The notes under the pieces: model-generated | Databases searched by the model: none | The model's input: the letters and a program-made list of their open reading frames with translations, nothing else | What the model was told of the DNA's origin: nothing | Source: Alphaproteobacteria bacterium | Lineage (GTDB): Bacteria; Pseudomonadota; Alphaproteobacteria; UBA828 | NCBI GenBank assembly: GCA_965237415.1 | Contig: CBDEFM010000002.1 | Location: forward strand, 832,001-896,000 | Length of the DNA: 64,000 nt | Direction of reading: 5' to 3' | Made by a program: the position numbers and the translations under genes | In this document: positions 1-64,000 of the stretch, one piece after another | Numbering within the stretch: position 1 is the stretch's first letter | Layout of the letters: each line of letters begins with the position of its first letter

Positions 1-3000
1 CACCGCGAAGGGCGCGCTCAGCAGCGCATCGTAGCGCCGGTCCGCCGGGTAGTCCTCCAGCGCCCGCGCCGTGACCGTCACCTCGTGCCAGTTGTTCGGC
101 GTGCCCGCATAGATGGGGATGAAGTCCGTCGCCCTGTCCGGGAAGTTGGTCATATCGTAGACCTGGTCCATGGTGAGGGGTTCGCCGTGCTCGTCCCTTC
201 TCCAGTCGTCGAATTCGCTCTCGCAGCTCAGATTCGTCATCACCGACGGGTCCACGTCCATCGGGCTCGCCCGCAGCCGCCCCGCCGGCGACTGGATCCT
301 GTTCACGATCACATCGTGGATGCCGCTGCAGGGCTTGAGCCGCACGCGGTACCTGCCGCTCCCACCCATGCGCACGTACAGCTGCCTGTCCGGGGCATCG
401 CGCCAGACCCCGCCCGCGAAGACCTGCGCGTCCAGCGCGTCCACCGCATAGGGGCTCCGCAGCGGCGTCTCGCCCGCCCGCGCCGTGCCGTACCACCTCG
501 ACTGCATCCGCGAGGAGTCGAAGTCGGGCGAGAAGTCGATGTCCACCCGGTACCAGCTCCCCGCCTCCAGGCCGCTCAGCACCAGCGTGACGTCGCCCTT
601 CTTCGTCAGACGGCGCTCGGTGTAGGCCACCGCGCCCGTGCCGGTGTTCTCGTAACGCACATAAAGCTTGTTGCCGTCCGGGTTGAGCACCCGGAAGCGC
701 AGCCACAGCGTCGAGTCGTCCGGCGTCTGCAGCCAGAAGCTCTCCACCACCGTCGGATCGAGCGTCGCCACGTTCGACCACGGGCCCGTCTTGCCGTTGA
801 TGTTGATCACCTGCACCCGGTAATGGTTCTCCCGGATCACGCCCGGCGCCAGCACCTGGTGCACGTACTTGTGTTCGAACTTCCGCGTGTTCGGCACCAC
901 CGCGTACCAGTTCGCCTCGTCGCCGCACGCCGTCCGGCACACCTCGATCCGGTAGCCCTGGATCTGCGCAAACGGCGCACTCGCGCTGTTCCTGGTGACC
1001 CTGTCGGTGGCGTTCGCGGGCCGGGTCCAGTTCAGCTCCGCCCGGCCGCTGTCGGTCGCCTTCACCTGCAGGACCTGCACCGCTTTCGGGATCCCCGTGA
1101 GCCGCGCCGTCGGCGTCCCCGGCGCCGAAGCCCACTCGCCGTCGCCGTGCAAGTTCACCGCGCGCACCTCGAACTCGTGGACCTTGCCGTTGGCGAGCCC
1201 CTCCACCCGGTAGCGCGTGTCCAGGCCCACCGACTGCCAGGCCCCGAACGTCCCGCCGTCCGTCTCGCGCCAGCGCACCTCGTAGCGCAGGATCGGGCTG
1301 TCGTTCGCCACCGGGTCCCACGACAGCGTCACGAACCCGTCGCCGGTCTGCGTCGACACGTCCGGCGCCAGCGGCGGGCCGTCGTCGTCGGTCACCGTCA
1401 GCACGAGCTGCGGGTTCGCGCCCTGCGTCACCCGCTCCGGCCGCGGGCCGAAGGCGAGCGTCAGCGTCTCGTTGCCCTCCACCGCCGCGTCGTCCGCGAA
1501 GCTCACCGTGAAGCGCGCCTCCGTCTCGTCGGCCGCGACGGTCACGTCCTCCGGCACGCCCTCAACCTCGTCCGCGGCGAGGTTCGCGCCCCGCGTCGCC
1601 ACGATCGGCAGCACCACCTCGCGCTCGGGCTCCGAGGTCAGCGTCACCGTGACCTCGACCGAACCGCCCTCCACGACGGAAGCCGTGGCCGTGCCGAAGC
1701 TCGCCGCCACGATCGGATGGTCGTCGTCCACCACCGTCAGCACCAGCTCCGCATGCGTGCCGGGCACGTAGCCCGCCGGCAGCGGGCCGAAGGCGAACGT
1801 CAGCGTCTCGTCCGGCTCGTCGAACGTGTCCTGCACCGCCGTCACCGTGAAGCTCTTCGACGTCTCGCCCGCGTTGAAGGTCACGTTCGCCGGCACGCCA
1901 ACAACCTCGACCGTTTCGGGCCCCGCGGCCTCGATCGGTACCGTCACCGTCGTCCCCACCGTTGGTGCGATGGCCAGCGTCACCGTCACCGCGATCTCCT
2001 CGCCCTCATCGACCGAGAGCGCCGCCGCGGCGAACGACACCGCCACGCCCACGATCGGCGTCACCATCACCTGGGCCTCGGCCCCGCCGCCGGCGACGTT
2101 CACCGCCCGCACCTCGAAGGTGTGCACCATGTCGTTGACGAGCCCCGTGAAGGTATGGCTGGTGGTGTTCGCGTCGCTGTCCTGAATCGTCGCCCAGGCG
2201 CCGAACGAACCGCTCCCCACCTGCAGCCGGTACTCGTAGCGCATCACCGGCTGGCGATGGTCCGGCACGGACGGCAGCGGCGCCTGCCACGTGAGCCGCG
2301 CCTCGGTGTCGCCCGCCTGCGCCATGAGATTTTGCGGCGCCGAGGGCGGCGTGTCGTTGTCGAGCACCGCGACCGTCGCCGAGGAGGCATCCGCGTCCAG
2401 CGTATGGAGGGCGAACGCCGACACGTCCGGCTTCAGGGTGAAGACCACCGCTCGCGGCTCCGTCTCCATCGCCGTGTTCGCGAGGGTCCCGAACGTCCTC
2501 GTTGCGGAGGTCACGCCCTCCTCGAGCAAGACCGAACTCGCCGGCGGGCCGCTCAGCACCCCGGCCGGGTCGGCGATCTCGAATGACACAGATATTGCCC
2601 CCCGATAGGCCTGCGTCGCCGTCACCGTCACGTCGAAGCCGCTGCCCTCCGTCACCGCCGCGGGGTCGGCCGAGATCGACAGCTCCGGCACCGGTTCGTC
2701 GTCCCGGTAGCTGACCGTCACGCCGCCGATCCGCGTGCCGAGGAACCGCCCCTCGAGTTCGCCCGAGACCCGCGACAGGTACAGATTGTCCTGGCGCGCG
2801 CTCACTTCCAGTTCGCCGCTCGTCCCCATGGCCGGGATGGTGATCACGTGCACGTCCCCGGCGCCCTGCAACGCGTACGCGGGCCACTCCGTTCCGCCCA
2901 CCGGGGCTTTGTTCCAGTAGAGCGTCACCGTCTGCTCGGTGCTGAACCGCACGTTGTTGGTGATCGTCACCCTCGCCGTGGCCGACGCCCCGCCCTCGGT

Positions 3001-6000
3001 GAACTGCGTGACCGCGTTGCCGCCCGAGTCGGTCAGCGTGAAGCTCCACTCCGGGTCCGGCGTCGTCCTCATGGCGGTCGCGGCGTCGCCGTTGCCGATG
3101 CCGTTCACCGCCCGCACCTCGAAGGTGTACTCCGTGTCGGCGTCGAGCCCGGTCACATCCAAGCGAATCTCGTTTGCGCCGCCCGGGACGTCCGTCCAGG
3201 TGGTCGACGGGGGGACCGAGCTGCCCGCCGCGTAGCGGTACTGGATCTTCTCGATCGGGCTGCCGTTGTGCCACGGCGTGACCCATGAGAGCTCCAAAAT
3301 GTCGGCGGCCAACCGCACAGGTGCCGTCGAAATTTCGTCAAAGTCCGCGCTGAGGCCCCCCGGCGCCTCCGGGGCGGTGGCCGCGAGGTTGTTGGTGACC
3401 GTCGTTTCGGCGAGCGATACCGCCTCGTTGTTCGCCGCGTCCTTGATCGGGTTGCTCCCCGGCTTCGCATAGGCGACGGTCAGGGTGTCGCCGGGGCGGA
3501 AGGCCGAGGCGAGCGTGAGCGTGACGGCGCTGCTGGAAATCCCGACCGTGTCCACCCCGCGGCCGACCCCGCCGACCTCGACGGTGAAGGCGGACGTCGC
3601 CGGCTGCGAGCCCGTGTCGAGCACTTCGCTGTAGGTCAGCACGACCTTGTCGGTGCCGCTGGTCCCCGCGCTCACAAACGTCGGCGCGGTGTTGTCCACG
3701 AGGCTGACGGCCATCGAGGACACGGCGTCGATGCCGTTGCCGGGCACGTCGGTGACGGCGTCCGCGTCCAGCTCCACCGTGATATTGGTGTCGGTACTCA
3801 GAAACGCCGTCATCAGCGTGATCTCGACCTTGGTGCTGTCGGTCGAGTCGATCGCGGCCCCCGTCGTGGTCTGGGTCGTGCCGCCCTTCTTCACCGTGAT
3901 CTTCATGCGGTCGACCGTGCCGATGGCCTCGCTGAAGGTGAGGACCACCTTCGTGAGGTCGCCTGAGGCGTTTGCGCTCGACAGCGTCGGCTTCACGCCG
4001 TCGATCTTGTGGTTGGAGTCAACCGGGAGGGCGGAGTGATCCCTGTTCACCCGCTGGCCGAGCGGTCCTACCACATATGTTACTGAGAAGAAGTCCGAGA
4101 AGGCGTTTGCGTTGACGGCTATCCCGTCGGTGTCGTACCAACCTTCGTCGACTGTGCCTACGCACACGAGCGTCTTCGTGTTCGTGCCGATCGCGCACGC
4201 GGCCTCCGGGTGGTCCTCCCCTGCGGTGTCCGCCGCGTAGTCCGTTTGATACGTGACGTATCCCGGTGTCCTGCTGGTGTTGCTTCCTCCGAGGCTCAGA
4301 TCCTTGTCGAAGGTTAGCGTGAACTCGATGTCGTCGCCGATGATGTAGGTCTTGTCGGTGCCAGGGTCCGAGGTGATCGCGACCGACGTGATTTCCGGCG
4401 GCGGTGTGGGTGTGGCGTTCGCCGACCCTGCGAGGCTCACCCCCGCGTCGCTCTTAGCCTGGATCTCGACGGTGTAGTCCGTTCCGTTGATGAGGCCTGT
4501 GACCTCGAAGTCGTTGAACGCATCTGCGCCGCTGAGTCCAGTGTCCGTCCAGGTCGACCATGTCGCTTCTGCGCCGGCGGTGGTCTTGTAGCGGTAGTCG
4601 TAGCCGGTGATGGATGACGTGCCTTCGGCCGGCATCGGCCAGTTGAGCACGAGCTTTGTGTCAAGTCCCTGTGCGCTGACCACGGGCGTGCCCGGCACGG
4701 TGTCGTCGTCTTCGATGGTGACGGTTGCGGAGTCTGGGGTGCCGATGGTGTACCCGACGATTGTTGCGCCGTCGCTGGCAGTGCGCAGCGTCGCGGTGAC
4801 GGACCCGTCCTCTTCGTTTAAGGCGTCGTTGGTGGTGCCGACGCTGCTTCGGATGGCGCTGTTGCCTGCGCTCATGGTGATCTCGAAGTTTCCTGCCGTT
4901 ACGCCGATGGTCCCTGTTTTGCTTCTCGCCAGGTAAACCGTGATCGCGTCGCCGGTGTTGCCTGTGCGCCTGATATCGAATTGGGCGTCGCTGCCTTCGG
5001 TCACTGTAGCGTTCGCTGGCATCACGTTGACCACCGGCAGCGCCACCGTCGTCCCGCTCGTCGAGTCGGAGGCTGTGCCCGTTCCGGCCGAGTTGGTGGC
5101 CGACACCCGGTAGTGGTACGTCGTCTCGGGCGTGAGGCTGCTATCGGTGTAGGACGCGGTGCTTGCGGTCCCGATCACTGCCCATGTTCCGGCGCTGCCG
5201 CTGACGTCCGGCGCCCGCTCCATCGTGTAGCCGGTGATGGCGGCGCCGCCGGTGCTGGTGGGCGCGGTCCAGCTCAGGGGGATTTTCGTCGGCGTCACCG
5301 TGCCGACGGTCAGGCCCGTGGGCTTGCCGGGGGCGACGGCCACGACCTGGAAAACCTCGGAGAGGGCGTAGAAGCGGCCTTGGTGGCTTGGGTTCCTGGT
5401 GGTACTGCCAGTGAGAGGATTTCCGCCGCTGTCGGCCAGCTCCCCTATCACCACTTGGTCGGGTGTCCCCGGTAGTTGGCTCGAGAGCGTGGTGGTTCCA
5501 AGATATTGCGAGATGTCTCTGGTTCCTGTGTTCTCGCAACCGGTGAAGATCTCGCTATCCGAGGCGCTGTCGAGCCATGTCTGTGCTGTTCCGGACTCGT
5601 TTTTCGGGCTGGTCTCGTCGTCCCACGTCCCGTCGTAGAAGTCGGTGTAGCTGTCAGCGACCTTGTTGCCGTTGAGCCAGTAGATTGAGACACCGGTCCC
5701 CGTCCCGGTGGTGCTCGTGTTGTCGACCGCATCTTTCGCCAGCGTGCACGCCACGACGCGGAATCCGGTGCTGTAGCTCTGGATGTCGGTGTGCCCGGCG
5801 TTGGCGGCAGCCTTCACGTGGGTGTTGTAGTCGGCGATGTCGGTCGAGCTGGCGTCGCGGGTTGTCGACGAGATGAACAGCAGCCGGAACTGGTCGCCGG
5901 CGTTGAGCTCCGATGGAGTGAGGCTCCAGTCGTAGGCCACCTCAGTCTGCGCGCGGGCCGTCTCGTGGATTCCGAGCAGCGCCGCGGCTACGCCGAGAAC

Positions 6001-6711
6001 AAGTGTCAGCGCGCGCAGAGTGCGCGCGGCGCGTGACCGTGTGCGGCTGTGCCGGCGTCGGTTCGGGGAAGGCGCCCGGTCGGGCGCGGCGGAAAGGTCA
6101 GGGGATCGGCGCGGGCCTACCGGATCTGTCGGAAGGGGGTCGGACGGCGCCCTGAGGGGCGCGGAAGGAAGGGAGCTAGGCGGCCGGCCTGACCGGCATC
6201 CGCTCAGCCGAGGCATGACGCGCCCCGGCGGACATGAAGAGGGCGCTCGGCTCGGCTCGGCTCGGCTCGGCTCGGCTCGGCTCGGCTCGGCTCGGCTCGG
6301 CTCGGCTCGGCTCGGCTCGGCTCGGCTCGGCTCGGCTCGGCTCGGCTCGGCTCGGCTCGGCTCGGCTCGGCTCGGCTCGGCTCGGCTCGGCTCGGCTCGG
6401 CTCGGCTCGGCTCGGCTCGGCTCGGCTCGGCTCGGCTCGGCTCGGCTCGGCTCGGCTCGGCTCGGCTCGGCTCGGCTCGGCTCGGCTCGGCTCGGCTCGG
6501 CTCGGCTCGGCTCGGCTCGGCTCGGGCTCGGCTCGGCTCGGCTCGGCTCTATTATAGCACCGCCAGGCCCAACCCCCGGCAGAATTCGGGAATCGACCAG
6601 CCCCCGAACGCCGCATGCCAAGGCGACGCGCCGCATCCCCTGTCCGCCGGCCCCGTTCGCCGACGTATCGCGCGCACGCTCCACCGCCTTCTCACCGTCA
6701 ACGAGGTTCAT
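1..6711 (-). CDS. Giant secreted surface protein/adhesin with FN3, Calx-beta/Ig-like and SwmB-like repeats and an N-terminal lectin-like domain; 3' end lies outside the window
   Basis: The minus frame (codon ends divisible by 3) had no stop where I read it, and the ORF track lists no closed ORF in this frame. Signal-peptide-like stretch LRALTLVLGVAAALLGIHETARA|QTE near 5945-6020, then VAYDWSLTPSELNAGDQFRLLFISSTTRD..., and repeated FN3-type motifs (FEVRAVN at ~1150, ~2100, ~3105). Start uncertain: ATG 6711 (GGAG upstream), 6636 or 6216. Confidence 0.85.
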   Translation of the reverse strand, partial: MNLVDGEKAVERARDTSANGAGGQGMRRVALACGVRGLVDSRILPGVGPGGAIIEPSRAEPSPSRAEPSRAEPSRAEPSRAEPSRAEPSRAEPSRAEPSRAEPSRAEPSRAEPSRAEPSRAEPSRAEPSRAEPSRAEPSRAEPSRAEPSRAEPSRAPSSCPPGRVMPRLSGCRSGRPPSSLPSAPLRAPSDPLPTDPVGPRRSPDLSAAPDRAPSPNRRRHSRTRSRAARTLRALTLVLGVAAALLGIHETARAQTEVAYDWSLTPSELNAGDQFRLLFISSTTRDASSTDIADYNTHVKAAANAGHTDIQSYSTGFRVVACTLAKDAVDNTSTTGTGTGVSIYWLNGNKVADSYTDFYDGTWDDETSPKNESGTAQTWLDSASDSEIFTGCENTGTRDISQYLGTTTLSSQLPGTPDQVVIGELADSGGNPLTGSTTRNPSHQGRFYALSEVFQVVAVAPGKPTGLTVGTVTPTKIPLSWTAPTSTGGAAITGYTMERAPDVSGSAGTWAVIGTASTASYTDSSLTPETTYHYRVSATNSAGTGTASDSTSGTTVALPVVNVMPANATVTEGSDAQFDIRRTGNTGDAITVYLARSKTGTIGVTAGNFEITMSAGNSAIRSSVGTTNDALNEEDGSVTATLRTASDGATIVGYTIGTPDSATVTIEDDDTVPGTPVVSAQGLDTKLVLNWPMPAEGTSSITGYDYRYKTTAGAEATWSTWTDTGLSGADAFNDFEVTGLINGTDYTVEIQAKSDAGVSLAGSANATPTPPPEITSVAITSDPGTDKTYIIGDDIEFTLTFDKDLSLGGSNTSRTPGYVTYQTDYAADTAGEDHPEAACAIGTNTKTLVCVGTVDEGWYDTDGIAVNANAFSDFFSVTYVVGPLGQRVNRDHSALPVDSNHKIDGVKPTLSSANASGDLTKVVLTFSEAIGTVDRMKITVKKGGTTQTTTGAAIDSTDSTKVEITLMTAFLSTDTNITVELDADAVTDVPGNGIDAVSSMAVSLVDNTAPTFVSAGTSGTDKVVLTYSEVLDTGSQPATSAFTVEVGGVGRGVDTVGISSSAVTLTLASAFRPGDTLTVAYAKPGSNPIKDAANNEAVSLAETTVTNNLAATAPEAPGGLSADFDEISTAPVRLAADILELSWVTPWHNGSPIEKIQYRYAAGSSVPPSTTWTDVPGGANEIRLDVTGLDADTEYTFEVRAVNGIGNGDAATAMRTTPDPEWSFTLTDSGGNAVTQFTEGGASATARVTITNNVRFSTEQTVTLYWNKAPVGGTEWPAYALQGAGDVHVITIPAMGTSGELEVSARQDNLYLSRVSGELEGRFLGTRIGGVTVSYRDDEPVPELSISADPAAVTEGSGFDVTVTATQAYRGAISVSFEIADPAGVLSGPPASSVLLEEGVTSATRTFGTLANTAMETEPRAVVFTLKPDVSAFALHTLDADASSATVAVLDNDTPPSAPQNLMAQAGDTEARLTWQAPLPSVPDHRQPVMRYEYRLQVGSGSFGAWATIQDSDANTTSHTFTGLVNDMVHTFEVRAVNVAGGGAEAQVMVTPIVGVAVSFAAAALSVDEGEEIAVTVTLAIAPTVGTTVTVPIEAAGPETVEVVGVPANVTFNAGETSKSFTVTAVQDTFDEPDETLTFAFGPLPAGYVPGTHAELVLTVVDDDHPIVAASFGTATASVVEGGSVEVTVTLTSEPEREVVLPIVATRGANLAADEVEGVPEDVTVAADETEARFTVSFADDAAVEGNETLTLAFGPRPERVTQGANPQLVLTVTDDDGPPLAPDVSTQTGDGFVTLSWDPVANDSPILRYEVRWRETDGGTFGAWQSVGLDTRYRVEGLANGKVHEFEVRAVNLHGDGEWASAPGTPTARLTGIPKAVQVLQVKATDSGRAELNWTRPANATDRVTRNSASAPFAQIQGYRIEVCRTACGDEANWYAVVPNTRKFEHKYVHQVLAPGVIRENHYRVQVININGKTGPWSNVATLDPTVVESFWLQTPDDSTLWLRFRVLNPDGNKLYVRYENTGTGAVAYTERRLTKKGDVTLVLSGLEAGSWYRVDIDFSPDFDSSRMQSRWYGTARAGETPLRSPYAVDALDAQVFAGGVWRDAPDRQLYVRMGGSGRYRVRLKPCSGIHDVIVNRIQSPAGRLRASPMDVDPSVMTNLSCESEFDDWRRDEHGEPLTMDQVYDMTNFPDRATDFIPIYAGTPNNWHEVTVTARALEDYPADRRYDALLSAPFAV
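6246..6549. repeat. Pentanucleotide simple sequence repeat (CTCGG)x60 with one extra G at 6526
   Basis: Directly visible: 56 perfect units 6246-6525, a single G, 4 more units, then CTCT. Confidence 0.98.
6551..6559 (-). promoter_or_regulatory. Possible extended -10 promoter (TGcTATAAT) pointing into the repeat and adhesin
   Basis: Minus strand reads ...ggTGcTATAATagagccgagcc...; a perfect TATAAT in very GC-rich DNA. No good -35. Confidence 0.45.
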
Positions 6712-7136
6712 CTCTTCACTCCAGCCGGCCGTGCCGATGTCCTGCTCTTCTCCGGTCGGTTCAGCCGGTTCGAGTGCCGGTGCGGAACGCCGCCCAACCT
6801 GCCTCAAGGCCTGCGCGGCCACTCCTCATTCCACGCACTAGGCGGGGGGACCACGCGGGAACCTGCTGAACGCCTTCGCGCTATTGTTCCCGGTTGCGTG
6901 AAGAATTCTAGATGGTTGTTTTTCCGACCCTAGACAGAATTATTTTGGGCGTATGGCGCCGCCAATTGCGTGTTTGACGCGACCCATTTCAGGCACGCGC
7001 AATACCGGCATCGCGCCGCCGTTCCCATACCGCAAGGACACATCGAGAGCGCCTTCAAGGCGCCGGGACCGACAGGCCAGAGTGCCGAAGGCACTCCCGC
7101 GCAGCCGACCGTCGCCGCGGCCCGCCGCCCCCGGAC

Positions 7137-7969
7137 TCAGCCTTCGCCTTGCGGGGCGGTCTCCACCGCTGCCTTCCCGGCCGCATCGCTCTTTCCCGTC
7201 TCGGCTCGCAGCCAGTCCAGGAACGCCCGCGCCTCGGGCTTGTCTTCGGAGCCGGGAGCCACGGCGAGGAAATAGCGCGCCGGGGCCGCCACCGGCGGAC
7301 CCAACAGCTCCACCAGCGTCCCGCGCTCGAGACAGGGCGCGATCAGCAGGGAGTGCCCGAGCGCGACGCCCATGCCCTCGACCGCCGCCTGTATCATCAT
7401 CGAGTAGAGACGGTAGCCCGACGCCCGGGACATGTCCGGCGCGCCGGCCTCCCGGCTTGCGAACCAGTGCGCCCAGTAGTCGTCCCAGGCGAGATCGTAG
7501 AGCAGCGGCCATCCATGCAGATCGGCCGGCTGCTCGGGCCGCCCCCTCGATGCCAGGAAGCCCGGGCTGCACACCGGGACCAGCGTTTCCTCGAACAGCA
7601 CCTCGCTCTGCAGGGTGCGCGGGACCGAGGCCACGAAGGCGATCCAGACGTCGAACGCGCGCCGTGCCGCATCGACCTCGTGGTGGTCGCTGAGCGAGGT
7701 CTCGAACTCGATGACGATCTCGGGATGGGCGCTGCGGAACGCGGCGAGGCGCGGCATCAGCCACATCTCGGCGAACGCCTCGACGGCGACGAGCTTCAGC
7801 GCCCCGCCCTTCGCGCCGGCGCGGAAGCGCTCGGCGGTGTCGTCGAACGCGGAGAGGGTGTCCTGGACCTCGATGAGGAACGCCTGTCCACGCGCGCTCA
7901 GGGCGAGACCGTGCGACCGGCGCTCGAACAGCTCCACTCCGAGGTACTGCTCGAGCTTCCTGACACGAT
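7137..7969 (-). pseudogene. LysR-family (GcvA-like) regulator, 5'-truncated within the HTH
   Basis: HRVRKLEQYLGVELFERR...WLMPRLAAFRSAHPEI...AAVEGMGVAL. The N-terminal part of the HTH and a start codon are missing, replaced by helicase sequence at ~7970. Confidence 0.85.
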
Positions 7970-10174
7970 GACGGCGTCGAAGTCGACATCCTTGAGCACC
8001 CGCTCACGGACGAGCAGCGGCGCATCTACGATTCCTACGCAGGCGCCTTCAAGATCATCCACGCCAACATCCAGGAGGCCCTGAAGGCGACCGGCATTGT
8101 GGATGGCGAATCCACTCTTAACAGGAACGCGAAGTCCGCCGCGATGTCGGCCTTCGAGGGCGCGAAGCAGCGCTTCTTCGGCCATCTGCTGACCTCGATG
8201 AAGTGCCCGAGCCTCATCCGCGCGATCGAGGCCGACCTCGACACGGGCCGCTCCGCCGTGGTGCAGCTCGTCTCCACCGGCGAGGCGCTGATGGAACGCC
8301 GCATCGCCGAGATACCCACATCCGAATGGGACGACCTCTCCATCGACCTGACACCGAGGGAGTACGTGCTGGATTTCCTCGCCCACGCCTTCCCTGTGCA
8401 GTTGCAGGAGCCCTTCACCGACGATGACGGCAACGTCATGTCGCGCCCGGTCTTCGATGCGGAGCGCAACCCGGTCCTCTGCCAGGAAGCGGTGGCCAGG
8501 CGCGAGGCGCTCATCCAGAGGCTCGGAGCCTTGCCTCCGGTGCAGTCCGCCCTCGACCAGATCGTCCACCGCTTCGGCCACGACGCCGTGGCCGAGATCA
8601 CCGGCCGCTCGCGCCGGGTGCTGAAGCTCACCGACGCCAAGGGCGAGCGCCTGGCGCTCCGCTCCCGGCCCGCATCCGCCAACCTTGCCGAGACCGCCGC
8701 CTTCATGGACGGCACCAAGCGCATCCTCGTCTTCTCCATGGCCGGCGGCACCGGGCGCAGCTATCACGCCGATCTCGGCTGCGCCAACACGGCGCGCAGG
8801 ATCCACTACCTGCTGGAGCCCGGCTGGCGGGCAGACCAGGCGATCCAGGGGCTGGGCCGCACCCACCGCACGCACCAGGCCTCCGCGCCGCTCTTCCGCC
8901 CCGTCGCGACGGATGTGAAGGGCGAGCGCAGGTTCATCGCCACCATCGCCAGGCGCCTCGACAGCCTCGGCGCCATCACGCGGGGCCAGCGCGACTCACA
9001 GACCGCCATGGGCGGCGACGACACCGCGCTGTTCCGGGCGAGCGACAACCTCGAGAGCCTCTACGCCAAGTCGGCGCTCAGGCAGTTCTACATCGCCCTC
9101 TGGCGCGGACACATCGAGGGCTGGTCCCTCGACCGTTTCGAAGACGCCACCGGGCTCAAGCTCACCTATGAGGGCAACCTCAAGGAGGATCTGCCGCCCA
9201 TGCCGCAGTTCCTCAACCGCCTGCTGGCGCTGCCCATCGCCGAGCAGAACGTGCTGTTCGCGGCGCTGGAGACCCGCATCGAGGCCAATATCGAGCACGC
9301 CATCGAGGCCGGCACCTTCGAGCGCGGCGTCGAGACCATCGCCGCCGACTCGCTCTCGGTTGCCGACCGGGAGACCGTGTTCGTCCATGAGCGCTCGGGC
9401 GCCGAGACCGAGATCGTCGAGATCGCACGGCGGGACAGGCTGGAGCCGCTCACCGCCGACGCCGCACTCGGGCTTCATGGCGACAGTTCGGGCCGCAAGC
9501 CCCGGCTCGTGGTCAACGCCCAGTCGAAGCGCGCCGCCCTGGTCATGCCGGCGCCGTCGCGCATGTTCGACGACGGCGGGGTGCAGGAGCGCGTGCGCCT
9601 GGTCCGCCCCGCGTCCCGCGACACCATGGCGCGGGCCGCGCTCGACGCATCGCAGTGGCGGCAGGCGGACGAGGATCGCTGGCGCGCATTCTGGGAAGCC
9701 GAGATCGCCGGGCTGCCGGCCCACCGGGAGTCCCGCTTCTGGCTCGTCGCCGGCCTGCTGCTTCCGATCTGGGACCGGCTTCCCGACGAGAGCATGCGCG
9801 TCCGCCGCCTCGTCACCGACGGGGGCGAGCACCTGATCGGCCGCGTGCTCGGCCCCGCCGAGGCCACCGACTTCCGCGCCGCCTTCGGCCTCGACGGCGG
9901 CCCCGGCCTCACTGCGGTCGAGGTCCATGACGAGATCATGGCGCGCGGTGCATCGTTCCCGCTCGCCAACGGCTGGCGCCTCGCACGGCGCCGCCTGATG
10001 GGCGCCGACCGCATCGAGATCGAGGGGCCGGCGGACGGCGACACCGCCGCGCTCAAGCGCATGGGCTGCATCGCCGAGATCGTTTCCTGGCGTACCCGCC
10101 TGTTCGCCCCCGATCACGCCACCCTCGCGCACATCATCGAGCGCTGGCCCGTCGCCGCGCCCGACGCCGAATGA
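7970..10174 (+). pseudogene. Strawberry-notch-like SF2 helicase (plasmid/ICE methylase-helicase family), C-terminal part only
   Basis: Frame opens after TGA 7961-7963 at DGVEVDILEHPLT..., with motifs VAEITGR, FSMAGGTGRSYHA, HYLLEPGWRADQAIQGLGRTHRTHQ. The N-terminal P-loop domain is absent. Confidence 0.85.
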
Positions 10175-10253
10175 CCGGCGGGCGCACCACCGTCGCACGC
10201 TGCCGCCCGCATGCCCGCGGGCGGCCCCACCCCCTGCAACGAGGATCATGCCC

Positions 10254-10517
10254 ATGACCGCTTCTCACACGCTCCCCGACGATCCCGTCTACGCCTTCAC
10301 CCCCGCCTATGAGTTGTCCGACGAGCCCCAGCAGATCCGCATCGTCTTCGAAGACATGCCCGGCTATGTGCCCACCGCATTGGTTGCGCTGACGCTCGCC
10401 GATGCTCTCCGCATTTGCGACAAGCTGAATTCCAGGCTCGGTCTGAATCGAGAGGCCTGGTCCGCCATCGTCGGGCGCTCCATGGGAGACGCCCCGAACG
10501 GCGCGCAGCCGCACTGA
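10254..10517 (+). CDS. Small hypothetical protein of the mobile backbone
   Basis: ORF with GAGG-like RBS and GC-rich codon usage, between helicase and ssb; ATG 10248 or 10254. Confidence 0.65.
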   Translation: MTASHTLPDDPVYAFTPAYELSDEPQQIRIVFEDMPGYVPTALVALTLADALRICDKLNSRLGLNREAWSAIVGRSMGDAPNGAQPH

Positions 10518-10755
10518 CGCCTGCCGCGCAACCCGAGACCCGCGTCTCCGCCACCTTCCGCACATCTCGCGATAGCAGCCCCCGCCGTTCCCGCCCGTGC
10601 CGCCGGCAAGGCCCGGACCCTTCCGGCAGGCATCGGCGCGGTTGGCTGACGAGAGTTGGAGGAGGGCTTGAGAGGGGTGAACGGGGAAGGGATCGAGAGA
10701 GACCCGACCCGTTCGGCAACCATCGTCATCAACCAGGATGAACAGGAGACGAACC

Positions 10756-11208
10756 ATGGCTTTCGGATTGAACAGGGCAGAAGTGATCGGCCGCTTGGGC
10801 GCCGACGTCACCATCAACCACCTCGCGTCCGGCGGGCGCGTGGCCAATCTCAGCATCGCCACCGACGAGTCGTATATCGACCGGCAGACCGGCGAGCGGG
10901 TCGACCGGACCGAGTGGCACCGGGTCGTGACCTTCCAGAACGGGCTGGTCGACATGTTCGAGAAGCACGCGAAGAAGGGCCGGCTGGTCTATGTCGCCGG
11001 CAAGCTCCAGACCCGGCGCTGGAAGAAGGACGGCGAGGACTCCGACCGGTTCTCGACCGAGATCCTCCTCGTCCCCGGCGGCAGGGTGCAATTCCTCGAC
11101 AAGCCCGCCAACGGCAACGGCGCCCCGGCGCAGGGCAGCGAGGCGACCCCGCCCGCCGCTACCGGCCCGGCCGCTCCGTCCGACCCGGACGACGAAATTC
11201 CTTTCTGA
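10756..11208 (+). CDS. ssb: Single-stranded DNA-binding protein (element-encoded)
   Basis: LNRAEVIGRLGAD, TEWHRVV, KGRLVYVAGKLQTRRW, acidic tail DDEIPF; AGGAG RBS. Confidence 0.95.
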   Translation: MAFGLNRAEVIGRLGADVTINHLASGGRVANLSIATDESYIDRQTGERVDRTEWHRVVTFQNGLVDMFEKHAKKGRLVYVAGKLQTRRWKKDGEDSDRFSTEILLVPGGRVQFLDKPANGNGAPAQGSEATPPAATGPAAPSDPDDEIPF

Positions 11209-11230
11209 GTCCCTACCTCCCTCCAACTCG

Positions 11231-11278
11231 GGGCCGGATCCGCGTCTCTCCCTGCGCGGATTCGGTCCCTTTCTTTTT
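11231..11278 (+). terminator. Intrinsic terminator after ssb
   Basis: Stem gggccggatccgcg / cgcggattcggtccc followed by a T-rich run. Confidence 0.7.
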
Positions 11279-11479
11279 GCAGCCGGTCCCGAGCCGCCCC
11301 CGGCCGGACGGCAGGGCTCGCGCTTCGCGCGCCGCCCGCCGTCCCGGCGCCCCCGAGGGCCGGAGAGGGGCCGGCACCGGGGCGTTCCCCGGCTGCCCCG
11401 AGAGAGGTTTCCCCATGTTCACGATTTCCGCTCGCGGTTCCGGCTTCGCCGGTGCCCGCATTCGCACAAGACGTGCGCC

Positions 11480-12508
11480 ATGAGCGCCGCCGCCTCCGTC
11501 GCCGCAGCGCTCGGCGCGCGCGCCGAAGACGTTTGCCGGCGCTATCTCCCCCACGGCCGCAAGAGCGGCCGCTACTGGACCGCCGGCGACATTCGCGGCG
11601 CCAGGGGGCGCTCGCTCTTCGTCCGCCTAGCGCCTCCAGGCGTCCCCGGGAAATGGACCGACGCCGCCTCCGGCGAGCACGGCGACCTGCTCGACCTCAT
11701 CCGCATCGCCTCCGGCGCGGGCTCGCTTCGCGCCGCCCTCGCCGAGGCGCGCGCCTTCCTCTCCATGCCGGCCATGGCCGCCCCCGCCGGCCCCGACAGC
11801 TACGACCGCACGGAAGCGGCACACCGCCTGTGGCGGCGCTGCCGCGCCATCGACGGCACCCACGCCGAGGCCTATCTGCGCGCCAGGCTCATCCACCGCT
11901 GCCGCTTCCCGGCGCTCCGCTTCCACCCCGCGCTGTTCCATCGCGACGGCGGCGGCGTGCGCCGCCTGCCGGCGCTGGTCGCCGCCGTGACCGGCGCCGC
12001 AGGGGAACACCCTGGTCCGGGGGAACACCCCGGTCACGGCGCAATTACCGGCGTCCATCGGACGTGGCTCGATCCGTCGCGACCCGCCAAGGCGCCCGTG
12101 GCGCGGCCGCGCAAAGCGCTCGGCCGCGTCCACGGCCATGCCGTGCGCTTCGGCGAACCCGCCGCCCAGACGCTGCTGGTCGGCGAGGGCATCGAGACGG
12201 TGCTGTCGCTGGTCACCGCGGTCCCCGACACCGTCGCCGCGGCGGCGCTCTCCGCCGGCAGCCTCGGCGCATTCGCGCCTCCGCCCGGCGTCGCGCGCCT
12301 CGTCATCGCCCGCGACAACGACCCGGAAGGCGAGCGCGCGGCCGAACGCCTCGCCCGGCGCTGCGCACGCGCGGGCGTCGCCGCGCTGATCGTGGTTCCC
12401 AAGGGCGGCGACTTCAACGACGACCTCGTTTCACTCGGCGTCGACGCGCTTCGCCTCCGGCTCCGCGCCATCCTCCGCGTCCGGGACGCGGCCGGAGAGA
12501 GAGCGTGA
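11480..12508 (+). CDS. Toprim-domain primase-like protein of plasmid/ICE backbones
   Basis: GKWTDAASGEHGDLLDLI, AEAYLRAR, GVHRTWLD, LVGEGIETVLS, IARDNDPEG, GGDFNDDL. Confidence 0.85.
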   Translation: MSAAASVAAALGARAEDVCRRYLPHGRKSGRYWTAGDIRGARGRSLFVRLAPPGVPGKWTDAASGEHGDLLDLIRIASGAGSLRAALAEARAFLSMPAMAAPAGPDSYDRTEAAHRLWRRCRAIDGTHAEAYLRARLIHRCRFPALRFHPALFHRDGGGVRRLPALVAAVTGAAGEHPGPGEHPGHGAITGVHRTWLDPSRPAKAPVARPRKALGRVHGHAVRFGEPAAQTLLVGEGIETVLSLVTAVPDTVAAAALSAGSLGAFAPPPGVARLVIARDNDPEGERAAERLARRCARAGVAALIVVPKGGDFNDDLVSLGVDALRLRLRAILRVRDAAGERA

Positions 12509-12586
12509 AGCGCTCGATGGGCGAGCGCCGGGCGAGGGAGAGAGAGGGCCCCCGCCGGCAGCACGGCACACCGGGAGGAACACGAC

Positions 12587-12811
12587 ATGGCCGACATCAC
12601 CTTCAGGCGCATCGACCGCGACGAATGGCGCGTCTACCAGGATGGAGACATCCTGGGCGACGTCTGCCGCGTCGCCGACATCCTCCACGAGGGCCAGCAC
12701 TACTTCGTGGTGCACCTGAGCGAAGACGTTCGCGGCCCGGTGCGGGTCCACGACCGCGCGCGCGTCCGCGACATCACCCGCCGACTCGTCGACACGCATC
12801 CCCTGTGGTGA
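12587..12811 (+). CDS. Small hypothetical protein
   Basis: GGAGGA RBS; 74-aa ORF MADITFRRIDRDEWRVY... Confidence 0.7.
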   Translation: MADITFRRIDRDEWRVYQDGDILGDVCRVADILHEGQHYFVVHLSEDVRGPVRVHDRARVRDITRRLVDTHPLW

Positions 12812-13419
12812 GCCGTCTGAACCGCCTTGCGGCGGTCGCGGCCCCGGCCGCGAAGCGGCTGCCGCCGCTTGGGGGGATTGAATGGACTGCTCCACGTCGT
12901 GAAGTCCGATCGTGCCACACGTGCTCGCTACAGCAACCCTGCGGGTCCTCCGCTCCGCTACGGCCTGGCCCAAGAAGCTCTAGGGCGGGCCGTGAAAGTC
13001 GCCGACCGAGAAGTTGGGCTTACGCGAACTCTCCGGCACCTCGCGTGTGGCGCGCCGGCCCCTGAAGCGCGGGGCCGCCGCCTCGGCCCGGCGCTCCCTG
13101 GAGCCCGGCACGCGGCAAGCAGCACCCAGCGCCATACCAGGCTGCGCCGTCGTGCATCCCTCCAACGACCCAGTCCTTGGCGGGTGCTACTCACCGCGCA
13201 CCTCAAATGCCAACTGGAAACCAGTCCAATCTCGACGACCCCGCGCCGGGCCTCCCCTCGCTGCACGACGCCCAACTTCCGCACCAAGATCGGCGACTTT
13301 CCGCACCAACCCCCGCCCAAGAGCTTCTAAGGCCAGGTGCTTCCGCTGCGCGCGCGTGTCCCGAAAGGACATCACGACGGGGCACAGGGTCCCGGAGGAT
13401 GACAGACAAGGAGATCGTC

Positions 13420-14337
13420 ATGATCGACACCACCGCAACCCAGACCGCATCGCCCACCGCCGCCGTCTGCGAGAGCCTCGCCCTCTTCGGCGCAAGCCCG
13501 GAGCGCGGCGAGCTCGACAGCCGCGAGGTCTGGGACGAGGACGACGCCATCGACGCCCTCGGCGAGGCCATCCGCGTCATCGTGGACGGCGTCACCGTCG
13601 AGGGGACGCAGCTCGCCGACGAGCGCGAGGCCCTGATGTGGGGCTTCGTGAACATGCTGCACTCGCAGGTCGCCCGCCTCGACCGCACCGTCGACCGGAT
13701 CGTGCCGGAGATGCGCGACCTCGAACGCGCCCAGGACGGCACCGAGGTGAAGACGTGGGAGTTGCAGCTCCAGACCGACCGGGCACACAACCTCGGCGAC
13801 CGTAGGGACGCGTTCGAGAAGATGCGCGATACCGCCGCCGAAGCCTACCGCGTCCACACCGGCGATGTCTGGCGCCCGCGCCACGGATCGCACGCCAGCC
13901 AGACCGGCAAGCTCACCTCGGCCGCCATCGACGCCCGGGACTTCCAGCGCGCACGGAAGGACCGCGAGACCCGGGCGCACCTGCCGGAGGGAACCCTGGT
14001 GGCCATCACCGGCGGCAAGCAGGTCATGGATGCGGACTCGGTCTGGACCACGCTCGACCGGGCGCGCGAGAAGTACGGCGACATGGTTCTGCTGCACGGC
14101 GGCGGTCCCGGCATCGAGAAGATCGCGGCGAGCTGGGCGGAGGCGCGCGGCGTCGATCAGGTCGTCTGCCGCCCGGACTGGAACGCCCACGGCAAGGCCG
14201 CCCCCTTCCGGCGCAACGACGAGCTGCTGAACCTGCTCCCGAAGGGCGTCATCGCCTTCCCCGGCTCAGGCATCACCGGGAACCTCGTCGACAAGGCCCG
14301 CCAGCTCGGCATCCCGGTCATGAACGTCGCTGCGTGA
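13420..14337 (+). CDS. DUF2493 / YspA-like SLOG-family protein
   Basis: C-terminal VAITGG...VLLHGGGPG...WAEARGV...PDWNAHGKAAPFRRNDELL...IAFPGSGITGNLVDKAR; AAGGAG RBS. Confidence 0.85.
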   Translation: MIDTTATQTASPTAAVCESLALFGASPERGELDSREVWDEDDAIDALGEAIRVIVDGVTVEGTQLADEREALMWGFVNMLHSQVARLDRTVDRIVPEMRDLERAQDGTEVKTWELQLQTDRAHNLGDRRDAFEKMRDTAAEAYRVHTGDVWRPRHGSHASQTGKLTSAAIDARDFQRARKDRETRAHLPEGTLVAITGGKQVMDADSVWTTLDRAREKYGDMVLLHGGGPGIEKIAASWAEARGVDQVVCRPDWNAHGKAAPFRRNDELLNLLPKGVIAFPGSGITGNLVDKARQLGIPVMNVAA

Positions 14338-14361
14338 GGACGGCGCTTCCGTCACCCGCCA

Positions 14362-14403
14362 GGGCCGGTTCCTCGCTTCGGCGAGGGATCGGCCCCTTTT
14401 TTT
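14362..14403 (+). terminator. Intrinsic terminator
   Basis: gggccggttcctcgc-TTCG-gcgagggatcggccc followed by a T run. Confidence 0.85.
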
Positions 14404-14498
14404 GCGCCGTGCCCGGTGTCGCGCTTCGCGGCGCGGCGCTTCGCGCCGGCGCCGCGCGCGCTCCCGGCACCGCCACCGTGCCCCACGCCGCCAATGCG

Positions 14499-15045
14499 GC
14501 CTCGCGTCCGGCTCGGCGCTGGCGCGCCGTCGCCGGTCGCTCGCGACTCCCTTCTTCCGCGATCCCTATCCGAGGACGCTACCTTCCCTGTCATTCCCAG
14601 CTGAATCCGCATGGTCCGTTGACGATGATGGCGGATGAGGATCCGATATCGCCCTCCGTCCCACCGGCATGATCGGGGCGCCCGCCCGGTCCAGGGACCG
14701 GGCGCCGGGCTCTATTCCGCCGGGCGCGGCTTCGCCCCGCCCGGCTCCACGAAGCCCGCTGACGCGGTCTTCGCCCTTCGGGTGACGATCCCTGTCGCCT
14801 TCGCTCGCGTTGCTCGCTGCGCGCTTCGCTTGCGGGTGCATGCGGCCAGACCCGTGGCCCTCCGCCGCCGTGGCTCGGTCGCTCCGCTCCCTTCGCCGGC
14901 GGCTCTCTCCCCCCGTGCAAACGCGCATCGCGGCGCGTCGCTTCGCTCCGCCGCCGCCCGCGCTCATATCGACCGCTCGTTTCGACGCCTGCGACCGCGC
15001 CTCGCGTCCGGCTCGGCGCTAACGCGCCATCGCAGGACGCTCGCG
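14499..15045. repeat. Two ~47-bp imperfect direct repeats 500 bp apart in a hairpin-rich non-coding region
   Basis: gcctcgcgtccggctcggcgct is identical at 14499-14520 and 14999-15020 and continues with similarity; many cgcttcgc/cgctcgc motifs. Confidence 0.8.
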
Positions 15046-15151
15046 GCCCCTCCCCACTCTCAATGCTGTCCACCGCAAAACCGATCGCCGCTCTTCGAGC
15101 GACGCTTCGCCGCCTGTCGCCCGGCGCTCCGCGCCTTCGCTCCAGCCGCTC

Positions 15152-15454
15152 TCAGAACGGATCCTTGCCTTCCTCCGTCCCCGCCGCCTGCGCCACGGAC
15201 TTCGCCTTTCTGCCCGGCAGCTCTCCCTTGTCGAGGAAGGTCTTGAGGCTCCGCTCCCCGATCTCGATACCTCGTGCTTTCAGCACTTCGTGTATCTGCG
15301 CCACGGTCACGCCCTTGGCCCGTTGCTCGAGCATCCGCTCTCGCAAGCGGTCCAGGACGTCCTTCAGCGACAGCTTCGGAGGCGCCAGCTTCGCCAGATC
15401 GCCGTCGATCGCCTCGAAGTCGACATCCGCTTCGTTGAAGCGTCTCGCCACCAT
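15152..15454 (-). CDS. Small protein divergent from the relaxase, probable relaxosome accessory (Mob) protein
   Basis: GGAGGAGG RBS before MVARRF...; helical/HTH-like GVTVAQIHEVLKARGIEI; lies next to oriT. Confidence 0.65.
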   Translation of the reverse strand: MVARRFNEADVDFEAIDGDLAKLAPPKLSLKDVLDRLRERMLEQRAKGVTVAQIHEVLKARGIEIGERSLKTFLDKGELPGRKAKSVAQAAGTEEGKDPF

Positions 15455-15649
15455 GCCCGTATCCTCCTCCAATTCCTGCAATTCCGGACGGTTCCACATG
15501 ATCGACCTGCGGCCCCACCGTGTCAACGGCACACGCGTTTCGGACCCCGATTCGCGCCCCACGGTCTACAATTTTCCCTTGTCCCTGCCGTGGCCGCCCG
15601 CGTATTATATATATGCGCTCATCGAGAACCGTCTACGTGGTCGTTTTTC

Positions 15650-15674
15650 TTCTCACACCTATGCACTAAAGTGC
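15650..15674 (-). other. Putative MOBF oriT/nic site
   Basis: Minus strand GCAC-TTTA-GTGC hairpin followed by ATAGGTGT^GAGA, resembling F/R46-type nic sites (hairpin + ...GGTGT^); upstream of the relaxase. Confidence 0.7.
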
Positions 15675-15840
15675 GAGTTGCCGAGAAGTATAGCGGATGG
15701 TACAGTCAGCTATTGGCGGATGTCACGATCCCAATGTGTAGCGATGCGAGATCTATGAAGATTCCTCCTTCAGCAGTCGCAGCTGAAGCTTCGCGTGCGA
15801 GTACGGTCGCCGCGCGTCGTCCGGGCAGGGACACCGCACC

Positions 15841-18800
15841 ATGGTAGCCACCCTCGCCCAGGCGGCCTCGGCCGCGTACTACCTGGAGAGCCAGCGCTCG
15901 TTCCGCCATCCCAACGAGTACTACACGGCGGGCGAGGAGCCGGACGGGGTGTGGTTCAACCCCAAGGGACTGCTCGGCCTCGAGAACGGCGGCAAGGTCG
16001 ACAGCAGCGACTTCCACCGGCTCTATCACGGCTTCGCGCCGGACGGCTCCAGCAGACTCACCAGGAACGCCGGCAGCGACCAGCGCTCTCCGGGCGTGGA
16101 CATGACCTTCTCGGCCGACAAGAGCGTGTCCGCGCTCTGGGCCATCGCCGATCCCGCGCTCCGGGCCCGGATCGAGGAAGCCCACAACGACGCCGCCCGG
16201 GTGGCGCTGGAAGAGACGGTGTTCCGCTACTGCGCGTATACGCGGATCCGGGACAGGGAGGGGCGGATCAGGGCCCTGCCTGCCGATATCTCGGTGGCGA
16301 TGTTCCAGCACGGCACCAGCCGGGAGAACGATCCGCAGCTTCATACCCACTGCGTCATCTTCAATGCAGCCCTTACCCGCGAGGACGGCAAGTGGCGGGC
16401 CATGCACCAGTACCCGGTCTACAGCTGGGCCAAGGCCGCGGGCGCGGTCTACCGCAATGCCCTGGCCTGGAACCTCCGCGAGAGCCTGGGCATCCGCATG
16501 GAGCAGTACGGTCCCGATGGCGGGCTCACCCGCATCGAGGGCATGCCGGAGGACCTGCAGGTCTTCTGGTCGAAGCGGCGGAAGGCGATCGTCGCCAAGG
16601 CCGGAGAGCTGGGCATTCCGTCGCTCGGCAACGCCTCGCGCATGGCCGGCGTCAACAAGCTGACGCGGGCGGGCAAGTCGCACGACAACGACCCGGAGGT
16701 GCGACACCGGCGCTGGCACGAAGAGGCCGAAGGCTTCGCCGAGCGCGAGGAGCTGATCGCCTCCGTGACAGGGCATGAAGTGAAGACCACGCGGGAGGCG
16801 ATCCGGGAGCTGACTGGCCGGCTGGACGATCTTCCCGCCCACCTTGCCCGGCAAGAAGCCGTGTTCCGCCGCCCGGACATGGTGGAGGCGGCGGCCAATG
16901 CTGCGGCAGGCCTGATCGGCCCTGAAGCCTTGAGAACCGCCATCGAGCGGCTTCGACGCAACCCCGAGATCGAGCGACTGGAGCCGAAGAAGCCGACAGC
17001 GGAGTCGCTCGCGGGAATGGCCCATACCGAGATCTATTCCACCCGCCACAATCTCGGGCTGGAGCAGGCGGTCAAGGACATGGCAGAAGCCATGGCCGCC
17101 GATACCGGCCACGGGCTGCCTGAAGGGGCGGTCGAGGAGAAGGTGGAGACGCTGCTGGAGCAGGGCTATCCGCTGAGCCAGGAGCAGTCGCTGGCGATCC
17201 GCCATGCCACCCTGAAGGGCGGACGTGTTGCGGTGATCGAGGGCGCGGCGGGCTCGGGCAAGACCACCACGCTCAGGCCCATCACCGACCTGCACAAGGA
17301 GCACGGCTACGAGATCGTGCCGACCGCCGTCGCCTGGCGCACGGCGGTGGCGCTGGGAGACGACTGCGACGCACGCGCCTACTGCGTCGACAAGCTTCTC
17401 AAGCTGGCCGCCAAGGAGCAGGTCGAGATCGGCCACAAGACCCTGATCGTGGTGGACGAGGCGGGGATGCTATCGACGCGGCAGGCCCATCACATCCTTC
17501 AGCTCTCCGAGCGCCACGGGGCCAAGGTCGTGTTCGCCGGCGACACCCGGCAACAGCAGCCGGTGGAGGCAGGTCCGGGGCTGAGGCTGATCCGCGACGT
17601 CGCCGGCAGCGTCCGCGTCGACCGCATCAGGCGCCAGAAGGCGGACCTGGAAGACGTGCTGGTCCATGTCCACAAGGAGACGACCGAGCAGGCCCGATTC
17701 CGGGCCGGGCTTACGAACCCTCAGGAGCACGACGCGATCCTCGCGGACTACGAGGCGATGGAGAGAAAGCCGGTATTCACGCCGTGGCAGGTGGCGGTCT
17801 CGGAAGCCTTGAGGGACGGGGAGGCGGAGAAGGCCATCGAGGCGTGGCATCTGCGCAACCGGCTCCATCTCTGCCACGACGAGGAGAAGACGCTCACCCG
17901 TCTGGTGGATGACTGGGAGCGCCATGTGCGCACACACCCCGACACATCTACCGTCGTGCTCGCGCGCACGAAGGCCGAGGGACGGGCGCTGTCGTGGCTG
18001 ATGCGGCAGCGCGTGCTTGCGCGGACCTCCGACGCGAAGCGCGCCGTCATCGAGGTGAGCCGAGACCTGGACGGGCGGCTGACGGAGCCGCTGGAGATCG
18101 CGGTGGGCGACCGCATCCGCATCGGCGCCACGCAGTGGGAGAAGCAGCTCTTTAACGGCACAGTGGTCACGATAGAGGACCTGGAGGTCCGGCCCGCGGG
18201 TGATACCGCGGTCACGCGCAAGGCCCGCAATAGGACCGCGGCAGGGCGGCAGCCGGACGCGGACCGGTCCGAGCCTGAGTTTTGCGTCCACATCACCGCA
18301 CGTACCGACGACGGGCGGCGCGTGATCTTCCGCCATGACGAGATCCGTGACTGGCACGACAACATCCGCCTGGACTACGGCTATGCCATGACCATCGCGT
18401 CGGCCCAGGGCCTGACCGTCGACCGGGCGTTCCTTCTCGCAGACGACCGCCCGGCGCGGGAGACGATCTATCCCGCCGCCACCCGGCACCGCGAAGGCCT
18501 GGACGTCTACGTCAACCGGTCTCCCATCGTCTTCGACATCGCGGACAGCCGTCCCGAGGACGAGGCGGAGCGGCCGGTGCTGGACAGCGATATCCGTGGG
18601 TATCTGGCCGAGCGCTGGTCCCGCTCGCAGCCCAAGGAGGCGGCGCTCGATTACGTCTCCGACGGTATGTGGCGCGATGCGAGGGAGAGTGCACGGGCCG
18701 GCATCGCAACTCGCGCAGCCAGACCGGCCGCCATAAGGCATGGCGGTCCCGGGGATGAACAGCGAGAAGCGTCCGAGGCACAGGCGGCGGCGAACGACAA

Positions 18801-19974
18801 CGCGATCGTGCGCATCGCTCAGGAAATCCGTCACGCGGTCAACGGCTGGCGCCACGGAGTCGCCGTGGACGCGTTCGCGGCGGAGCGCGCGCAAGTGCTG
18901 GCCGCCTGGGACGAGCTGCGCGAGCGGACGCGCAACGAGGGCGACGCGGTGGCGCTGAGCCCCGCATTCCGCGAGACCCTCGACCGGCACGGCGCGCTCA
19001 TGAAGCAGGCCGCATCCTTCCGCCGTCGTCCGCAGGTGTTCGAGCGGCTGCTGGCCGAGCGCGCCGGGATCGGCGAAGGCGAGATCGAGCAACTCGGAGA
19101 CGAGCATGCCCGTGCCGGCAGGTATCTCAGGTCCGTCAAGGCCAGGACGTCACACGCAGCACGGCAGGAAGCACCGCACGAAGAGCCGGGGATCCTCGAG
19201 GCCATCGCAGCCGAAGCCGCCGCTCCCTCCGCCGGGCCCGCTCCCGAACGGCACGCTCCGTCCCGGACCGTGGAAGAGCTTGCCCCCGGCCCGGAGCGGG
19301 ATACCCGTCCTGACTGGAACACGCTCTACAAGGAGCTGCAACGGGACTGGAACGATCTCGTCGCACGCTCAGAAGAGCCCGATCTTCCGCTACTCCTGAT
19401 GGACGGGTACGACGCACTGATCCACCGCGTCCGCGCCCTCTTCGATCATCCCGACCTGTCCGAGAGGGCACATAGCGTGCTCGACCAGCTCCTCGACTAC
19501 CATGACGAGGAGACCGAGACCCGCCAGACCGCCGAGGGCTATCTGGCTTTGGCGGAGCGTCATGTCGAGGCGTACAAGGCCCTTGAGCGGCAGGCCAGCG
19601 AGCGCGGCATTCCCGTTGTCCGCCTCGACGCCTGGCCTGAATGGCGCGAGGCTGCCGTGATGCTGGCAGCCACTGGCAAGGCCATCCTCTCCAATGATGA
19701 GAACTATGGCGCCTATCTCGACGCCATCACGATTGGCAAGGCCCGTGCACGACTTACGGTCGAGCAGCTGACCAACCGGCTTCGCGAGAACCGCACCCGC
19801 ACACCAAGGCCGGAGGTACGACAGCCCCGGCGCGAGCCGACGCCCAAGCAGGAGCAGGGCTTCGCTCATTTTCTCGATGACCGCGAGCAGCTCAGAGAAC
19901 TACGTGATAAGGCCGAACAGCGCGACCGCAACCGCAGTAGGCACCTCCGGAGGAGCCGAGGCCTAAGCCTGTGA
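15841..19974 (+). CDS. MOBF (TrwC/TraI-like) relaxase-helicase
   Basis: Two YY pairs (AYYLES, NEYYTAG), DMTFSADKSVS, HUH QHGTSRENDPQLHTH, WSKRRKAI, Walker A GAAGSGKTT, VDEAGM, YGYAMTIASAQGLTVD. Confidence 0.95.
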   Translation: MVATLAQAASAAYYLESQRSFRHPNEYYTAGEEPDGVWFNPKGLLGLENGGKVDSSDFHRLYHGFAPDGSSRLTRNAGSDQRSPGVDMTFSADKSVSALWAIADPALRARIEEAHNDAARVALEETVFRYCAYTRIRDREGRIRALPADISVAMFQHGTSRENDPQLHTHCVIFNAALTREDGKWRAMHQYPVYSWAKAAGAVYRNALAWNLRESLGIRMEQYGPDGGLTRIEGMPEDLQVFWSKRRKAIVAKAGELGIPSLGNASRMAGVNKLTRAGKSHDNDPEVRHRRWHEEAEGFAEREELIASVTGHEVKTTREAIRELTGRLDDLPAHLARQEAVFRRPDMVEAAANAAAGLIGPEALRTAIERLRRNPEIERLEPKKPTAESLAGMAHTEIYSTRHNLGLEQAVKDMAEAMAADTGHGLPEGAVEEKVETLLEQGYPLSQEQSLAIRHATLKGGRVAVIEGAAGSGKTTTLRPITDLHKEHGYEIVPTAVAWRTAVALGDDCDARAYCVDKLLKLAAKEQVEIGHKTLIVVDEAGMLSTRQAHHILQLSERHGAKVVFAGDTRQQQPVEAGPGLRLIRDVAGSVRVDRIRRQKADLEDVLVHVHKETTEQARFRAGLTNPQEHDAILADYEAMERKPVFTPWQVAVSEALRDGEAEKAIEAWHLRNRLHLCHDEEKTLTRLVDDWERHVRTHPDTSTVVLARTKAEGRALSWLMRQRVLARTSDAKRAVIEVSRDLDGRLTEPLEIAVGDRIRIGATQWEKQLFNGTVVTIEDLEVRPAGDTAVTRKARNRTAAGRQPDADRSEPEFCVHITARTDDGRRVIFRHDEIRDWHDNIRLDYGYAMTIASAQGLTVDRAFLLADDRPARETIYPAATRHREGLDVYVNRSPIVFDIADSRPEDEAERPVLDSDIRGYLAERWSRSQPKEAALDYVSDGMWRDARESARAGIATRAARPAAIRHGGPGDEQREASEAQAAANDNAIVRIAQEIRHAVNGWRHGVAVDAFAAERAQVLAAWDELRERTRNEGDAVALSPAFRETLDRHGALMKQAASFRRRPQVFERLLAERAGIGEGEIEQLGDEHARAGRYLRSVKARTSHAARQEAPHEEPGILEAIAAEAAAPSAGPAPERHAPSRTVEELAPGPERDTRPDWNTLYKELQRDWNDLVARSEEPDLPLLLMDGYDALIHRVRALFDHPDLSERAHSVLDQLLDYHDEETETRQTAEGYLALAERHVEAYKALERQASERGIPVVRLDAWPEWREAAVMLAATGKAILSNDENYGAYLDAITIGKARARLTVEQLTNRLRENRTRTPRPEVRQPRREPTPKQEQGFAHFLDDREQLRELRDKAEQRDRNRSRHLRRSRGLSL

Positions 19975-20211
19975 CTCGTCAGATTCGTTTTCCGCCACCT
20001 CTACCGAACTGTCTGACAGCGCTTCCTCAATCCGCCGCCCTACGCTTCGCCTATACATCCCACGCTGCGGTTTCTAAAGATCGGAACACTAAATTAACGA
20101 TTGCTACTTCTTCCCGACCACGACGTCCTCTAGTACAGGGTTCGATGCAGTACTGGCCGCCGCTCCGCTTTTCGATCCGATAATACCAAGCCGACCCCTC
20201 TAACCTGCATG

Positions 20212-21117
20212 TTAATCGCGATTTCTAAATCTATCCATACACGCGCAAACTAACAGGACTGCCAAATATGGCACTGCCTTGCTAATTTCCTGCACCGGAT
20301 CAGATACAGACTCTCCGGAGTTGATTTCAAACACAAGGCTGCCAATGCCCTGCTTTGCTTCTACTGAAACGTACAGATCCATGGCATATGTTCCTAGCAT
20401 TGCCAATAGAGTAATCGCAAAGACCCGTCTCCAGAAAAAAGCCGGGTTATGCAACAAAGTGAATACAAAAGTAAGCAAACCAACACCACCCGACACCAAC
20501 AATCGTGCTGAGGACGTCCATTCCAGTGGACCCAACGAGAACCAACTTATCACTGCTCCAATCAACGCAACTCCTAATGACATACATAACCAAACTAGAG
20601 ACGTGTTTTGTCTCGCAATCTCACCAGCCACAATCCTTTCTCTGTGACGAGCGGACATTTCTACTTGGAGCAGATCTTGAAAACGAACACTAGCAGCCCT
20701 AATCCTATTGAAGTCCGTCGCCGAGACCCGCAACGCCGCGACCTCTCCACTCCGCGCTATAACCGTTGCTGACCGCTTTTTTCCCAGTTCAATGGCAGCC
20801 ATCTCACCGACTTGATTAGGTGCTTCTCGCCTTGTTCTGTTTCCCGATTTAAAAACAACATCTACTTCTCCCGACAACAGAAACAAAACAACATTATCTT
20901 GCTCTCCCCGTCGAATAATTCTATCCCCCCTTTGGAAAAATACTGTTTCGCCTACGCCCATCAGACGACTAACAATTGTTTGGTCTCCGTTCACGGCAGG
21001 GTTTGTCGACAGCGTGTCGGCAATTCGAGCGTATCCGCTATTTCCCGCAAACGTGCCACGTAGCGTGGTCTCTGGGCCGAGGCCTATTGCCCGGCGTAAT
21101 TTCGCCGCCCAATACAT
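20212..21117 (-). CDS. Cyclic-nucleotide-binding domain fused to ~4 transmembrane helices; candidate Pycsar-type effector
   Basis: CNBD motifs GDRIIRRGE..LFLLSGEVDV..VGEMAAIE..RSATVIA; four hydrophobic segments in the C-terminal half; overlaps the WYL gene stop; GAGG RBS. Confidence 0.85.
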   Translation of the reverse strand: MYWAAKLRRAIGLGPETTLRGTFAGNSGYARIADTLSTNPAVNGDQTIVSRLMGVGETVFFQRGDRIIRRGEQDNVVLFLLSGEVDVVFKSGNRTRREAPNQVGEMAAIELGKKRSATVIARSGEVAALRVSATDFNRIRAASVRFQDLLQVEMSARHRERIVAGEIARQNTSLVWLCMSLGVALIGAVISWFSLGPLEWTSSARLLVSGGVGLLTFVFTLLHNPAFFWRRVFAITLLAMLGTYAMDLYVSVEAKQGIGSLVFEINSGESVSDPVQEISKAVPYLAVLLVCACMDRFRNRD

Positions 21118-21974
21118 TTTTCTACCTCGTCGATGTTTTCAATGTGCAGCAGAAAACTGCTGCTGTTTCTTATTTTTCCGTCTTGTGTCTTGCGAGGATC
21201 GAATCCATAATGACGAAGATAATAGAACAGCATCGCTTGCCGTACACTAAGTCGCAGATGGCCGTTGGTCATTCCGTACTCAAATTCAAGCCGCTCTTTC
21301 TTGTGTTGATCAATTGCGGGATCGACCTTGAGAATCACGTCCACGTTGTTGTGCCAAGCCGTATCTACTGGGATCTCGCAGGCCGGCTTATCTCGCAGTT
21401 CTGTCCGCTCGATTCGCGACAAAACAAAATCGGAATAGCGCGTCCGCTCGAGGTCGTAAGCTCGCATGTGCCATCTGTGACCATCGCTGGCGATGGCGTG
21501 TGGTAACAACATCCGGAATCCTGTACTTCCCGAGCTCAAGGATATGTAGCGCGCATGCAAACAGATTCGGGAGCGCATGCTTTGCAGCACATGCATGAGG
21601 ACACGAGAAGATATTTTGCGCGATTGGGCCGAGACCGCGTCGAAGACCGGAATCGACTTAGCCCAGATCTCTCCTTCCCGACGGTAGCCACAGCTCAAAA
21701 TGTCTAGATGCATTAGATATTCGAAGGCCTCTCCCGTTATAAGAACCGGGCGAAACTTAGAAGTGGGTACGTATGCTTTCTGCCTGGGATCGTAAAGCAT
21801 ATTGTCCGGACAAGCATCCATATAGCTGGTGAGATCGATTGTGGCCTGCTGCAAAGAGATCGAAAATTGATCCTGCAGCTTCTTGCGCCCCACTGACCCC
21901 TCCCAGTGGAGTTGAAACTCGATGAACTCGAAACGTCTACGTATGCTTACCTTCAGATCCTGCAATTCCGACAT
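21084..21974 (-). CDS. WYL-domain transcriptional regulator, CapW/BrxR-like
   Basis: RRFEFIEFQLHWEGSVGRKKLQDQFSIS..YDPRQKAY (wHTH), YISLSS..RMLLPHAIASDGHRWHMRAY..YSDFVLSRI (WYL), EYGM..VRQAMLFY. Confidence 0.9.
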   Translation of the reverse strand: MSELQDLKVSIRRRFEFIEFQLHWEGSVGRKKLQDQFSISLQQATIDLTSYMDACPDNMLYDPRQKAYVPTSKFRPVLITGEAFEYLMHLDILSCGYRREGEIWAKSIPVFDAVSAQSRKISSRVLMHVLQSMRSRICLHARYISLSSGSTGFRMLLPHAIASDGHRWHMRAYDLERTRYSDFVLSRIERTELRDKPACEIPVDTAWHNNVDVILKVDPAIDQHKKERLEFEYGMTNGHLRLSVRQAMLFYYLRHYGFDPRKTQDGKIRNSSSFLLHIENIDEVEKCIGRRNYAGQ

Positions 21975-22002
21975 CTCGTGTCACCCCAGCACGTCCTCCG
22001 CT

Positions 22003-22041
22003 TTTATAGCATATTGACATTTTCTAGAAAAGCTTTATTAT
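22003..22041. promoter_or_regulatory. Overlapping divergent promoters with a central palindromic operator
   Basis: Plus strand: TTGACA (22014-19), 16 bp, TATTAT (22036-41). Minus strand: TGcTATAAA (22003-11). Perfect palindrome TTTTCTAGAAAA at 22020-22031. Confidence 0.75.
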
Positions 22042-22113
22042 ATGGAAGGATTGGGCGTGCCGTGCGCTGCAACCGTATCACGGGGCGCGTACTGATGTTG
22101 AAAGGAGTAAGCA

Positions 22114-23718
22114 GTGGCTTGGGGGCAAGAGCAGGCGCAGAGGCGCATCAGAAAGCTGATCGGGGAAGCCCCGACGATCGACGTACATCGGTTTTCTGAG
22201 GAGTACATGCCGCTTTACGAAGTGCGCGCGGCCCAGCTGACGGCTGCTGGGGAGCGTATAGCACCACCGCTGTTTGACCTCACGAAGGGTTCGGCGGTGT
22301 TAGTCGACACAGTCCAGATATACATCGCCATTACCAACTACGACGAGTATCGCATCGAAGAGGACTCAGAAACCGAGACGTCGCATGAGCGGGCCCTCCG
22401 GTTCCTGCATCTTTACTATAGTGCTTGCGACCGCGTAGCTGAAGTGACTCCTGCACAGCGGGTCGATTTCCATGGTAGCCGGATGCACGCTGTTGTAATC
22501 GATCGGTCCGGTGCCGGCATCACACGACACAGTATCGCCGACGCCCTGGCTTTCGTCCGAGATTTTCGAATAGTTGCCGAGCGAGCAAACAGCGAACTCG
22601 CGAGAAGCGCTTTGACAGCGCGATTTCGCGTTGGAATCGACGCGGGAACTTGTGTTGCAATCAATAACGGGACCGGGATAGAGCAGGAACCCATGTTTCT
22701 TGGTAGCGCGGCAAACTATGCCGCCAAGCTGGCAGAGGGCGATCAGCCGGGTATCTTCCCGTCCGATCGCGTGAGGGCCCTCGTGGGCCTGGAGGAGCTG
22801 GGGGTTCTCGAGTTCGCGCACGGTCTCGACGAGGCTTCCATTGATCAGGTCATCGCAAGTCGCGATGAAGGCGGGCGGGCAGCTCTCCCGGCGTTTGCCC
22901 ACACCGCAAGCACCGAATCCATTGTCGAGACCTGGCGGGAGGAGATTGTCAAGGCGGAGGTATTTGATCCTACAATTCCCAAATTCTCGTTTCATCACAA
23001 GGAGCCGCCCCTAAGCGACATCGACTATCGGGATCTATCGCCGAGCAACTCTATTAGGATGCCATTAATTTCAGTGTTTGCCGACCTTTCTGGCTATACC
23101 CAATACGTTGATGAAGCGATCACGAGCGGTCGTATCGGAGAAGCAATCCGGGCTCTGTACGTAATTCGTGAGGAGCTTCAGAATGTCGTGGAGGAGGACT
23201 TTGACGGGCGCAAGGTGCGCTTTATTGGAGATTGTATTCACGCTCTGCTGGCAGAAGGCACGAGATCAGAGACGGACGACCGCAAGAGTGTCATTCAAAG
23301 TTTTGAGTGTGCCGGTGGCCTTCGCTCTTCTTTTTTGATCTGTCAAGAGGAGCTCACCGGCCTCGAGGCGCTCGGCCTCACCATCGGCATTGAGTACGGT
23401 TGGACGCCGGTCTCCCGCATAGGAATTCGTGGCGTAAGGTCCGTCCGACTTGCTTCCAGCGGCGCAACAGCTACCTCCGAGCAAATGCAACGCGACTGCG
23501 GTGACAATGAGGTCAAGTTCGGTCCAAACGCAATGACCCATATCCCTGACGCGTATCATGATCTCACCAATGCCTCTGGCGTGGCAGCCGCTTTGACGTA
23601 TGACGATGTAGTCTTGTGCTTTGCCCCTCAGACCGCTCCAGCAACGACGCGACGCCATGTTCGCGCGCACACACCGGCTGACGGGACGGTGGCCAGGGCA
23701 CACTTCAAGACCATATGA
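22114..23718 (+). CDS. Tandem-domain class III nucleotide cyclase, PycC-like
   Basis: N-domain RVGIDAG..PMFLGSAANYAAKLA with degenerate metal sites; C-domain VFADLSGYT..RFIGDCIHA..IGIEYG..RIGIRG; AAGGAG RBS, GTG start. Confidence 0.85.
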   Translation: MAWGQEQAQRRIRKLIGEAPTIDVHRFSEEYMPLYEVRAAQLTAAGERIAPPLFDLTKGSAVLVDTVQIYIAITNYDEYRIEEDSETETSHERALRFLHLYYSACDRVAEVTPAQRVDFHGSRMHAVVIDRSGAGITRHSIADALAFVRDFRIVAERANSELARSALTARFRVGIDAGTCVAINNGTGIEQEPMFLGSAANYAAKLAEGDQPGIFPSDRVRALVGLEELGVLEFAHGLDEASIDQVIASRDEGGRAALPAFAHTASTESIVETWREEIVKAEVFDPTIPKFSFHHKEPPLSDIDYRDLSPSNSIRMPLISVFADLSGYTQYVDEAITSGRIGEAIRALYVIREELQNVVEEDFDGRKVRFIGDCIHALLAEGTRSETDDRKSVIQSFECAGGLRSSFLICQEELTGLEALGLTIGIEYGWTPVSRIGIRGVRSVRLASSGATATSEQMQRDCGDNEVKFGPNAMTHIPDAYHDLTNASGVAAALTYDDVVLCFAPQTAPATTRRHVRAHTPADGTVARAHFKTI

Positions 23719-24512
23719 GTTCAATTGACCAGCTCAATAGGGCAGTACCAAGTTGGGCGACAATCGCAAATCGGATTGGAAACTACTTGCACGTTATTGC
23801 CCGCGCACCCATGCCTAGTGGTGCATTCGGCCGGACCTACGGATTGGTCATCAAATCAACCAAAGACGATAAAGCACAGGTCAGTGAAAGCACCGCTCAA
23901 GCACTGCTTCCTAATTGTTGCCTCGAACGCCACATTAATTCGGACGGCACATTCTGCCTGCATCTTGATTCCACTAAACCTATTTTGAATTCTGATAGCG
24001 CCATCATTTGGTGGGTTAGTCTCCGAGATTACCTAAATCATCAGGACTATTCATCCAAACGGCGCAAGTGGCCTATGCATGCCCAACTGAGTCACGGTGA
24101 CGCAGCTCTAGTTCAACTGCGGATGGAAAAACTCGCAGAGCCGTTGGCGTGGAAACAGGAAGTACTTACTTCGATTTTTCGAGGCAAAGGATGGCTTGCA
24201 AATGAGTTGCCGCGTCGAAGCAAAGACAAGTCTAAACTCGTTAATGCACGAGGGCCTTGTCCTAGAGGATGCCGTACCAAACATCACCCCTATACACGTC
24301 AGGCGTGTCAGCGCGTTAAGTGCACTCCAAACTGCAAGAAGCAGCATCGCCAGATCCTTCGGGTAAATTGTCCAAATAGAGCACTAGTGGAAGAGCTTGC
24401 ATTACTTGACAATTTGAGACGTGAATCGGAGGAAAGCGTCGTTGCGGACCTTCGTTCCAAAGGCGTGCAGTGTTGTAGAACTATGGATGACTGTCCATTG
24501 GCCGACAAATAG
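23715..24512 (+). CDS. Prokaryotic E2 (UBC-like) domain protein with Cys-rich C-terminus
   Basis: ERHINSDGTFCL resembles the UBC active-site motif; C-terminal PCPRGC..C..C..C..CPNR..CCRTMDDCPL; ATGA overlap with the cyclase. Confidence 0.75.
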   Translation: MSSIDQLNRAVPSWATIANRIGNYLHVIARAPMPSGAFGRTYGLVIKSTKDDKAQVSESTAQALLPNCCLERHINSDGTFCLHLDSTKPILNSDSAIIWWVSLRDYLNHQDYSSKRRKWPMHAQLSHGDAALVQLRMEKLAEPLAWKQEVLTSIFRGKGWLANELPRRSKDKSKLVNARGPCPRGCRTKHHPYTRQACQRVKCTPNCKKQHRQILRVNCPNRALVEELALLDNLRRESEESVVADLRSKGVQCCRTMDDCPLADK

Positions 24513-24736
24513 ACCGCGAGTTGGCACTGTCCGCTAGCACTTGCATCATTGGCTACGCGGCCACGTCGACGGAGTCGCCAGGATCGCAATTGGCGTCACG
24601 CCTGACATCACCACCGTCAATCTGTGTAGTTTGCTATTTTCCAAGTATGGACTATTTTAATTTGCCCGCTACACAGCTAGATCAGCGACGTGTCCTGCCG
24701 GGTTAGCGCACTTTGTTCCGGCGTCGCACGACAGTG

Positions 24737-25405
24737 CTAACGCCAACCTTTATCCAAGCGATTTCTGGCGTCGACTAGGGACAGCTCGGTGAACAGATCC
24801 CGCCGACGCTCGAACAGACGCTCCTCGATCTCGTCCTTCACACACCGTGGCGGGAGATCGCCCTCTGCAACAGCCTCACGCTCGTTGCGCAGCCAAGCCA
24901 TCGCTCGATAAAGGTGGTGCAGGCGCAAGCCGGCCCCGCCGAGGATGACGTAGTCGACCATCCACCTCCGCACGAGCAGTCCGAGCCGGAGACGAACAGA
25001 CAGTGGAGCACGCTGATGAACACCGCCCGCTCGACGGCGAACTCGAAGCCGCGCTCACCCAGTGACTGCGTCACCACGCAGCCCGGCACTAGCCGCTCCC
25101 AAGGCCGACCGAACAGCAAAGGCCTGCCGATGCGGGTTCAGACAAGACGGCGCGCCGCCAAGTGGGATAGCTCCATCGCCCGCTCGCAACGACCCGCCGG
25201 CGAGCCAATCACGCGATTGAGCTTGCCGCTGGCGTGCAGCACATCCATGCGGCCGAGCGCACGAATCGTGCGCTGGCGTACCTCCTTGCCCTCGCGGATG
25301 CTGTCCGCGAGGTAGTGGTATCGGTGTCCCCGAGCGCCATTTTCGCGGACAGATATCGAAGCGTAGTCCCGATGGCCAAGCCCCAAAACACGCGGACTCC
25401 GCTCG
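24737..25405 (-). mobile_element. IS1634-family transposase remnant (frameshifted, truncated)
   Basis: Fragments in different frames: REGKEVRQRTIRALGR; FEFAVERAVFISVLH.LFVSGSD; LHHLYRAMAWL..KDEIEERLFERRRDLF. Confidence 0.8.
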
Positions 25406-25650
25406 GCATCCCAAGATGCTTCACAATTCTATTTCAAGTAGCGGGAAACCCGACTGCAATATCCCTCGCTTCAACAAATTGGCCAAACTTTCCAACCCTA
25501 AATCCGGAATCCAATGTTGAACTTTGTCTAGACACTCCCGGGGAAAGAATAACCGCGCCTTCCAGTCTTTCAGACTGCCAAATTTACGTACCGCCTCAGT
25601 TCAACCGATGCATCTACGCGGCGCACATGATCTGATTTCCAATTAATTCT

Positions 25651-26346
25651 TTACTTCAATGACCACCAATACGAAGAGCGATATATTCGACGATTATTTT
25701 GCGCGGTCCACTTTCGCTCCTCCCACATATTCTTACCGTTGCTAAACTTCGTATCGTCGTTCATGCTACCGTATACTCTATCTGTAATCCAAGTAGCATA
25801 TGAATCCGACATTGCTGACAACTTCGCGGCATGATTCGCCGCTCTCCCAATCCATACTATATCGTTATTGTTGCGAATGCCTGCTTTTGCAGCCATGACC
25901 TTTGTGCTATCCACCCCCGTTACATGTTTCATCACGTACTTGGTGTTTTCGTAATGCTTCTTTAGCATAGGCTGTATTACGTTCCTTACTGCCCAGTTTA
26001 TCTTTAATGCAGTTCTCACCGCGCTCGTGTTCTTGCTTTCTCCAATGAATATCCCCATTACGCGGTCGCCATCAAACGACCTAACCTCCCCTCCCTCGCT
26101 TCGGATTAGTCTAGTAGCGCACTGAAGGAATGCCTTGTAGTTTTCCGCGGCAAACCAATCCTTATAGTTATCAACAAGCATGGTCGATGCTGACAAATCA
26201 GTATAGAGGATTGTAGCTTGTAAATCGACTGCCTCATTTCCGTGCGATAAGTCGACGTCTTCGGGAACTTTCCTGCCATCTCGGCGTCGCCACTTCTCAA
26301 CATATATGCCGCTCACTTGCTTCTGTAAGTCTGCCTTCAACCCCAT
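25651..26346 (-). CDS. pycC: Single-domain pyrimidine cyclase, PycC-like (Pycsar)
   Basis: ATILYTDLSAST, YKAFLQCA, SFDGDRVMGIF.G.SKNTSAVRTALKIN, GIRNNNDIVWIGRAANHAAKL, C-terminal MW..W..YRSSYWW; matches my recollection of Burkholderia-type PycC along its length. Confidence 0.88.
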   Translation of the reverse strand: MGLKADLQKQVSGIYVEKWRRRDGRKVPEDVDLSHGNEAVDLQATILYTDLSASTMLVDNYKDWFAAENYKAFLQCATRLIRSEGGEVRSFDGDRVMGIFIGESKNTSAVRTALKINWAVRNVIQPMLKKHYENTKYVMKHVTGVDSTKVMAAKAGIRNNNDIVWIGRAANHAAKLSAMSDSYATWITDRVYGSMNDDTKFSNGKNMWEERKWTAQNNRRIYRSSYWWSLK

Positions 26347-26439
26347 GATCCGTTTTCCTATTGTAACGCTAGTTTACTGGATCGAACATCCGCCAGCCTC
26401 AGGAACCAAGAAGCGTTCAAGCGCTCTGCATGGACCGTT

Positions 26440-26775
26440 CCGTTGGACGATTCGACAAAGGTATTAACGGTCGAGTTTCGCGGCCATGCGAAGTCCAGGG
26501 TCACACCGTATGTCCAAGCCCAGAGATCGAGTTCCATGCGGATTAACTCGGACCCGCTGTCGGCTCGCGGATGCTTCTGCGCATGTCATGGACTCGGTCG
26601 AATTTCTCCAGCGTCACGACCACATTCGATCCGCGGTAGGTCTCGCATATGTCGATTGCCGGCGACAGGCGGTTGAAGGCATCCACGATCGTCAGGGTGC
26701 GGATGCGCCGGCCGTCGAACAGCTGGTCCGAATTGAAGTCCATCGCATTGACCTCATTCGGCGCCGCAGCCGAGC
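26440..26775 (-). mobile_element. IS3-family transposase remnant
   Basis: MDFNSDQLFDGRRIRTLTIVDAF..., degenerate ELDLWAYGVTLDF fragments, frameshifts. Confidence 0.75.
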
Positions 26776-26801
26776 GGCGGCGGGAGGATCACAGTCGCTC
26801 T

Positions 26802-27535
<734 letters not shown>

Positions 27536-28044
27536 TTAGCATCAGACGAACCCAAGGGCTATAGGTTTGGTTGCATCAAGCGACAGAAGAGCATCCGTTC
27601 CATCAGTCTGGGATGTCCTGAGCGGCCAACCGTATCCGGACATATGCAACTGTGTTTCCCTTGCTAGAGATGAGCATCTCGGTCTCCTCTTTCTGGCGTA
27701 TGGATTTCATCATGCACAGCATGAAGAGCACCGCTCCCCCGGCCCTAGGAGCTTTGGGTGGTTCGACTGGCTGGCACACTTGTCGAGCACCGGCCAAGTC
27801 ATCCGCATCGAAGAGCCGCCCAACGACGTGAACATAACCATCGACGATTGCGGGCGCGTCGTCGTCGAGTCGGCGCACGTTGCCAAAGCCGCAGGGAGCG
27901 ACCATGCCGTCCCAGTGCTATAGTGTCGGCCCGACTCACGAGTTCCGTTGTGTTCCATCTCTCAGTGATGGGAAGAGTGTGGGGATGCCCCAAAGGGCAG
28001 AACAAATAATGCAATGGATACAATAGATTATCGGGAGAGACCGA

Positions 28045-28392
28045 TTGCCCCTGGCGGAGACCCACGAGCCCGGGGTCTCGGTGCCGATGGAGGCCCAGCG
28101 CTACAACCTCAACGCCAACCAGATATTCAGGTGGCGGCGTCTATTTCGCGAGCCTGAGCGTGCTGGCGGGACCGGCCGGTTCGTGCCGGTGGTGGTCGAG
28201 GCAGCACCAGGCCAGGAGCCGGCCGCGGCCACGATGAGCCCACCATCCGAGAGTGTCGTCGCGGCGGGCCAGCCTGCGACGGGCCGTTTGGAGATCGTGC
28301 TGGCGGGCGATCGCCGTGTGATCGTCGACCGCTCTGTCGACGGGTCGGCGCTGGCGCGTGTGATCGCGGTGCTGGAGCAGCGATGATCTCAG
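28045..28392 (+). mobile_element. IS66 TnpA remnant plus the first codons of TnpB
   Basis: PGVSV..YNLNANQIFRWRR..FVPVVV..GRLEIVL..RVIVD..ALARVIAVL, then overlapping ATGATC; rest of the element absent. Confidence 0.8.
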
Positions 28393-28593
28393 TTCTCCTT
28401 GCGTTCCCGGTTCTCCTTGCGTTAAGGTACTCTCGCGTCACCGCGGGGTCGGGTCGGATGTATGAGAGCGGCGTCGCAACTGCTTCGACCCGGTTCACGA
28501 GACGAAGTGTTGCAGCAACAAGTTGTGGGCGATCCAGCGGGAGCAGAACTCGTGAGATTGGATATCTAAATCCTTACGAAAGTAGTCTGTAGA

Positions 28594-29328
28594 GTGTCGG
28601 GAATGAATGGCTTGTTCAGACTCAAGGCTTCTTTCGCGGGGTGTCTAGTCGCTCTGCTACTGGTCGGATGTGCCGACGTACCGGAAGAAGCTGTAACACT
28701 CTCGGTGACCATCGGTAACGATCTCGAGGAAGTTCACCGGTCGCACCGCGAACTTGCCATCCGTTACTTTGAACGAAGCCGCGACGATATCAATCGCTTC
28801 GTAGACGATGTCTACCGCCCGGCCTTCGTGCAGAAGGCATTGACGAATATCACCTATGAGTACGAAGTCGGCGAACCGGAGTTGACCTTCTTGCCAATTC
28901 TACAAACCGAGTTCGCGAGACTGAACGCCGGTGAAGAAGGTGCGGATCCACTGTTCTACATGCATTTCGTCGTGGATGAAGCGGTCAGAACAATCGAGCA
29001 AACACGCCTCGATTTGCTCAAGCCCATTGAGAGTCGCGAGCGAGAGGTCCTAAGAGCCATTGACGATGCCTATAGCAGCGTAATGAACGCACATGCAATC
29101 GTCACCGGCCACCTAGCCTCTGTCCGCCGCGTCCAACAAGCTCAGGACGAACTCGTGGCTGATGCAGGACTTAAGGATATCCGCAGAAAGTTCATCGACA
29201 GGGCGGCGGACATATCGGATCGCGCTTCCGATCTTCTAGCGAAGGCCCGGACCACGTCCTCGACCCTTGATGATCTCGACGAGACAATCGAGAGGGTCCA
29301 GGAAGCGTGGAGTGAGGGGATACAATAG
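28594..29328 (+). CDS. Putative helical lipoprotein of unknown function
   Basis: Lipobox-like LLLVG|C after a hydrophobic stretch; amphipathic helical body. Confidence 0.75.
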   Translation: MSGMNGLFRLKASFAGCLVALLLVGCADVPEEAVTLSVTIGNDLEEVHRSHRELAIRYFERSRDDINRFVDDVYRPAFVQKALTNITYEYEVGEPELTFLPILQTEFARLNAGEEGADPLFYMHFVVDEAVRTIEQTRLDLLKPIESREREVLRAIDDAYSSVMNAHAIVTGHLASVRRVQQAQDELVADAGLKDIRRKFIDRAADISDRASDLLAKARTTSSTLDDLDETIERVQEAWSEGIQ

Positions 29329-29337
29329 GAGGCCTTA

Positions 29338-29643
29338 ATGTCCAATGCAGAGGATAGGAAGAAGGCGTTTCAACGATCTGTTCGGAAGCGGTTTAAGGAG
29401 ATCGACGAGGAATTGCGTGGTCGGCACAAGAAGCATCTGGACGCGCTTCTGGGAATCAGCCGCGCGGAGATCGACGCGATAACGCCAGACACGACGGACA
29501 TGGATACCTACAACAAGCTGATCGTGGTTGTCACGGAGGCGACCCGCAAGAATGTGGCAATTGCTGATCTGCGTCAGACCATTCGCGAAATGGGGACCGT
29601 GGCCATAGATATTGCCAAGAAAGTTCCCGATCTTATGCGGTGA
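29338..29643 (+). CDS. Small hypothetical protein co-transcribed with the lipoprotein
   Basis: AGGAGG RBS, starts 9 bp after the previous stop. Confidence 0.75.
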   Translation: MSNAEDRKKAFQRSVRKRFKEIDEELRGRHKKHLDALLGISRAEIDAITPDTTDMDTYNKLIVVVTEATRKNVAIADLRQTIREMGTVAIDIAKKVPDLMR

Positions 29644-30046
29644 ATCATCTGCGAGCGACGGACTATAAACCGTGAGAGTGCTGATCGCACTTCATGGCTG
29701 CGAGCACAGCGCTGTTGCAAATCGCACTTGCGTGAAATCGCGTCACTACAGCAGAGATAACGGTCCATTTGTAAAGATATAAGTAACTGCTTGAAAGGCG
29801 AGGTCACCCCACTGGTTAAGGCGCCTGTCCAAGCATCGGGATAACGCCAGTTCGATGATATTGAATCACCAGCTGAGTAACGCTGTCAACGGGCTCATCG
29901 GGGAGGCCTCTAGAGCCGAGCAATCAGCAAATTGCTTGGTGTGTGGCATTCTGTTGGCCAATGGCAACACAAGTGACTTGAAATGGTGACGAAGCGACCG
30001 CTACATTCTGCTACAGTCCGCGCCTCGACGCTGAGAACGGTCGCGA

Positions 30047-31168
30047 GTGCGAATGTCACCCACTAAGTTTTTCGGCTCGGACGTCTACACGCACTACACG
30101 GCCACCTACGCATGGAACTCGAACCAGATGGCCCATGCGATGATGGGCCTGGCCGGTACCATGCTGTTTGTGCACGCCGCCCCGCGGCTCGGCCTCGAAG
30201 TCTGGTACGGCGCGCTCTTCTTCGTGATACCGTTCCTTAAGGACACGGCCGATTATTGGGTCGACCGCTCCAACACCGGTGGAGTGTTTGGAGAGACGGC
30301 CGCGCATCGCCGCGAACTGCTCGTCGACGGGGTGACCGATAATTTGTTCTGGAGCGTGGGAATGGTGCTCGCGCTGTTCATGGCCCTGAGCCGCGATGGC
30401 ACGCCCTGGTACCTTTACATCGTCTTTGTCGCCGCGGTACTGCTGATCGTGGCCGCCGTGTGTTGTGTCGGGCGCCTCTTCAACGCCCAGAAGAGACGCT
30501 ACGATTCGTCGGGCCTGCCCTACTATTTCCGCCTACCGTGTTATGACGGCAATCTGGTCGCGGCCTGGGTCATCGATTCGAAGGCTTCGCGTGATGCTAC
30601 TAGCCCGGTTGAGGAGGTCGAACGGTTCGTCTACCGGCACGATTGCCGAGCGCAGCATCTGATACTCGTGGGGCCGCCGCGCTCAAGCAAGACCACCTTG
30701 GCGGCCGCCATCGGCTCGGGCCTGATCGTCAGGGGTCAAACAGTGCGCTATATGTCCAAGATGCAGCTCATCGAAGAATTCAATATCTCGGGCGAACGCA
30801 GCGCTTCTCAGCCCGCCCATCCTTGTGACGCCGGGATTCTCATTACGGACGACCTGGATGAGCCAACCGGACTCGATCCCATTCTCCCCGCTCTTGCGTG
30901 CAAGTCCACCGTCTGGGTAGTCACCAGCCCGCGCTCCGGCAAGGCGGAAGACTGGACAGACTTGTTGGGCAGAGGCCTGCGCGGCCGTTTGGTCGCTGTG
31001 AGACTCGACACGAAATCGTGTCGACACAGGAATAATTGCAGAAGCCCTCGATCGCTCGCGATCGCGCTCTCGAGTGCATCGCTCCTGGTATCGGCGATCG
31101 CTGGCGTCGGTTCGATCATTCTAATTGTGTTACCAATCGATTTGTTTGCCAATCAGCTTCTTCGGTAA
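30047..31168 (+). CDS. Membrane protein fused to a P-loop NTPase-like domain
   Basis: About 4 N-terminal hydrophobic segments, LILVGPPRSSKTTLAAAIG (variant Walker A), ILITDDLD (Walker B), C-terminal TM. Confidence 0.7.
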   Translation: MRMSPTKFFGSDVYTHYTATYAWNSNQMAHAMMGLAGTMLFVHAAPRLGLEVWYGALFFVIPFLKDTADYWVDRSNTGGVFGETAAHRRELLVDGVTDNLFWSVGMVLALFMALSRDGTPWYLYIVFVAAVLLIVAAVCCVGRLFNAQKRRYDSSGLPYYFRLPCYDGNLVAAWVIDSKASRDATSPVEEVERFVYRHDCRAQHLILVGPPRSSKTTLAAAIGSGLIVRGQTVRYMSKMQLIEEFNISGERSASQPAHPCDAGILITDDLDEPTGLDPILPALACKSTVWVVTSPRSGKAEDWTDLLGRGLRGRLVAVRLDTKSCRHRNNCRSPRSLAIALSSASLLVSAIAGVGSIILIVLPIDLFANQLLR

Positions 31169-31198
31169 GCAGAGGCCACTAGGAAGGGAGTATCTGCA

Positions 31199-32098
31199 AT
31201 GAGTCAAGATTGGGCAGCAATTGTGGCTTCTTTATGTATACTCGCTCTATACTTCGTGACGGCCTTCGCAGTTAGGAGCAGGTGGGATGGCACAGCGCTA
31301 ATTCATCCTCTCAAGGTTACCGCCCATATTAGAGGCCGGGCAAGTTTGTCTCGAACGCAGGTATTTTTCTTCACCTTCATATTCATCTGGATTACAATTT
31401 ATTGGTTATTGAGAGAGGGGGAGTTGGCACCCATCAATGACACGGTCCTGGCTTTGCTGGGAATTGCAGTAGCAGGAGCTGGATTGGGTCGAGTAGCTGA
31501 CACCACTCGATTTCGTGTCAGCGGAGAAAATTGGGCATGGGCAAAGGCAAAGAGATGGATTTCTCAAGACTTTTCCAAAGCTTTACCCCCTGACCCATCC
31601 AACAATACGGTAGGAACCACGCCGAAGCTGAGCGATCTGTTTATGTCTGACCAAGGTTTCGAGGTTGCCAGATTTCAGGCAGTGGCCTTTTCATTGGTCG
31701 TGGGTATCGCCCTCTTATACAATGGCGTAACGGTGGCTCATAGTGCAGACTTCGGCGATTTTTCTGTGGAGGGACACTACCTCACTTTGATTGGCATCAG
31801 CCAGGGAGTTTATGTTGGAGGTAAGTTGACCGGAGGCAATCCGATCGGCGAATTGAATAAGAAGCTGGACCAACTCCGACCACTGGAATTGGCGTTTACG
31901 CAAACTGTGGCAAGGTCCGAACTTTGGCTTCGAGCTGAAGAGGAGCACCGAACCATGAAGCGGGCCCGGGAGGAAATTGCGCCCGACGAGTATTCCGCAT
32001 ATAGCAGCGTTGCATCCGAGGCAGCCACACTCGTTCAGGAGCTGACCGGCGTGGTCGTTGCACAAGACCGGATAGAACCAAGACTACCGCCGCGATAA
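31199..32098 (+). CDS. Multi-pass membrane protein of unknown function
   Basis: ASLSRTQVFFFTF, LALLGIAVAGAG, ARFQAVAFSLVVG, LIGISQGVYVGGK; GGGAG RBS. Confidence 0.75.
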   Translation: MSQDWAAIVASLCILALYFVTAFAVRSRWDGTALIHPLKVTAHIRGRASLSRTQVFFFTFIFIWITIYWLLREGELAPINDTVLALLGIAVAGAGLGRVADTTRFRVSGENWAWAKAKRWISQDFSKALPPDPSNNTVGTTPKLSDLFMSDQGFEVARFQAVAFSLVVGIALLYNGVTVAHSADFGDFSVEGHYLTLIGISQGVYVGGKLTGGNPIGELNKKLDQLRPLELAFTQTVARSELWLRAEEEHRTMKRAREEIAPDEYSAYSSVASEAATLVQELTGVVVAQDRIEPRLPPR

Positions 32099-32429
32099 TT
32101 GGCGCAGCGGCAACTACACGACATTTTCGGGTTGAGTTGGCAAGGCGCATGAGGCCCGACATCGAGCGCCGTGCTCCGATTGCGTTTCTGCAGCGCTCTC
32201 CCGGTGCCAGCAGGCTCGGGCCTGACCCTTTCCGCTGCCCCCCCTTACACGCAATTCTGTTGCGGCGCGGCCGGAACCGGCTCCAAGATCGACGCTGACG
32301 CGCACTCCACCTAGCGTCGTGGTAAGCTATGAGCTCGGTATTGTCAGCCCGTTATGCTCCGCTTGGGTGTGTTGGGCTAGTTGTGGGCTGGCCCAAGGGC
32401 GAGCCCCACAATCGCCTGATCTCAATAGG

Positions 32430-32549
32430 TTACGAGAGAGACAAGCTCCCTCCCTCTGCCAAGGCGACGAGCTTTGAGGCGGCAGCCGCGTGCAACAGCA
32501 TCTCGCCGCGATGCGCGTAAATCAGGATGTTGGTGTCTACAGCGATCAC
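32430..32549 (-). pseudogene. Truncated VapC (39 aa)
   Basis: GTG overlapping the antitoxin stop, MIAVDTNILIYAHRGEM..LAEG, then unrelated sequence and TAA. Confidence 0.8.
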
Positions 32550-32782
32550 GCGTGGTCGATCACCTCATAGAGAGCGTCGCGGTCGGAGATGTCGACATTC
32601 GGCGATGCAACGCCGGTCACCGTTTCCAACCGCAAACGAAAATCTTGCTTTTTGGCGTGTGCTTCAGCGAGCCGAGCGCGTAGTGCGTCCTCAACGAATC
32701 TGGTGAGGGTGATCCCGTCCTGCGCTGCCCGTCCCTTGGCTTGGCGCAGCACTCGATCGTTCAGGTTGAGGGTGGTCTTCAT
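32546..32782 (-). CDS. VapB-like ribbon-helix-helix antitoxin
   Basis: MKTTLNLNDRVLRQAKGRAAQDGITLTRFVEDALR..VDISDRDALYE. Confidence 0.85.
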   Translation of the reverse strand: MKTTLNLNDRVLRQAKGRAAQDGITLTRFVEDALRARLAEAHAKKQDFRLRLETVTGVASPNVDISDRDALYEVIDHA

Positions 32783-33515
32783 TACAAGGTTTCTTGCTTC
32801 GGAGGCGTATGGCTCAACCATATCATGGACACTCATGCGAGTGAACGCAGGGTCGTCCGGCATAAGTGCATCGTCGAGATCGGCCCCGGCATCGTGGAAC
32901 CAAGTCAGTCGGCGACACGATCCGGTGGTTCAATTGGCCCGTCGCCGAGTAAGGCGGCTATCCTCAGCCGGCTTGCGCGTCTCCGCAGCCTGCCTCTCCG
33001 CGCCGACCACCACCATGCCCTCATAGCGGCAGGCTGAGCATTTTCGCACAAATGGCGATCAGGCGATCGCAACCAGGCCGAGCAGGTCCGCCCTGGCCAC
33101 GCAGCGATGGTCACGACGCCCAACCGCTTCCCGCAAGCGACAGATTCGTCCGTGCCTCCCATGACGGAGGCGCGCGATTCCAACCGGCCTCCTCATTGCG
33201 AAGTCCCATCTGACCTCTGTCGTCTTGGACCGTTTGGGCATGAATGAAGGCTTGCCAGCGGCCAACTTGCGGTGGAAAAGGTCGTCACAGTGGCCGGATA
33301 TGTGCCGCCTTCCAGAGGCAACCGACGGCGCGACTAATCGGACGAAAGCGTGGCAACGGATACGCGGAAGCTATCGCGATGCAGTTGTGGCCGCGCGAGC
33401 GGATTCCATGGTATTAGGGTTTAGGGCGTGCCTCAACTTCCTTCCTGGTATACCCTGCAGGTTACGGCTCAATCTAAACACTCAACCATCGCACGCGGAC
33501 TAGTCGGAGGTTAAA

Positions 33516-35259
33516 GTGAACCTTGACTACGAACTTTGAGCTACTCCCCAATCGTTGGACAGATTTCCGGGTAAATTAAGCTACGGTCCGGACCTGCCGA
33601 TCGGGTTCATGTTCCGCTCGTTACGCCACCAGGGCTGTCGGGTGGAGGCCCGGGCGTGAGCCCGGGCCGGAAGCCGACAGCCTTTCTCTAAATACTCTGC
33701 CCGGCGTCTTGCCGCCATGGGCGGCATGAGGGCGCCGCTGGTTGTAGAACGCGATCCACTCGCCGATCCCCTTACGGGCTTCCTTCCCGCCCGAGAAGGC
33801 ATGCAGATAGATGCACTCGTATTTGAGCGAGCGCCACAGCCGTTCGATGAAGATGTTGTCGAGGAACCGGCCGCGCCCATCCATCGAGATGCGCACCCCG
33901 GCCTCTCTCAGCCGCTGCGTCCACGCCCAGGACGTGAACTGGCTGCCCTGGTCGGTGTTGAAGATCTCCGGCCGGCCATGGCGGCCAATCGCATCATCCA
34001 GCGCATCGATGCAGAACTGGGTGTCCATGGTGTTGGACAGCCGCCACGCCAGGACCTTGCGGCTCCACCAGTCCATGATCGCCACCAGGTACAGGAAGCC
34101 CTTCGCCAGCGGGATGTACGTAATGTCGGCGCACCACACCTGGTTGGGCCGCTCGATCGCCATCCCGCGCAGCAGGTAGGGATAGGTCTTGTGCCCCTTG
34201 ATGGGAACGCTGGTCCGCGGCGGCTGGTAGATCGGCATCAGACCCATCAGCCGCATCAGGCGGCGAACCCGCTTGATGTTCACCCGATGCCCTTCGGCCC
34301 GCAGGTGCCACATCATCTGCCGGGCGCCGTAAAACGGCGTCTCCAGAAACTGACGGTCGATCATCGCCATCAGTCCGAGGTTCTTCGCACTCTCGCCCTT
34401 TGGCACATGATAGAAGGTCGAACGGCCGATCGACGCCAGCCGACACTGCCGGACGATCGACAGGGTGGGATGGTCGGGCCGGATCATCGCCTTGCGCTCC
34501 TGTCGGGAAGCAGACGCAGCCCGTGTTCCAAAAAATCCCGTTCTACCGTCAGCTCGCCGATCTTGGCATGGAGATCCTTGATCCGACCGGCGTCCGCCTC
34601 CGGGTCGGCGTGCTTGCGACCACGCTGGAAGATGTCCGCCGCCCCTTCGAGCAGCGCTTTCTTCCACTGATGAATCATTGTCGGGTGAACGCCAAACCGG
34701 CTCGCCAGCTCGGCAACCGTCTGCTCGCCCTTCAAAGCCTCCAGCGCCACCCGAGCCTTGAACTCGGCCTTGTGCTGCTTCCGCTTCGTCATCGCTGATC
34801 TCCTCTCGTCGAAGATCAGCAGACACCAAGTCCCTAGCTCGCGTCACTGTCCGATTTCCGGGGAGTAGCTCACTTCTAGAAAGTATCTTGCGGCACATAA
34901 GGGACGTTGGGGATGGTCAAGAGCGCCAAAGCGTTACCCGTAACACATACGCCAACTCCCCAATTCAGATTGCGTCATTGTGCGACTCTTTTGATGTCCT
35001 CGCCTATCACTTTGATATTTTGGTTGATAACGACTTCATTGACGGTCAAGTTACACGAACAGCCTTAGGTGGCCACAGACCTTTCTCGATTGTTAGCTTT
35101 TTCAATCTTACACTCCAGGGACACCAATTGCTGGAAAGCATGGAAAACCAATCTACATGGAATCAAATCAAGGTTAGAGCTTATCAACTTGGGATCGAGG
35201 GATTGAAGCAAGTTCCGGGCTTGGCCATTTCCTTGATTGCCGGCTCTAACTCCCAGTGA
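33516..35259 (+). pseudogene. DUF2513-like winged-helix protein interrupted by an IS3 element after codon 7
   Basis: GGAGG RBS and GTG at 33516. Removing the IS and one CTT restores MNLDYELLESILRHI..YHFDILVDNDFIDG..LTLQGHQLLESM..TWNQIK. Confidence 0.8.
33537..34872 (-). mobile_element. Complete IS3-family element (1,336 bp), OrfA 34484-34792 and OrfB ending at 33621
   Basis: Terminal IRs TGAGCTACTCCCC.../...GGGGAGTAGCTCA, 3-bp CTT target duplication, slippery GATTTTTT near 34530, DDE motifs [30 protein letters not shown]. Confidence 0.95.
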
Positions 35260-35334
35260 GTCATAGGCAACCATTCGCAGACTCGGGGATCATATCGTCA
35301 ATATGACAGAGTGGGGCATTGAGCGGCAGTAGAG

Positions 35335-35886
35335 CTACCGCATTCTCATCACCGAGTTTCTGACAATTTTGGCGGTGCTCAGCCCGAGACCCATATCAAT
35401 GCACAGCTTCAGAAATTCCTCGGCCGCATCCCATCTAGAGAGGTGGTACTCGCGGGCAAGATCCCGCGCGCATTTGGCGATCGGCACGATATCACTCGAC
35501 GTGACCCACTTAGGACTACCAACCCTCTCCTCGAACTTCGCTATCAGCGGTTCGGGAAGGTCGGCTCCGTAAAGAAAGTACCGCAGGTAGGGGAGAAAGT
35601 GTGGGTGCGTGTAGATGTCCCGGCCCGTGCATCCATTCCGTTCGAATGCGCCCTTGTGAGATGTCTTGCCCCGCCCCACGAAGTAGGCTGGGTTATTCCA
35701 GTAGCTCAGTCGTTCTCTTGGTATTGCTTTACGATCATGCAGAGATTTGAGGAGCGCCGGGATGGACCTGTCATTCGCAACATAGGCTTTGCGTGCCTCA
35801 TTGTCTCTCAGAAGCCACGGGGTCAGGTTGATGGCTTCAAGAAGCGCCTTTTCTTCGTCGATCAGCTCGATGTGATATTTGATCAT
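35335..35886 (-). CDS. Hypothetical protein
   Basis: 183-aa ORF with plausible globular composition; no family recognised. Confidence 0.65.
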   Translation of the reverse strand: MIKYHIELIDEEKALLEAINLTPWLLRDNEARKAYVANDRSIPALLKSLHDRKAIPRERLSYWNNPAYFVGRGKTSHKGAFERNGCTGRDIYTHPHFLPYLRYFLYGADLPEPLIAKFEERVGSPKWVTSSDIVPIAKCARDLAREYHLSRWDAAEEFLKLCIDMGLGLSTAKIVRNSVMRMR

Positions 35887-36379
35887 TTCTGCGAACTCAG
35901 AGGATGTCGCCGACTCACTCGAAGATAACCATCACTTCGCACCGGGCAGTGGACGCCCTCGCAGAGGCTTACGACGTCGTTCCAAACGGCCACCATGAGA
36001 CGTGCCTGGGAGTGCCTCCTCCCTCGTGCGCACGGCTCGGTTCCACCACCCAAACGAGCAATAGCCGTTCCGGCTCTCGTCATGACATGACGTCGCAAAC
36101 GGGTCAACTATCCCGGAGTGTCTCGACGAATGGTGGATCTGCCTGCACGCGCCTCACTCGTGGGCTTCACAACTGTTCGGGACATAGCCTTCCGGAATTT
36201 CCACCCAGTACAATCAAGGACGCATCCAGGATGCTCAGCTCAAGGCGCCAGGCAGTCGAATTCATAGCCTTCCTTCCGCGCTCTTCCTCCTGCCGGAGCC
36301 ACTTGCAGACATCCGCAAAAGGCTGTTCCAGAATGCGTTCGGCCTCGTGCCCGGCACGAGTTCAATATGGAGATCAACA

Positions 36380-36766
36380 ATGAACGAAAATCGGACAAGG
36401 CTGACACACTCAACTTTAGAGCGTCGCCGCCAAATGGTTGAGCCTGCAGATTTTTTCATCAAAGGCTCCCTGACGGTCTCTATATCCGGCTTCATTCTGG
36501 TGAAGTCATCCGAAATGTTTTCACAGGGCACTCTGTGGCTCGCCGTGGGATTTTTCATGGTGCTTGCATCGATATCTATCTTGTCTCTGGGCCTGACCGC
36601 CTTGGCGAGTTCCGCGTCCGCTTTCCAGGCGTTGCTGTCAAGCGACCCCCCAAAACGTGGATTCAGCGAACTTGCAAAGAAATGCTTTTCCTGGTTGTTT
36701 GCGATCCTGGTCGCCGCCACCCTCATAGGTCTTTTCCGCAGCATGGGGTTCCTAATGTTGCCATGA
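36380..36766 (+). CDS. Small membrane protein (~3 TM)
   Basis: GGAG RBS before ATG 36380; three hydrophobic segments. Confidence 0.5.
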   Translation: MNENRTRLTHSTLERRRQMVEPADFFIKGSLTVSISGFILVKSSEMFSQGTLWLAVGFFMVLASISILSLGLTALASSASAFQALLSSDPPKRGFSELAKKCFSWLFAILVAATLIGLFRSMGFLMLP

Positions 36767-37558
36767 ACAACCCCATACGAGTACGGCCGCGCCTCGCTAT
36801 GACGTGGCAGCCTAATCTATGCTCCAAAAGCGCTTCCTTCAACACTGACGTCTCGGCCAACGCTCCTGAGCGTTCGTGCAGATCGCGCCATTTCACGAAC
36901 AGTGTCCCCATTGCTGCGAACACCCCTCTCGAATGCCGGGAAACACCCACGGTAGCTCGGTGTGTACTCTCAGCGCTCCCGACATCTACTGCTCGAGGCG
37001 TCCTCTCGTCCGCACTGGTAGCCGATCGAACGATTCCAGTAGGTCGTGGTACTTCGGGGACGTGCCCGCTTCGCGCATGTACAGGAGTTTGAGCGCGACT
37101 TCAGATGCGAGCCCCAACAGTGTCGGGACCACGATAATCACGCTGTGAAACAGCAGAGACTCCGTCGGCTCTTGGTCAGTGTCGGCATCCAGGTAAATGG
37201 CGACGCGAACAGGGCCCTGGAGTTCTCCGTCACTCCGTGGTCATTACGTTTTTCACCTCGGTACGTGCCGCGCGTCATGTGCGTGCTGCTTCGGCGGTCG
37301 GGTGAGTCTGGTGCCAACGGGCAACCGTCCAGGACGGCCCCGACAACCTACCCCGCTTCCGAGAAATCGTGGAACTCGTGCTGAATAAGATGAATTCGAC
37401 GGGCAGGCGCAGAGGTGGTCCAGAACGGCGCCCAGATTTTGGGCACAATCGTTACGAACATGCTTACCCAAAGTCGGGAAGAGCGAACAAATGTAGTTTA
37501 GAATAACAAGTTGGTAATAGTCACAACCTGAGCGTCCAGCAGGAGCATAGCCGTCATC

Positions 37559-37801
37559 TCAGTCGAAAGATGGCGGCTCACGGGCGGGTTCGCGCGGCAG
37601 CAACTCCAAGTCGACGCCGTTGGTCCGCTCGAAGTGCCCATGCATGATGCTCGCCAAGCTCTTGCAGTTCGGCTTGTGACCAGCGGTGTCGCGCAGGCTC
37701 AGCCGGGCTTGCTCTTCCATGGAGCGGCCGTTGCCTGCCGCCCGCACACGAAGCCGGCTCTTCACCTCGTCGTCAGCATTGCGGATTGTGCCTCTCACCA
37801 T
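37559..37801 (-). CDS. FitA/StbC-like RHH antitoxin; downstream toxin reduced to a few codons
   Basis: TIRNADDEVKSRLRVRAAGNGRSMEEQAR..GVDLEL.PREPAREPPSFD; followed by MLLLDAQVV then a stop. Confidence 0.8.
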   Translation of the reverse strand: MVRGTIRNADDEVKSRLRVRAAGNGRSMEEQARLSLRDTAGHKPNCKSLASIMHGHFERTNGVDLELLPREPAREPPSFD

Positions 37802-37833
37802 CTCCTCTGCCTCCAAAGCACTTCGGTCGGCGC

Positions 37834-38286
37834 CTACCTCACCCCTCGGCTCACATCGAAAGGGTCATGTGTCGACAGTTCCGGAAAGAGGGAAAAATCC
37901 CGATCCCGCGTGAACAGCGCCTCCACGCCATGCGCTACGCACACCGCAGCGATGCGAGCATCGTGAACCACTCCGCCGACGACGTGCGGTCGATTGACGA
38001 ACCTCTGCAACACCTCCGTGAAATCGTCCGTCTCGCCGATCATGCGGTTGGAAGGCGACATTGCCCAAGCCTGGAACTGCCGCCACGCATGTTCCGGCCT
38101 CGTTGCTTCGTCCTTCCAGATGCGCCGGTTCGTCACGACGCTCAGGAACTCGTAGCAGCATGGCCACGGAATGGCCCAGACGCGGTCTCCTTCCGCAAGT
38201 TTGGTCATCACCGCGTGCGCCGCGTTTCCCAAGCGCGATTCGCGGCGGTGCGCATAGACCAACACGTTGGTGTCTACGGCGATCAC
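37834..38286 (-). CDS. vapC: PIN-domain VapC toxin
   Basis: MIAVDTNVLVYAHR..YEFLSVVTN..VHDARIAAVC..TRDRDFSLFP. Confidence 0.92.
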   Translation of the reverse strand: MIAVDTNVLVYAHRRESRLGNAAHAVMTKLAEGDRVWAIPWPCCYEFLSVVTNRRIWKDEATRPEHAWRQFQAWAMSPSNRMIGETDDFTEVLQRFVNRPHVVGGVVHDARIAAVCVAHGVEALFTRDRDFSLFPELSTHDPFDVSRGVR

Positions 38287-38531
38287 CGTGAACCGGGATC
38301 GCCGTAGATCATTTCGCGCAACTCCGGCCAGGAGTACCGTTCCAGCGGATCGGCCGCTTGCGGGTCACCCGCTCTCAGATCAGCCAGCTTGTATCCCCCG
38401 CGAGGCCTCACGGACGCGAGCACGCAACGAAGCCCGTCCTCGACCACGGCGCGCAGCGGGCGCCCCGTTTCCTTGGCATGACGCTTGGCTCGCGTGAGCA
38501 ATTCGTCGTGGATGTCCAGCGTCGTCTTCAT
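38283..38531 (-). CDS. VapB-like antitoxin
   Basis: MKTTLDIHDELLTRAKRHAKETGRPLRAVVEDGLR; GTGA overlap with vapC. Confidence 0.88.
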   Translation of the reverse strand: MKTTLDIHDELLTRAKRHAKETGRPLRAVVEDGLRCVLASVRPRGGYKLADLRAGDPQAADPLERYSWPELREMIYGDPGSR

Positions 38532-38721
38532 TGCCCCATACTAACCATATTGACCGATATGGGAAGACATGTCTCACCAGCAATGCGTTCTGAATCCGCA
38601 TACCGGTCCGCGCTCTTGAACATGAACTAATTACTCTCGCCACCAACTCCTCCATCGCGAGGCGCAAAGCAACCTAATCGAAGAGTGCTACCAGCACCGC
38701 CCAGAAACCGACAGACGCGCA

Positions 38722-39897
38722 TTACCCGTGCAGCCGCACCACCTCCGCATCCGTGCCGGTCAAGTATGCCGCCCACTGATCCATCAGCAGCCGGCGTCTC
38801 TCGAACAGGTCCGAGCGGAAATACGCTCCTTCGACGCCGCCGACGGTATGCGCCAGCGCCGCTTCCGCAAGCTCGCGTGGCTTGCCGGTCTCGGCGCACC
38901 AGTCCCGGAAGCTCGACCGGAAGCCATGGACGACGGTTTTCTCGGCGAATCCCGTCGTCCGCAGGAGCTTGGTGAACGCCATGTCCGAGAGCGGCCGGCC
39001 CCGCTTCACCGGCGACGGGAAGACCAGCCCGGAATCGTCGCGCAACGGCCTGGCCTGTTCCAGCACGGCCATGGCCGCATCGCTCAACGGAATGCGATGA
39101 GGATGCCCGGCCTTCATGCGCTCCCCCGGTATCCGCCATTCCCGCTCCTCCTCGTGTATTTCCTCCCAGGCGGCTCCCCTCGCCTCTCCCGACCGCGCAG
39201 CCGTCAGGATGAGGAAGCGGAAACAGAGCTTGCTCGCCACGACCGCCCTGGTCGACTCCACGGCCTCGAGCGCATTCGCCACCTCGCCGTAGGGAAGCGC
39301 GCGGAAGTGTCGCTTGACGGCGGGCATGGTCGGCAGCGCGCCGTCGATCGCATCGCCGGCGGGGTTCGAATCGACGAACCCGTGCGCTTCGGCCCAGCGC
39401 AGCGTCGCCCGTATGCGCTGGCGCAGCTTGCGGGCGACTTCTGGCTTTCTGGTCCAGATCGGCGTGAGCACGCGCAGCACGTCCTCGCGTCCGATGTGGT
39501 CCACCAGCATCTCGCCCATGACCGGGAATGCGTGGCGCTCCAGTTGCTGGAGCCAGTTCTTCGCGACCTTGTCGTTGCGCCAACGGGGCCGGTTCGCCTC
39601 GAACGTCTGCATTGCGGCTTCCTGGAACGTCGGCATGTTGGCCTTTCGCTTTTCGGCGAGCGGGTCGCCGCCGCGCCGCGCAAGCCGGCGGTTCTCGAAC
39701 GCCATTTCCCGCGCCTCGGTGAGTGTCCTCAGCGGCCAGCCGCCCAGGCCGATATCGCGCCGCCTGCCGTGGACGGCGAGGCGCTGGATCCAGGATTTCG
39801 ATCCGCCGGGTGACACGCGCAAGTAGAGCGTTCCCCCGTCGCCGTACATTCCGGGCTCCGACAGCGCCCGCATTTTCGCGACGGTCAGCTTTCCCAT
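38722..39897 (-). CDS. P4-like tyrosine integrase with arm-binding domain
   Basis: GDGGTLYLRV..GLGGWP..TLTEARE; catalytic R (AARSGE), K (RMKAG), HGFR, LAH, AY all present; GGAGG RBS. Confidence 0.95.
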   Translation of the reverse strand: MGKLTVAKMRALSEPGMYGDGGTLYLRVSPGGSKSWIQRLAVHGRRRDIGLGGWPLRTLTEAREMAFENRRLARRGGDPLAEKRKANMPTFQEAAMQTFEANRPRWRNDKVAKNWLQQLERHAFPVMGEMLVDHIGREDVLRVLTPIWTRKPEVARKLRQRIRATLRWAEAHGFVDSNPAGDAIDGALPTMPAVKRHFRALPYGEVANALEAVESTRAVVASKLCFRFLILTAARSGEARGAAWEEIHEEEREWRIPGERMKAGHPHRIPLSDAAMAVLEQARPLRDDSGLVFPSPVKRGRPLSDMAFTKLLRTTGFAEKTVVHGFRSSFRDWCAETGKPRELAEAALAHTVGGVEGAYFRSDLFERRRLLMDQWAAYLTGTDAEVVRLHG

Positions 39898-39919
39898 GTC
39901 TCGATGACCTCCTCGATCG

Positions 39920-39973
39920 AACGTGGGGAAAGCGATGCTGCCCCACGTTCTCACCAACGCAAACGTGGGGAAA
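39920..39973. repeat. Candidate integrase arm-type binding sites
   Basis: AACGTGGGGAAA at 39920-31 and 39962-73, with inverted CCCCACGTT at 39941-49, between integrase and tRNA. Confidence 0.6.
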
Positions 39974-40073
39974 CTACATGAACTGCCCGGAACGGTCAAG
40001 AACGATTTTTGAGGCTACATCATTGATATAAAGGACTTATTCGGACTTTTCTGGAACTCTCTGGAAGAAGGAT

Positions 40074-40149
40074 TGGTGCCGCAGGAGAGACTCGAACTCC
40101 CGACCCATGCATTACGAATGCATTGCTCTACCGGCTGAGCTACTGCGGC
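40074..40149 (-). tRNA. tRNA-Thr(CGT)
   Basis: GCCGCAG acceptor stem, anticodon arm ATGCA-TTCGTAA-TGCAT, GTTCGAG T-loop, encoded CCA. Confidence 0.96.
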
Positions 40150-40234
40150 CCGATCCTGCGCCGGACTATCCTCAAGGTACGCTGCGTTGTAAAGGCGCCA
40201 ATGGCGGGCCGTGGGCTTTAACCCCTACCCGCGG

Positions 40235-41623
40235 CTAACCCGCGGCGGAACTGGCGGCAGCCGGCGCTGAGGGCACGTCGGCATCTTCCTCCGCCTCCGA
40301 CAGAGGGGTATCCGCAGGCAGAGCGCTCGTCTCGGCCCGAGGCAGGGCGCGCCACTCGATCGAATCGAACGCGCCGCATCGGTCGCAGACGATGGACCAT
40401 GCGGGGCTCGCGCTGGCGCAGCGGGTGCAGAGCCAGCCTGGATCGGGCGGCGCTTCGCTCGCCTGCTGGAGGCGCCGCCGGACCGCCTCCCCGTCCCCCG
40501 TCTCGGCCTCTTCGAGGCGCGAGAGCAGGCGGTAGACGCCGGCCGTGGGGCGCTCGGCGGCGGCGCGCTCCAGGTACCGGCGCGCCGTACCCCACTGCTT
40601 GGCGTCGAGCGCCTGGCGCGCGAGCAGCATATCGCTTTCCGCGTGATTACTGTTGTCGGCGACGAGCTTCTCGACCCGCTTCAGCCGCTCCGCGGCGGTG
40701 CGGTCCGCGTGAAGCGCGAGGAAGAGCCGGCCGAGCGCCGGGTGTGGGCAGTGGCGCCAGGCCTCCGCGACTGCTCGCTGCGCCGCGTTATCGCGGCCCG
40801 CTTCCTTGGCGAGGCCGGCGCCCAGCAGCGCCGCAGGAAGAAAGGACACATCCGCCGCCCGCGCCTCGTCGGCGATGCGGAGCGCCTCCCTGACCTCGCC
40901 CTGCTCACGCAACGCCCGGGCGCGCTCGAAGAGCAATCCGGCCTGACGGCGACGCCCGACCTTCTCGCTCACCGCGCTGTGGCGAATGGCCTGCTTGACC
41001 GTGCCCAGCGCATCCGACCAGCGACCCGCGCGAGTCTGCAGCTCCAGCAGCGCCGTCAACACCCAGGGCGTCTCGGGCCTGAGCGCGAAGGCGCGCTCCG
41101 CAAGCTCCAAAGCCCGCGCGGTGTCGCCGGTGCGCTCGGCCTGAACGAGCAGGCCGCGCAGCCCGAGAAACGCCGTCGCCGGTTGATCGAGCATGGCCTC
41201 GAAGTAACCGCGCGCGGCGTGGTCGTCGCCCTCGAGCTGCGCCGCCTGGGCGGAAAGCAGCAGCGTCAGCGGCGGCTCGTCCAACATCAGGTTGGCGCGC
41301 CGTGCGAGTCGGCGTGCGCGCTTGGGATCGCCCGCCGCTGCGGCAACCAGCCCTTGCGTCAGCGCCCGATAGCCCAGACGCTCGCGGCGGCGGCGGCGCG
41401 CCAGCGCGATACGGCGAGGGCCGATCCAGACGAAACGCACGACGGCGGCGATCACAAGGACAACAGCCGCGGCCACGGCAATCGCCGCCGCCAGGACACC
41501 GGGCGAGCTCTCGACCATATAGTCGCCCCAGGCTATCTCGACGCGGCCGGGCGGCTCCGAAATCCAGGTCGCGACCGCCGCGACGACAATCACCGCGACG
41601 ACGAAGGCGATGATGCGAATCAT
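40235..41623 (-). CDS. hemY: HemY N-terminal/TPR membrane protein
   Basis: MIRIIAF..PGRVEIAWGDY..GYRALTQGLVAAAAGD..PLTLLLSAQAAQ..FLGLRGL; C-terminal W.C..C..W...C..C. Confidence 0.9.
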   Translation of the reverse strand: MIRIIAFVVAVIVVAAVATWISEPPGRVEIAWGDYMVESSPGVLAAAIAVAAAVVLVIAAVVRFVWIGPRRIALARRRRRERLGYRALTQGLVAAAAGDPKRARRLARRANLMLDEPPLTLLLSAQAAQLEGDDHAARGYFEAMLDQPATAFLGLRGLLVQAERTGDTARALELAERAFALRPETPWVLTALLELQTRAGRWSDALGTVKQAIRHSAVSEKVGRRRQAGLLFERARALREQGEVREALRIADEARAADVSFLPAALLGAGLAKEAGRDNAAQRAVAEAWRHCPHPALGRLFLALHADRTAAERLKRVEKLVADNSNHAESDMLLARQALDAKQWGTARRYLERAAAERPTAGVYRLLSRLEEAETGDGEAVRRRLQQASEAPPDPGWLCTRCASASPAWSIVCDRCGAFDSIEWRALPRAETSALPADTPLSEAEEDADVPSAPAAASSAAG

Positions 41624-43146
41624 GGCGCCGCGCCGGTCGCGGCCCAGCGGGCGCCGATGCGCGCGTGAACAATGGCGCCGAGGCCGGCGAGGGTGTCGTC
41701 GGCCTCGGCGCGTGCGCGGGCGTCGCGCAGCCAGGGCTTGGCGATTCCAGCCTCGGCACCGGCGGGCATCAGCGCTCCGACGATGGCGATGGCGCGTCCT
41801 AGATCGCCAGCGTTGAGCGCCGTCTCGGCTTCCACCAGACGGCCGTCGAGGCTCTCGGCGTCGATCGCGCCGCCGGTGCGGCGGATCGTCACCAGCTGGC
41901 TCAGCTTGGTGACGGTTTCGTCGATCCAATCGGAATCTTCGGTCGCCGGCGTGGTCCGGACGATGGCGTTGGCGGCCTCCGGAAAGCGAGCACTGAGCCC
42001 GTCGAGCGTCGGCACACCCGTGGCGGCGAAGGGTGTGAGACGCACGAGCGCGCTTTCGATCTCCGGGTCTTCGCCGGCGATCCCGCGAAGCGCATCGAGC
42101 GCCGGCGCGAAAGGGCGGGAGGAGCCGAGGGCGGCCGAGAGCTCGCCTGTCGCCAGCACCAGCGTCACCAGGCGCCCGTCGGCGGCGGCCTGCTGCGTTG
42201 CCTCTGCCTCGAAACGTGCAAGCCGCGCGCTCACCTCGGCGAGTGCTGCCTCCAGCGCGGCCCGTTGCTCTCCCCACGCCGCGAGCGCCTGGCCGAGGGG
42301 TTCGCGCGTCGGATCGTCCTCAAGCGCCCGGACCCGCTGTTCCAGGGCGATCACCGCGGCGCCAGCGTTGATAGCGCCACGGGACCCTGTCTCCAGGACG
42401 TCAAGCCGGGCGTTGAGTGCGCCAAGCGCGTCGTCTCCGATTCGGGCCGGGGCAGGCGATTGGGTGCGCGTTTCGGGGCCGGGAACCGCTTCGGCGGGCA
42501 CTTCGGCAGTCGTCACGGCTGAGGTGTCGGGCGCCGCCAGCACCTCGTCGCGAGCGGACTCCGCTGCCGGAGTCGTCTGCGGCTCGTCGGCGGCAATCGC
42601 TGGCGTTGGCGAGGGGGGATCGGCTGCCGGCAGCGGCGACTCGGGCGCAAGGCCTTCTTGTGGAGCGGCCTCGTCGCCCTGCGGGGCAGCGACGACCGGC
42701 GCCGCCTCCTCTACGAGGCCAGTCTCGACGCCCGCCTCGGCGTCCTCGCCGGCCTCGTCCTCTGCAGTGACGACTGGAGCGCTCTCGCCGGCGACCGGAG
42801 GAGACGCAGACGCCTCTCCGCCCGTGGCGCCGGCGCCGGGCTGTTCTGCTGCGGAAGGGGTCGCCGAGGCGGAGGCGGCAGCGGCATCCGGTTCACCGCT
42901 TGTGCCCAAAATGTCGGACCCGAATTCGGACCAGGCGGCGTAGAGACCGACGCAGACGAGGGCTGCGACCAGGCCCCAGACGACTGGCAGCGGGACCCGG
43001 CGATCCTTCGGGCGATCCGCTTCGGCGTCGGGAGCGTCCGGAGCGTCCGTGCTCTCCGTCGTGTCCGCCGTCGCCGGCAACCGCCAAATCACTGCCCGCC
43101 GGCTGTCCGCCGGCGGCTCCTGGCCATCGTCCTTCGGCGCCGCCAT
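41620..43146 (-). CDS. COG4223 / mitofilin-like membrane protein
   Basis: N-terminal TM, low-complexity linker, C-terminal RPFAPALDAL..GVPTL..LVTIRR..WLRDARAR; canonical position between hemD and hemY. Confidence 0.85.
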   Translation of the reverse strand: MAAPKDDGQEPPADSRRAVIWRLPATADTTESTDAPDAPDAEADRPKDRRVPLPVVWGLVAALVCVGLYAAWSEFGSDILGTSGEPDAAAASASATPSAAEQPGAGATGGEASASPPVAGESAPVVTAEDEAGEDAEAGVETGLVEEAAPVVAAPQGDEAAPQEGLAPESPLPAADPPSPTPAIAADEPQTTPAAESARDEVLAAPDTSAVTTAEVPAEAVPGPETRTQSPAPARIGDDALGALNARLDVLETGSRGAINAGAAVIALEQRVRALEDDPTREPLGQALAAWGEQRAALEAALAEVSARLARFEAEATQQAAADGRLVTLVLATGELSAALGSSRPFAPALDALRGIAGEDPEIESALVRLTPFAATGVPTLDGLSARFPEAANAIVRTTPATEDSDWIDETVTKLSQLVTIRRTGGAIDAESLDGRLVEAETALNAGDLGRAIAIVGALMPAGAEAGIAKPWLRDARARAEADDTLAGLGAIVHARIGARWAATGAAP

Positions 43147-43211
43147 TCGTCTCTCGTTTCGCTTTCTGCGGCCCGTTCGGCGTCCCTTGCCCACCCTCTT
43201 CGCCCGTCGCT

Positions 43212-43952
43212 TCAATGGCCCGGCGCGAGAGCGCCGGTCACGCACGCGACGAGCGACTCCTGCCGCGGCGCGGCGGCCACGGAGACACGCTGCCATGAAA
43301 GAGTTGCTGCCGCCTCGGCCACCGCTTGGCTCAGGCAGAACGCGGTGAGTACCCGCACCGTCGAGTCGAGTCCCGACTCGCGCACGAGCTTAGCAAAGAG
43401 GCGCGCCGTGCGGGGAGAGAATAGCGCAGCGCCGGCGAGGGTTTGCGCCTCCAGGGCGCGACAGGCCGGCGGCGTAAGGGCAGGCACGGCGACCGCTTCG
43501 TAGAGCGGCACGCGCTCCGTCTCGAATCCGGCGTCTCGCAGCCGGGCCGCGAGATCGCCCGCACTGACGGTCCCGGCCACGTGGACGAGACGTCCCGAGT
43601 CGGGGCGGAGGCGGGCGGTGACGAGCGCCGCCAGTGCGTCCACGTCGCCATCCGCAGCCGTTACCGTGTCGAAGCCGGCGTCTCGGGCGGCGCACGCCGT
43701 CGCACAGCCCACCGCCAGGACCGGAAGTCGCCGCCCAGCCCGGTCGGGGTCCGCCGCCGCGAGCGACCGCGCACCGTTCGCGCTGGTGAGCAGGATCGCC
43801 TGCGCGCCTGACAGATCGAGCCGCGCGCCCTCATCGATCCGGATGGTCATCATGGGCTCGATCAGCGTCTCGACGCCATGCCGCGCCAGAACCTCCGCAA
43901 GGGCGACGGAGTCCTCGCGCGGGCGGGTCAGCAGCACTCGGGCACCGCTCAC
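43212..43952 (-). CDS. hemD: Uroporphyrinogen-III synthase
   Basis: VLLTRPRED, LLTSANG, AVG.ATA, LYEA, FSPRTA, CLSQAVA. Confidence 0.92.
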   Translation of the reverse strand: MSGARVLLTRPREDSVALAEVLARHGVETLIEPMMTIRIDEGARLDLSGAQAILLTSANGARSLAAADPDRAGRRLPVLAVGCATACAARDAGFDTVTAADGDVDALAALVTARLRPDSGRLVHVAGTVSAGDLAARLRDAGFETERVPLYEAVAVPALTPPACRALEAQTLAGAALFSPRTARLFAKLVRESGLDSTVRVLTAFCLSQAVAEAAATLSWQRVSVAAAPRQESLVACVTGALAPGH

Positions 43953-44893
43953 GTATCGAACCAATCCGGCCCGCCGGCCGCGCGCAGCGCAGCGCCGGCA
44001 TCGCGGCCGATGGCGAGGGCGTCTGCGATCGCGCCGGCACGCTCGGTCCGATGGCAGGCGCTGCCGTCGGGCCGCGCGATCAGGGCATCGAGGCGAAGCC
44101 CTCCAGCATCGTCGGTCACGGCGAGGCCGGCGATCGGCATGCGGCAGGAGCCGTCGAGCACCTCGAGAAGCGCCCGCTCGCATTGGACGGCGGCGGTCGC
44201 CGCGGGATCGACGATGGGCAGCAACATCGCCTGCACCTGCTCATCGTCCGTCCGGCATTCGATGCCGAGCGCACCTTGTCCGACCGCCGGCAGCATGTCC
44301 TCGGGCGCGAGCACCGCCATCCCCACGACGTCCTCGCCGAGCCGCTTGAGGCCCGCGAGCGCCAACATCGTGGCGTCGACCACGCCATCGGCCACCTTGC
44401 GCAGCCGGGTCCCGACGTTGCCGCGCATCGGGACGATGGCGATGTCGGGACGGCGCGCGAGGAGCTGCGCCTGACGGCGGAGCGATCCAGTCCCGACCCG
44501 CGCGCCCTGCGGCAGGTCGGCGAGTCCGGCGACGCCCTGCGCCTCGCGCACGATCAGTACGTCGCGCGGGTCCTCGCGCTCCGGGATCGCGGCGATCTCC
44601 AGCCCCTCCGGCAGCCACGTCGGCACATCCTTCATCGAGTGCACGGCGAGATCGATGCGCCCGTCCAGGAGCGCCTCCTCGATCTCTTTCGTGAAGAGCC
44701 CCTTGCCGCCGATCTCGGCGAGCGGGCGGTCGACGAAGCGATCGCCCGAGGTGGCAATGACGGTGGTACGAAGCGCGCCGTTCTCGGCCAGCGCGGGATG
44801 AGCCGCCACGAGCCGGTCGCAGACGTGGCGGGTCTGGGCGATGGCGAGCGGGCTGCCCCGCGTACCGACGACTATTGGCAGGCGCACGTCCAC
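43949..44893 (-). CDS. hemC: Hydroxymethylbilane synthase
   Basis: GTRGSPLA, GGKGLFTKEIEEAL, AVHSMKD, GTGSLRRQAQL, RGNVGTRL, LDGSCRMPI. Confidence 0.96.
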   Translation of the reverse strand: MDVRLPIVVGTRGSPLAIAQTRHVCDRLVAAHPALAENGALRTTVIATSGDRFVDRPLAEIGGKGLFTKEIEEALLDGRIDLAVHSMKDVPTWLPEGLEIAAIPEREDPRDVLIVREAQGVAGLADLPQGARVGTGSLRRQAQLLARRPDIAIVPMRGNVGTRLRKVADGVVDATMLALAGLKRLGEDVVGMAVLAPEDMLPAVGQGALGIECRTDDEQVQAMLLPIVDPAATAAVQCERALLEVLDGSCRMPIAGLAVTDDAGGLRLDALIARPDGSACHRTERAGAIADALAIGRDAGAALRAAGGPDWFDT

Positions 44894-45017
44894 AGCACCG
44901 AATTGGGGTGGTGCGCCCCTTCTACACAGCGGGCCTCGGCGAGGCGAGCGCTTTTCCGCCGTCGGATGGGGCACCGGCCGTTGCGGTGGCAGCCCCCGCC
45001 CGCTATGTGCTTGGCCC

Positions 45018-46091
45018 ATGATCGTCCTTGGCATCGAGACGAGCTGCGACGAAACGGCGGCTGCGGTCGTGACCGGCGAGCGCAGCGTGTTGGCCGACCT
45101 CGTGCTCTCCCAATGCGCCGACCACGCGCCCTACGGCGGCGTCGTGCCGGAGATCGCGGCGCGCAGCCACGTCGAGCATCTCGACGGCCTCATCGCCCGT
45201 GCGATGGATGAGGCTGGCGTGGGCTTTGCCGACTTGGACGGCGTGGCCGCCACCGCCGGCCCCGGCCTGATCGGCGCGGTCATGGTGGGCCTCATGACCG
45301 GCAAGGCGATCGCCGCCGTCCACGACAAGCCGCTGCTCGCCGTCAACCACCTGGAGGGGCACGCGCTCAGCGCCCGGCTGATCGCCGAGGATCTCGATTT
45401 CCCCTATCTTCTGCTGCTGGTCTCGGGCGGACATTGCCAGTTGCTCCTCGTCGAGGAAGTGAACCGCTACCGGCGGCTAGGCACCACCATCGACGACGCG
45501 GTCGGCGAGGCCTTCGACAAGGCAGCGATGCTACTGGAGCTCGGCTATCCGGGCGGGCCGGCAATCGAGGGCGCGGCGCAAGACGGTGACTCGGCACGCG
45601 TCGCCCTGCCCCGGCCCCTGGCTGGCCGGCCAGGATGCGACTTCTCGTTCTCGGGGCTCAAGACGGCGCTGCTCCACGCGGTCCAGGCGTTGAGCGTGCC
45701 GTCGGATCGCGAGCGCGCCGACCTTGCCGCGTCGTTTCAGACGGCGGTCGCCGACGTGCTGGTCGACCGCACGGCGAATGCCATCGCGATGCTCCGCGAC
45801 TCGAATGTCGAGCCGACGGCACTGGTGGTCGCGGGAGGGGTCGCGGCCAACAGCGAGATCCGGCGCCGCATCGAGACGCTGGCGGAGAGCCGCGGCCTAG
45901 CCCTGCATATTCCGCCGCCCAGACTTTGCACCGACAACGCGGCGATGATCGCCTGGGCCGGAATCGAGCGGCTGACCCGAGGACTGGTCGACCCGCTCGA
46001 CGTATCGCCGCGCGCGCGCTGGCCCCTCGACGAGGACGCCGGGCTGGCCAAGGGCGCCGGCGTACCGGGGCGATTGGGGCGACGGGCCTGA
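45018..46091 (+). CDS. tsaD: tRNA N6-threonylcarbamoyltransferase
   Basis: LGIETSCDET, GGVVPEIAARSH, VNHLEGH, SGGH, DDAVGEAFDK, FSFSGLKT, CTDNAAMIA. Confidence 0.97.
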   Translation: MIVLGIETSCDETAAAVVTGERSVLADLVLSQCADHAPYGGVVPEIAARSHVEHLDGLIARAMDEAGVGFADLDGVAATAGPGLIGAVMVGLMTGKAIAAVHDKPLLAVNHLEGHALSARLIAEDLDFPYLLLLVSGGHCQLLLVEEVNRYRRLGTTIDDAVGEAFDKAAMLLELGYPGGPAIEGAAQDGDSARVALPRPLAGRPGCDFSFSGLKTALLHAVQALSVPSDRERADLAASFQTAVADVLVDRTANAIAMLRDSNVEPTALVVAGGVAANSEIRRRIETLAESRGLALHIPPPRLCTDNAAMIAWAGIERLTRGLVDPLDVSPRARWPLDEDAGLAKGAGVPGRLGRRA

Positions 46092-46094
46092 CGC

Positions 46095-46922
46095 CTACGA
46101 GTCGCCGGCGCAGCGAAACCCCACCATGTCGAGGCCGATATCGGGCGGGTTCTTGTGGCGGTAGCTCACCCGCAGACAGAACGGGTTGTTGCCCCAGCCG
46201 CCGCCGCGGATCACGTACTTGCCGGTATCGCCGTCGGGGCTCGCCGTCCACTCCCAGACGTTGCCGGCCATGTCGTGGAGACCGAAGGGCGAGACGCCAG
46301 CGGGATAGGAGCCGACGGGCGCGGTCTCGTGGTAGCCGTCGGTCGTGTCCGCCCCGCAGCACGTGTTGGTGCCGTAGTTCGCGCGCCGCGTGCCGCCTTC
46401 GTCCGGCGCCGCCTCGCCCCAGGGAAAAATGCGACCATCGGTGCCGCGCGCGCCAAATTCCCATTCCTCCTCGCTCGGCAGGCGGAGCCCGTGATGCCGG
46501 CAGAAGGCGCTGGCGTCATTCCAGCTCACCTGAACGACCGGGTGGTCGTCGAGGCCGATCGGGTCCGAGGCCGGACCGCTGCGATGCCGCCAATCGGCGC
46601 CCGGCACCTTGATCCAGCGGCCGGGCCAGACATAGCCGAAGCCGCGACGCTCGGGATCGGTGACATGACCGGTCTCGGCGACGAAGGCGGCGAACTGGGC
46701 GTTCGTCACCTCGAAGCGCATGAGCTGGAACGGCGCCAGCGTTACCGGCCGGGGTGCCTCGTCCGGCCGGCCGTCGGGATCGCCCGCTTCGAAGCTGCCG
46801 GGCGGGATCGCGACCATCTCGAACGGGACCTCGGCCTGGCCCACCGAAATAGGCACCGCAATCACCGACAGTGCGACCGCTGCTACGAGCAAGCCCCCGA
46901 GTCGCGCTGCTCTTTCGACCAT
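46095..46922 (-). CDS. Formylglycine-generating-enzyme (SUMF1) family protein, secreted
   Basis: Signal-like N-terminus, EVTNAQF, HPVVQVSWNDA, RLPSEEEWE, GLHDMAGNVWEW, RGGGW, GFRC. Confidence 0.9.
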   Translation of the reverse strand: MVERAARLGGLLVAAVALSVIAVPISVGQAEVPFEMVAIPPGSFEAGDPDGRPDEAPRPVTLAPFQLMRFEVTNAQFAAFVAETGHVTDPERRGFGYVWPGRWIKVPGADWRHRSGPASDPIGLDDHPVVQVSWNDASAFCRHHGLRLPSEEEWEFGARGTDGRIFPWGEAAPDEGGTRRANYGTNTCCGADTTDGYHETAPVGSYPAGVSPFGLHDMAGNVWEWTASPDGDTGKYVIRGGGWGNNPFCLRVSYRHKNPPDIGLDMVGFRCAGDS

Positions 46923-47108
46923 GCGTCCCTCCCCTCCCCCCCGCCGCGATTGGCCGGATAAGCAGCTGACCGTCTGCGGGGACGCGCCGGCCGCCGTTCC
47001 GACATAGTATCGGCACCTGCCAGCGGGCACGGAAGAGACGGTCGGCAGGGAGGACCGGGAGCCCGGCTGACCGAGTCCGCGGAGCAAGACGGCGACAGGG
47101 AGTGAAGG

Positions 47109-47975
47109 ATGGTAAGCGTTCCGATCGTTGACGCCCACGTTCATCTCTGCGACACCCGCCGCTTCCCCTACGCGTGGATGAACGACGTCCCGAAGCTCAA
47201 CAGGCCCCATTTGCCGGCCGACTTTCGTTCCGCCATCGGCAAGGCTCCCGTCGATCAAATCGTATTCGTGGAGGTCTGGGTCGATAAGCCGCATCAAATG
47301 GCCGAGGCGGAATGGGTCTCCGGATTGTTCGAATCGGTTCCGCAACTGCGGGGCATCGTTGCGTCCGTGGCTCTGGAGGAAGGTGCTCGGGTAGAAGGCG
47401 CATTGGCCGAGCTTGCGGCAATGGAACACGTGAAGGCGGTCCGCCGGCTGATCGAGTTTGAACCGGACATCGATTTCTGCCTGCAGCCGGGCTTCGTCGA
47501 AGGCGTGACGCTGCTCGCCAAGTACGACCTCAGTTTCGACATCTGCGTGAAGCATTTTCAGCTGACCAACGCCGTCGAGCTGGCGCGGCGCTGCCCCGAT
47601 GTCCGCTTCGTGCTCGATCACATCGGCAAACCGCCGATCCGAGCGGGGCAATTCGATCCCTGGCGCGACGATCTTCGCGCCCTCGCGGCCTTGCCCAATG
47701 TCTGCTGCAAGATTTCAGGCGTCGCGACCGAAGCGGATCACGACAATTGGACGCGCGAGCAGCTGCGACCGTACCTGGATCACGCCATCGATGCGTTCGG
47801 AATCGATCGCGTGATATTCGGCAGCGACTGGCCGGTTTCCGAGCTGACGCATCGTTATGAAGAGTGGGTCGATATCGTCGAGTGGGCGATGAGCGGCAGC
47901 TCGGAGAGCGAGATGAGAAAGCTGTTCCGCGACAACGCCATTGCCTTCTACCGGTTGCCGCAGATGGGTGACTGA
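47109..47975 (+). CDS. Amidohydrolase_2 family (L-fuconolactonase-like)
   Basis: IVDAHVH, FVLDHIGKP, CKISG, FGSDWPV. Confidence 0.88.
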   Translation: MVSVPIVDAHVHLCDTRRFPYAWMNDVPKLNRPHLPADFRSAIGKAPVDQIVFVEVWVDKPHQMAEAEWVSGLFESVPQLRGIVASVALEEGARVEGALAELAAMEHVKAVRRLIEFEPDIDFCLQPGFVEGVTLLAKYDLSFDICVKHFQLTNAVELARRCPDVRFVLDHIGKPPIRAGQFDPWRDDLRALAALPNVCCKISGVATEADHDNWTREQLRPYLDHAIDAFGIDRVIFGSDWPVSELTHRYEEWVDIVEWAMSGSSESEMRKLFRDNAIAFYRLPQMGD

Positions 47976-48117
47976 ACGGCCGGGCGCGCGGTGGGAGCGG
48001 CGCCCTGCGCACACAACCGAGACGACTACGGGATTTTCGCGACTGCTTGCCCCGCGGCACCGGCGTCCGCAACATTGAGCGCATGAGACACGGAGTCCCA
48101 GCGTCCGGTACGGAGCG

Positions 48118-49131
48118 ATGAAGCGCATCGGCGTAATCGGCGGCGGCGCATGGGGAACGGCGCTGGCAACGGTGGCGGCGCGCGCCGGCCGCGAGGTGAC
48201 GCTGTGGGCGCGCGAGACGGACGTCGTCACGGCCATCAACGAGCGTCACGAGAACCAGCGCTTCCTGCCCGGCGTCGGCCTGGACACGGCAATTCGCGCG
48301 ACGACCGATTTGAACAAGGCAGTACACGCCGATCTCCTGCTCCTGGTGACGCCGGCGCAGAATCTTGCCGCCATCGCAGCGGAGCTGGTTCAGAGCGCGG
48401 AGCACCTGCCGCCCGGTGTGGTCTGCGCCAAGGGAATCGAGCGACAGACCGGCGCGCTGATGAGCGACGCCGTGCGCCGCGTGGCGCCGGAGCTGCCGCT
48501 CGCCGTTCTCTCCGGCCCGACCTTCGCGCGCGAGGTCGCCACGGGCCTCCCCGCCGCAGTCTCCCTGGCCTGCGAGGACGCCCGCCTGGGTGCGGCGGTG
48601 GTGGACGCAATCGGCGGACCGGCCTTCCGCCCCTATCTAACCGATGATTTGATCGGCGTGCAGATCGGCGGCGCGATCAAGAACGTGATCGCCATCGCTG
48701 CGGGAATCGCCATAGGCCGGGGCCTGGGCGACAACGCGCGCGCCGCGATCATCGCGCGCGGCTTCGCCGAGCTTAAGCGGCTTGCCGGCGCCAAGGGCGC
48801 GAGAGAGGAGACCCTCGCCGGGCTCTCGGGCCTCGGCGATCTCGTGCTGACCTGCACCAGCGATCAATCGCGCAACTACACCTTCGGGTGCGCGCTCGGC
48901 CGTGGCGAGTCGCCGGCCACCGTTCTCGATGCCCGCGAGGCGGTGACCGAAGGCGTGACGAGCGCGCCGGCCATCGTGACGTTGGCGGCGACTCTCGGGG
49001 TCGAGATGCCGATTGCCGGCGCGGTGCACGCGGTGCTTCATCGGAGTGCGTCCATCGACGATGCGATCGGCGGCCTGCTCGCCCGCCCCTTCAAGCCCGA
49101 GGCCGGCGCGGGACGCGGCAACCGCTCTTAG
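48118..49131 (+). CDS. gpsA: NAD(P)H-dependent glycerol-3-phosphate dehydrogenase
   Basis: GGGAWGTALA, CAKGIE, LSGPTFAREV, GGAIKNVIAIA, GLSGLGDLVLTC..SRN. Confidence 0.97.
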   Translation: MKRIGVIGGGAWGTALATVAARAGREVTLWARETDVVTAINERHENQRFLPGVGLDTAIRATTDLNKAVHADLLLLVTPAQNLAAIAAELVQSAEHLPPGVVCAKGIERQTGALMSDAVRRVAPELPLAVLSGPTFAREVATGLPAAVSLACEDARLGAAVVDAIGGPAFRPYLTDDLIGVQIGGAIKNVIAIAAGIAIGRGLGDNARAAIIARGFAELKRLAGAKGAREETLAGLSGLGDLVLTCTSDQSRNYTFGCALGRGESPATVLDAREAVTEGVTSAPAIVTLAATLGVEMPIAGAVHAVLHRSASIDDAIGGLLARPFKPEAGAGRGNRS

Positions 49132-49212
49132 GTCGCTGCCGATGGTGGCTTGACAAGGCAAGGCCTTACCTTGTTTTCTCCGCTCCGCCCGCTCTTCGAG
49201 CATGGGTATCTC

Positions 49213-49299
49213 GCGGCTGTGGCGGAACTGGTAGACGCGCAGCGTTGAGGGCGCTGTGGGGGCGACCCCGTGGAGGTTCGAGTCCTCTCAGCCGCACCA
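49213..49299 (+). tRNA. tRNA-Leu(GAG)
   Basis: Anticodon arm CAGCG-TTGAGGG-CGCTG, long variable arm, CCA end. Confidence 0.95.
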
Positions 49300-49308
49300 T
49301 CTGACCTG

Positions 49309-49395
<87 letters not shown>

Positions 49396-49418
49396 GATGG
49401 GCGGGCAACGGCGAGCGG

Positions 49419-49637
49419 TCAGCGCTTCGGCCGTTGCTGTCCCGAGAAGAAGGCGCCGAGCATCTTGCCCGCCTCGCGCGCGGGGTCCTTGGCAGTCGCG
49501 ACCTCCGCAACCTTGTCCGCGGCCTTGTCCATCTTCCGGTCGACGGTGAGAATCGCCTGCCCCGCCTTTTTCCGCACGCGCGGATTGGCGGCGGCGCGCT
49601 TGGCCAGCGACCAGAGTACTGTGCGCAGGATAGCCAT
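49419..49637 (-). CDS. Small basic hypothetical protein
   Basis: 72-aa ORF with host-like codon usage. Confidence 0.55.
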   Translation of the reverse strand: MAILRTVLWSLAKRAAANPRVRKKAGQAILTVDRKMDKAADKVAEVATAKDPAREAGKMLGAFFSGQQRPKR

Positions 49638-49738
49638 GGCGCCATTCTAGCGCGTCTACCCGCCCAAGACTCAAGTTTCTCTCCCTCGACTCCGGCGCGC
49701 CGCTTGGGCACAAGGGGCGACCCCATAGAGAACCTGCG

Positions 49739-50518
49739 ATGAAGCTGCCGTCGAAGATCGTCGACATCTCCCAGCCCCTCGACAACGAGACCGTCGTGGA
49801 CCCGGACTTCATGCGGCCCTCGATCCGTTACGTGACGGGGAAGGAGAACGCGGCGCTCATGTGCGAGCTGTTCCCCGGGCTTGCCGAGGACCAGCTGCCG
49901 GGCGGCGAAGGCTGGGCGATCGAGTTCATCGAGCTCGCGACCCACAACGGCACCCACATGGACGCGCCCTACCACTACAACTCGCGCGATTCGAAGGGCA
50001 ACCGGATGCCGACGATCGACGAAATGCCGCTCGACTGGTACTTCCGGCCGGGGGTGAAGCTCGACCTTCGCCATCTCGACGACGGCTATGTCGCGATGCC
50101 CGACGACGTGAAGGCCGAGCTCAAGCGGATCGGCTACGAGCTGCAGCCCATGGACATCGTGCTGGTCAACACGCGCGCTGGCGAGAGATACGGCCACGAC
50201 GACTACATCCATTCCGGCTGCGGCGTCGGCCGCGAGGCGACCCACTATTTGACCGAGCGCGGCGTGCGTGTCACAGGCATCGATGGCTGGAGCTGGGACG
50301 CGCCCTTCTCGGCAACCCGCGAACGCTGGCTCAAGTCGCGCGATCCCAAGATCATTTGGGAGGGGCACTACGCCGGGATCGATACGCCCTATTGCCACAT
50401 GGAGAAGCTCAGGCACCTGGAGGAGCTGCCGCCCTTCGGCTTCACGGTTGCCTGCTTCCCCTGCAAGATCAAGGCGGCATCCGGCGGCTGGACCAGGGCC
50501 GTCGCGCTTTTCGACTGA
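49739..50518 (+). CDS. Kynurenine-formamidase-like metal hydrolase ('cyclase' family)
   Basis: THNGTHMDAPYH, GIDGWSWD, HMEKL, KIKAASGGWTRAVA. Confidence 0.9.
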   Translation: MKLPSKIVDISQPLDNETVVDPDFMRPSIRYVTGKENAALMCELFPGLAEDQLPGGEGWAIEFIELATHNGTHMDAPYHYNSRDSKGNRMPTIDEMPLDWYFRPGVKLDLRHLDDGYVAMPDDVKAELKRIGYELQPMDIVLVNTRAGERYGHDDYIHSGCGVGREATHYLTERGVRVTGIDGWSWDAPFSATRERWLKSRDPKIIWEGHYAGIDTPYCHMEKLRHLEELPPFGFTVACFPCKIKAASGGWTRAVALFD

Positions 50519-50560
50519 CGCCGCCGCACCCGCGTTCCGAAAACGCCCCCAAGAGTATCA

Positions 50561-52684
50561 ATGAGCACCTATCTCTGCGGCATCGACATCGGCGGCACCT
50601 TCACCGACTGCGTGGTGGTGGATGAAGCAGGCCGCGTCACCACAGGCAAGGCGCCCTCCACGCCGGCCGATTTCGGCGAGGGGCTGATCGCCGCCCTCGA
50701 CATCGTCGCCGGCAAGCTCGATATGCGGCTGGATACGCTCTGCAGCGAGCTTGCGGTGCTGGCCCACGGGACCACGGTCGGCACCAACGCGATCATCCAG
50801 AAGAAGGGCGTCAAGGTCGGCCTCATCACCACCAAGGGCCACAACGATGTCATCCACATCATGCGGGGCTCGCGCGGGCTCACCGGCCGCGACATCCGCC
50901 TCGTCGTTCACTTTCCGGAGAGCAGCAAGCCCGACCCCATCGTGCCCAAGTATCTGATCGAAGGGGTGTCGGAGAGAGTCGATTGCTTCGGCAAGGTCGT
51001 CGTCGAGCTGAACGAGGAGGAGGCGGAGCGAGCGATCCGCCGGCTCGTCGCGGACGGCGTTGAGGCGCTGGCAATCTGCTTCCTCTGGTCCTTTCTTGCG
51101 CCAGAGCACGAGCAGCGGGTCAAGGCGATGGTCGAGCGTATCGCGCCCGGCCTGTTCGTCACCTGCTCGTCGGAATTGGTCCCCAAGTGGGGCGAGTACG
51201 AACGCACCGCAGCGGTCGCGCTGAACGCCTATATCGGCCCTCTGGTCACCGGCTATCTCGCCCGGATGGACCGGCGGACGACCGATCTCGGCTACGACCA
51301 TCCCCTGCAGATCACGCAGTGCGCGGGCGGCACGATCCCCGTCGCCAAGGCGATGGCCTCGCCGCTGCTGACCCTCGATTCCGGTCCGGTCGCCGGCGTC
51401 ACCGGCTCGCGCTACGCCGGCGGCATCATGGGCTACGACAACGTCATCACCACCGACATGGGCGGCACCTCCTTCGATGTCGGCATCATCCACGACGGCG
51501 AGCCGGCGTTCTCGTACCGGAGCCTGGTGCACCAGTACGAGTATTACCTCTCCAAGGTGGACATCCAGGTGATTGGCGCGGGCGGCGGCAGCATGGCCCG
51601 GATCGACGAAGCCACGGGCGTCTTCCGTGTAGGGCCGGAGAGCGCCGGCGCCGACCCCGGCCCGGTCTGCTACGGGCGGGGCGGCACCGTGCCGACGGTG
51701 ACCGACGCCGACCTCGTGCTCGGCTACCTCGATCCCGACAACTTCGCGGGCGGCGCGATTGCCCTCGACCGCGAGGCCGCGGCGCAGGCGCTCAAGCCGA
51801 TGGGCGAGCGACTGGGGTTCGGGCTCGACGAGACGGCGAGCGGCATCGCCCGTATCGTCGAGTTCCAGATGGCCGACCTGATCCGCAAGGTGACGATCCA
51901 GAAAGGCCACGATCCACGCGATTTCGTGATCTTCGCCTTCGGCGGCGCAGGCCCGACCCATGCCGGCGTGTTCGCACAGGAGCTCGGGGTGTCGAAGGTG
52001 ATCGTGCCGCAGCGGGAGACTGCCTCGGTCTGGTGCGCATTCGGGGCGGCGGCGGCGGACCTTCTGCACGTGCACGAGCGGGTGAACATCATGCGCTCGC
52101 CCTTCGATGCCGGGACCATCAACGCGATGCTGGCCGAGCTGAAGGCGCGCGGCGCCGCCGATCTCGCGGCGGACGATGTCGCCCCGGCGGATCGCCAATA
52201 CCGCTTCACCCTCGACATGCGGCACAAGGGCCAGATCAACGAGGTAGAGGTCGATCTGGAGGGCGAGGCCGTTGCCGCCGACCAGGTCGACGCGCTACAT
52301 GAGGAGTTCCGCCGCCGCTACGAGGCGCTCTACGGGCGGGGAGCAGCGTTGCCGAACGCGCAGCTGGAGGTCGTGACCTTCCGCTGCCGTGCGTCCGGCG
52401 TCACGCGCAAGCCCCGCCTGACTGTGGCCGACGCCCTGCAGCCGGACCCTGCGCCCGAGGCTCGCCGTCCGTCCCGCTCGGTCTACTGGGCGGAGTGGAA
52501 ACGCCGCACTGAGACGCCCATCTACGATGGCGCCCGCCTCGTACCCGGCAACCGGATCGAGGGGCCGGCGGTGATCGACACCGAGGTCACCACGGTGGTG
52601 GTCCATCCCGGGCAGACGTTGGCCGTCGACGTGTACGGCAATTTCGAGATCACCCTGGCCTCCACCGCGAACGATGCGGGATGA
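50561..52684 (+). CDS. Hydantoinase/oxoprolinase subunit A
   Basis: GIDIGGTFTD, HGTTVGTNA, SGPVAG, DMGGTSFD, GPESAGADPGPVCYGRGG, FGGAGPTH. Confidence 0.93.
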   Translation: MSTYLCGIDIGGTFTDCVVVDEAGRVTTGKAPSTPADFGEGLIAALDIVAGKLDMRLDTLCSELAVLAHGTTVGTNAIIQKKGVKVGLITTKGHNDVIHIMRGSRGLTGRDIRLVVHFPESSKPDPIVPKYLIEGVSERVDCFGKVVVELNEEEAERAIRRLVADGVEALAICFLWSFLAPEHEQRVKAMVERIAPGLFVTCSSELVPKWGEYERTAAVALNAYIGPLVTGYLARMDRRTTDLGYDHPLQITQCAGGTIPVAKAMASPLLTLDSGPVAGVTGSRYAGGIMGYDNVITTDMGGTSFDVGIIHDGEPAFSYRSLVHQYEYYLSKVDIQVIGAGGGSMARIDEATGVFRVGPESAGADPGPVCYGRGGTVPTVTDADLVLGYLDPDNFAGGAIALDREAAAQALKPMGERLGFGLDETASGIARIVEFQMADLIRKVTIQKGHDPRDFVIFAFGGAGPTHAGVFAQELGVSKVIVPQRETASVWCAFGAAAADLLHVHERVNIMRSPFDAGTINAMLAELKARGAADLAADDVAPADRQYRFTLDMRHKGQINEVEVDLEGEAVAADQVDALHEEFRRRYEALYGRGAALPNAQLEVVTFRCRASGVTRKPRLTVADALQPDPAPEARRPSRSVYWAEWKRRTETPIYDGARLVPGNRIEGPAVIDTEVTTVVVHPGQTLAVDVYGNFEITLASTANDAG

Positions 52685-52715
52685 TGCGAGAGCGGAGACG
52701 GACGGGAGACGCGCC

Positions 52716-53009
52716 ATGGATCTGACAGCCTTCGAACACTCGCTCGAGGACACTGCGCCGCCGGAGGGGCTGAGCAAGCCGCTCCAGGCGCTGTGGCAGG
52801 AGGCGAAAGGCGCGTGGGACGAAGCCCATACGCTCGCCCAAGTGGACAAGGGGCCGGCGGGCGCCTGGGTCCACGCCTATCTCCACCGGGTCGAAGGCAA
52901 CCTCCGCAACGCGGGCTATTGGTACCGGCGCGCAGGCCGTCCGGCGTCCGAGGAAGCCCTGCGCGACGAGTGGCGCGCGATCGCGACGGCGTTGCTTGCC
53001 GAGAATTAG
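52716..53009 (+). CDS. Conserved-looking hypothetical protein
   Basis: WDEAH..WVHAYLHRVEG..NAGYWYRRAG; GGGAG RBS. Confidence 0.8.
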   Translation: MDLTAFEHSLEDTAPPEGLSKPLQALWQEAKGAWDEAHTLAQVDKGPAGAWVHAYLHRVEGNLRNAGYWYRRAGRPASEEALRDEWRAIATALLAEN

Positions 53010-53038
53010 GCACATTGGGATCGCGCACGGGGGTTCCG

Positions 53039-53067
53039 TTGACGGGGCGCCGAGGGCTCCCTACATT
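53039..53067 (+). promoter_or_regulatory. Sigma70-like promoter of trxA
   Basis: TTGACG-N17-TACATT upstream of a GGAGGAG RBS. Confidence 0.6.
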
Positions 53068-53096
53068 CCAACCATTGCCGCCCCGGAGGAGTATCC

Positions 53097-53417
53097 ATGA
53101 GCGTGACCCACGTCACCGACGCCGAGTTCGAAGAGAAGGTCCTCAATGCCGAAGGCCCCGTGCTGGTAGACTTCTGGGCCGACTGGTGCGGCCCGTGCAA
53201 GGCGATCGCGCCTGCCCTGGAGGAGATCGCCGGCGAGATGAGCGACTCGCTCTCGGTGGCCAAGCTGGACGTGGATTCGAACCCCTCGACCCCTGCGAAG
53301 TACGGCATCCGGGGCATTCCGACGCTGATCCTCTTCAAGGGCGGCGAGGTCGCCGACACCAAGGTGGGCGCCCTGCCCAAGGCCAAGCTATCCGAGTGGC
53401 TGCGCGGCGCGGTCTGA
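53097..53417 (+). CDS. trxA: Thioredoxin
   Basis: [20 protein letters not shown]. Confidence 0.97.
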
Positions 53418-53501
53418 GACCCGGAAAAACATGAAATTACAAAACGAAGCCAATTTCACGTAACCTATTGTTTTTCAACATAAATTAGAGAGACACTCGG
53501 A

Positions 53502-54824
53502 CTAGGCGGCGGGCACCCCCGCGGCGGCGAGCACGTCGCCGACAAGATAAAGTGAACCGCACAGCAGGATGCGGCCAGGTTGTGCCGCACCTGAGGAGAG
53601 CCGCGTAACGGCCTCGCCGACGTCAGCGTCCGTTTCACAGGAGATGCCAAGGGCGCTCGCAGCCGCCTGGATGTCCTCGGGCGTCGCGCTCGCGACCTGA
53701 CCGGGAATCGGAACCGCCGCCACCCGCCGCGCGAAGGGTGCGAGAGGCCGCAGAAAATCCTTGGGAGGCCTCGTGTTCAGCATGCCGACCACAAGATCGA
53801 GCGGCCGGTCGGCCCAGCCTTCGGCCACGCGGCCGAGCGCGAACGCTGCCGCCTCGTTGTGGCCGCCATCGACCCAAAGCTCCCAACTATCGTCCAGGCC
53901 AGGCCAGGCTATGCGCTGAAGCCGGCCCGGCCAGCGCGCCTGCACGAGTCCCTGGGCGATTGCGGCGCCTACCACATCGAAGCCGGGGAGCAGCCGGGCG
54001 CAGACTGTCGCAAGCGCCGCGTTTTCCACCTGATGCTCGCCGGCGAGGCCGGGCAGCGGGTAACGCCCTTCACCGCGGGCGTCTTGCACGACCAGGTGCG
54101 AGGCGGAGCGATCGAACGACCACTCCCGGTCCAGCCGTGCGAGCGGCGCACCCACGACGGCGGCGACACGTTCGATGACCGCACCGGCCTCCGCATGCTG
54201 GCGCCCGATCACGCCGGTCGCGCACCGCTTCAGGATTCCGGCCTTCTCGGCGGCGATGAGCTCCAACGTCTCGCCCAGATAGTGCGTATGGTCGATGGAG
54301 ACAGGGGTAATCACGGTCAGTGCGGGGCGTTCGAACACGTTGGTGGCATCGAGCCGGCCGCCGAGCCCCACCTCCAGCACCAGAACATCTGAGGGCTCGT
54401 ACCTGAAGGCGTGGAACGCCGCCGCCGTGGTGATCTCGAAGAAGGTGATCGGCGCGCCGCCATTGACCGTCTCACAATGGGCGAGGCTCGCGCGCAACGA
54501 ATCTTCCGAGATCGGGGCGCTGCTCAGCCTGATCCGCTCGGCGAAGCAAACGAGGTGCGGCGAGACATAGCTGTTCACCCGATAACCGGCCGCACGCAGC
54601 ATGGCATCGAGAAAGGCGACGACGCTGCCCTTGCCATTGGTGCCGGCGACGTGGATGACCGGCGGCATGGCGCGCTCCGGGTTGCCGAGCGCATCGAGCA
54701 GCCGGGTCATGCGGCCGAGCGAAAGATCGATGGCCTTGGGATGGAGGTCCAGCAGCCGGTCGAGAATCGCGTCGCTCTCGCGCGGCGCCGTCAGCTCGGG
54801 CCCCCCGCTCACGTTATCCGGCAA
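53502..54824 (-). CDS. folC: Folylpolyglutamate/dihydrofolate synthase
   Basis: HVAGTNGKGS, SPHL, TFFE, EVGLGGRLDATN, WPGRLQ, DGGHN, GSLYLVG. Confidence 0.96.
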   Translation of the reverse strand: MPDNVSGGPELTAPRESDAILDRLLDLHPKAIDLSLGRMTRLLDALGNPERAMPPVIHVAGTNGKGSVVAFLDAMLRAAGYRVNSYVSPHLVCFAERIRLSSAPISEDSLRASLAHCETVNGGAPITFFEITTAAAFHAFRYEPSDVLVLEVGLGGRLDATNVFERPALTVITPVSIDHTHYLGETLELIAAEKAGILKRCATGVIGRQHAEAGAVIERVAAVVGAPLARLDREWSFDRSASHLVVQDARGEGRYPLPGLAGEHQVENAALATVCARLLPGFDVVGAAIAQGLVQARWPGRLQRIAWPGLDDSWELWVDGGHNEAAAFALGRVAEGWADRPLDLVVGMLNTRPPKDFLRPLAPFARRVAAVPIPGQVASATPEDIQAAASALGISCETDADVGEAVTRLSSGAAQPGRILLCGSLYLVGDVLAAAGVPAA

Positions 54825-54851
54825 GACGAGGCGGAGGCGACAGGGCGCACT

Positions 54852-55787
54852 TCAGTCGGCGCTGGCAGTTGCAGGCTGGTCTTTGCGCTCGCCCGTGCCG
54901 GGCGCATCCCCATGCAGAGCGATCACCTCTGCCACGGGCGTCTTGTCGCGCAACAACGACAGCAGCATCGACAGTGTCTCGCGCAGCCTGCGGCGATGCA
55001 CGACCATGTCGACCATCCCGTGATCGCGCAGGTACTCAGAGCGCTGGAAGCCTTCGGGCAGCCGCTCCCGAATCGTCTCCTCGATCACGCGCGGGCCGGC
55101 AAAGCCGATGACGGCGCCGGGCTCCGCGATGGCGATATCGCCGAGCATGGCGAAGGACGCCGTCACTCCCCCCGTGGTCGGGTTGGTGAGCAAGACGACA
55201 TAGGGCACGCCCGCTTCCTTCAGCTCGTCAACCGCGATGGTGGTGCGCGCCATCTGCATCAGCGAGAGCACGCCCTCTTGCATTCGCGCGCCGCCCGACG
55301 ACGGAATGACGATCAAGGGTGCTTCCTGCAGCACGGCGAGCCGCGCGGCAGCGAACAGGCTTTCGCCCACAGCGGTGCCCATCGAGCCGCCGAGGAAGCC
55401 GAAGTTGAACGCCGCAACGACCGCCGGGGCGCCCCCGATGCTGCCGTGGGCGACCACGATCGCATCGTCATGGCCGGTGCCGTTACGCGCCTCGCGGAGC
55501 CGGTCCACATAGCGTTTGCGATCGCGAAACCGAAGGGGATCCTCGGCCACCTTCGGCAGCTCTATGGTCTTATAGTCTTCGTTGTCGAAGAGCAGCGCGA
55601 GGCGCTTGTCGGCGCTGAGCCGCATGTGATGATCGCAGCGCGGACAGACCCGGAGATTGCTCTCAAGCTCGCGGTGAAAAATCATCTGCTCGCACTGGTC
55701 GCACTTCTCCCACAGGTCGTGCGGGATGTCGGGCTTGCGAAACAGGCCGCTTACCTTGGGACGTGAGAATCGATCGAGCCAACTCAC
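54852..55787 (-). CDS. accD: Acetyl-CoA carboxylase carboxyltransferase beta
   Basis: [40 protein letters not shown]. Confidence 0.97.
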
Positions 55788-56623
55788 GGTGCAGCCTCCT
55801 GTCGCGCCTCGCGCACGCCCTTGCCAAGCGCACGCACCAGCGCGAGCGCGTTATCGCGGCAGGCGGGCGTTGCCCCGCCGTCTGAGTCCAACCCCTCTTC
55901 GATCGCCGCGACGAGCGCTGAACCGACAACCGCAGCGTCCGCCACCCTCGCGACCTCTGCCGCCTGGTCGGGCGTCTTGATGCCGAAGCCCACCGCGATG
56001 GGAAGCGTGGTGTGGCGTCGCAGCCGCTCGACGGCCTTCTGCGTCGCTCCGGAGGCCGCACCAGCCGCGCCGGTAATCCCGGTGATCGAGATGTAATAGA
56101 CGAAGCCGCTGGTGTTGGTGAGAACGGCCGGCAGGCGGGCCTCATCGGTCGTCGGCGCTGTCAGTCGAACGAAGGAGAGCCCGGCGTCGAGCGCCGGTCG
56201 GCAAAGCTCGGCATCCTCTTCGGGCGGCAGATCGACCACGATCATGCCGTCAAGACCGACTTCCAGCGCGTCGGCGAGGAAGCGTTCCACGCCATAGATG
56301 TAGATCGGGTTGTAGTAGCCCATGAGGACCAGGGGCGTTTCGCCATCGCGCGCGCGGAAGCGCCGCACCAGGCCGAGCGTCTTGGTGAGCGTGATACCGG
56401 CCGCGAGCGCGCGCTGGCCCGCGCGCTGGATCACCGGCCCATCGGCCATCGGATCGGTAAAGGGCGAGCCGATCTCGATGACGTCGGCACCGGCGGCCGC
56501 GAGCCCCTCGAGGATGGCGAAGGAGGTCTCGATGTCCGGGTCGCCCATCATCGTGAAGGTGACGAGCCCAGCGCGGCCTTCCTCGGCGAGCGCCGCGAAG
56601 CGGCGGTCGATGCGCCCGCTCAC
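55784..56623 (-). CDS. trpA: Tryptophan synthase alpha
   Basis: [39 protein letters not shown]. Confidence 0.97.
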
Positions 56624-57831
56624 AGCGACGTGCCCAGCGTGTCGGCGACGGTGAAGATGTCCTTGTCGCCGCGTCCGCACATGTTCATGACGAGAATATG
56701 GTCAGTCGGCAGGCCCGGCGCCAACTCCACGACATGAGCCACCGCGTGGGCGGGCTCGAGCGCGGGAATGATCCCCTCGAGGCGCGCACACAGGTGGAAG
56801 GCATCCAGCGCCTGTTCATCGGTGATCGCCACATAGGTGACCCGGCCTGAGTCGCGCAACCAGGCATGTTCCGGTCCGATACCGGGATAGTCGAGACCGG
56901 CGGAAATCGAATGGGCCTCGATGATCTGGCCGTGCTCGTCCTGAAGCAGATAGGTGCGGTTGCCGTGCAGGACGCCTGGCCGGCCGGCGCTCAACGACGC
57001 CGCATGCTTGCCGCTCTCGATGCCGTGGCCGGCGGCCTCGACACCGACCATGCTCACACTCTCATCGTCGAGGAAGGGGTGGAACAGGCCGATCGCATTC
57101 GAGCCGCCGCCGACGCAGGCGACCAGCGTGTCCGGCAGCCGGCCCTCGGCTGCCATGATCTGCTCGCGGGTCTCGCGCCCGATCACCGACTGGAAGTCGC
57201 GCACCATGGCGGGATAAGGATGCGGGCCCGCGACGGTCCCGATCATATAGAACGTCGTCTCGACATTGGTCACCCAGTCGCGCAGCGCCTCGTTCATGGC
57301 GTCCTTCAGCGTCCGCGAACCGGAGTTTACGGGCACCACCTCGGCGCCCAACAGCTTCATGCGGAAGACGTTCGGCTGCTGGCGCGCGATATCGGTCTCG
57401 CCCATGTAGACCGTGCACGGCAGGCCGAAGAGCGCACAGACCGTCGCCGCCGCGACACCATGTTGACCGGCCCCGGTCTCGGCGATGATGCGGGTCTTGC
57501 CCATGCGGCGCGCCAGCAGGATCTGACCGATGCAGTTATTGATCTTGTGCGCCCCGGTGTGGTTGAGCTCGTCCCTCTTGAAGTAAATGCACGCGCCGCC
57601 GAGGTGGTCGCTGAGGCGCGCCGCGTGATAGAGCGGGCTGGGCCGGCCGACATAGTGAGTGAGCAAACGCTCGAACTCCTCGGCGAACTCGGGGTCGTCC
57701 TTGGCCACTTCGTAGGCCTTCTCGAGATCGAGGATCAGCGGCATCAACGTCTCGGCGACGTAGCGGCCACCGTAGATGCCGAAATGGCCGTCGGCGTCGG
57801 GGCCGGGCCGGTTGGCGCCGCGTGCGCTCAT
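56620..57831 (-). CDS. trpB: Tryptophan synthase beta
   Basis: [44 protein letters not shown]. Confidence 0.98.
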
Positions 57832-58502
57832 GCCGTCGCCTCACTTGGTATCGGGGCATCCGCAGCCGCCGCTGCGGCGAGGAAGGCGCTAATCTTCCCG
57901 GGGTCCTTGCGCCCCGGTGCCGATTCTATACCCGACGAGACATCGACGGCCCGGGCGCGGGTGATCCTGATCGCCTCGCCGACGTTGTCCGCGTCCAACC
58001 CGCCGGAAAGAAGCCAGCCGGTGGATGGCGGCGGCGCGGACTCGAATAGCCGCCAGTCGAGCGTCCGCGCGTTGCCGCCGGGACGGGTGTCGTCGACCGT
58101 CGCCTTGGCGTCGAACAGAATTAATTCGGCGCTCTCGCCATAGTCTTCGGCACGCTCGATGTCAGACGCCTCGGACACGCTGATCGCCTTGATGATGCGG
58201 CAGCCGGTGCGCGCGCGAATCTCTCGCGCCCGCGCCGGGCCCTCGTTTCCGTGGAGCTGGATATAGTCGAGTCGCATCTCAGAGAGAATACCGTCGAGCA
58301 ATTCGTCATCCGGATTGACGACGACGCCGACGGTAGCCGTGCCGTCGGGAAGGCCCGCACTCAGAGCCGCGGCTCGGTTTGGCGCAACGTGGCGTGGCGA
58401 GGGCAGGAAGAACACGAATCCCAAGTACCGCGCGCCGCCGGCGAGCGCCGCATCGACGGCCGGTCGATCGCTCAGTCCGCAGGTCTTAACCAAGACGGGC
58501 AT
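57828..58502 (-). CDS. trpF: Phosphoribosylanthranilate isomerase
   Basis: [38 protein letters not shown]. Confidence 0.95.
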
Positions 58503-58510
58503 GGCCTAAC

Positions 58511-59224
58511 CTAACTCATCGCCGCCGCCATTTCCTCGGCGATTCGAGTTGCTGCGTCGCGCGGATCGTCCGCCTGCGTAATCGGCCGGCCGACCACCAG
58601 ATAGTCGGCGCCGCGGCGCAGCGCGTCGCCCGGCGTGATGATGTGCGTCCGGTCGTCGCTCTTGGACCAGACGGGGCGAACGCCCGACACGACCAGCATG
58701 AAATCGGAGCCGAAGCGCGCCCTCAAAACGGCGAGGTCATCGGCAGAGACCCAGGCGCCATCCACACCGCACCCGTGCGCGAGATCGGCGAGCCGGCACA
58801 CCTGATCGCTGACCGGCCCGCTCATGCCGAGCGCGCCGACATCTTCATCGTCCGCGTCGATCGGGAGCGGCACCGCGAGAATGTTAAGCCGTTCCCTGCC
58901 GCCGGCGTCGGCGGCACCTAGCGCCGCGGCCATGGCAGCCCGCATCATGCTGGCACCGCCGAGGGCGTGGACGGTCACCAGCACCGCCCCGCTCTCGCTC
59001 GCTGCGCGCACCACTTGCGCCACCTCGCGCGGAATTTCCAGCAACTTGAGGTCGAGCCAGACCGGCAGGCCGAGGCGCACGATCGTTCCGACGCTTGTCA
59101 GACCGTTCTCCATGACGAAGGCCGCGCCGAGCTTTACACCGCCGATAGCGCCATGGAGGCGTTCCACCAGGGAGCATGCGGCGTCGACGTTGCCGGTATC
59201 GATGGCGCAGAACAGGCGGTCCAT
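58511..59224 (-). CDS. pyrF: Orotidine-5'-phosphate decarboxylase homologue with degenerate active-site motifs
   Basis: Overall motifs (AID, VKLG, TVHALGG, GADYLVVGRPIT) and synteny fit, but DLKLLEIPRE replaces DLKxHDIPNT. Confidence 0.85.
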   Translation of the reverse strand: MDRLFCAIDTGNVDAACSLVERLHGAIGGVKLGAAFVMENGLTSVGTIVRLGLPVWLDLKLLEIPREVAQVVRAASESGAVLVTVHALGGASMMRAAMAAALGAADAGGRERLNILAVPLPIDADDEDVGALGMSGPVSDQVCRLADLAHGCGVDGAWVSADDLAVLRARFGSDFMLVVSGVRPVWSKSDDRTHIITPGDALRRGADYLVVGRPITQADDPRDAATRIAEEMAAAMS

Positions 59225-59236
59225 GGCGCGGCGCCG

Positions 59237-59593
59237 CTACGCGAGGTCCTTGGGCGTCAACGACACGGGCGTCACCGCGGGGATCGTCGCCCGCTGGCCG
59301 CGCACGACTTCGTCGAGCTGCTTTCGCGCCCCCGCCAGCTCCTGCTCCAGCGCACGCGTGCGTCGCCGGCCGCGGCGCGCCATGCGACGCACCTTGTGGT
59401 CGAGCAGCCAGCGCACCAGAGCGCCAGAGAGGAACCCTACTGCCAACGCCCCTACCGCCAGCGCCCAGATCGGGATATCGAGCCGGTAAGGGAATGGCGC
59501 CACGCTGACGGCGACGGGGCCCCGATTCGCCACGGCGAAGGCGATGGCGACAATCCCCAGCGCCGCCGCGATCACCCAGGCGAGAATCCTCAT
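59237..59593 (-). CDS. LapA-domain (DUF1049) membrane protein
   Basis: FAVANRGPV.V..P, two TM segments, coiled tail; follows ihfB. Confidence 0.8.
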   Translation of the reverse strand: MRILAWVIAAALGIVAIAFAVANRGPVAVSVAPFPYRLDIPIWALAVGALAVGFLSGALVRWLLDHKVRRMARRGRRRTRALEQELAGARKQLDEVVRGQRATIPAVTPVSLTPKDLA

Positions 59594-59688
59594 GAGTCGG
59601 TTCTTGTGCGCCGCGCCGCGCGGCCCGTCAACCGCGCGATCCGGCGGTCATGGCCCCGGACCGCCGCGCGCCGTTCAAGCCGCGTCGC

Positions 59689-59976
59689 TCATTCGCGGTT
59701 GATCCGCTCCCGCAGCTCCTTGCCGGTCTTGAAGAACGGCAGGAACTTCCTGTCCACCCGAACCGCAGCGCCGGTGCGCGGATTGCGGCCGACCCGTGCC
59801 GCCCGTGGGCGGACCGAGAACGCACCGAAACCGCGAAGCTCAACCCGGTCGCCCTGCGCGAGCGCATCGCTGATCTCCGTGAAGATCCGGTTCACCACGC
59901 GCTGATAGTCGCGGTGGTAAAGGTGCTGGTCGGCGTGCTTTTCCGCCAGCAGCTGAATGAGTTCGGACTTGGTCAT
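59689..59976 (-). CDS. ihfB: Integration host factor beta
   Basis: [39 protein letters not shown]. Confidence 0.96.
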
Positions 59977-60042
59977 GCTGGAAATTCCCCGCCGGCCAGA
60001 GGCTCTCGGCTCGCGTGTTCAATCGCCGAGAACGTCGTCATT

Positions 60043-60954
60043 TCAGTCCGATATCTCAGGGTGCCAAACGGCGATCAGACCGTCAAGGGCGAGCGTTCGC
60101 GCCGGCAGGGTGCGCTCGAGCGCCGCATCGATAACGTCAAACAAGCCGCCGTCACCGCCGCTTACCACGTCCGCGGCCGGAATTGTCTCGGGCACGCCGT
60201 GCACCTGTGCGAGCCACGCGCGCGCCTCGTCTTCGCCGCCGATGGCATCGACGAGGCCGACCTGAACCGCCTGACTGCCGGTGAACACGCGCCCGTCGGC
60301 CAGCGTCAGCGCCGTCTCGCGATCAAGAGAGCGACGCTCCATCACGAGGCGCAGGAACGAGTCGTAAATGTCCGCCACCACGTTCCGCATGGCGCGGCGG
60401 GTGGGATTGTCCAACTCCTCATAGGGCGTGGGCTTCGCCTTCAACGGCCCGCTGCGGATCGCTTCCGTCCGCACGCCGATCTCTTCCAGGAGCGCGGAGA
60501 ACTCGGCGGTCTGGAACAGGATTCCAATCGAGCCCGTCAGCGTTGCTTCGCGAGCGAGCACATGGTCTGCGGCGAGCGCTGCCATGTATGCTGCCGAGGT
60601 CGCGGTGGTGCCGAAAACGGCGACGACCGGCTTGGCCTCGGCAAGGGAACGCAGGCTGAGATAAAGGGCTTCGCCGCCAACCGCCGTGCCGCCAGCGGAA
60701 TCGAGTCGCAGCACGACCGCCTTGACCGCGTCGTCGTCGCGGAGATCGGCAATGACGCGGTCGCGGGCAGGATCGTCCTCGATCAGCCCGGTAACCCAAA
60801 GCCGGGCGACGCGCTCGCCTCCCTCGAAGGCGAAGGGCGCTGCGGCGACCAGGGCGAGAGCGACCAGCGCGACGACAGCGAGGGCGCGCCATATGGCAAT
60901 GCCCCGCTTGAGACGGCGGCGGTCGAGCAACCTGTCGGGATCCAGGCTCGCCAT
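60043..60954 (-). CDS. sppA: Signal peptide peptidase
   Basis: DSAGG, SAAYMAA, TGSIGI, SGPLKA, DGRVFTG. Confidence 0.93.
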   Translation of the reverse strand: MASLDPDRLLDRRRLKRGIAIWRALAVVALVALALVAAAPFAFEGGERVARLWVTGLIEDDPARDRVIADLRDDDAVKAVVLRLDSAGGTAVGGEALYLSLRSLAEAKPVVAVFGTTATSAAYMAALAADHVLAREATLTGSIGILFQTAEFSALLEEIGVRTEAIRSGPLKAKPTPYEELDNPTRRAMRNVVADIYDSFLRLVMERRSLDRETALTLADGRVFTGSQAVQVGLVDAIGGEDEARAWLAQVHGVPETIPAADVVSGGDGGLFDVIDAALERTLPARTLALDGLIAVWHPEISD

Positions 60955-60995
60955 CTCCCTCCTGGATCACGGCCTGATGCGTTACGGCGAGCGCC

Positions 60996-62750
60996 TCAAC
61001 CCTCGTCGGGCACGTCCTTCTCTTCCGCCGCACGCGCGGCCTCTTCCTGGGTCTTGCGATCGAGCGCGGCGCCGAGGATGTCGCCGAGGCTGGCGCCACT
61101 GTCGGTCGAGCCGTATTCGTCCATCGCCTGCTTCTCTTCCTGCACCTCAAGAGCCTTGATGGAGAGCGAGACGCGGCGGTTGTTGCGGTCGATCTGCAAC
61201 AGCTTGGCGTCCACCTTGTCGCCCGGCGCGAAACGCGTGGGGCGCTGCTCGTCGCGGTCGCGGGCGAGATCGGAGCGCTTGATGTCGCCGGGGACCGAAC
61301 CGAATATCTCGACCTCGACGCTGTGGTCATGCACCGCCGTGACGGTGCATGTCACCGTCTGGCCGCGGCGGCCTTCCGCACCCTGGAATGGATCGTCGTC
61401 GAGCTGCTTCAGGCCGAGGCCGATCCGCTCCTTCTCGACGTCGATCGTCAGCACTTTGGCCTTGACCTCGTCGCCCTTGCGGAACTTCTTCAGGGCCTCC
61501 TCGCCGGGCGTCAGCCAGTCCAGATCGGAGAGGTGCGCCATACCGTAAATCTCGCCAAGCAGCTCGACGAACAGGCCGAACTCGGTGATGTTCTTGATCT
61601 CGCCCTCGACGATCGAGCCCTCCGGATGAGAGTCGGCGAAGACGATCCAGGGGTTGTCCAGGCACTGCTTGAGCCCGAGGCTCACGCGCCGCTTCTCAGG
61701 ATCGACATCGAGCACCATCACCTCGACTTCCTGACTGGTCGAGATGATCTTGCCCGGATGAACGTTCTTCTTGGTCCAGCTCATCTCGGAGACATGGACC
61801 AGGCCTTCCACTCCCGGCTCGAGCTCCACGAACGCGCCGTAATCGGTGATGTTCGTCACCCGGCCGGTGAACTTCGTCCTGACCGGGTACTTCGCCTCGA
61901 CGCCCTCCCACGGATCGGCCTCGAGTTGTTTCATGCCGAGCGAGATACGCTGCGTCTCGGGGTTGAAGCGGATGACCTGGACGTTGACCGTCTGCCCGAT
62001 CTGCAGGGCGTCGGCTGGATGGTTGACGCGCCGCCACGAGATGTCGGTGACGTGCAGCAATCCGTCGACTCCGCCCAGATCGACGAAGGCGCCGTAGTCG
62101 GTAATATTCTTGACCACGCCTTCGAGCACCTGCCCTTCGTGCAGGTTGGCGATCAGCTCGTTGCGTTGCTCGGCACGGGTATCTTCCAGAACGGCACGGC
62201 GGGAGACGACGATGTTGCCGCGGCGGCGATCCATCTTGAGGATTTGGAACGGCTGATCCGTACCCACCAGGGGCGCGATGTCGCGCACCGGCCGAATATC
62301 GACCTGGCTTCCGGGCAGGAACGCCACGGCCCCGTCGAGATCGACCGTGAAACCGCCCTTGACCCGGCCGAAGATGACGCCGGAGACCCGCTCGCCATCC
62401 TTGTAGGCCTGCTCGAGCTTTTCCCACGCTTCTTCACGGCGCGCGCGTTCGCGGCTGAGCGAGGCCTCACCGCGCGTTGTCTCGAAGCGCTCGATATAGA
62501 CCTCGACTTCGTCGCCGACCTTGACTTCGGCCGCTTGCCCGGGGGCGGCGAATTCCTTGAGCGGCACGCGGCCCTCGACCTTGAGCCCGACATCGATCAG
62601 AGCGGCGTCGTTCTCGATCGCGAGAACGGTGCCCTTGACGACGCCTCCCTCGAAGCGCGGCGTGTCGTCGAGGAACTTATTGAGCATGTCGGAGAAATTC
62701 TCCTTTGCGGGGGTCGCCTGCTCAGTCGCTTGTGTGGTCTCGGCCGTCAT
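60996..62750 (-). CDS. rpsA: 30S ribosomal protein S1
   Basis: Repeated S1 domains (KNITDYGAFVDLGG, GLVHVSEMSW, RISLGMKQ). Confidence 0.98.
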   Translation of the reverse strand: MTAETTQATEQATPAKENFSDMLNKFLDDTPRFEGGVVKGTVLAIENDAALIDVGLKVEGRVPLKEFAAPGQAAEVKVGDEVEVYIERFETTRGEASLSRERARREEAWEKLEQAYKDGERVSGVIFGRVKGGFTVDLDGAVAFLPGSQVDIRPVRDIAPLVGTDQPFQILKMDRRRGNIVVSRRAVLEDTRAEQRNELIANLHEGQVLEGVVKNITDYGAFVDLGGVDGLLHVTDISWRRVNHPADALQIGQTVNVQVIRFNPETQRISLGMKQLEADPWEGVEAKYPVRTKFTGRVTNITDYGAFVELEPGVEGLVHVSEMSWTKKNVHPGKIISTSQEVEVMVLDVDPEKRRVSLGLKQCLDNPWIVFADSHPEGSIVEGEIKNITEFGLFVELLGEIYGMAHLSDLDWLTPGEEALKKFRKGDEVKAKVLTIDVEKERIGLGLKQLDDDPFQGAEGRRGQTVTCTVTAVHDHSVEVEIFGSVPGDIKRSDLARDRDEQRPTRFAPGDKVDAKLLQIDRNNRRVSLSIKALEVQEEKQAMDEYGSTDSGASLGDILGAALDRKTQEEAARAAEEKDVPDEG

Positions 62751-62858
62751 CTGATCTCCAGCATTGTCGGTGGGCGCCTTGGCGCAAGGCTTGATCGGCG
62801 CGCGCCGCGGTCTGTGTTGGGTGAACGCGTCCCGCGGTGCGGGTCTCGATACCCGTTT

Positions 62859-63512
62859 CTACGCGGACGAAAAACGCGCGTCGACGATGGCCACTGCCCT
62901 ATCGAACACCTCATCGGGTCCGAGGGCACTGGTATCGATCCGACATGCGTCTGCCGCCGGCTTCAACGGTGCGGCGCTGCGCCGACGGTCGCGGGCGTCG
63001 CGGGCGATTAATTCATCCAAAACGCTGGATTCTATACTCTCCACACCGCGTGACCGCAACTCACAAAGGCGGCGGGCGGCCCGCACTTCGGCGGTTGCCT
63101 CCAGATAGAATTTCACCTGTGCATCCGGGCATACGACCGTGCCGATATCCCGCCCGTCGAGCACGGCGCCCGGCGGACGCGCTGCGAACACACGTTGATA
63201 GTCGAGCAAGGCCTGGCGCACCGCACCGTGAGTGGCCACCAACGAGGCCGCCTGTCCAACCTCCTCGTCGCGGAGAGCCAGGTCGCTGAGGTCAGCGTCG
63301 GTGATCCCGTTTGCCGCGGCCGCGGCCTCAGCCTCCCCCGCCGGTTTGCCGCTCGCCCGCAACACGCGAAGCGCCGTCGCACGGTAGAGCGAGCCGGTAT
63401 CGAGATGCCGGAGACCGTAGTGTGCCGCGAGGCGGCGTGCGAGGGTTCCCTTGCCAGCCGCCGCCGGCCCGTCCACCGCGATGACCAGCGGCGCCGGCTC
63501 AGCGCGCGGCAA
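62859..63512 (-). CDS. cmk: Cytidylate kinase
   Basis: [30 protein letters not shown]; start approximate. Confidence 0.95.
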
Positions 63513-64000
63513 TCGAGGCTCCCAGACCATTCATGTCGGCGACGAAGCTTGGATAGCTCGTGCCGATCATCGATCCGTCATCGACAGTCAAGGGCTTCTC
63601 GCTCGCCATGCCGAGAGTGAGGAAAGCCATGGCGATGCGGTGGTCGAACTCGGTCGCAACCAGCCCGCCGCCCGGAGGCGGGCCGCCGCGACCCACGATA
63701 TCGAGCCCGTCGTCCCGTTCCGTCATCGTCACGCCTGCCGCGCGAAGGCCGGCGGCGGTCGCGCCCAGCCTGTCGCTCTCCTTGACCCTGAGCTCGGCGA
63801 GGCCGTTGAGCCGCGTGGTGCCCTCGGCACACGCGGCGATGACGCTCAGAATCGGATATTCGTCGATCATGCGCGGTGCCCGCTCGGCGGGCACCTCTAC
63901 CCCGCGCAACCGACCGGCCTGCACCGCGATATCGGCTACCGGCTCGCCTGCCTGCTCGCGCAGAGAGCCCATATCGATCATTGCGCCCATGTCACGCAGA
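63499..64000 (-). CDS. aroA: EPSP synthase, 3' part
   Basis: [30 protein letters not shown]. Confidence 0.96.

Follow-up and report, generated by a model that had tools for sequence, protein, structure and literature searches.

A probable E2-associated Pycsar-type module carried by a conjugative element at tRNA-Thr in an alphaproteobacterial genome

Gene content, mobile context and conservation

The stretch of DNA analyzed here, referred to as the window, comprises 64,000 nucleotides of an Alphaproteobacteria bacterium genome (GCA_965237415.1, CBDEFM010000002.1:832001-896000). Five ORFs of interest are present at the coordinates and on the strands assigned to them by a first-pass annotation of the sequence. 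Together with the flanking features used below, they are as follows:

15841-19974, plus strand: TrwC-type relaxase-helicase (TrwC 6.6e-66, AAA_30 1.7e-41), directly left of the cargo
20212-21117, minus strand: cNMP-binding effector of PycTM type, 301 aa (cNMP_binding, PF00027, 4.5e-10)
21084-21974, minus strand: CapW/BrxR-family WYL regulator, 296 aa (WYL, PF13280, 1.8e-8), its 3′ end overlapping the effector start by 34 bp
22014-22041, plus strand: promoter-like site TTGACA-16-TATTAT within the 139-bp divergent intergenic region
22114-23718, plus strand: clade-A tandem PycC, 534 aa (PADLOC PycC PDLC00762, 5.3e-172, full length)
23695-23703, plus strand: codons of R528-A529-H530, the conserved tail motif of the tandem cyclase, with four more residues (FKTI) after it
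23715-24512, plus strand: lone E2-like enzyme, 265 aa (Pfam E2-ntca 9.4e-20 and E2-Crich 1.2e-11; PADLOC PDLC00878, 8.1e-98)
24513-25650, no strand: non-coding spacer with transposase-like fragments (ORF 24737-24973, minus strand)
25651-26346, minus strand: clade-B single-domain PycC, 231 aa (PADLOC PDLC00766, 1.9e-101, full length), with no adjacent effector
38722-39999, minus strand: tyrosine integrase (Phage_integrase, Arm-DNA-bind_3, Phage_int_M)
40074-40149: tRNA-Thr adjoining the integrase, with which it delimits the element on the right (38722-40149, minus strand)

The low GC content originally ascribed to the locus is evident (0.49-0.57 over 20-27 kb vs about 0.68-0.72 in the flanks), and beyond 40 kb GC climbs to about 0.69-0.73. 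Its description as island cargo also holds: the relaxase lies to the left, the integrase and tRNA-Thr to the right, and among 41 related genomes the tandem cyclase occurs in one, the window's own. The tandem cyclase is also encoded on 28 plasmid records, of which 12 are conjugative, and on one plasmid record the identical layout is located between T4SS genes. The five low-GC genes were acquired horizontally, as passengers of a conjugative element that has inserted at tRNA-Thr.

Scoring 8000 candidates yielded 479 homologues of the tandem cyclase at E ≤1e-10, and the enzyme is present in 65 species genomes. In the 65 loci retrieved through it, close kin included, neighbourhood conservation was observed, with the four-gene set in 27 loci and the five-gene set in 12; the four genes without the single PycC are found in 15. 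A lone E2 is encoded directly downstream of the tandem cyclase in 52 of the 65 loci, or in 52 of the 62 in which the cyclase is complete and the sequence extends 900 bp or more past it. The other partners, counted within the fetched flanks, are the CNBD effector (47 loci), the WYL protein (32) and a single PycC (23); no further conserved gene family was detected around the 65 loci. After merging cyclases at ≥90% identity, 44 clusters remained, including 39 with E2, 18 with the four-gene set and 7 with the five-gene set. Its recurrence in other genomes makes the arrangement far more than chance would produce.

Tandem cyclase, effector and regulator

PADLOC and HMM searches identified Pycsar parts, as the first-pass annotation had anticipated, and PADLOC-DB v2 (2023) already models each of the four non-regulator proteins over its entire length. 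The tandem cyclase matches PDB 6yii (PaPycC) at 2.1e-66 over residues 57-507. According to the domain alignment and the 6yii match, its single chain contains two cyclase domains in succession, the tandem PycC architecture that PMC11224242 gives for clade A in the first classification of Pycsar. Both metal Asp, D324 and D373, are located in domain 2 and are invariant; domain 1 is degenerate, being devoid of both metal Asp and retaining AANYAAKL. Judged from its sequence, the protein is a pseudo-heterodimer with one composite active site, to which domain 2 contributes both metal-binding Asp and domain 1 the Asn/Lys motif.

In the catalytic domain, I371 and C374 occupy the positions that match the base-selecting residues D94 and R97 of BcPycC, and the equivalents of BcPycC Y50, D94 and R97 are not kept. 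In addition, ligand modelling in a 2026 preprint (10.64898/2026.08.12.744502) predicts ATP preference for E2-linked Pycsar-like-4 cyclases, to which the window's cyclase is likened by description. These observations would fit a tandem cyclase that makes a purine signal (cAMP) instead of cUMP or cCMP, in which case the module would be Pycsar-like but not pyrimidine-based and its two cyclases would make different signals. We consider this possible but rather unlikely, as clades A-D, tandem clade A included, are stated in PMC11224242 to turn UTP into cUMP, and the clade-A enzyme PaPycC, besides aligning with the tandem cyclase at the E-value given above, has the FIGDC motif in common with it.

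The effector matches the PADLOC Pycsar effector PDLC00730 at 8.4e-107 over residues 1-297. Its CNBD is similar to the PycTIR CNBD (8jsk, 2.3e-10) and is joined to no TIR part; in the phosphate-binding cassette, G104, E105, R115 and A117 are invariant among 21 sequences. Four hydrophobic segments are predicted in the sequence, and the AF2 model (mean pLDDT 83.1) has C-terminal helices at residues 173-194, 202-222, 225-249 and 274-300. An effector with a CNBD fused to TM helices or TIR, near the cyclase, is characteristic of Pycsar; here the WYL gene separates the two, and this genome has no second CNBD effector.

The regulator is a wHTH-WYL-C-terminal domain protein homologous to both CapW (7tb6, 3e-42, with residues 12-267 aligned) and BrxR (7t8k, 4.7e-36). 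BrxR/CapW homologues adjoining Pycsar have already been published (PMC9122601; PMC13373217). The homology to CapW and BrxR extends over the full length and, like them, the regulator is divergent from a defence operon, with a conserved promoter. The promoter-like site agrees with the consensus at 11 of 12 positions and contains a 12-bp palindrome, TTTTCTAGAAAA, within its spacer; TTGACA is invariant in 18/18 aligned intergenic regions and present in 30/33. Unlike CapW/BrxR, the regulator appears to be co-transcribed with the effector; the same WYL-to-effector order and a comparable overlap are also seen in relatives. A further difference concerns the operator-like repeat TCCTA-N5-TAGGA, which occurs with at most one mismatch in 21 of 33 intergenic regions (shuffle rate 0.5%) and was not found in the window's own intergenic region, even with two mismatches allowed. 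Since the repeat kept in relatives is absent there, regulation in the window may differ or be lost.

The absence of this repeat, along with the transposase fragments within and around the locus, is what would be expected of decaying or silent cargo, or of cNMP signalling that serves the mobile element rather than defence. Such a reading is very improbable in our view: the five ORFs are all intact, their catalytic residues are conserved, and the four non-regulator proteins match PADLOC defence models over their full length.

The lone E2 and the cyclase tail

The E2 consists of a UBC-like domain and a Cys-rich C-terminal domain; its residues C69, H73, C81 and H127 are invariant across 53 sequences. 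No relatives of this protein were detected in the PDB by sequence, profile searches included, and other PADLOC E2 models match this protein only weakly. Foldseek searches with the AF2 model (pLDDT 94.8) retrieved UBC E2s only, every match being weaker than E 0.001. The protein carries E2-ntca and E2-Crich only, and neither ThiF nor JAB was found among the scanned window ORFs; it is thus distinct from the E2-E1 fusion form of Type II Pycsar, with its Cap2-like fused protein and JAB peptidase, a term in use in 2024 (10.1101/2024.11.21.623953).

The tandem cyclases have a common C-terminal feature. A pattern defined after data inspection, [RQ][APS][HYF], is present in the last 15 residues of 52/52 lone-E2-linked tandem cyclases, compared with 33/2041 internal control windows. 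It takes the form RAH in 33 of the 52 and RPH in 11, and in 39 it is followed by exactly four residues. The E2-E1 fusion form is also present among relatives of the tandem cyclase (L040): in 8/8 cyclases followed by a family of ~610 aa, RHA is the exact C-terminus, and one tested member of this family contains Prok-E2_B and ThiF.

The modelled complex of cyclase and E2 received a score of 0.81, the best of three controls reaching 0.00; this score is a model confidence, and the model may in part be reproducing E2-tail complexes that have been solved. The same level was reached by 58/80 solved complexes and 2/110 mismatched pairs, counts that hold only roughly because own alignments were used. 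At least 80% of contacts agree between runs, and partner pLDDT is at least 86. In the predicted interface, cyclase residues 493-504 and 526-534 pack against E2 residues 70-87 and 101-131, such that A529 touches C81 and H73.

Taken together, the motif in the cyclase tail and its predicted docking on the catalytic Cys suggest that the E2 may exert E1-independent covalent control of the tandem cyclase, as in E2-CBASS. There, according to 10.1101/2022.05.25.493364 and PMC12948482, the C-terminus of the cyclase is processed by a lone E2, which also links the cyclase covalently. Alternatively, the E2 could act on the effector or on a host or phage protein, or be a structural partner only; full type II CBASS conjugates its cyclase to other proteins (PMC11153139). 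We find this unlikely, because the tail motif follows the type of E2 partner, the model would place the cyclase tail in the E2 active site, and the two genes are translationally coupled, the E2 ATG overlapping the cyclase TGA (ATGA).

Within the preferred reading, that of covalent control of the cyclase, a more specific scheme can be advanced tentatively. An E1-free, sortase-like E2 would use Cys81 to cleave the tandem cyclase after R-A(-H), freeing the four-residue tail and retaining the cyclase in a thioester or isopeptide adduct, and the two cyclases would act on one membrane effector as a two-input or relay circuit. We regard the scheme as a whole as speculative and more probably wrong than right. 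If its sortase-like part were true, it would represent a non-glycine conjugation signal, distinct from that of the E2-E1 forms, in which RHA is already the cyclase terminus. Together, the motif and the predicted docking offer a direct and cheap test of E1-independent ubiquitin-like control outside CBASS, on an unrelated cyclase fold.

Relation to described systems and the second cyclase

Homology and conserved synteny both support the functional reading given in the first-pass annotation, namely a regulated Pycsar-type system in which a CapW-like WYL regulator and a CNBD membrane effector accompany a tandem cyclase, a lone E2 and a second PycC. Its claim of a new variant had to be abandoned: the layout recurs, PADLOC models exist, and related E2/WYL-linked Pycsar, namely Pycsar-like-4 and Type II Pycsar, is already in print, so the locus is a member of a described kind. 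In the 2026 preprint, the Pycsar-like-4 subclade is defined by neighbouring E2-like genes, in some cases together with WYL modules, and loci with several cyclases are noted (10.64898/2026.08.12.744502). The locus agrees with the Pycsar-like-4 and Type II Pycsar accounts, matched by description only, in having a Pycsar-related cyclase beside an E2-like gene, with WYL at some loci. It differs in that those texts stress E2 fused to inactive JAB or E1, as well as a JAB peptidase, whereas here the E2 stands alone. Both descriptions are based on comparative genomics only, and our literature searches found no bench work on any E2-linked Pycsar member. The additions made here are the tail motif in lone-E2-linked cyclases, the RHA ends that accompany E2-E1 fusions and, from modelling, the predicted position of the tail at the E2 Cys.

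Compared with Pycsar as originally described, the likeness lies in both cyclases, which match PycC models as well as the PaPycC and BcPycC structures (PADLOC, 6yii, 7r65), in an effector composed of a CNBD fused to membrane helices, and in the tandem architecture of clade A. In contrast to the described two-gene core, the E2 and the WYL regulator are conserved parts here, and two cyclases of different clades accompany one effector in the genome. E2-CBASS (type II 'short' CBASS; SmCdnG-SmE2) likewise has a lone E2 adjoining a signalling cyclase. In that system, the cyclase C-terminal tail inserts into the E2, which processes it, and linkage is covalent and E1-free; our complex model predicts the same geometry. 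However, the present cyclase is a class III cNMP cyclase of PycC type (PADLOC, 6yii) and not a CD-NTase, which places the locus outside E2-CBASS. The E2 family also differs, as judged by its lack of PDB sequence matches in profile searches and its weak matches to other PADLOC E2 models, and the tail motif is R-A/P-H, whereas SmCdnG has a glycine site (PMC12948482).

We consider it likely that the locus encodes an E2-associated Pycsar-type cyclic-mononucleotide anti-phage module carried as cargo of the conjugative element at tRNA-Thr. The WYL protein would hold the divergent promoter off until a stress signal arrives. The E2 would bind the cyclase by way of a conserved YDDV segment and, needing no E1, would attack the conserved R-A-H motif that lies four residues short of the cyclase terminus, in the manner of the lone E2 acting on CdnG in E2-CBASS, and thereby hold or prime the cyclase covalently. 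Upon infection, the cyclase would produce a 3′,5′-cNMP, presumably cUMP by homology to PaPycC; its binding by the effector CNBD would cause the helices to damage the membrane, aborting infection. The clade-B PycC would either give this effector a second input or be an orphan. The cyclic-pyrimidine signal and the two signal sources acting on one effector, as put forward in the first-pass annotation, are inferences. E2-linked Pycsar systems of this kind are widespread.

The single PycC matches BcPycC (7r65) at 1.3e-56 over residues 3-229 and keeps the aligned equivalents of Y50, D94 and R97; its motifs LYTDL, FDGDRVM and AANHAAKL correspond to LYADL, YDGDRVM and AANYAAKL of BcPycC. It is convergent to the E2, 1.1 kb away, with transposase fragments on either side. 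Its sister is the cyclase of locus L006 (99/96 support, 70% identity), which lies directly beside a CNBD-TIR gene (PF10137, 1.6e-25), followed by the four-gene cassette. The window's genome contains neither a TIR effector nor a relic of one, and the four-gene set without a single PycC exists at the 15 loci mentioned above. These findings are in line with the single PycC being the leftover of a separate PycC+PycTIR Pycsar that lost its effector via transposon activity, the working unit then being the four-gene cassette only. This origin is a credible alternative, to which we assign somewhat less than an even chance. Against it, the ORF is of full length and retains every catalytic motif, the TM effector with its PycTIR-related CNBD is only 4.5 kb away, and the family occurs in the flanks of 23 of the 65 loci. 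Moreover, in 12 of the 13 mapped loci with the order cyclase<-CNBD<-WYL (L049 included), the single PycC is directly downstream of the TM effector; the TIR effector intervenes in L006. That the single PycC is a second input to the same effector rather than an orphan has slightly better than even prospects. The recurrent pairing of clade-A and clade-B cyclases with one effector provides a natural case for two sensors sharing one death switch.

The IS1634 evidence in the spacer between the E2 and the single PycC amounts to a single 78-aa ORF (24737-24973, minus strand; NF033559, E 0.012, 14.6 bits vs a cut-off of 100), and no Pfam match was obtained in the spacer. A 358-bp stretch of it has a 71.5%-identical copy elsewhere in the genome, beside a DDE_Tnp_1 ORF.

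Gene content and setting of the locus

ORF calling recovered all five genes that the first-pass annotation had placed here as a Pycsar-type system carried as island cargo, and four of the five proteins have end-to-end matches in PADLOC-DB v2.

Genes of the locus, with the matching PADLOC-DB v2 model and E-value
20212-21117, minus strand: effector with a cNMP-binding domain (CNBD) and membrane helices (TM effector); PDLC00730, 8.4e-107
21084-21974, minus strand: WYL protein
22114-23718, plus strand: tandem Pycsar cyclase (tandem PycC); PDLC00762, 5.3e-172
23715-24512, plus strand: lone E2; PDLC00878, 8.1e-98
25651-26346, minus strand: single-domain PycC; PDLC00766, 1.9e-101

Pfam searches assigned a cNMP-binding domain to the 301-aa protein, a WYL domain to the 296-aa protein, and E2-ntca and E2-Crich to the 265-aa protein; neither cyclase had a Pfam match, and NCBIfam returned nothing for the five proteins apart from a weak CRP match. 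Among solved structures, the tandem cyclase matched 6yii (2.1e-66) and the single cyclase matched 7r65 over its full length (1.3e-56), which correspond to clade-A PaPycC and clade-B BcPycC, respectively, clade A being composed of two consecutive cyclase domains (PMC11224242). The WYL protein matched CapW (7tb6, 3e-42) and BrxR (7t8k, 4.7e-36), and the N-terminal half of the effector is similar to the CNBD of PycTIR (8jsk, 2.3e-10). In the predicted effector structure the CNBD is followed by four long helices, and all 21 sequences compared share its phosphate-binding cassette (G104, E105, R115, A117). The 'TIR' label of PDLC00730 was rejected for this protein, because it has neither a TIR match nor space for such a domain; given the full-length match to a TIR-less CNBD-TM protein, the description of the model looks wrong or generic.

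Both halves of the tandem cyclase were aligned with single-domain PycCs. Domain 2 carries both metal-binding aspartates (D324 and D373, invariant in 18 sequences) and lacks the Asn/Lys motif, while domain 1 lacks both aspartates and keeps AANYAAKL. Judged from these residues, this is the pattern of a pseudo-heterodimer, which would form one composite active site. In the single PycC both aspartates and the Asn/Lys motif are retained, as are the counterparts of BcPycC Y50, D94 and R97 in the alignment. The cyclase stop overlaps the E2 start in ATGA, and the WYL and effector genes overlap by 34 bp.

The locus lies in a region of lowered GC content (0.49-0.62 across 20 to ~39 kb versus ~0.68-0.73 in both flanks). 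A TrwC relaxase-helicase ends at 19974, with a Toprim primase-like protein and a Strawberry-notch-type helicase farther left, and a tyrosine integrase gene (38722-39999, minus strand) lies directly beside tRNA-Thr (40074-40149). The assignment to island cargo is correct, since the tandem cyclase is present in only one of 41 related genomes, the window's own, and in none of 20 other species of the genus. The IS1634 relic proposed between the E2 and the single PycC finds weak backing in one 78-aa ORF (E = 0.012), together with a diverged copy that adjoins a DDE_Tnp_1 ORF at another place in the genome. Other cargo includes a toxin-antitoxin pair, of PIN-domain and Phd/YefM type respectively, immediately to the right of the single PycC (26802-27532, minus strand), an IS66 TnpA fragment and an IS3-type transposase. 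Ten other cargo ORFs compared with PADLOC gave only a weak IetA match (5.1e-4). At 30047-32098 (plus strand) an AAA-type ATPase with weak IstB and IetA-like matches is followed by a 299-aa protein without a family match, and the two may form another defence pair; ORFs of 244, 101, 183 and 160 aa at 28594-29643 and 35335-36744 matched nothing in Pfam, NCBIfam or PADLOC. The backbone of the element encodes a 386-aa protein with a YspA/SLOG (YAcAr) domain (13177-14337, plus strand). Outside the window, a sequence ~79 kb to the left (793286-793300 of the same contig) repeats 15 bp of the tRNA-Thr 3' end exactly and in the same orientation; the element may have its other end there (left attachment site), the match alone being at chance level (E = 0.4).

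Recurrence of the gene set and earlier descriptions

Among 8000 scored candidates, at least 479 are homologues of the tandem cyclase at an E-value of 1e-10 or better. One genome per species was scanned, yielding 65 loci, in all of which ORFs were called, searched iteratively with the five window proteins and then clustered.

Occurrence of the genes in the 65 loci
Complete tandem cyclase: 62/65
Lone E2 directly downstream: 52/65
CNBD effector: 47/65
WYL protein: 32/65
Single ~234-aa PycC: 23/65
Four-gene set (CNBD effector, WYL, tandem PycC, lone E2): 27/65
All five genes: 12/65

Merging cyclases at least 90% identical left 44 clusters, 39 of them with E2, 18 with the four-gene set and seven with all five genes; clustering of the ORFs revealed no further conserved gene family around the 65 loci. 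The closest group, consisting of alphaproteobacteria of several orders and Glaciecola, has the order [single PycC <- CNBD-TM <- WYL][tandem PycC -> E2]. The window shares this core, but its single PycC is on the opposite side. In other groups CNBD-TIR stands in place of the TM effector (four tested by Pfam) and WYL is absent. In eight loci the cyclase is followed not by the lone E2 but by a family of ~610-aa proteins, the one scanned member of which is an E2-E1 fusion (Prok-E2_B and ThiF). The module is found on 28 plasmid records, of which 12 are classed as conjugative, and in one Sulfitobacter plasmid it is located between type IV secretion genes.

Two further arrangements were observed. In loci from Methylobacterium, Methylorubrum, Mesorhizobium and Aminobacter (L039-L047, e.g. 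L040:5838-10442), a CNBD-cyclase fusion (382 aa; PF00027 and PF00211) precedes the tandem cyclase, which ends in ...RHA and is followed by an E2-E1 fusion (Prok-E2_B and ThiF); those of the Methylobacterium type adjoin a class II ribonucleotide reductase. Six loci from Stenotrophomonas and Xanthomonas (L052, L053, L058, L061, L063 and L065) have the order [single PycC <- CNBD-TIR][tandem PycC -> E2] without WYL. A two-gene Pycsar from Xanthomonas was reportedly tested in the original Pycsar paper.

Several elements of this architecture are already in print. BrxR homologues have been noted beside Pycsar (PMC9122601; PMC13373217), and the term 'Type II Pycsar', for a system with an E2-E1 fusion, appears in the discussion of 10.1101/2024.11.21.623953. 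The subclade 'Pycsar-like-4' is defined by adjacent E2-like genes, with WYL or WYL-Pol-beta modules in some loci, several cyclases in some loci and a predicted preference for ATP (10.64898/2026.08.12.744502); our comparison with it is by published description. Pycsar is absent from the Ledvina 2023 preprint, the NAR 2026 domain-centric paper covers neither ubiquitin nor E2 in connection with Pycsar, and our literature search found no bench work on E2-linked Pycsar. What the first-pass annotation had observed is confirmed, and its functional reading as a regulated anti-phage system of the Pycsar type is reasonable. Its claim of a new variant does not hold, because E2- and WYL-associated Pycsar cyclases have been published: the locus belongs to a kind already described but experimentally uncharacterised.

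The cyclase C-terminus and the lone E2

Across 53 sequences the E2 residues C69, H73, C81 and H127 do not vary; they lie inside an R-H-I-N...F-C-L motif. Searches against the PDB with either the single sequence or a 26-sequence profile gave no match. The AF2 model is confident (pLDDT 94.8), and Foldseek linked it to eukaryotic UBC enzymes only (E = 0.03-0.15, none at 0.001 or better).

All 52 tandem cyclases with a lone E2 downstream have [RQ][APS][HYF] within their last 15 residues, a pattern defined post hoc on tails already seen and hence a description rather than a test. RAH (33 times) and RPH (11 times) are the common forms, and in 39 of the 52 the motif is separated from the C-terminus by exactly four residues; as a control, 33 of 2041 internal 15-residue windows contain the pattern. 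The exact ...RHA end characterises eight cyclases preceding the E2-E1-type family and one at a contig end. In the texts consulted, the tail motif is not described.

Complex prediction for the cyclase and E2 gave 0.81 in each of three runs (best of three controls, 0.00). Of the solved complexes, 58 of 80 score this high, as do 2 of 110 mismatched pairs, in a calibration that is only rough owing to user-supplied alignments. Contact agreement between runs was at least 80% and partner pLDDT at least 86. On the cyclase side, the modelled interface is formed by the conserved LTYDDV segment (493-504) together with the tail VARAHFKTI (526-534), with A529 and H530 predicted to lie against E2 H73, C81 and residue 125. 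The model, possibly helped by solved E2-tail complexes, supports binding of the cyclase to E2. At the other end of the cyclase (22114-22125), M1 and W3 are invariant in 18 sequences, and residues 3-6 contact E2 in the same model.

In E2-CBASS, the C-terminus of the cyclase is processed by a lone E2, which bears it on a cysteine and attaches it to lysine (10.1101/2022.05.25.493364), and a C-terminal fusion is cleaved by E2 while an SDS-stable complex forms (PMC12948482). The parallel is close, yet the cyclase fold and the E2 family both differ here. E1-free processing of the R-A-H tail by the lone E2 is offered as a testable mechanistic lead.

The divergent intergenic region and the second cyclase

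The 139-bp divergent region contains a TTGACA-16-TATTAT site that agrees with the consensus at 11 of 12 positions, promoter-like sites overall being not above chance (3 found versus 4.7 expected). All 18 aligned intergenic regions share the TTGACA, and it was found in 30 of 33. An inverted repeat, TCCTA-N5-TAGGA with at most one mismatch, overlaps the -10 position in 21 of the 33 regions (0.5% after shuffling). It is absent from the window's intergenic region even at two mismatches, and in its place the spacer has the palindrome TTTTCTAGAAAA. Because the conserved repeat is missing here, it is only by analogy with CapW and BrxR that we infer the WYL protein to be a repressor.

The window's genome (two contigs) encodes only one CNBD effector of this family and only these two cyclases. 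Going by the position of the single PycC in 12 loci, we lean towards the view that it feeds the TM effector. Somewhat less likely is that the single PycC is an orphan which has lost a TIR partner. A whole-genome search detected neither a relic of a second effector nor further cyclases. In a phylogeny of 22 single-domain cyclases, built after two ORFs below 215 aa had been dropped, the window protein is sister, with support of 99/96, to the cyclase of locus L006, where the single cyclase adjoins a CNBD-TIR gene that is itself beside a complete four-gene cassette. This locus, from Leisingera sp. JC1 (L006:2620-6892), combines two effector types, CNBD-TIR and CNBD-TM, in one cluster.

Follow-up and report, generated by a model that had tools for sequence, protein, structure and literature searches.

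A gene on the minus strand at positions 20212..21117 of the window, the whole 64,000-nucleotide stretch of DNA analysed, encodes a 301-aa protein that joins a PycTIR-type cNMP-binding domain (CNBD) to a four-helix (4-TM) membrane module, as delineated by Pfam, PADLOC, PDB sequence search, AlphaFold2 and Foldseek. This protein probably serves as effector in an abortive-infection system of the Pycsar type, carried as cargo by an integrative conjugative element (ICE). The cassette appears to be a little-described Pycsar variant, and the effector is most likely its cell-killing arm in phage defence.

The usual classification of Pycsar effectors recognizes PycTIR and PycTM. The CNBD-4TM effectors represent a third architecture, in which the PycTIR receptor is combined with a four-helix membrane module unrelated to either. 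Their family is probably listed in the tables of Tal et al. 2021. No described CNBD-4TM Pycsar effector was found in the literature listings and text passages searched. Because a full-length PADLOC model covers these effectors and the 2026 preprint of Chakravarti et al. (10.64898/2026.08.12.744502) contains E2/WYL-linked 'Pycsar-like-4' cyclases, the cassette is regarded as a Pycsar variant and not as a new system, and the overall picture of Pycsar is unchanged.

Effector gene and receptor domain

The open reading frame given by a first-pass annotation of the DNA was recovered exactly on the minus strand, with an ATG start and 301 codons for amino acids. The motifs that it had quoted are all present in the protein: F23-x-G25-x-S27-G28, IADTL32-36, N39, V42, G44-D45, VGEMAAIE103-110 and RSATVIA115-121. 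A homologue search yielded 61 matches at E<=0.001, of which 59 are PF00027-only proteins, including the window protein itself as the first match. The relatives are 243–309 aa long and share 40–68% identity with the effector over 76–100% of its length. Judged by these relatives, the effector gene is a genuine gene and not a chance open reading frame, and the annotated start codon is considered correct since the MYW.AKL N-terminus is conserved among the relatives. Every family member with a readable host is alphaproteobacterial, and a search of phage records with the effector gave no match.

Pfam assigns residues 59–140 to the cNMP_binding domain (E 4.5e-10, exceeding the curated cut-off). This was the sole match at E<=0.01; the protein is therefore taken to contain neither a TIR domain (PF10137) nor a helix-turn-helix (HTH). 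A CRP-like regulator was rejected as an identity for the protein, given the missing HTH in Pfam and the score of the NCBIfam CRP equivalog (16 bits, E 0.0064), which is far below its cut-off of 266 bits. In PADLOC, PDLC00730, a profile of 299 positions, aligns with effector residues 1–297 (E 8e-107). This full-length model already covers the CNBD-4TM family and is labelled "TIR". Similarly, one PADLOC PycTIR model, PDLC02371, aligns end to end with one 4-TM member of the family. With such labels on 4-TM effectors, automated annotation would report an NADase that is absent.

The receptor half of the protein (residues 21–172; 20602..21057, minus strand) consists of an N-terminal extension, a beta-roll and a C-helix carrying R157, as determined from PDB, Foldseek, PADLOC and alignment results. 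The first-pass annotation had judged this domain closer to PycTIR than to CRP and had proposed a structural comparison with the PycTIR CNBD. PycTIR CNBDs are indeed the best matches in both sequence and fold, which supports a PycTIR-type receptor over one of the CRP or channel type. The top PDB sequence match is PycTIR 8jsk_A (E 2.3e-10, residues 22–161), in an alignment that takes in both the N-terminal extension and the C-helix; the kinase and channel CNBDs align over about residues 56–139 only. Foldseek places the PycTIR CNBDs 8jsk (rmsd 1.6 A, target TM-score 0.82) and 8jsj (rmsd 2.0 A, target TM-score 0.86) at ranks 1 and 2 respectively, with CRP/GlxR, PKA and HCN below them and SthK also among the fold matches. 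The PADLOC models PDLC00731 and PDLC00732, which span real PycTIR end to end in a control, cover only effector residues 21–172 (E 3.5e-28) and 22–162 (E 5e-24) respectively. Similarity to PycTIR ceases at about residue 170, beyond which lies a different C-terminal module, and the 'domain swap' suggested in the first-pass annotation fits this pattern.

The phosphate-binding cassette of the beta-roll reads G104-E105-M-A107...R115-S116-A117. Residues G104, E105, A107, R115, S116 and R157 align with G86, E87, A89, R97, S98 and R138 of PsPycTIR respectively, whose roles at the ligand site are given in PMC11224242. By this alignment, the effector keeps the residues with which PsPycTIR contacts ribose and phosphate, together with its stacking Arg. 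The uracil-reading Asn143 of PsPycTIR is replaced by a hydrophobic residue in 20 of 20 effectors (I 11, L 7, M 1, A 1; I162 in the window protein). The same position is Asn in all four aligned CNBD-TIR proteins, against 0/20 CNBD-4TM effectors. Because of this replacement, cUMP specificity is not transferable from PsPycTIR, and the cyclic-pyrimidine gating proposed in the first-pass annotation is uncertain. The R12-E114 salt bridge of the PsPycTIR filament is also missing, with A30 and A133 at the two positions in the sequence alignment to 8jsk_A.

Four-helix membrane module

The membrane half of the effector (residues 173–299; 20221..20601, minus strand) is predicted by hydropathy and AlphaFold2 to form four transmembrane helices, in line with the roughly four hydrophobic C-terminal helices, without TIR or HTH, that had been proposed from the bare sequence. 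Kyte-Doolittle analysis with a 19-residue window gave four hydrophobic segments at about residues 171–199, 203–224, 232–252 and 275–293, the fourth of which is the weakest (maximum 1.5). The AlphaFold2 model, built from 50 family sequences (mean pLDDT 82.9), contains the beta-roll, then a long helix at residues 144–170, and helices at 173–194, 202–222, 225–249 and 274–299. The hairpin at residues 250–267, which links helices 3 and 4, is of low confidence in the models (pLDDT about 58). The residues N224-P225...F228-W229-x-R231 are invariant in the family and are predicted to lie on a cytoplasmic loop joining helices 2 and 3. The alignment and model put R230/R231, the C-terminal DRFRNRD and the CNBD together on one side of the membrane, as expected from the positive-inside rule. 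The reading of the protein as a wrongly annotated PycTIR whose TIR domain has diverged was rejected on the basis of the Pfam scan, the hydrophobic helices, the AlphaFold2 model and the alignment to PycTIR.

No relative of the 4-TM module was detected outside its small effector family. Pfam searches of the TM half at E<=10 with three family members gave inconsistent sub-threshold matches (Wzz, DUF2534, DUF6785 and others), which were considered noise, and neither PF18967 nor VanZ was among them. Foldseek of the TM-half model (pLDDT 75.8) against the PDB gave no match at E<=0.001 (0/432) and no channel fold, and a search of the ESM Atlas for look-alikes gave nothing usable. A phmmer search against 1.84 billion representatives gave 27 matches at E<=0.001, of which 19 carry PF00027, six are short proteins (84–226 aa) without PF00027 that are probably fragments, and two are long multi-domain proteins. 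The last two were rejected as spurious, being unrelated proteins with many short aligned stretches. An N-terminal domain other than a CNBD was not found on the module among these 27 matches.

As four TM helices replace the missing TIR domain, the output of the effector should be membrane-based and not NAD+ depletion. Killing by membrane disruption would be expected by analogy, and pore formation, for a module with no known relative, is a putative mechanism by analogy with PycTM and the TM effectors of CBASS. Modelling of four copies of residues 133–301 as a homo-oligomer returned scores of 0.00 and 0.00, which were given no weight for or against an oligomer.

Regulator, cyclases and related loci

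The gene next to the effector (21084..21974, minus strand) encodes a 296-aa HTH-WYL regulator of the CapW/BrxR family (Pfam WYL, E 1.8e-8), with PDB matches to S. maltophilia CapW 7tb6 (E 3e-42, residues 12–267) and BrxR 7t8k (E 5e-36). Its homology over the full HTH-WYL-WCX length makes it a CapW/BrxR homologue, and CapW is a repressor according to PMC9122588. The last 34 nt of the regulator frame overlap the effector start, and the two genes are therefore predicted to be co-transcribed, as the first-pass annotation had stated. It had also called this arrangement unusual, a view that must be dropped; a WYL gene followed by the effector with overlapping frames is the family norm (16 of 20 loci).

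A control region of 139 bp (21975..22113), defined by sequence inspection and locus alignment, separates the regulator gene from a divergent cyclase operon. It contains a sigma-70-like promoter for that operon (TTGACA-16-TATTAT, 22014–22041, plus strand), whose -35 hexamer is invariant in 11 aligned loci. An imperfect inverted repeat at 22000–22033 is a putative operator.

The divergent operon encodes a clade-A PycC of 534 aa with two cyclase-like halves (22114..23718, plus strand; PDLC00762, E 5e-172; PaPycC 6yii, E 2e-66). Its frame begins 997 bp from the effector start and 139 bp from the regulator gene. From knowledge of class III cyclases, we take D324 and D373 in the C-half to be the metal-binding Asp residues, with N201/K205 in the N-half. 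The C-terminus is a conserved tail, Y.RAH...RAHF, and the RAH motif was present in 16 of 18 clade-A cyclases when their C-termini were read by eye; its apparent invariance in all 18 was produced by the way in which L020 and L021 had been aligned. The cyclase stop codon is overlapped by 4 nt by the start of a gene for a 265-aa E2-like protein with E2-ntca and Cys-rich domains (23715..24512, plus strand; PF20298, E 9e-20; PF20272, E 1e-11; PDLC00878, E 8e-98). Its invariant residues are C69, E71-R72-H73-I74 and F80-C81, among which the active-site Cys probably lies. Neither E1 (ThiF) nor JAB was found among the scanned window neighbours.

A second cyclase, the 231-aa clade-B PycC (25651..26346, minus strand; PDLC00766, E 2e-101; BcPycC 7r65, E 1e-56), keeps the pyrimidine-selecting Y/D/R of BcPycC, which is kept in 13 of 13 short PycCs. 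It is located 4.5 kb from the effector, beyond sequence that resembles IS debris by eye and whose short ORFs gave no Pfam match. Thus, the earlier statement that the effector is co-transcribed with the regulator 'rather than with a cyclase' was not borne out, as two PycC cyclases are encoded within 5.3 kb of it, one of them in the adjacent divergent operon. A tblastn of the window for a second effector or a remnant partnering the displaced clade-B PycC found known genes only; the seven queries were three family effectors, two TIR effectors, one PycTM and the window WYL protein.

Twenty effector loci, the window and L001-L019, were compared, and each contains at least one PycC. A clade-A PycC with E2 is divergent in 15 of the 20, L015 being undecidable as its contig ends, and a clade-B PycC directly follows the effector in 11 of the 20, with L004 undecidable. 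In L010, a plain effector and PycC pair has a ROK regulator gene on one side and an ABC transporter gene on the other; the pair in L011, for which 453 nt of upstream flank are covered, is near-identical to it. Real PycTIR proteins pair with the same two cyclase clades. In a P. aeruginosa plasmid (L021), pycTIR is followed by a clade-A pycC and an E2 gene comes after pycC, and in Sphingomonas (L022) a short cyclase precedes a TIR effector, with a clade-A PycC and E2 pair with PycTM also present. The window cassette itself lies in a low-GC island, flanked on one side by a TrwC relaxase and on the other by an integrase that adjoins tRNA-Thr, and related effectors are found on plasmids, ICEs and islands beside T4SS genes, toxin-antitoxin pairs and transposases.

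This coupling and carriage bear on whether the effector could be a housekeeping or regulatory cNMP-regulated membrane protein, such as a channel, a transport regulator or a membrane-tethered nucleotide sink, and no suicide effector at all. Gating by CNBDs is common among benign channels, two of which, SthK and HCN, are among the fold matches, and VanZ-type membrane domains fused to cNMP-binding domains are described outside defence in 10.1101/2025.01.14.632903. However, all 20 loci couple the effector to Pycsar-type cyclases and most of them also to CapW and E2, they are carried on the mobile elements listed above, the TM half has neither a Pfam family at E<=10 (VanZ included) nor a channel fold in Foldseek at E<=0.001, and the closest receptor relatives are NADase suicide effectors. 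A benign role is thus highly improbable.

The arrangement of the cyclases raises a different alternative, judged quite unlikely, in which the clade-A PycC and E2 act as an upstream sensor or amplifier in a two-tier relay and the clade-B PycC is the true partner of the effector; with the two separated in the window, the effector there would possibly be poorly served or idle. In 11 of 20 loci the effector is immediately followed by clade-B PycC, which would agree with a relay, as would the status of this enzyme as sole cyclase in L010, L011 and L018 and the recurrence of two-cyclase loci (L005, L006, L014-L017 and L019). In Agrobacterium (L020), a cNMP-binding-domain-cyclase fusion has a clade-A PycC and an E1/E2 fusion as neighbours, the form expected of a relay, and 'relay-like or locally amplified' signalling is raised for multi-cyclase loci in the preprint (10.64898/2026.08.12.744502). 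In contrast, seven loci (L001, L002, L003, L008, L009, L012 and L013) consist of the clade-A module, WYL and effector with no clade-B cyclase in the available flanks, and the clade-A enzyme must therefore suffice there. Furthermore, context labels on the effector tree require 8 changes where 4 would be the minimum, which favours free module exchange over fixed coupling.

A purine ligand must also be considered. It is unlikely, but conceivable, that the same architecture and role are served by cAMP or cGMP from the E2-linked clade-A cyclase, to which the receptor has drifted. This would account for the loss of the uracil-reading Asn143 from all 20 effectors. In the preprint (10.64898/2026.08.12.744502), AlphaFold3 ligand scores prefer ATP in E2-linked 'Pycsar-like-4' cyclases, and Pucsar, a sister branch, makes cGMP, which shows that the base used can change within the family. 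Against it, according to PMC11224242, clades A-D make cUMP and PaPycC belongs to clade A, and the window clade-A PycC matches PaPycC at E 2e-66. The effectors of L010 and L011 have a clade-B cyclase only, and the pyrimidine-selecting residues are kept in every short PycC. The short cyclase of L022, which accompanies an Asn-bearing TIR effector, has an identical Y/D/R, and the change from Asn to Ile therefore does not track a visible cyclase change.

In the favoured reading of the cassette as a Pycsar-type abortive-infection system, the CapW-like WYL repressor, encoded on the effector transcript and facing the PycC-E2 operon, would, by analogy with CapW, keep expression from both promoters low as long as no sign of stress or infection arrives. 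Upon infection, the clade-A PycC with its E2 partner, the clade-B PycC, or both would make a 3',5'-cyclic mononucleotide; family and residues are read from the sequences, and, given the homology to PaPycC and BcPycC, this would most likely be cUMP. The E2 protein, with its conserved residues, may regulate the clade-A PycC via the RAH...RAHF tail, as is thought for E2-only type II CBASS. The nucleotide would bind the cytoplasmic N-terminal PycTIR-type domain through the contacts recognized in it and move the C-helix, which is continuous with TM1, and this may change how the 4-TM module packs or oligomerizes. The inner membrane would be breached, leading to death or growth arrest before the phage matures.

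It is doubtful that the cassette represents a distinct Pycsar design, in which a toxic effector is under direct CapW control on the repressor transcript, a clade-A cyclase is licensed by E2 at the RAH...RAHF tail, and a receptor re-tuned by exchange of Asn143 for a hydrophobic residue is mounted on a membrane module without known relative. If true, a single type of receptor would be able to trigger either of two unrelated modes of killing, through NAD+ depletion or through membrane damage, and in two-cyclase loci both inputs would converge on one receptor.

Comparison with known systems

CNBD channels (SthK, HCN and MloK1) and CRP/FNR proteins share the cNMP-binding beta-roll and the phosphate-binding cassette with the effector. 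In the channels the CNBD comes after a 6-TM pore domain, whereas the order is reversed in the effector and its 4-TM module has no channel-fold match. CRP/FNR proteins have a C-terminal HTH, which Pfam does not find in the effector. VanZ/Lipocone-cNMP fusions differ in their membrane domain, as the TM halves of three effector-family members gave no VanZ match in Pfam at E<=10.

PycTM (PF18967; '2TM' in PADLOC and 'pJV1-spdB3 3TM' in the preprint) is also a Pycsar membrane effector with presumed membrane killing. However, the window effector matches neither PF18967 nor any PADLOC PycTM/2TM model, while the 170-aa PycTM of L022, used as a positive control, matches both PF18967 (E 7e-10) and PADLOC PycTM (E 9e-25). 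PycTM is without a Pfam CNBD, whereas a canonical CNBD precedes the helices in the window effector.

CBASS employs a CD-NTase, while the window cyclase is a class III PycC. The C-terminus of a CD-NTase is a terminal Gly, in place of which the window clade-A PycC has the RAH...RAHF tail. The window effector gene also differs in being on the repressor transcript, outside the cyclase operon. The likeness to type II-short (E2-only) CBASS with CapW is found in the order of a signalling cyclase and then an E2-only gene, with no E1 or JAB found among the scanned neighbours (PMC11153139), and in a CapW-family repressor divergent from the cyclase operon (PMC9122588). The cassette thus offers compact tests of E2-only control over a class III cyclase and of the wiring of CapW-type repression to a toxic effector.

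Closer still in arrangement are the 'Pycsar-like-4' cyclases, which are tied to an E2-like gene and in some loci to WYL regulators in Chakravarti et al. (10.64898/2026.08.12.744502); the combination of cyclase, E2 and WYL is that of the window. In the section of that preprint on these cyclases, CNBD-TIR and 3TM are named as the dominant effectors and CNBD-4TM is not mentioned. Clade A presumably corresponds to 'Pycsar-like-4', given its PaPycC homology and the E2 gene after the P. aeruginosa pycC.

The closest receptor is that of PycTIR (PsPycTIR 8JSK and NpPycTIR 8JSJ), which is homologous to the receptor half of the effector throughout its N-terminal extension, CNBD and C-helix (identity 26–27%, rmsd 1.6–2.0 A), and the effector and PycTIR also share the partner cyclase clades A and B. 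The P. aeruginosa PycTIR carries the TIR NADase (PF10137, E 1.6e-34), whereas the effector is without PF10137 and has four TM helices instead; it also has neither the uracil-reading Asn143 nor the R12-E114 filament contact. The cassette accordingly offers a compact test of base specificity in PycTIR-type receptors without that Asn. With the same receptor fold, the same two cyclase clades and a different killing module, the CNBD-4TM family is a natural experiment in modularity.

Architecture and receptor domain of the effector

The effector is encoded by a genuine open reading frame on the minus strand (20212..21117), and its 301-aa product contains all the sequence strings quoted in the first-pass annotation. 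Pfam, hydropathy and AlphaFold2 agree with the proposed layout of a cNMP-binding domain (CNBD) and four transmembrane (TM) helices. The sole Pfam domain is cNMP_binding (residues 59–140, E 4.5e-10), with no TIR or HTH detected by Pfam, and a hydropathy scan located four hydrophobic segments within residues 171–293, the fourth being the weakest. In the AlphaFold2 model, for which a family alignment of 50 sequences served as input (mean pLDDT 82.9), a beta-roll is followed by a long helix (144–170) nearly continuous with helix 173–194, and by further helices at 202–222, 225–249 and 274–299, the last two being separated by a low-confidence hairpin (250–267). R230 and R231, which follow helix 2, share the side of the CNBD with the basic C-terminus, an arrangement consistent with four membrane spans and both termini inside (N-in, C-in).

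The receptor domain is of the PycTIR type, as previously suggested, since sequence, fold and profile comparisons all side with PycTIR over CRP and channel proteins. Among PDB sequences, the PycTIR receptor construct 8jsk_A matches best (E 2.3e-10), and its alignment (residues 22–161) takes in the N-terminal extension as well as the C-helix; similarly scoring kinase and channel CNBDs align to the core alone (about 56–139). In the Foldseek ranking, two PycTIR CNBDs took the top places, 8jsk (rmsd 1.6 A, target TM-score 0.82) ahead of 8jsj (2.0 A, 0.86), with GlxR/CRP, PKA and HCN domains below them. PADLOC models PDLC00731 and PDLC00732 match P. aeruginosa PycTIR end to end and match the effector only at residues 21–172 (E 3.5e-28) and 22–162 (E 5e-24) respectively. 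For the NCBIfam CRP equivalog, which has a cut-off of 266 bits, the score was 16. Clustering with CRP or channel CNBDs was not seen by sequence, Foldseek or NCBIfam.

In PsPycTIR, the protein behind PDB 8JSK, cUMP is described as contacted at the ribose by G86 and E87 and at the phosphate by A89, R97 and S98, of which S98 also touches uracil O2; R138 stacks on the base, and N143, termed specificity-determining, reads uracil N3 and O4 (PMC11224242). These residues align with G104, E105, A107, R115, S116, R157 and I162 of the effector respectively. Equivalents of G104, E105 and R115 are kept in all 20 family members and those of A107 and R157 in 19 each, while position 116 is S or T throughout. 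Position 162 is I in 11 members, L in seven, M in one and A in one, and Asn in none of the 20; all four aligned CNBD-TIR proteins carry Asn there. With the ribose and phosphate contacts kept and Asn143 replaced, the alignment indicates a pocket conserved for a 3',5'-cyclic mononucleotide, to which the base recognition of PycTIR cannot be transferred.

The membrane module

Identification of the membrane half as PycTM was rejected, as the effector matched neither PF18967 nor any PADLOC PycTM/2TM model. As a control, a genuine PycTM of 170 aa, encoded on Sphingomonas plasmid pR1b, matched both PF18967 (E 7e-10) and PADLOC PycTM (E 9e-25). The TM halves of three family members gave only scattered sub-threshold matches to Pfam at E<=10. 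When residues 165–301 were compared with 1.84 billion cluster representatives by phmmer, only 27 proteins were recovered at E<=0.001: 19 have PF00027 ahead of the matched region, six are short (84–226 aa) and probably fragments, and two are long proteins, unrelated and with many short stretches. The TM half was also modelled separately (pLDDT 75.8); none of its 432 Foldseek matches in the PDB reached E<=0.001, and no look-alikes were found in the ESM Atlas. By these comparisons, the 4-TM module appears to be a small self-contained family that always stands behind a PycTIR-type receptor. Conservation is highest at N224-P225-A-F-F228-W229-R-R231, which lies in the loop joining helix 2 to helix 3.

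The cassette and its genomic setting

Family effectors were collected at 20 loci, namely the window, four plasmid records (L001–L003 and L019) and 15 genome loci (L004–L018), the genome scan relying on two exact peptide patterns that reach close relatives only. Several loci are near-copies (17 distinct effector rows among the 20), and every host named in the records is alphaproteobacterial. A WYL gene lies directly upstream of the effector and overlaps it in 16 of the 20 loci, so the first-pass description of regulator co-transcription as unusual does not hold. Clade-A PycC and E2 genes occupy the divergent side in 15 loci (L015 ends at a contig end), clade-B PycC directly follows the effector in 11 (L004 is cut off), and at least one PycC is present in all 20. 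Regulator co-transcription is the normal state of the family, and the effector never occurs without a cyclase.

The WYL, clade-A PycC and E2 side is missing from L007, L010, L011 and L018. The L007 effector is truncated and adjoins Tn3- and IS6-type transposase genes. L010 and L011 have near-identical effectors; L010 is a bare effector and cyclase pair flanked by ROK regulator and ABC transporter genes, and upstream sequence of L011 was covered for 453 nt only. On the effector tree the context labels need eight changes against a minimum of four; thus, the cassette modules have been gained and lost repeatedly.

The first-pass annotation recorded only the regulator beside the window effector, but two cyclases are present as well. 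PycC534 (534 aa; 22114–23718, plus strand), a clade-A enzyme, lies on the strand opposite to the effector, across a 139-bp gap from the regulator gene, and matches PDLC00762 (E 5e-172) and PaPycC 6yii (E 2e-66). PaPycC is placed in clade A, whose enzymes have two consecutive cyclase domains (PMC11224242). In clade-A PycC, D324 and D373 of the C-half and N201 and K205 of the N-half are invariant, and these residues hint at a single composite active site of the kind present in pseudo-heterodimeric class III cyclases. The stop of PycC534 is overlapped by 4 nt by the gene for a 265-aa E2 protein (E2-ntca and E2-Crich in Pfam; PDLC00878, E 8e-98). The C-terminal motif Y.RAH...(P)RAH(F), which is doubled, ends 16 of the 18 clade-A enzymes examined (23620–23718 in the window; also L001–L006, L008, L009, L012–L014, L016, L017, L019 and L022) and is missing from the Agrobacterium E1/E2-linked and P. 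aeruginosa enzymes. This tail is a candidate handle for E2.

The second cyclase, PycC231 (231 aa; 25651–26346, minus strand), matches PDLC00766 (E 2e-101) and the clade-B enzyme BcPycC 7r65 (E 1e-56). It stands alone beyond the E2 gene among short ORFs (flanks 24600–25650 and 26350–26950), which resemble transposase fragments by eye and have no Pfam match. PycC231 retains the Y, D and R of BcPycC that are cited as pyrimidine-selecting (PMC11224242). The same Y/D/R are common to short cyclases of Ile/Leu-bearing 4-TM effectors and of one Asn-bearing TIR effector; hence, the receptor Asn change has no counterpart in the cyclase. No second effector remnant was found near PycC231 in the window, and its displacement is probably an IS-mediated rearrangement.

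The 296-aa HTH-WYL regulator (Pfam), encoded upstream on the effector strand with a 34-nt overlap at the effector start, is a clear CapW/BrxR homologue as judged from its PDB matches, CapW 7tb6 (E 3e-42) and BrxR 7t8k (E 5e-36). The 139-bp gap between its gene and PycC534 (21975–22113) forms the control region. A sigma-70 promoter match (11/12) faces the cyclase at 22014–22041, and its -35 hexamer TTGACA is invariant in 11 aligned loci. An imperfect inverted repeat at 22000–22033 is, as a guess, a candidate operator. Comparison of 21975–22113 with matching intergenic regions of 10 loci revealed a palindrome, CCTATA(A/T)4TAGG, in most relatives, about 10–15 bp from TTGACA and over what is probably the -10 element of the cyclase promoter; in its place the window reads TTTTCTAGAAAA. 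Both forms are operator candidates for the WYL repressor.

The cassette stands at the start of an island of about 18 kb, whose GC content is 50–58% within DNA of 65–73% GC. The island directly follows a TrwC relaxase(-helicase) gene (15841–19974; Pfam) and ends near a tyrosine integrase (38722–39999), beside which lies tRNA-Thr (40074–40149). As this low-GC island lies between relaxase and integrase/tRNA-Thr, the cassette is cargo of an integrative conjugative element. On two Sulfitobacter plasmids and one Roseovarius plasmid, the cassette adjoins type IV secretion and coupling-protein genes. A YspA/SLOG-domain protein encoded at 13177–14337 also counts among the marks of such an element. Just past PycC231, the gene for a 153-aa PIN toxin and that for a 90-aa Phd/YefM antitoxin overlap by 4 nt (26802–27532, minus strand). 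The remainder of the island (28594–38307) includes a protein of 373 aa that weakly matches an IstB/IetA-like P-loop (30047–31168), an IS3-type transposase (33621–34898) and a DUF2513 protein (34888–35259). Several ORFs of this remainder, 145–299 aa in length, have no Pfam or PADLOC match and could be cargo or defence genes that have gone unrecognised.

Proposed mechanism and relation to known Pycsar systems

On the evidence of sequence and gene context, the effector joins a receptor of the PycTIR type, the ribose-phosphate site of which is intact, to a membrane module. Its linkage to PycC is obligate, a CapW-family regulator shares the effector transcript, and E2 is coupled to the clade-A cyclase. 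By analogy with CapW, a described repressor (PMC9122588), the regulator would repress both promoters until a signal arrives, and infection would turn on one or both cyclases. E2 may tune the clade-A enzyme via its C-terminal tail, as in E2-only type II CBASS, for which the conjugation of one cyclase to another has been put forward (cited in PMC11153139). A nucleotide, most likely cUMP, would bind the receptor, and the C-helix would pass the ligand-induced change to TM1. The membrane module may then assemble or open, with the cell lost before phage matures; pore formation is suggested by analogy with PycTM and CBASS TM effectors. Clades A–D are stated to make cUMP (PMC11224242). For the 'Pycsar-like-4' cyclases linked to E2, ATP is the ligand preferred by AlphaFold3 confidence (10.64898/2026.08.12.744502), a prediction that conflicts with that statement.

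True PycTIR systems use the same two cyclase clades as the 4-TM loci. On P. aeruginosa plasmid NZ_CP115292.1 (L021), an annotated pycTIR is followed by clade-A pycC and directly by an E2 gene (5419–6192, plus strand; E2-ntca E 1e-32, E2-Crich E 7e-39) absent from the PLSDB gene table; thus, a reference-type clade-A PycTIR locus also has E2. Sphingomonas sp. R1 plasmid pR1b (L022; NZ_CP110113.1, 1935–6863) carries two Pycsar modules back to back: one strand encodes a TIR effector with a short cyclase, the other clade-A PycC together with E2 and the 170-aa PycTM. On Agrobacterium tumefaciens plasmid NZ_CP039924.1 (L020, 2887–7400), a 367-aa cNMP-binding-domain-cyclase fusion precedes clade-A PycC and a 601-aa Prok-E2_B-ThiF (E2-ThiF) fusion. 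No effector was identified within that stretch, which could encode a cNMP-activated cyclase relay with full E1/E2. Receptor, cyclases and E2 therefore appear to be the shared parts and the killing module the varying part, which supports the domain swap proposed earlier, in either direction.

The 4-TM family has been collected before under the wrong output domain: PADLOC PDLC00730, described as 'TIR', is a full-length model of exactly this family, which 4-TM proteins lacking TIR match over its whole length, and PDLC02371, named PycTIR, matches a real PycTIR and a 4-TM member, both end to end. Automatic PADLOC annotation will mislabel the family. Pycsar with PycTIR or PycTM effectors was reportedly established by Tal et al. 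in 2021. Both effector types are likewise treated as established in PMC11224242, and the phrase 'Type II Pycsar' has been published (PMC11601596). E2 genes, and in some cases WYL regulators, define a described 'Pycsar-like-4' subclade, with CNBD-TIR and 3TM proteins named as its dominant effectors (10.64898/2026.08.12.744502). No description of a four-helix membrane module joined to a receptor of the PycTIR type was found in the literature, and the tables of Tal et al. or the supplements of 10.64898/2026.08.12.744502 may list it. The 4-TM protein is best regarded not as a new system but as a third architecture among Pycsar effectors, found in a conserved cassette equipped with CapW and E2.
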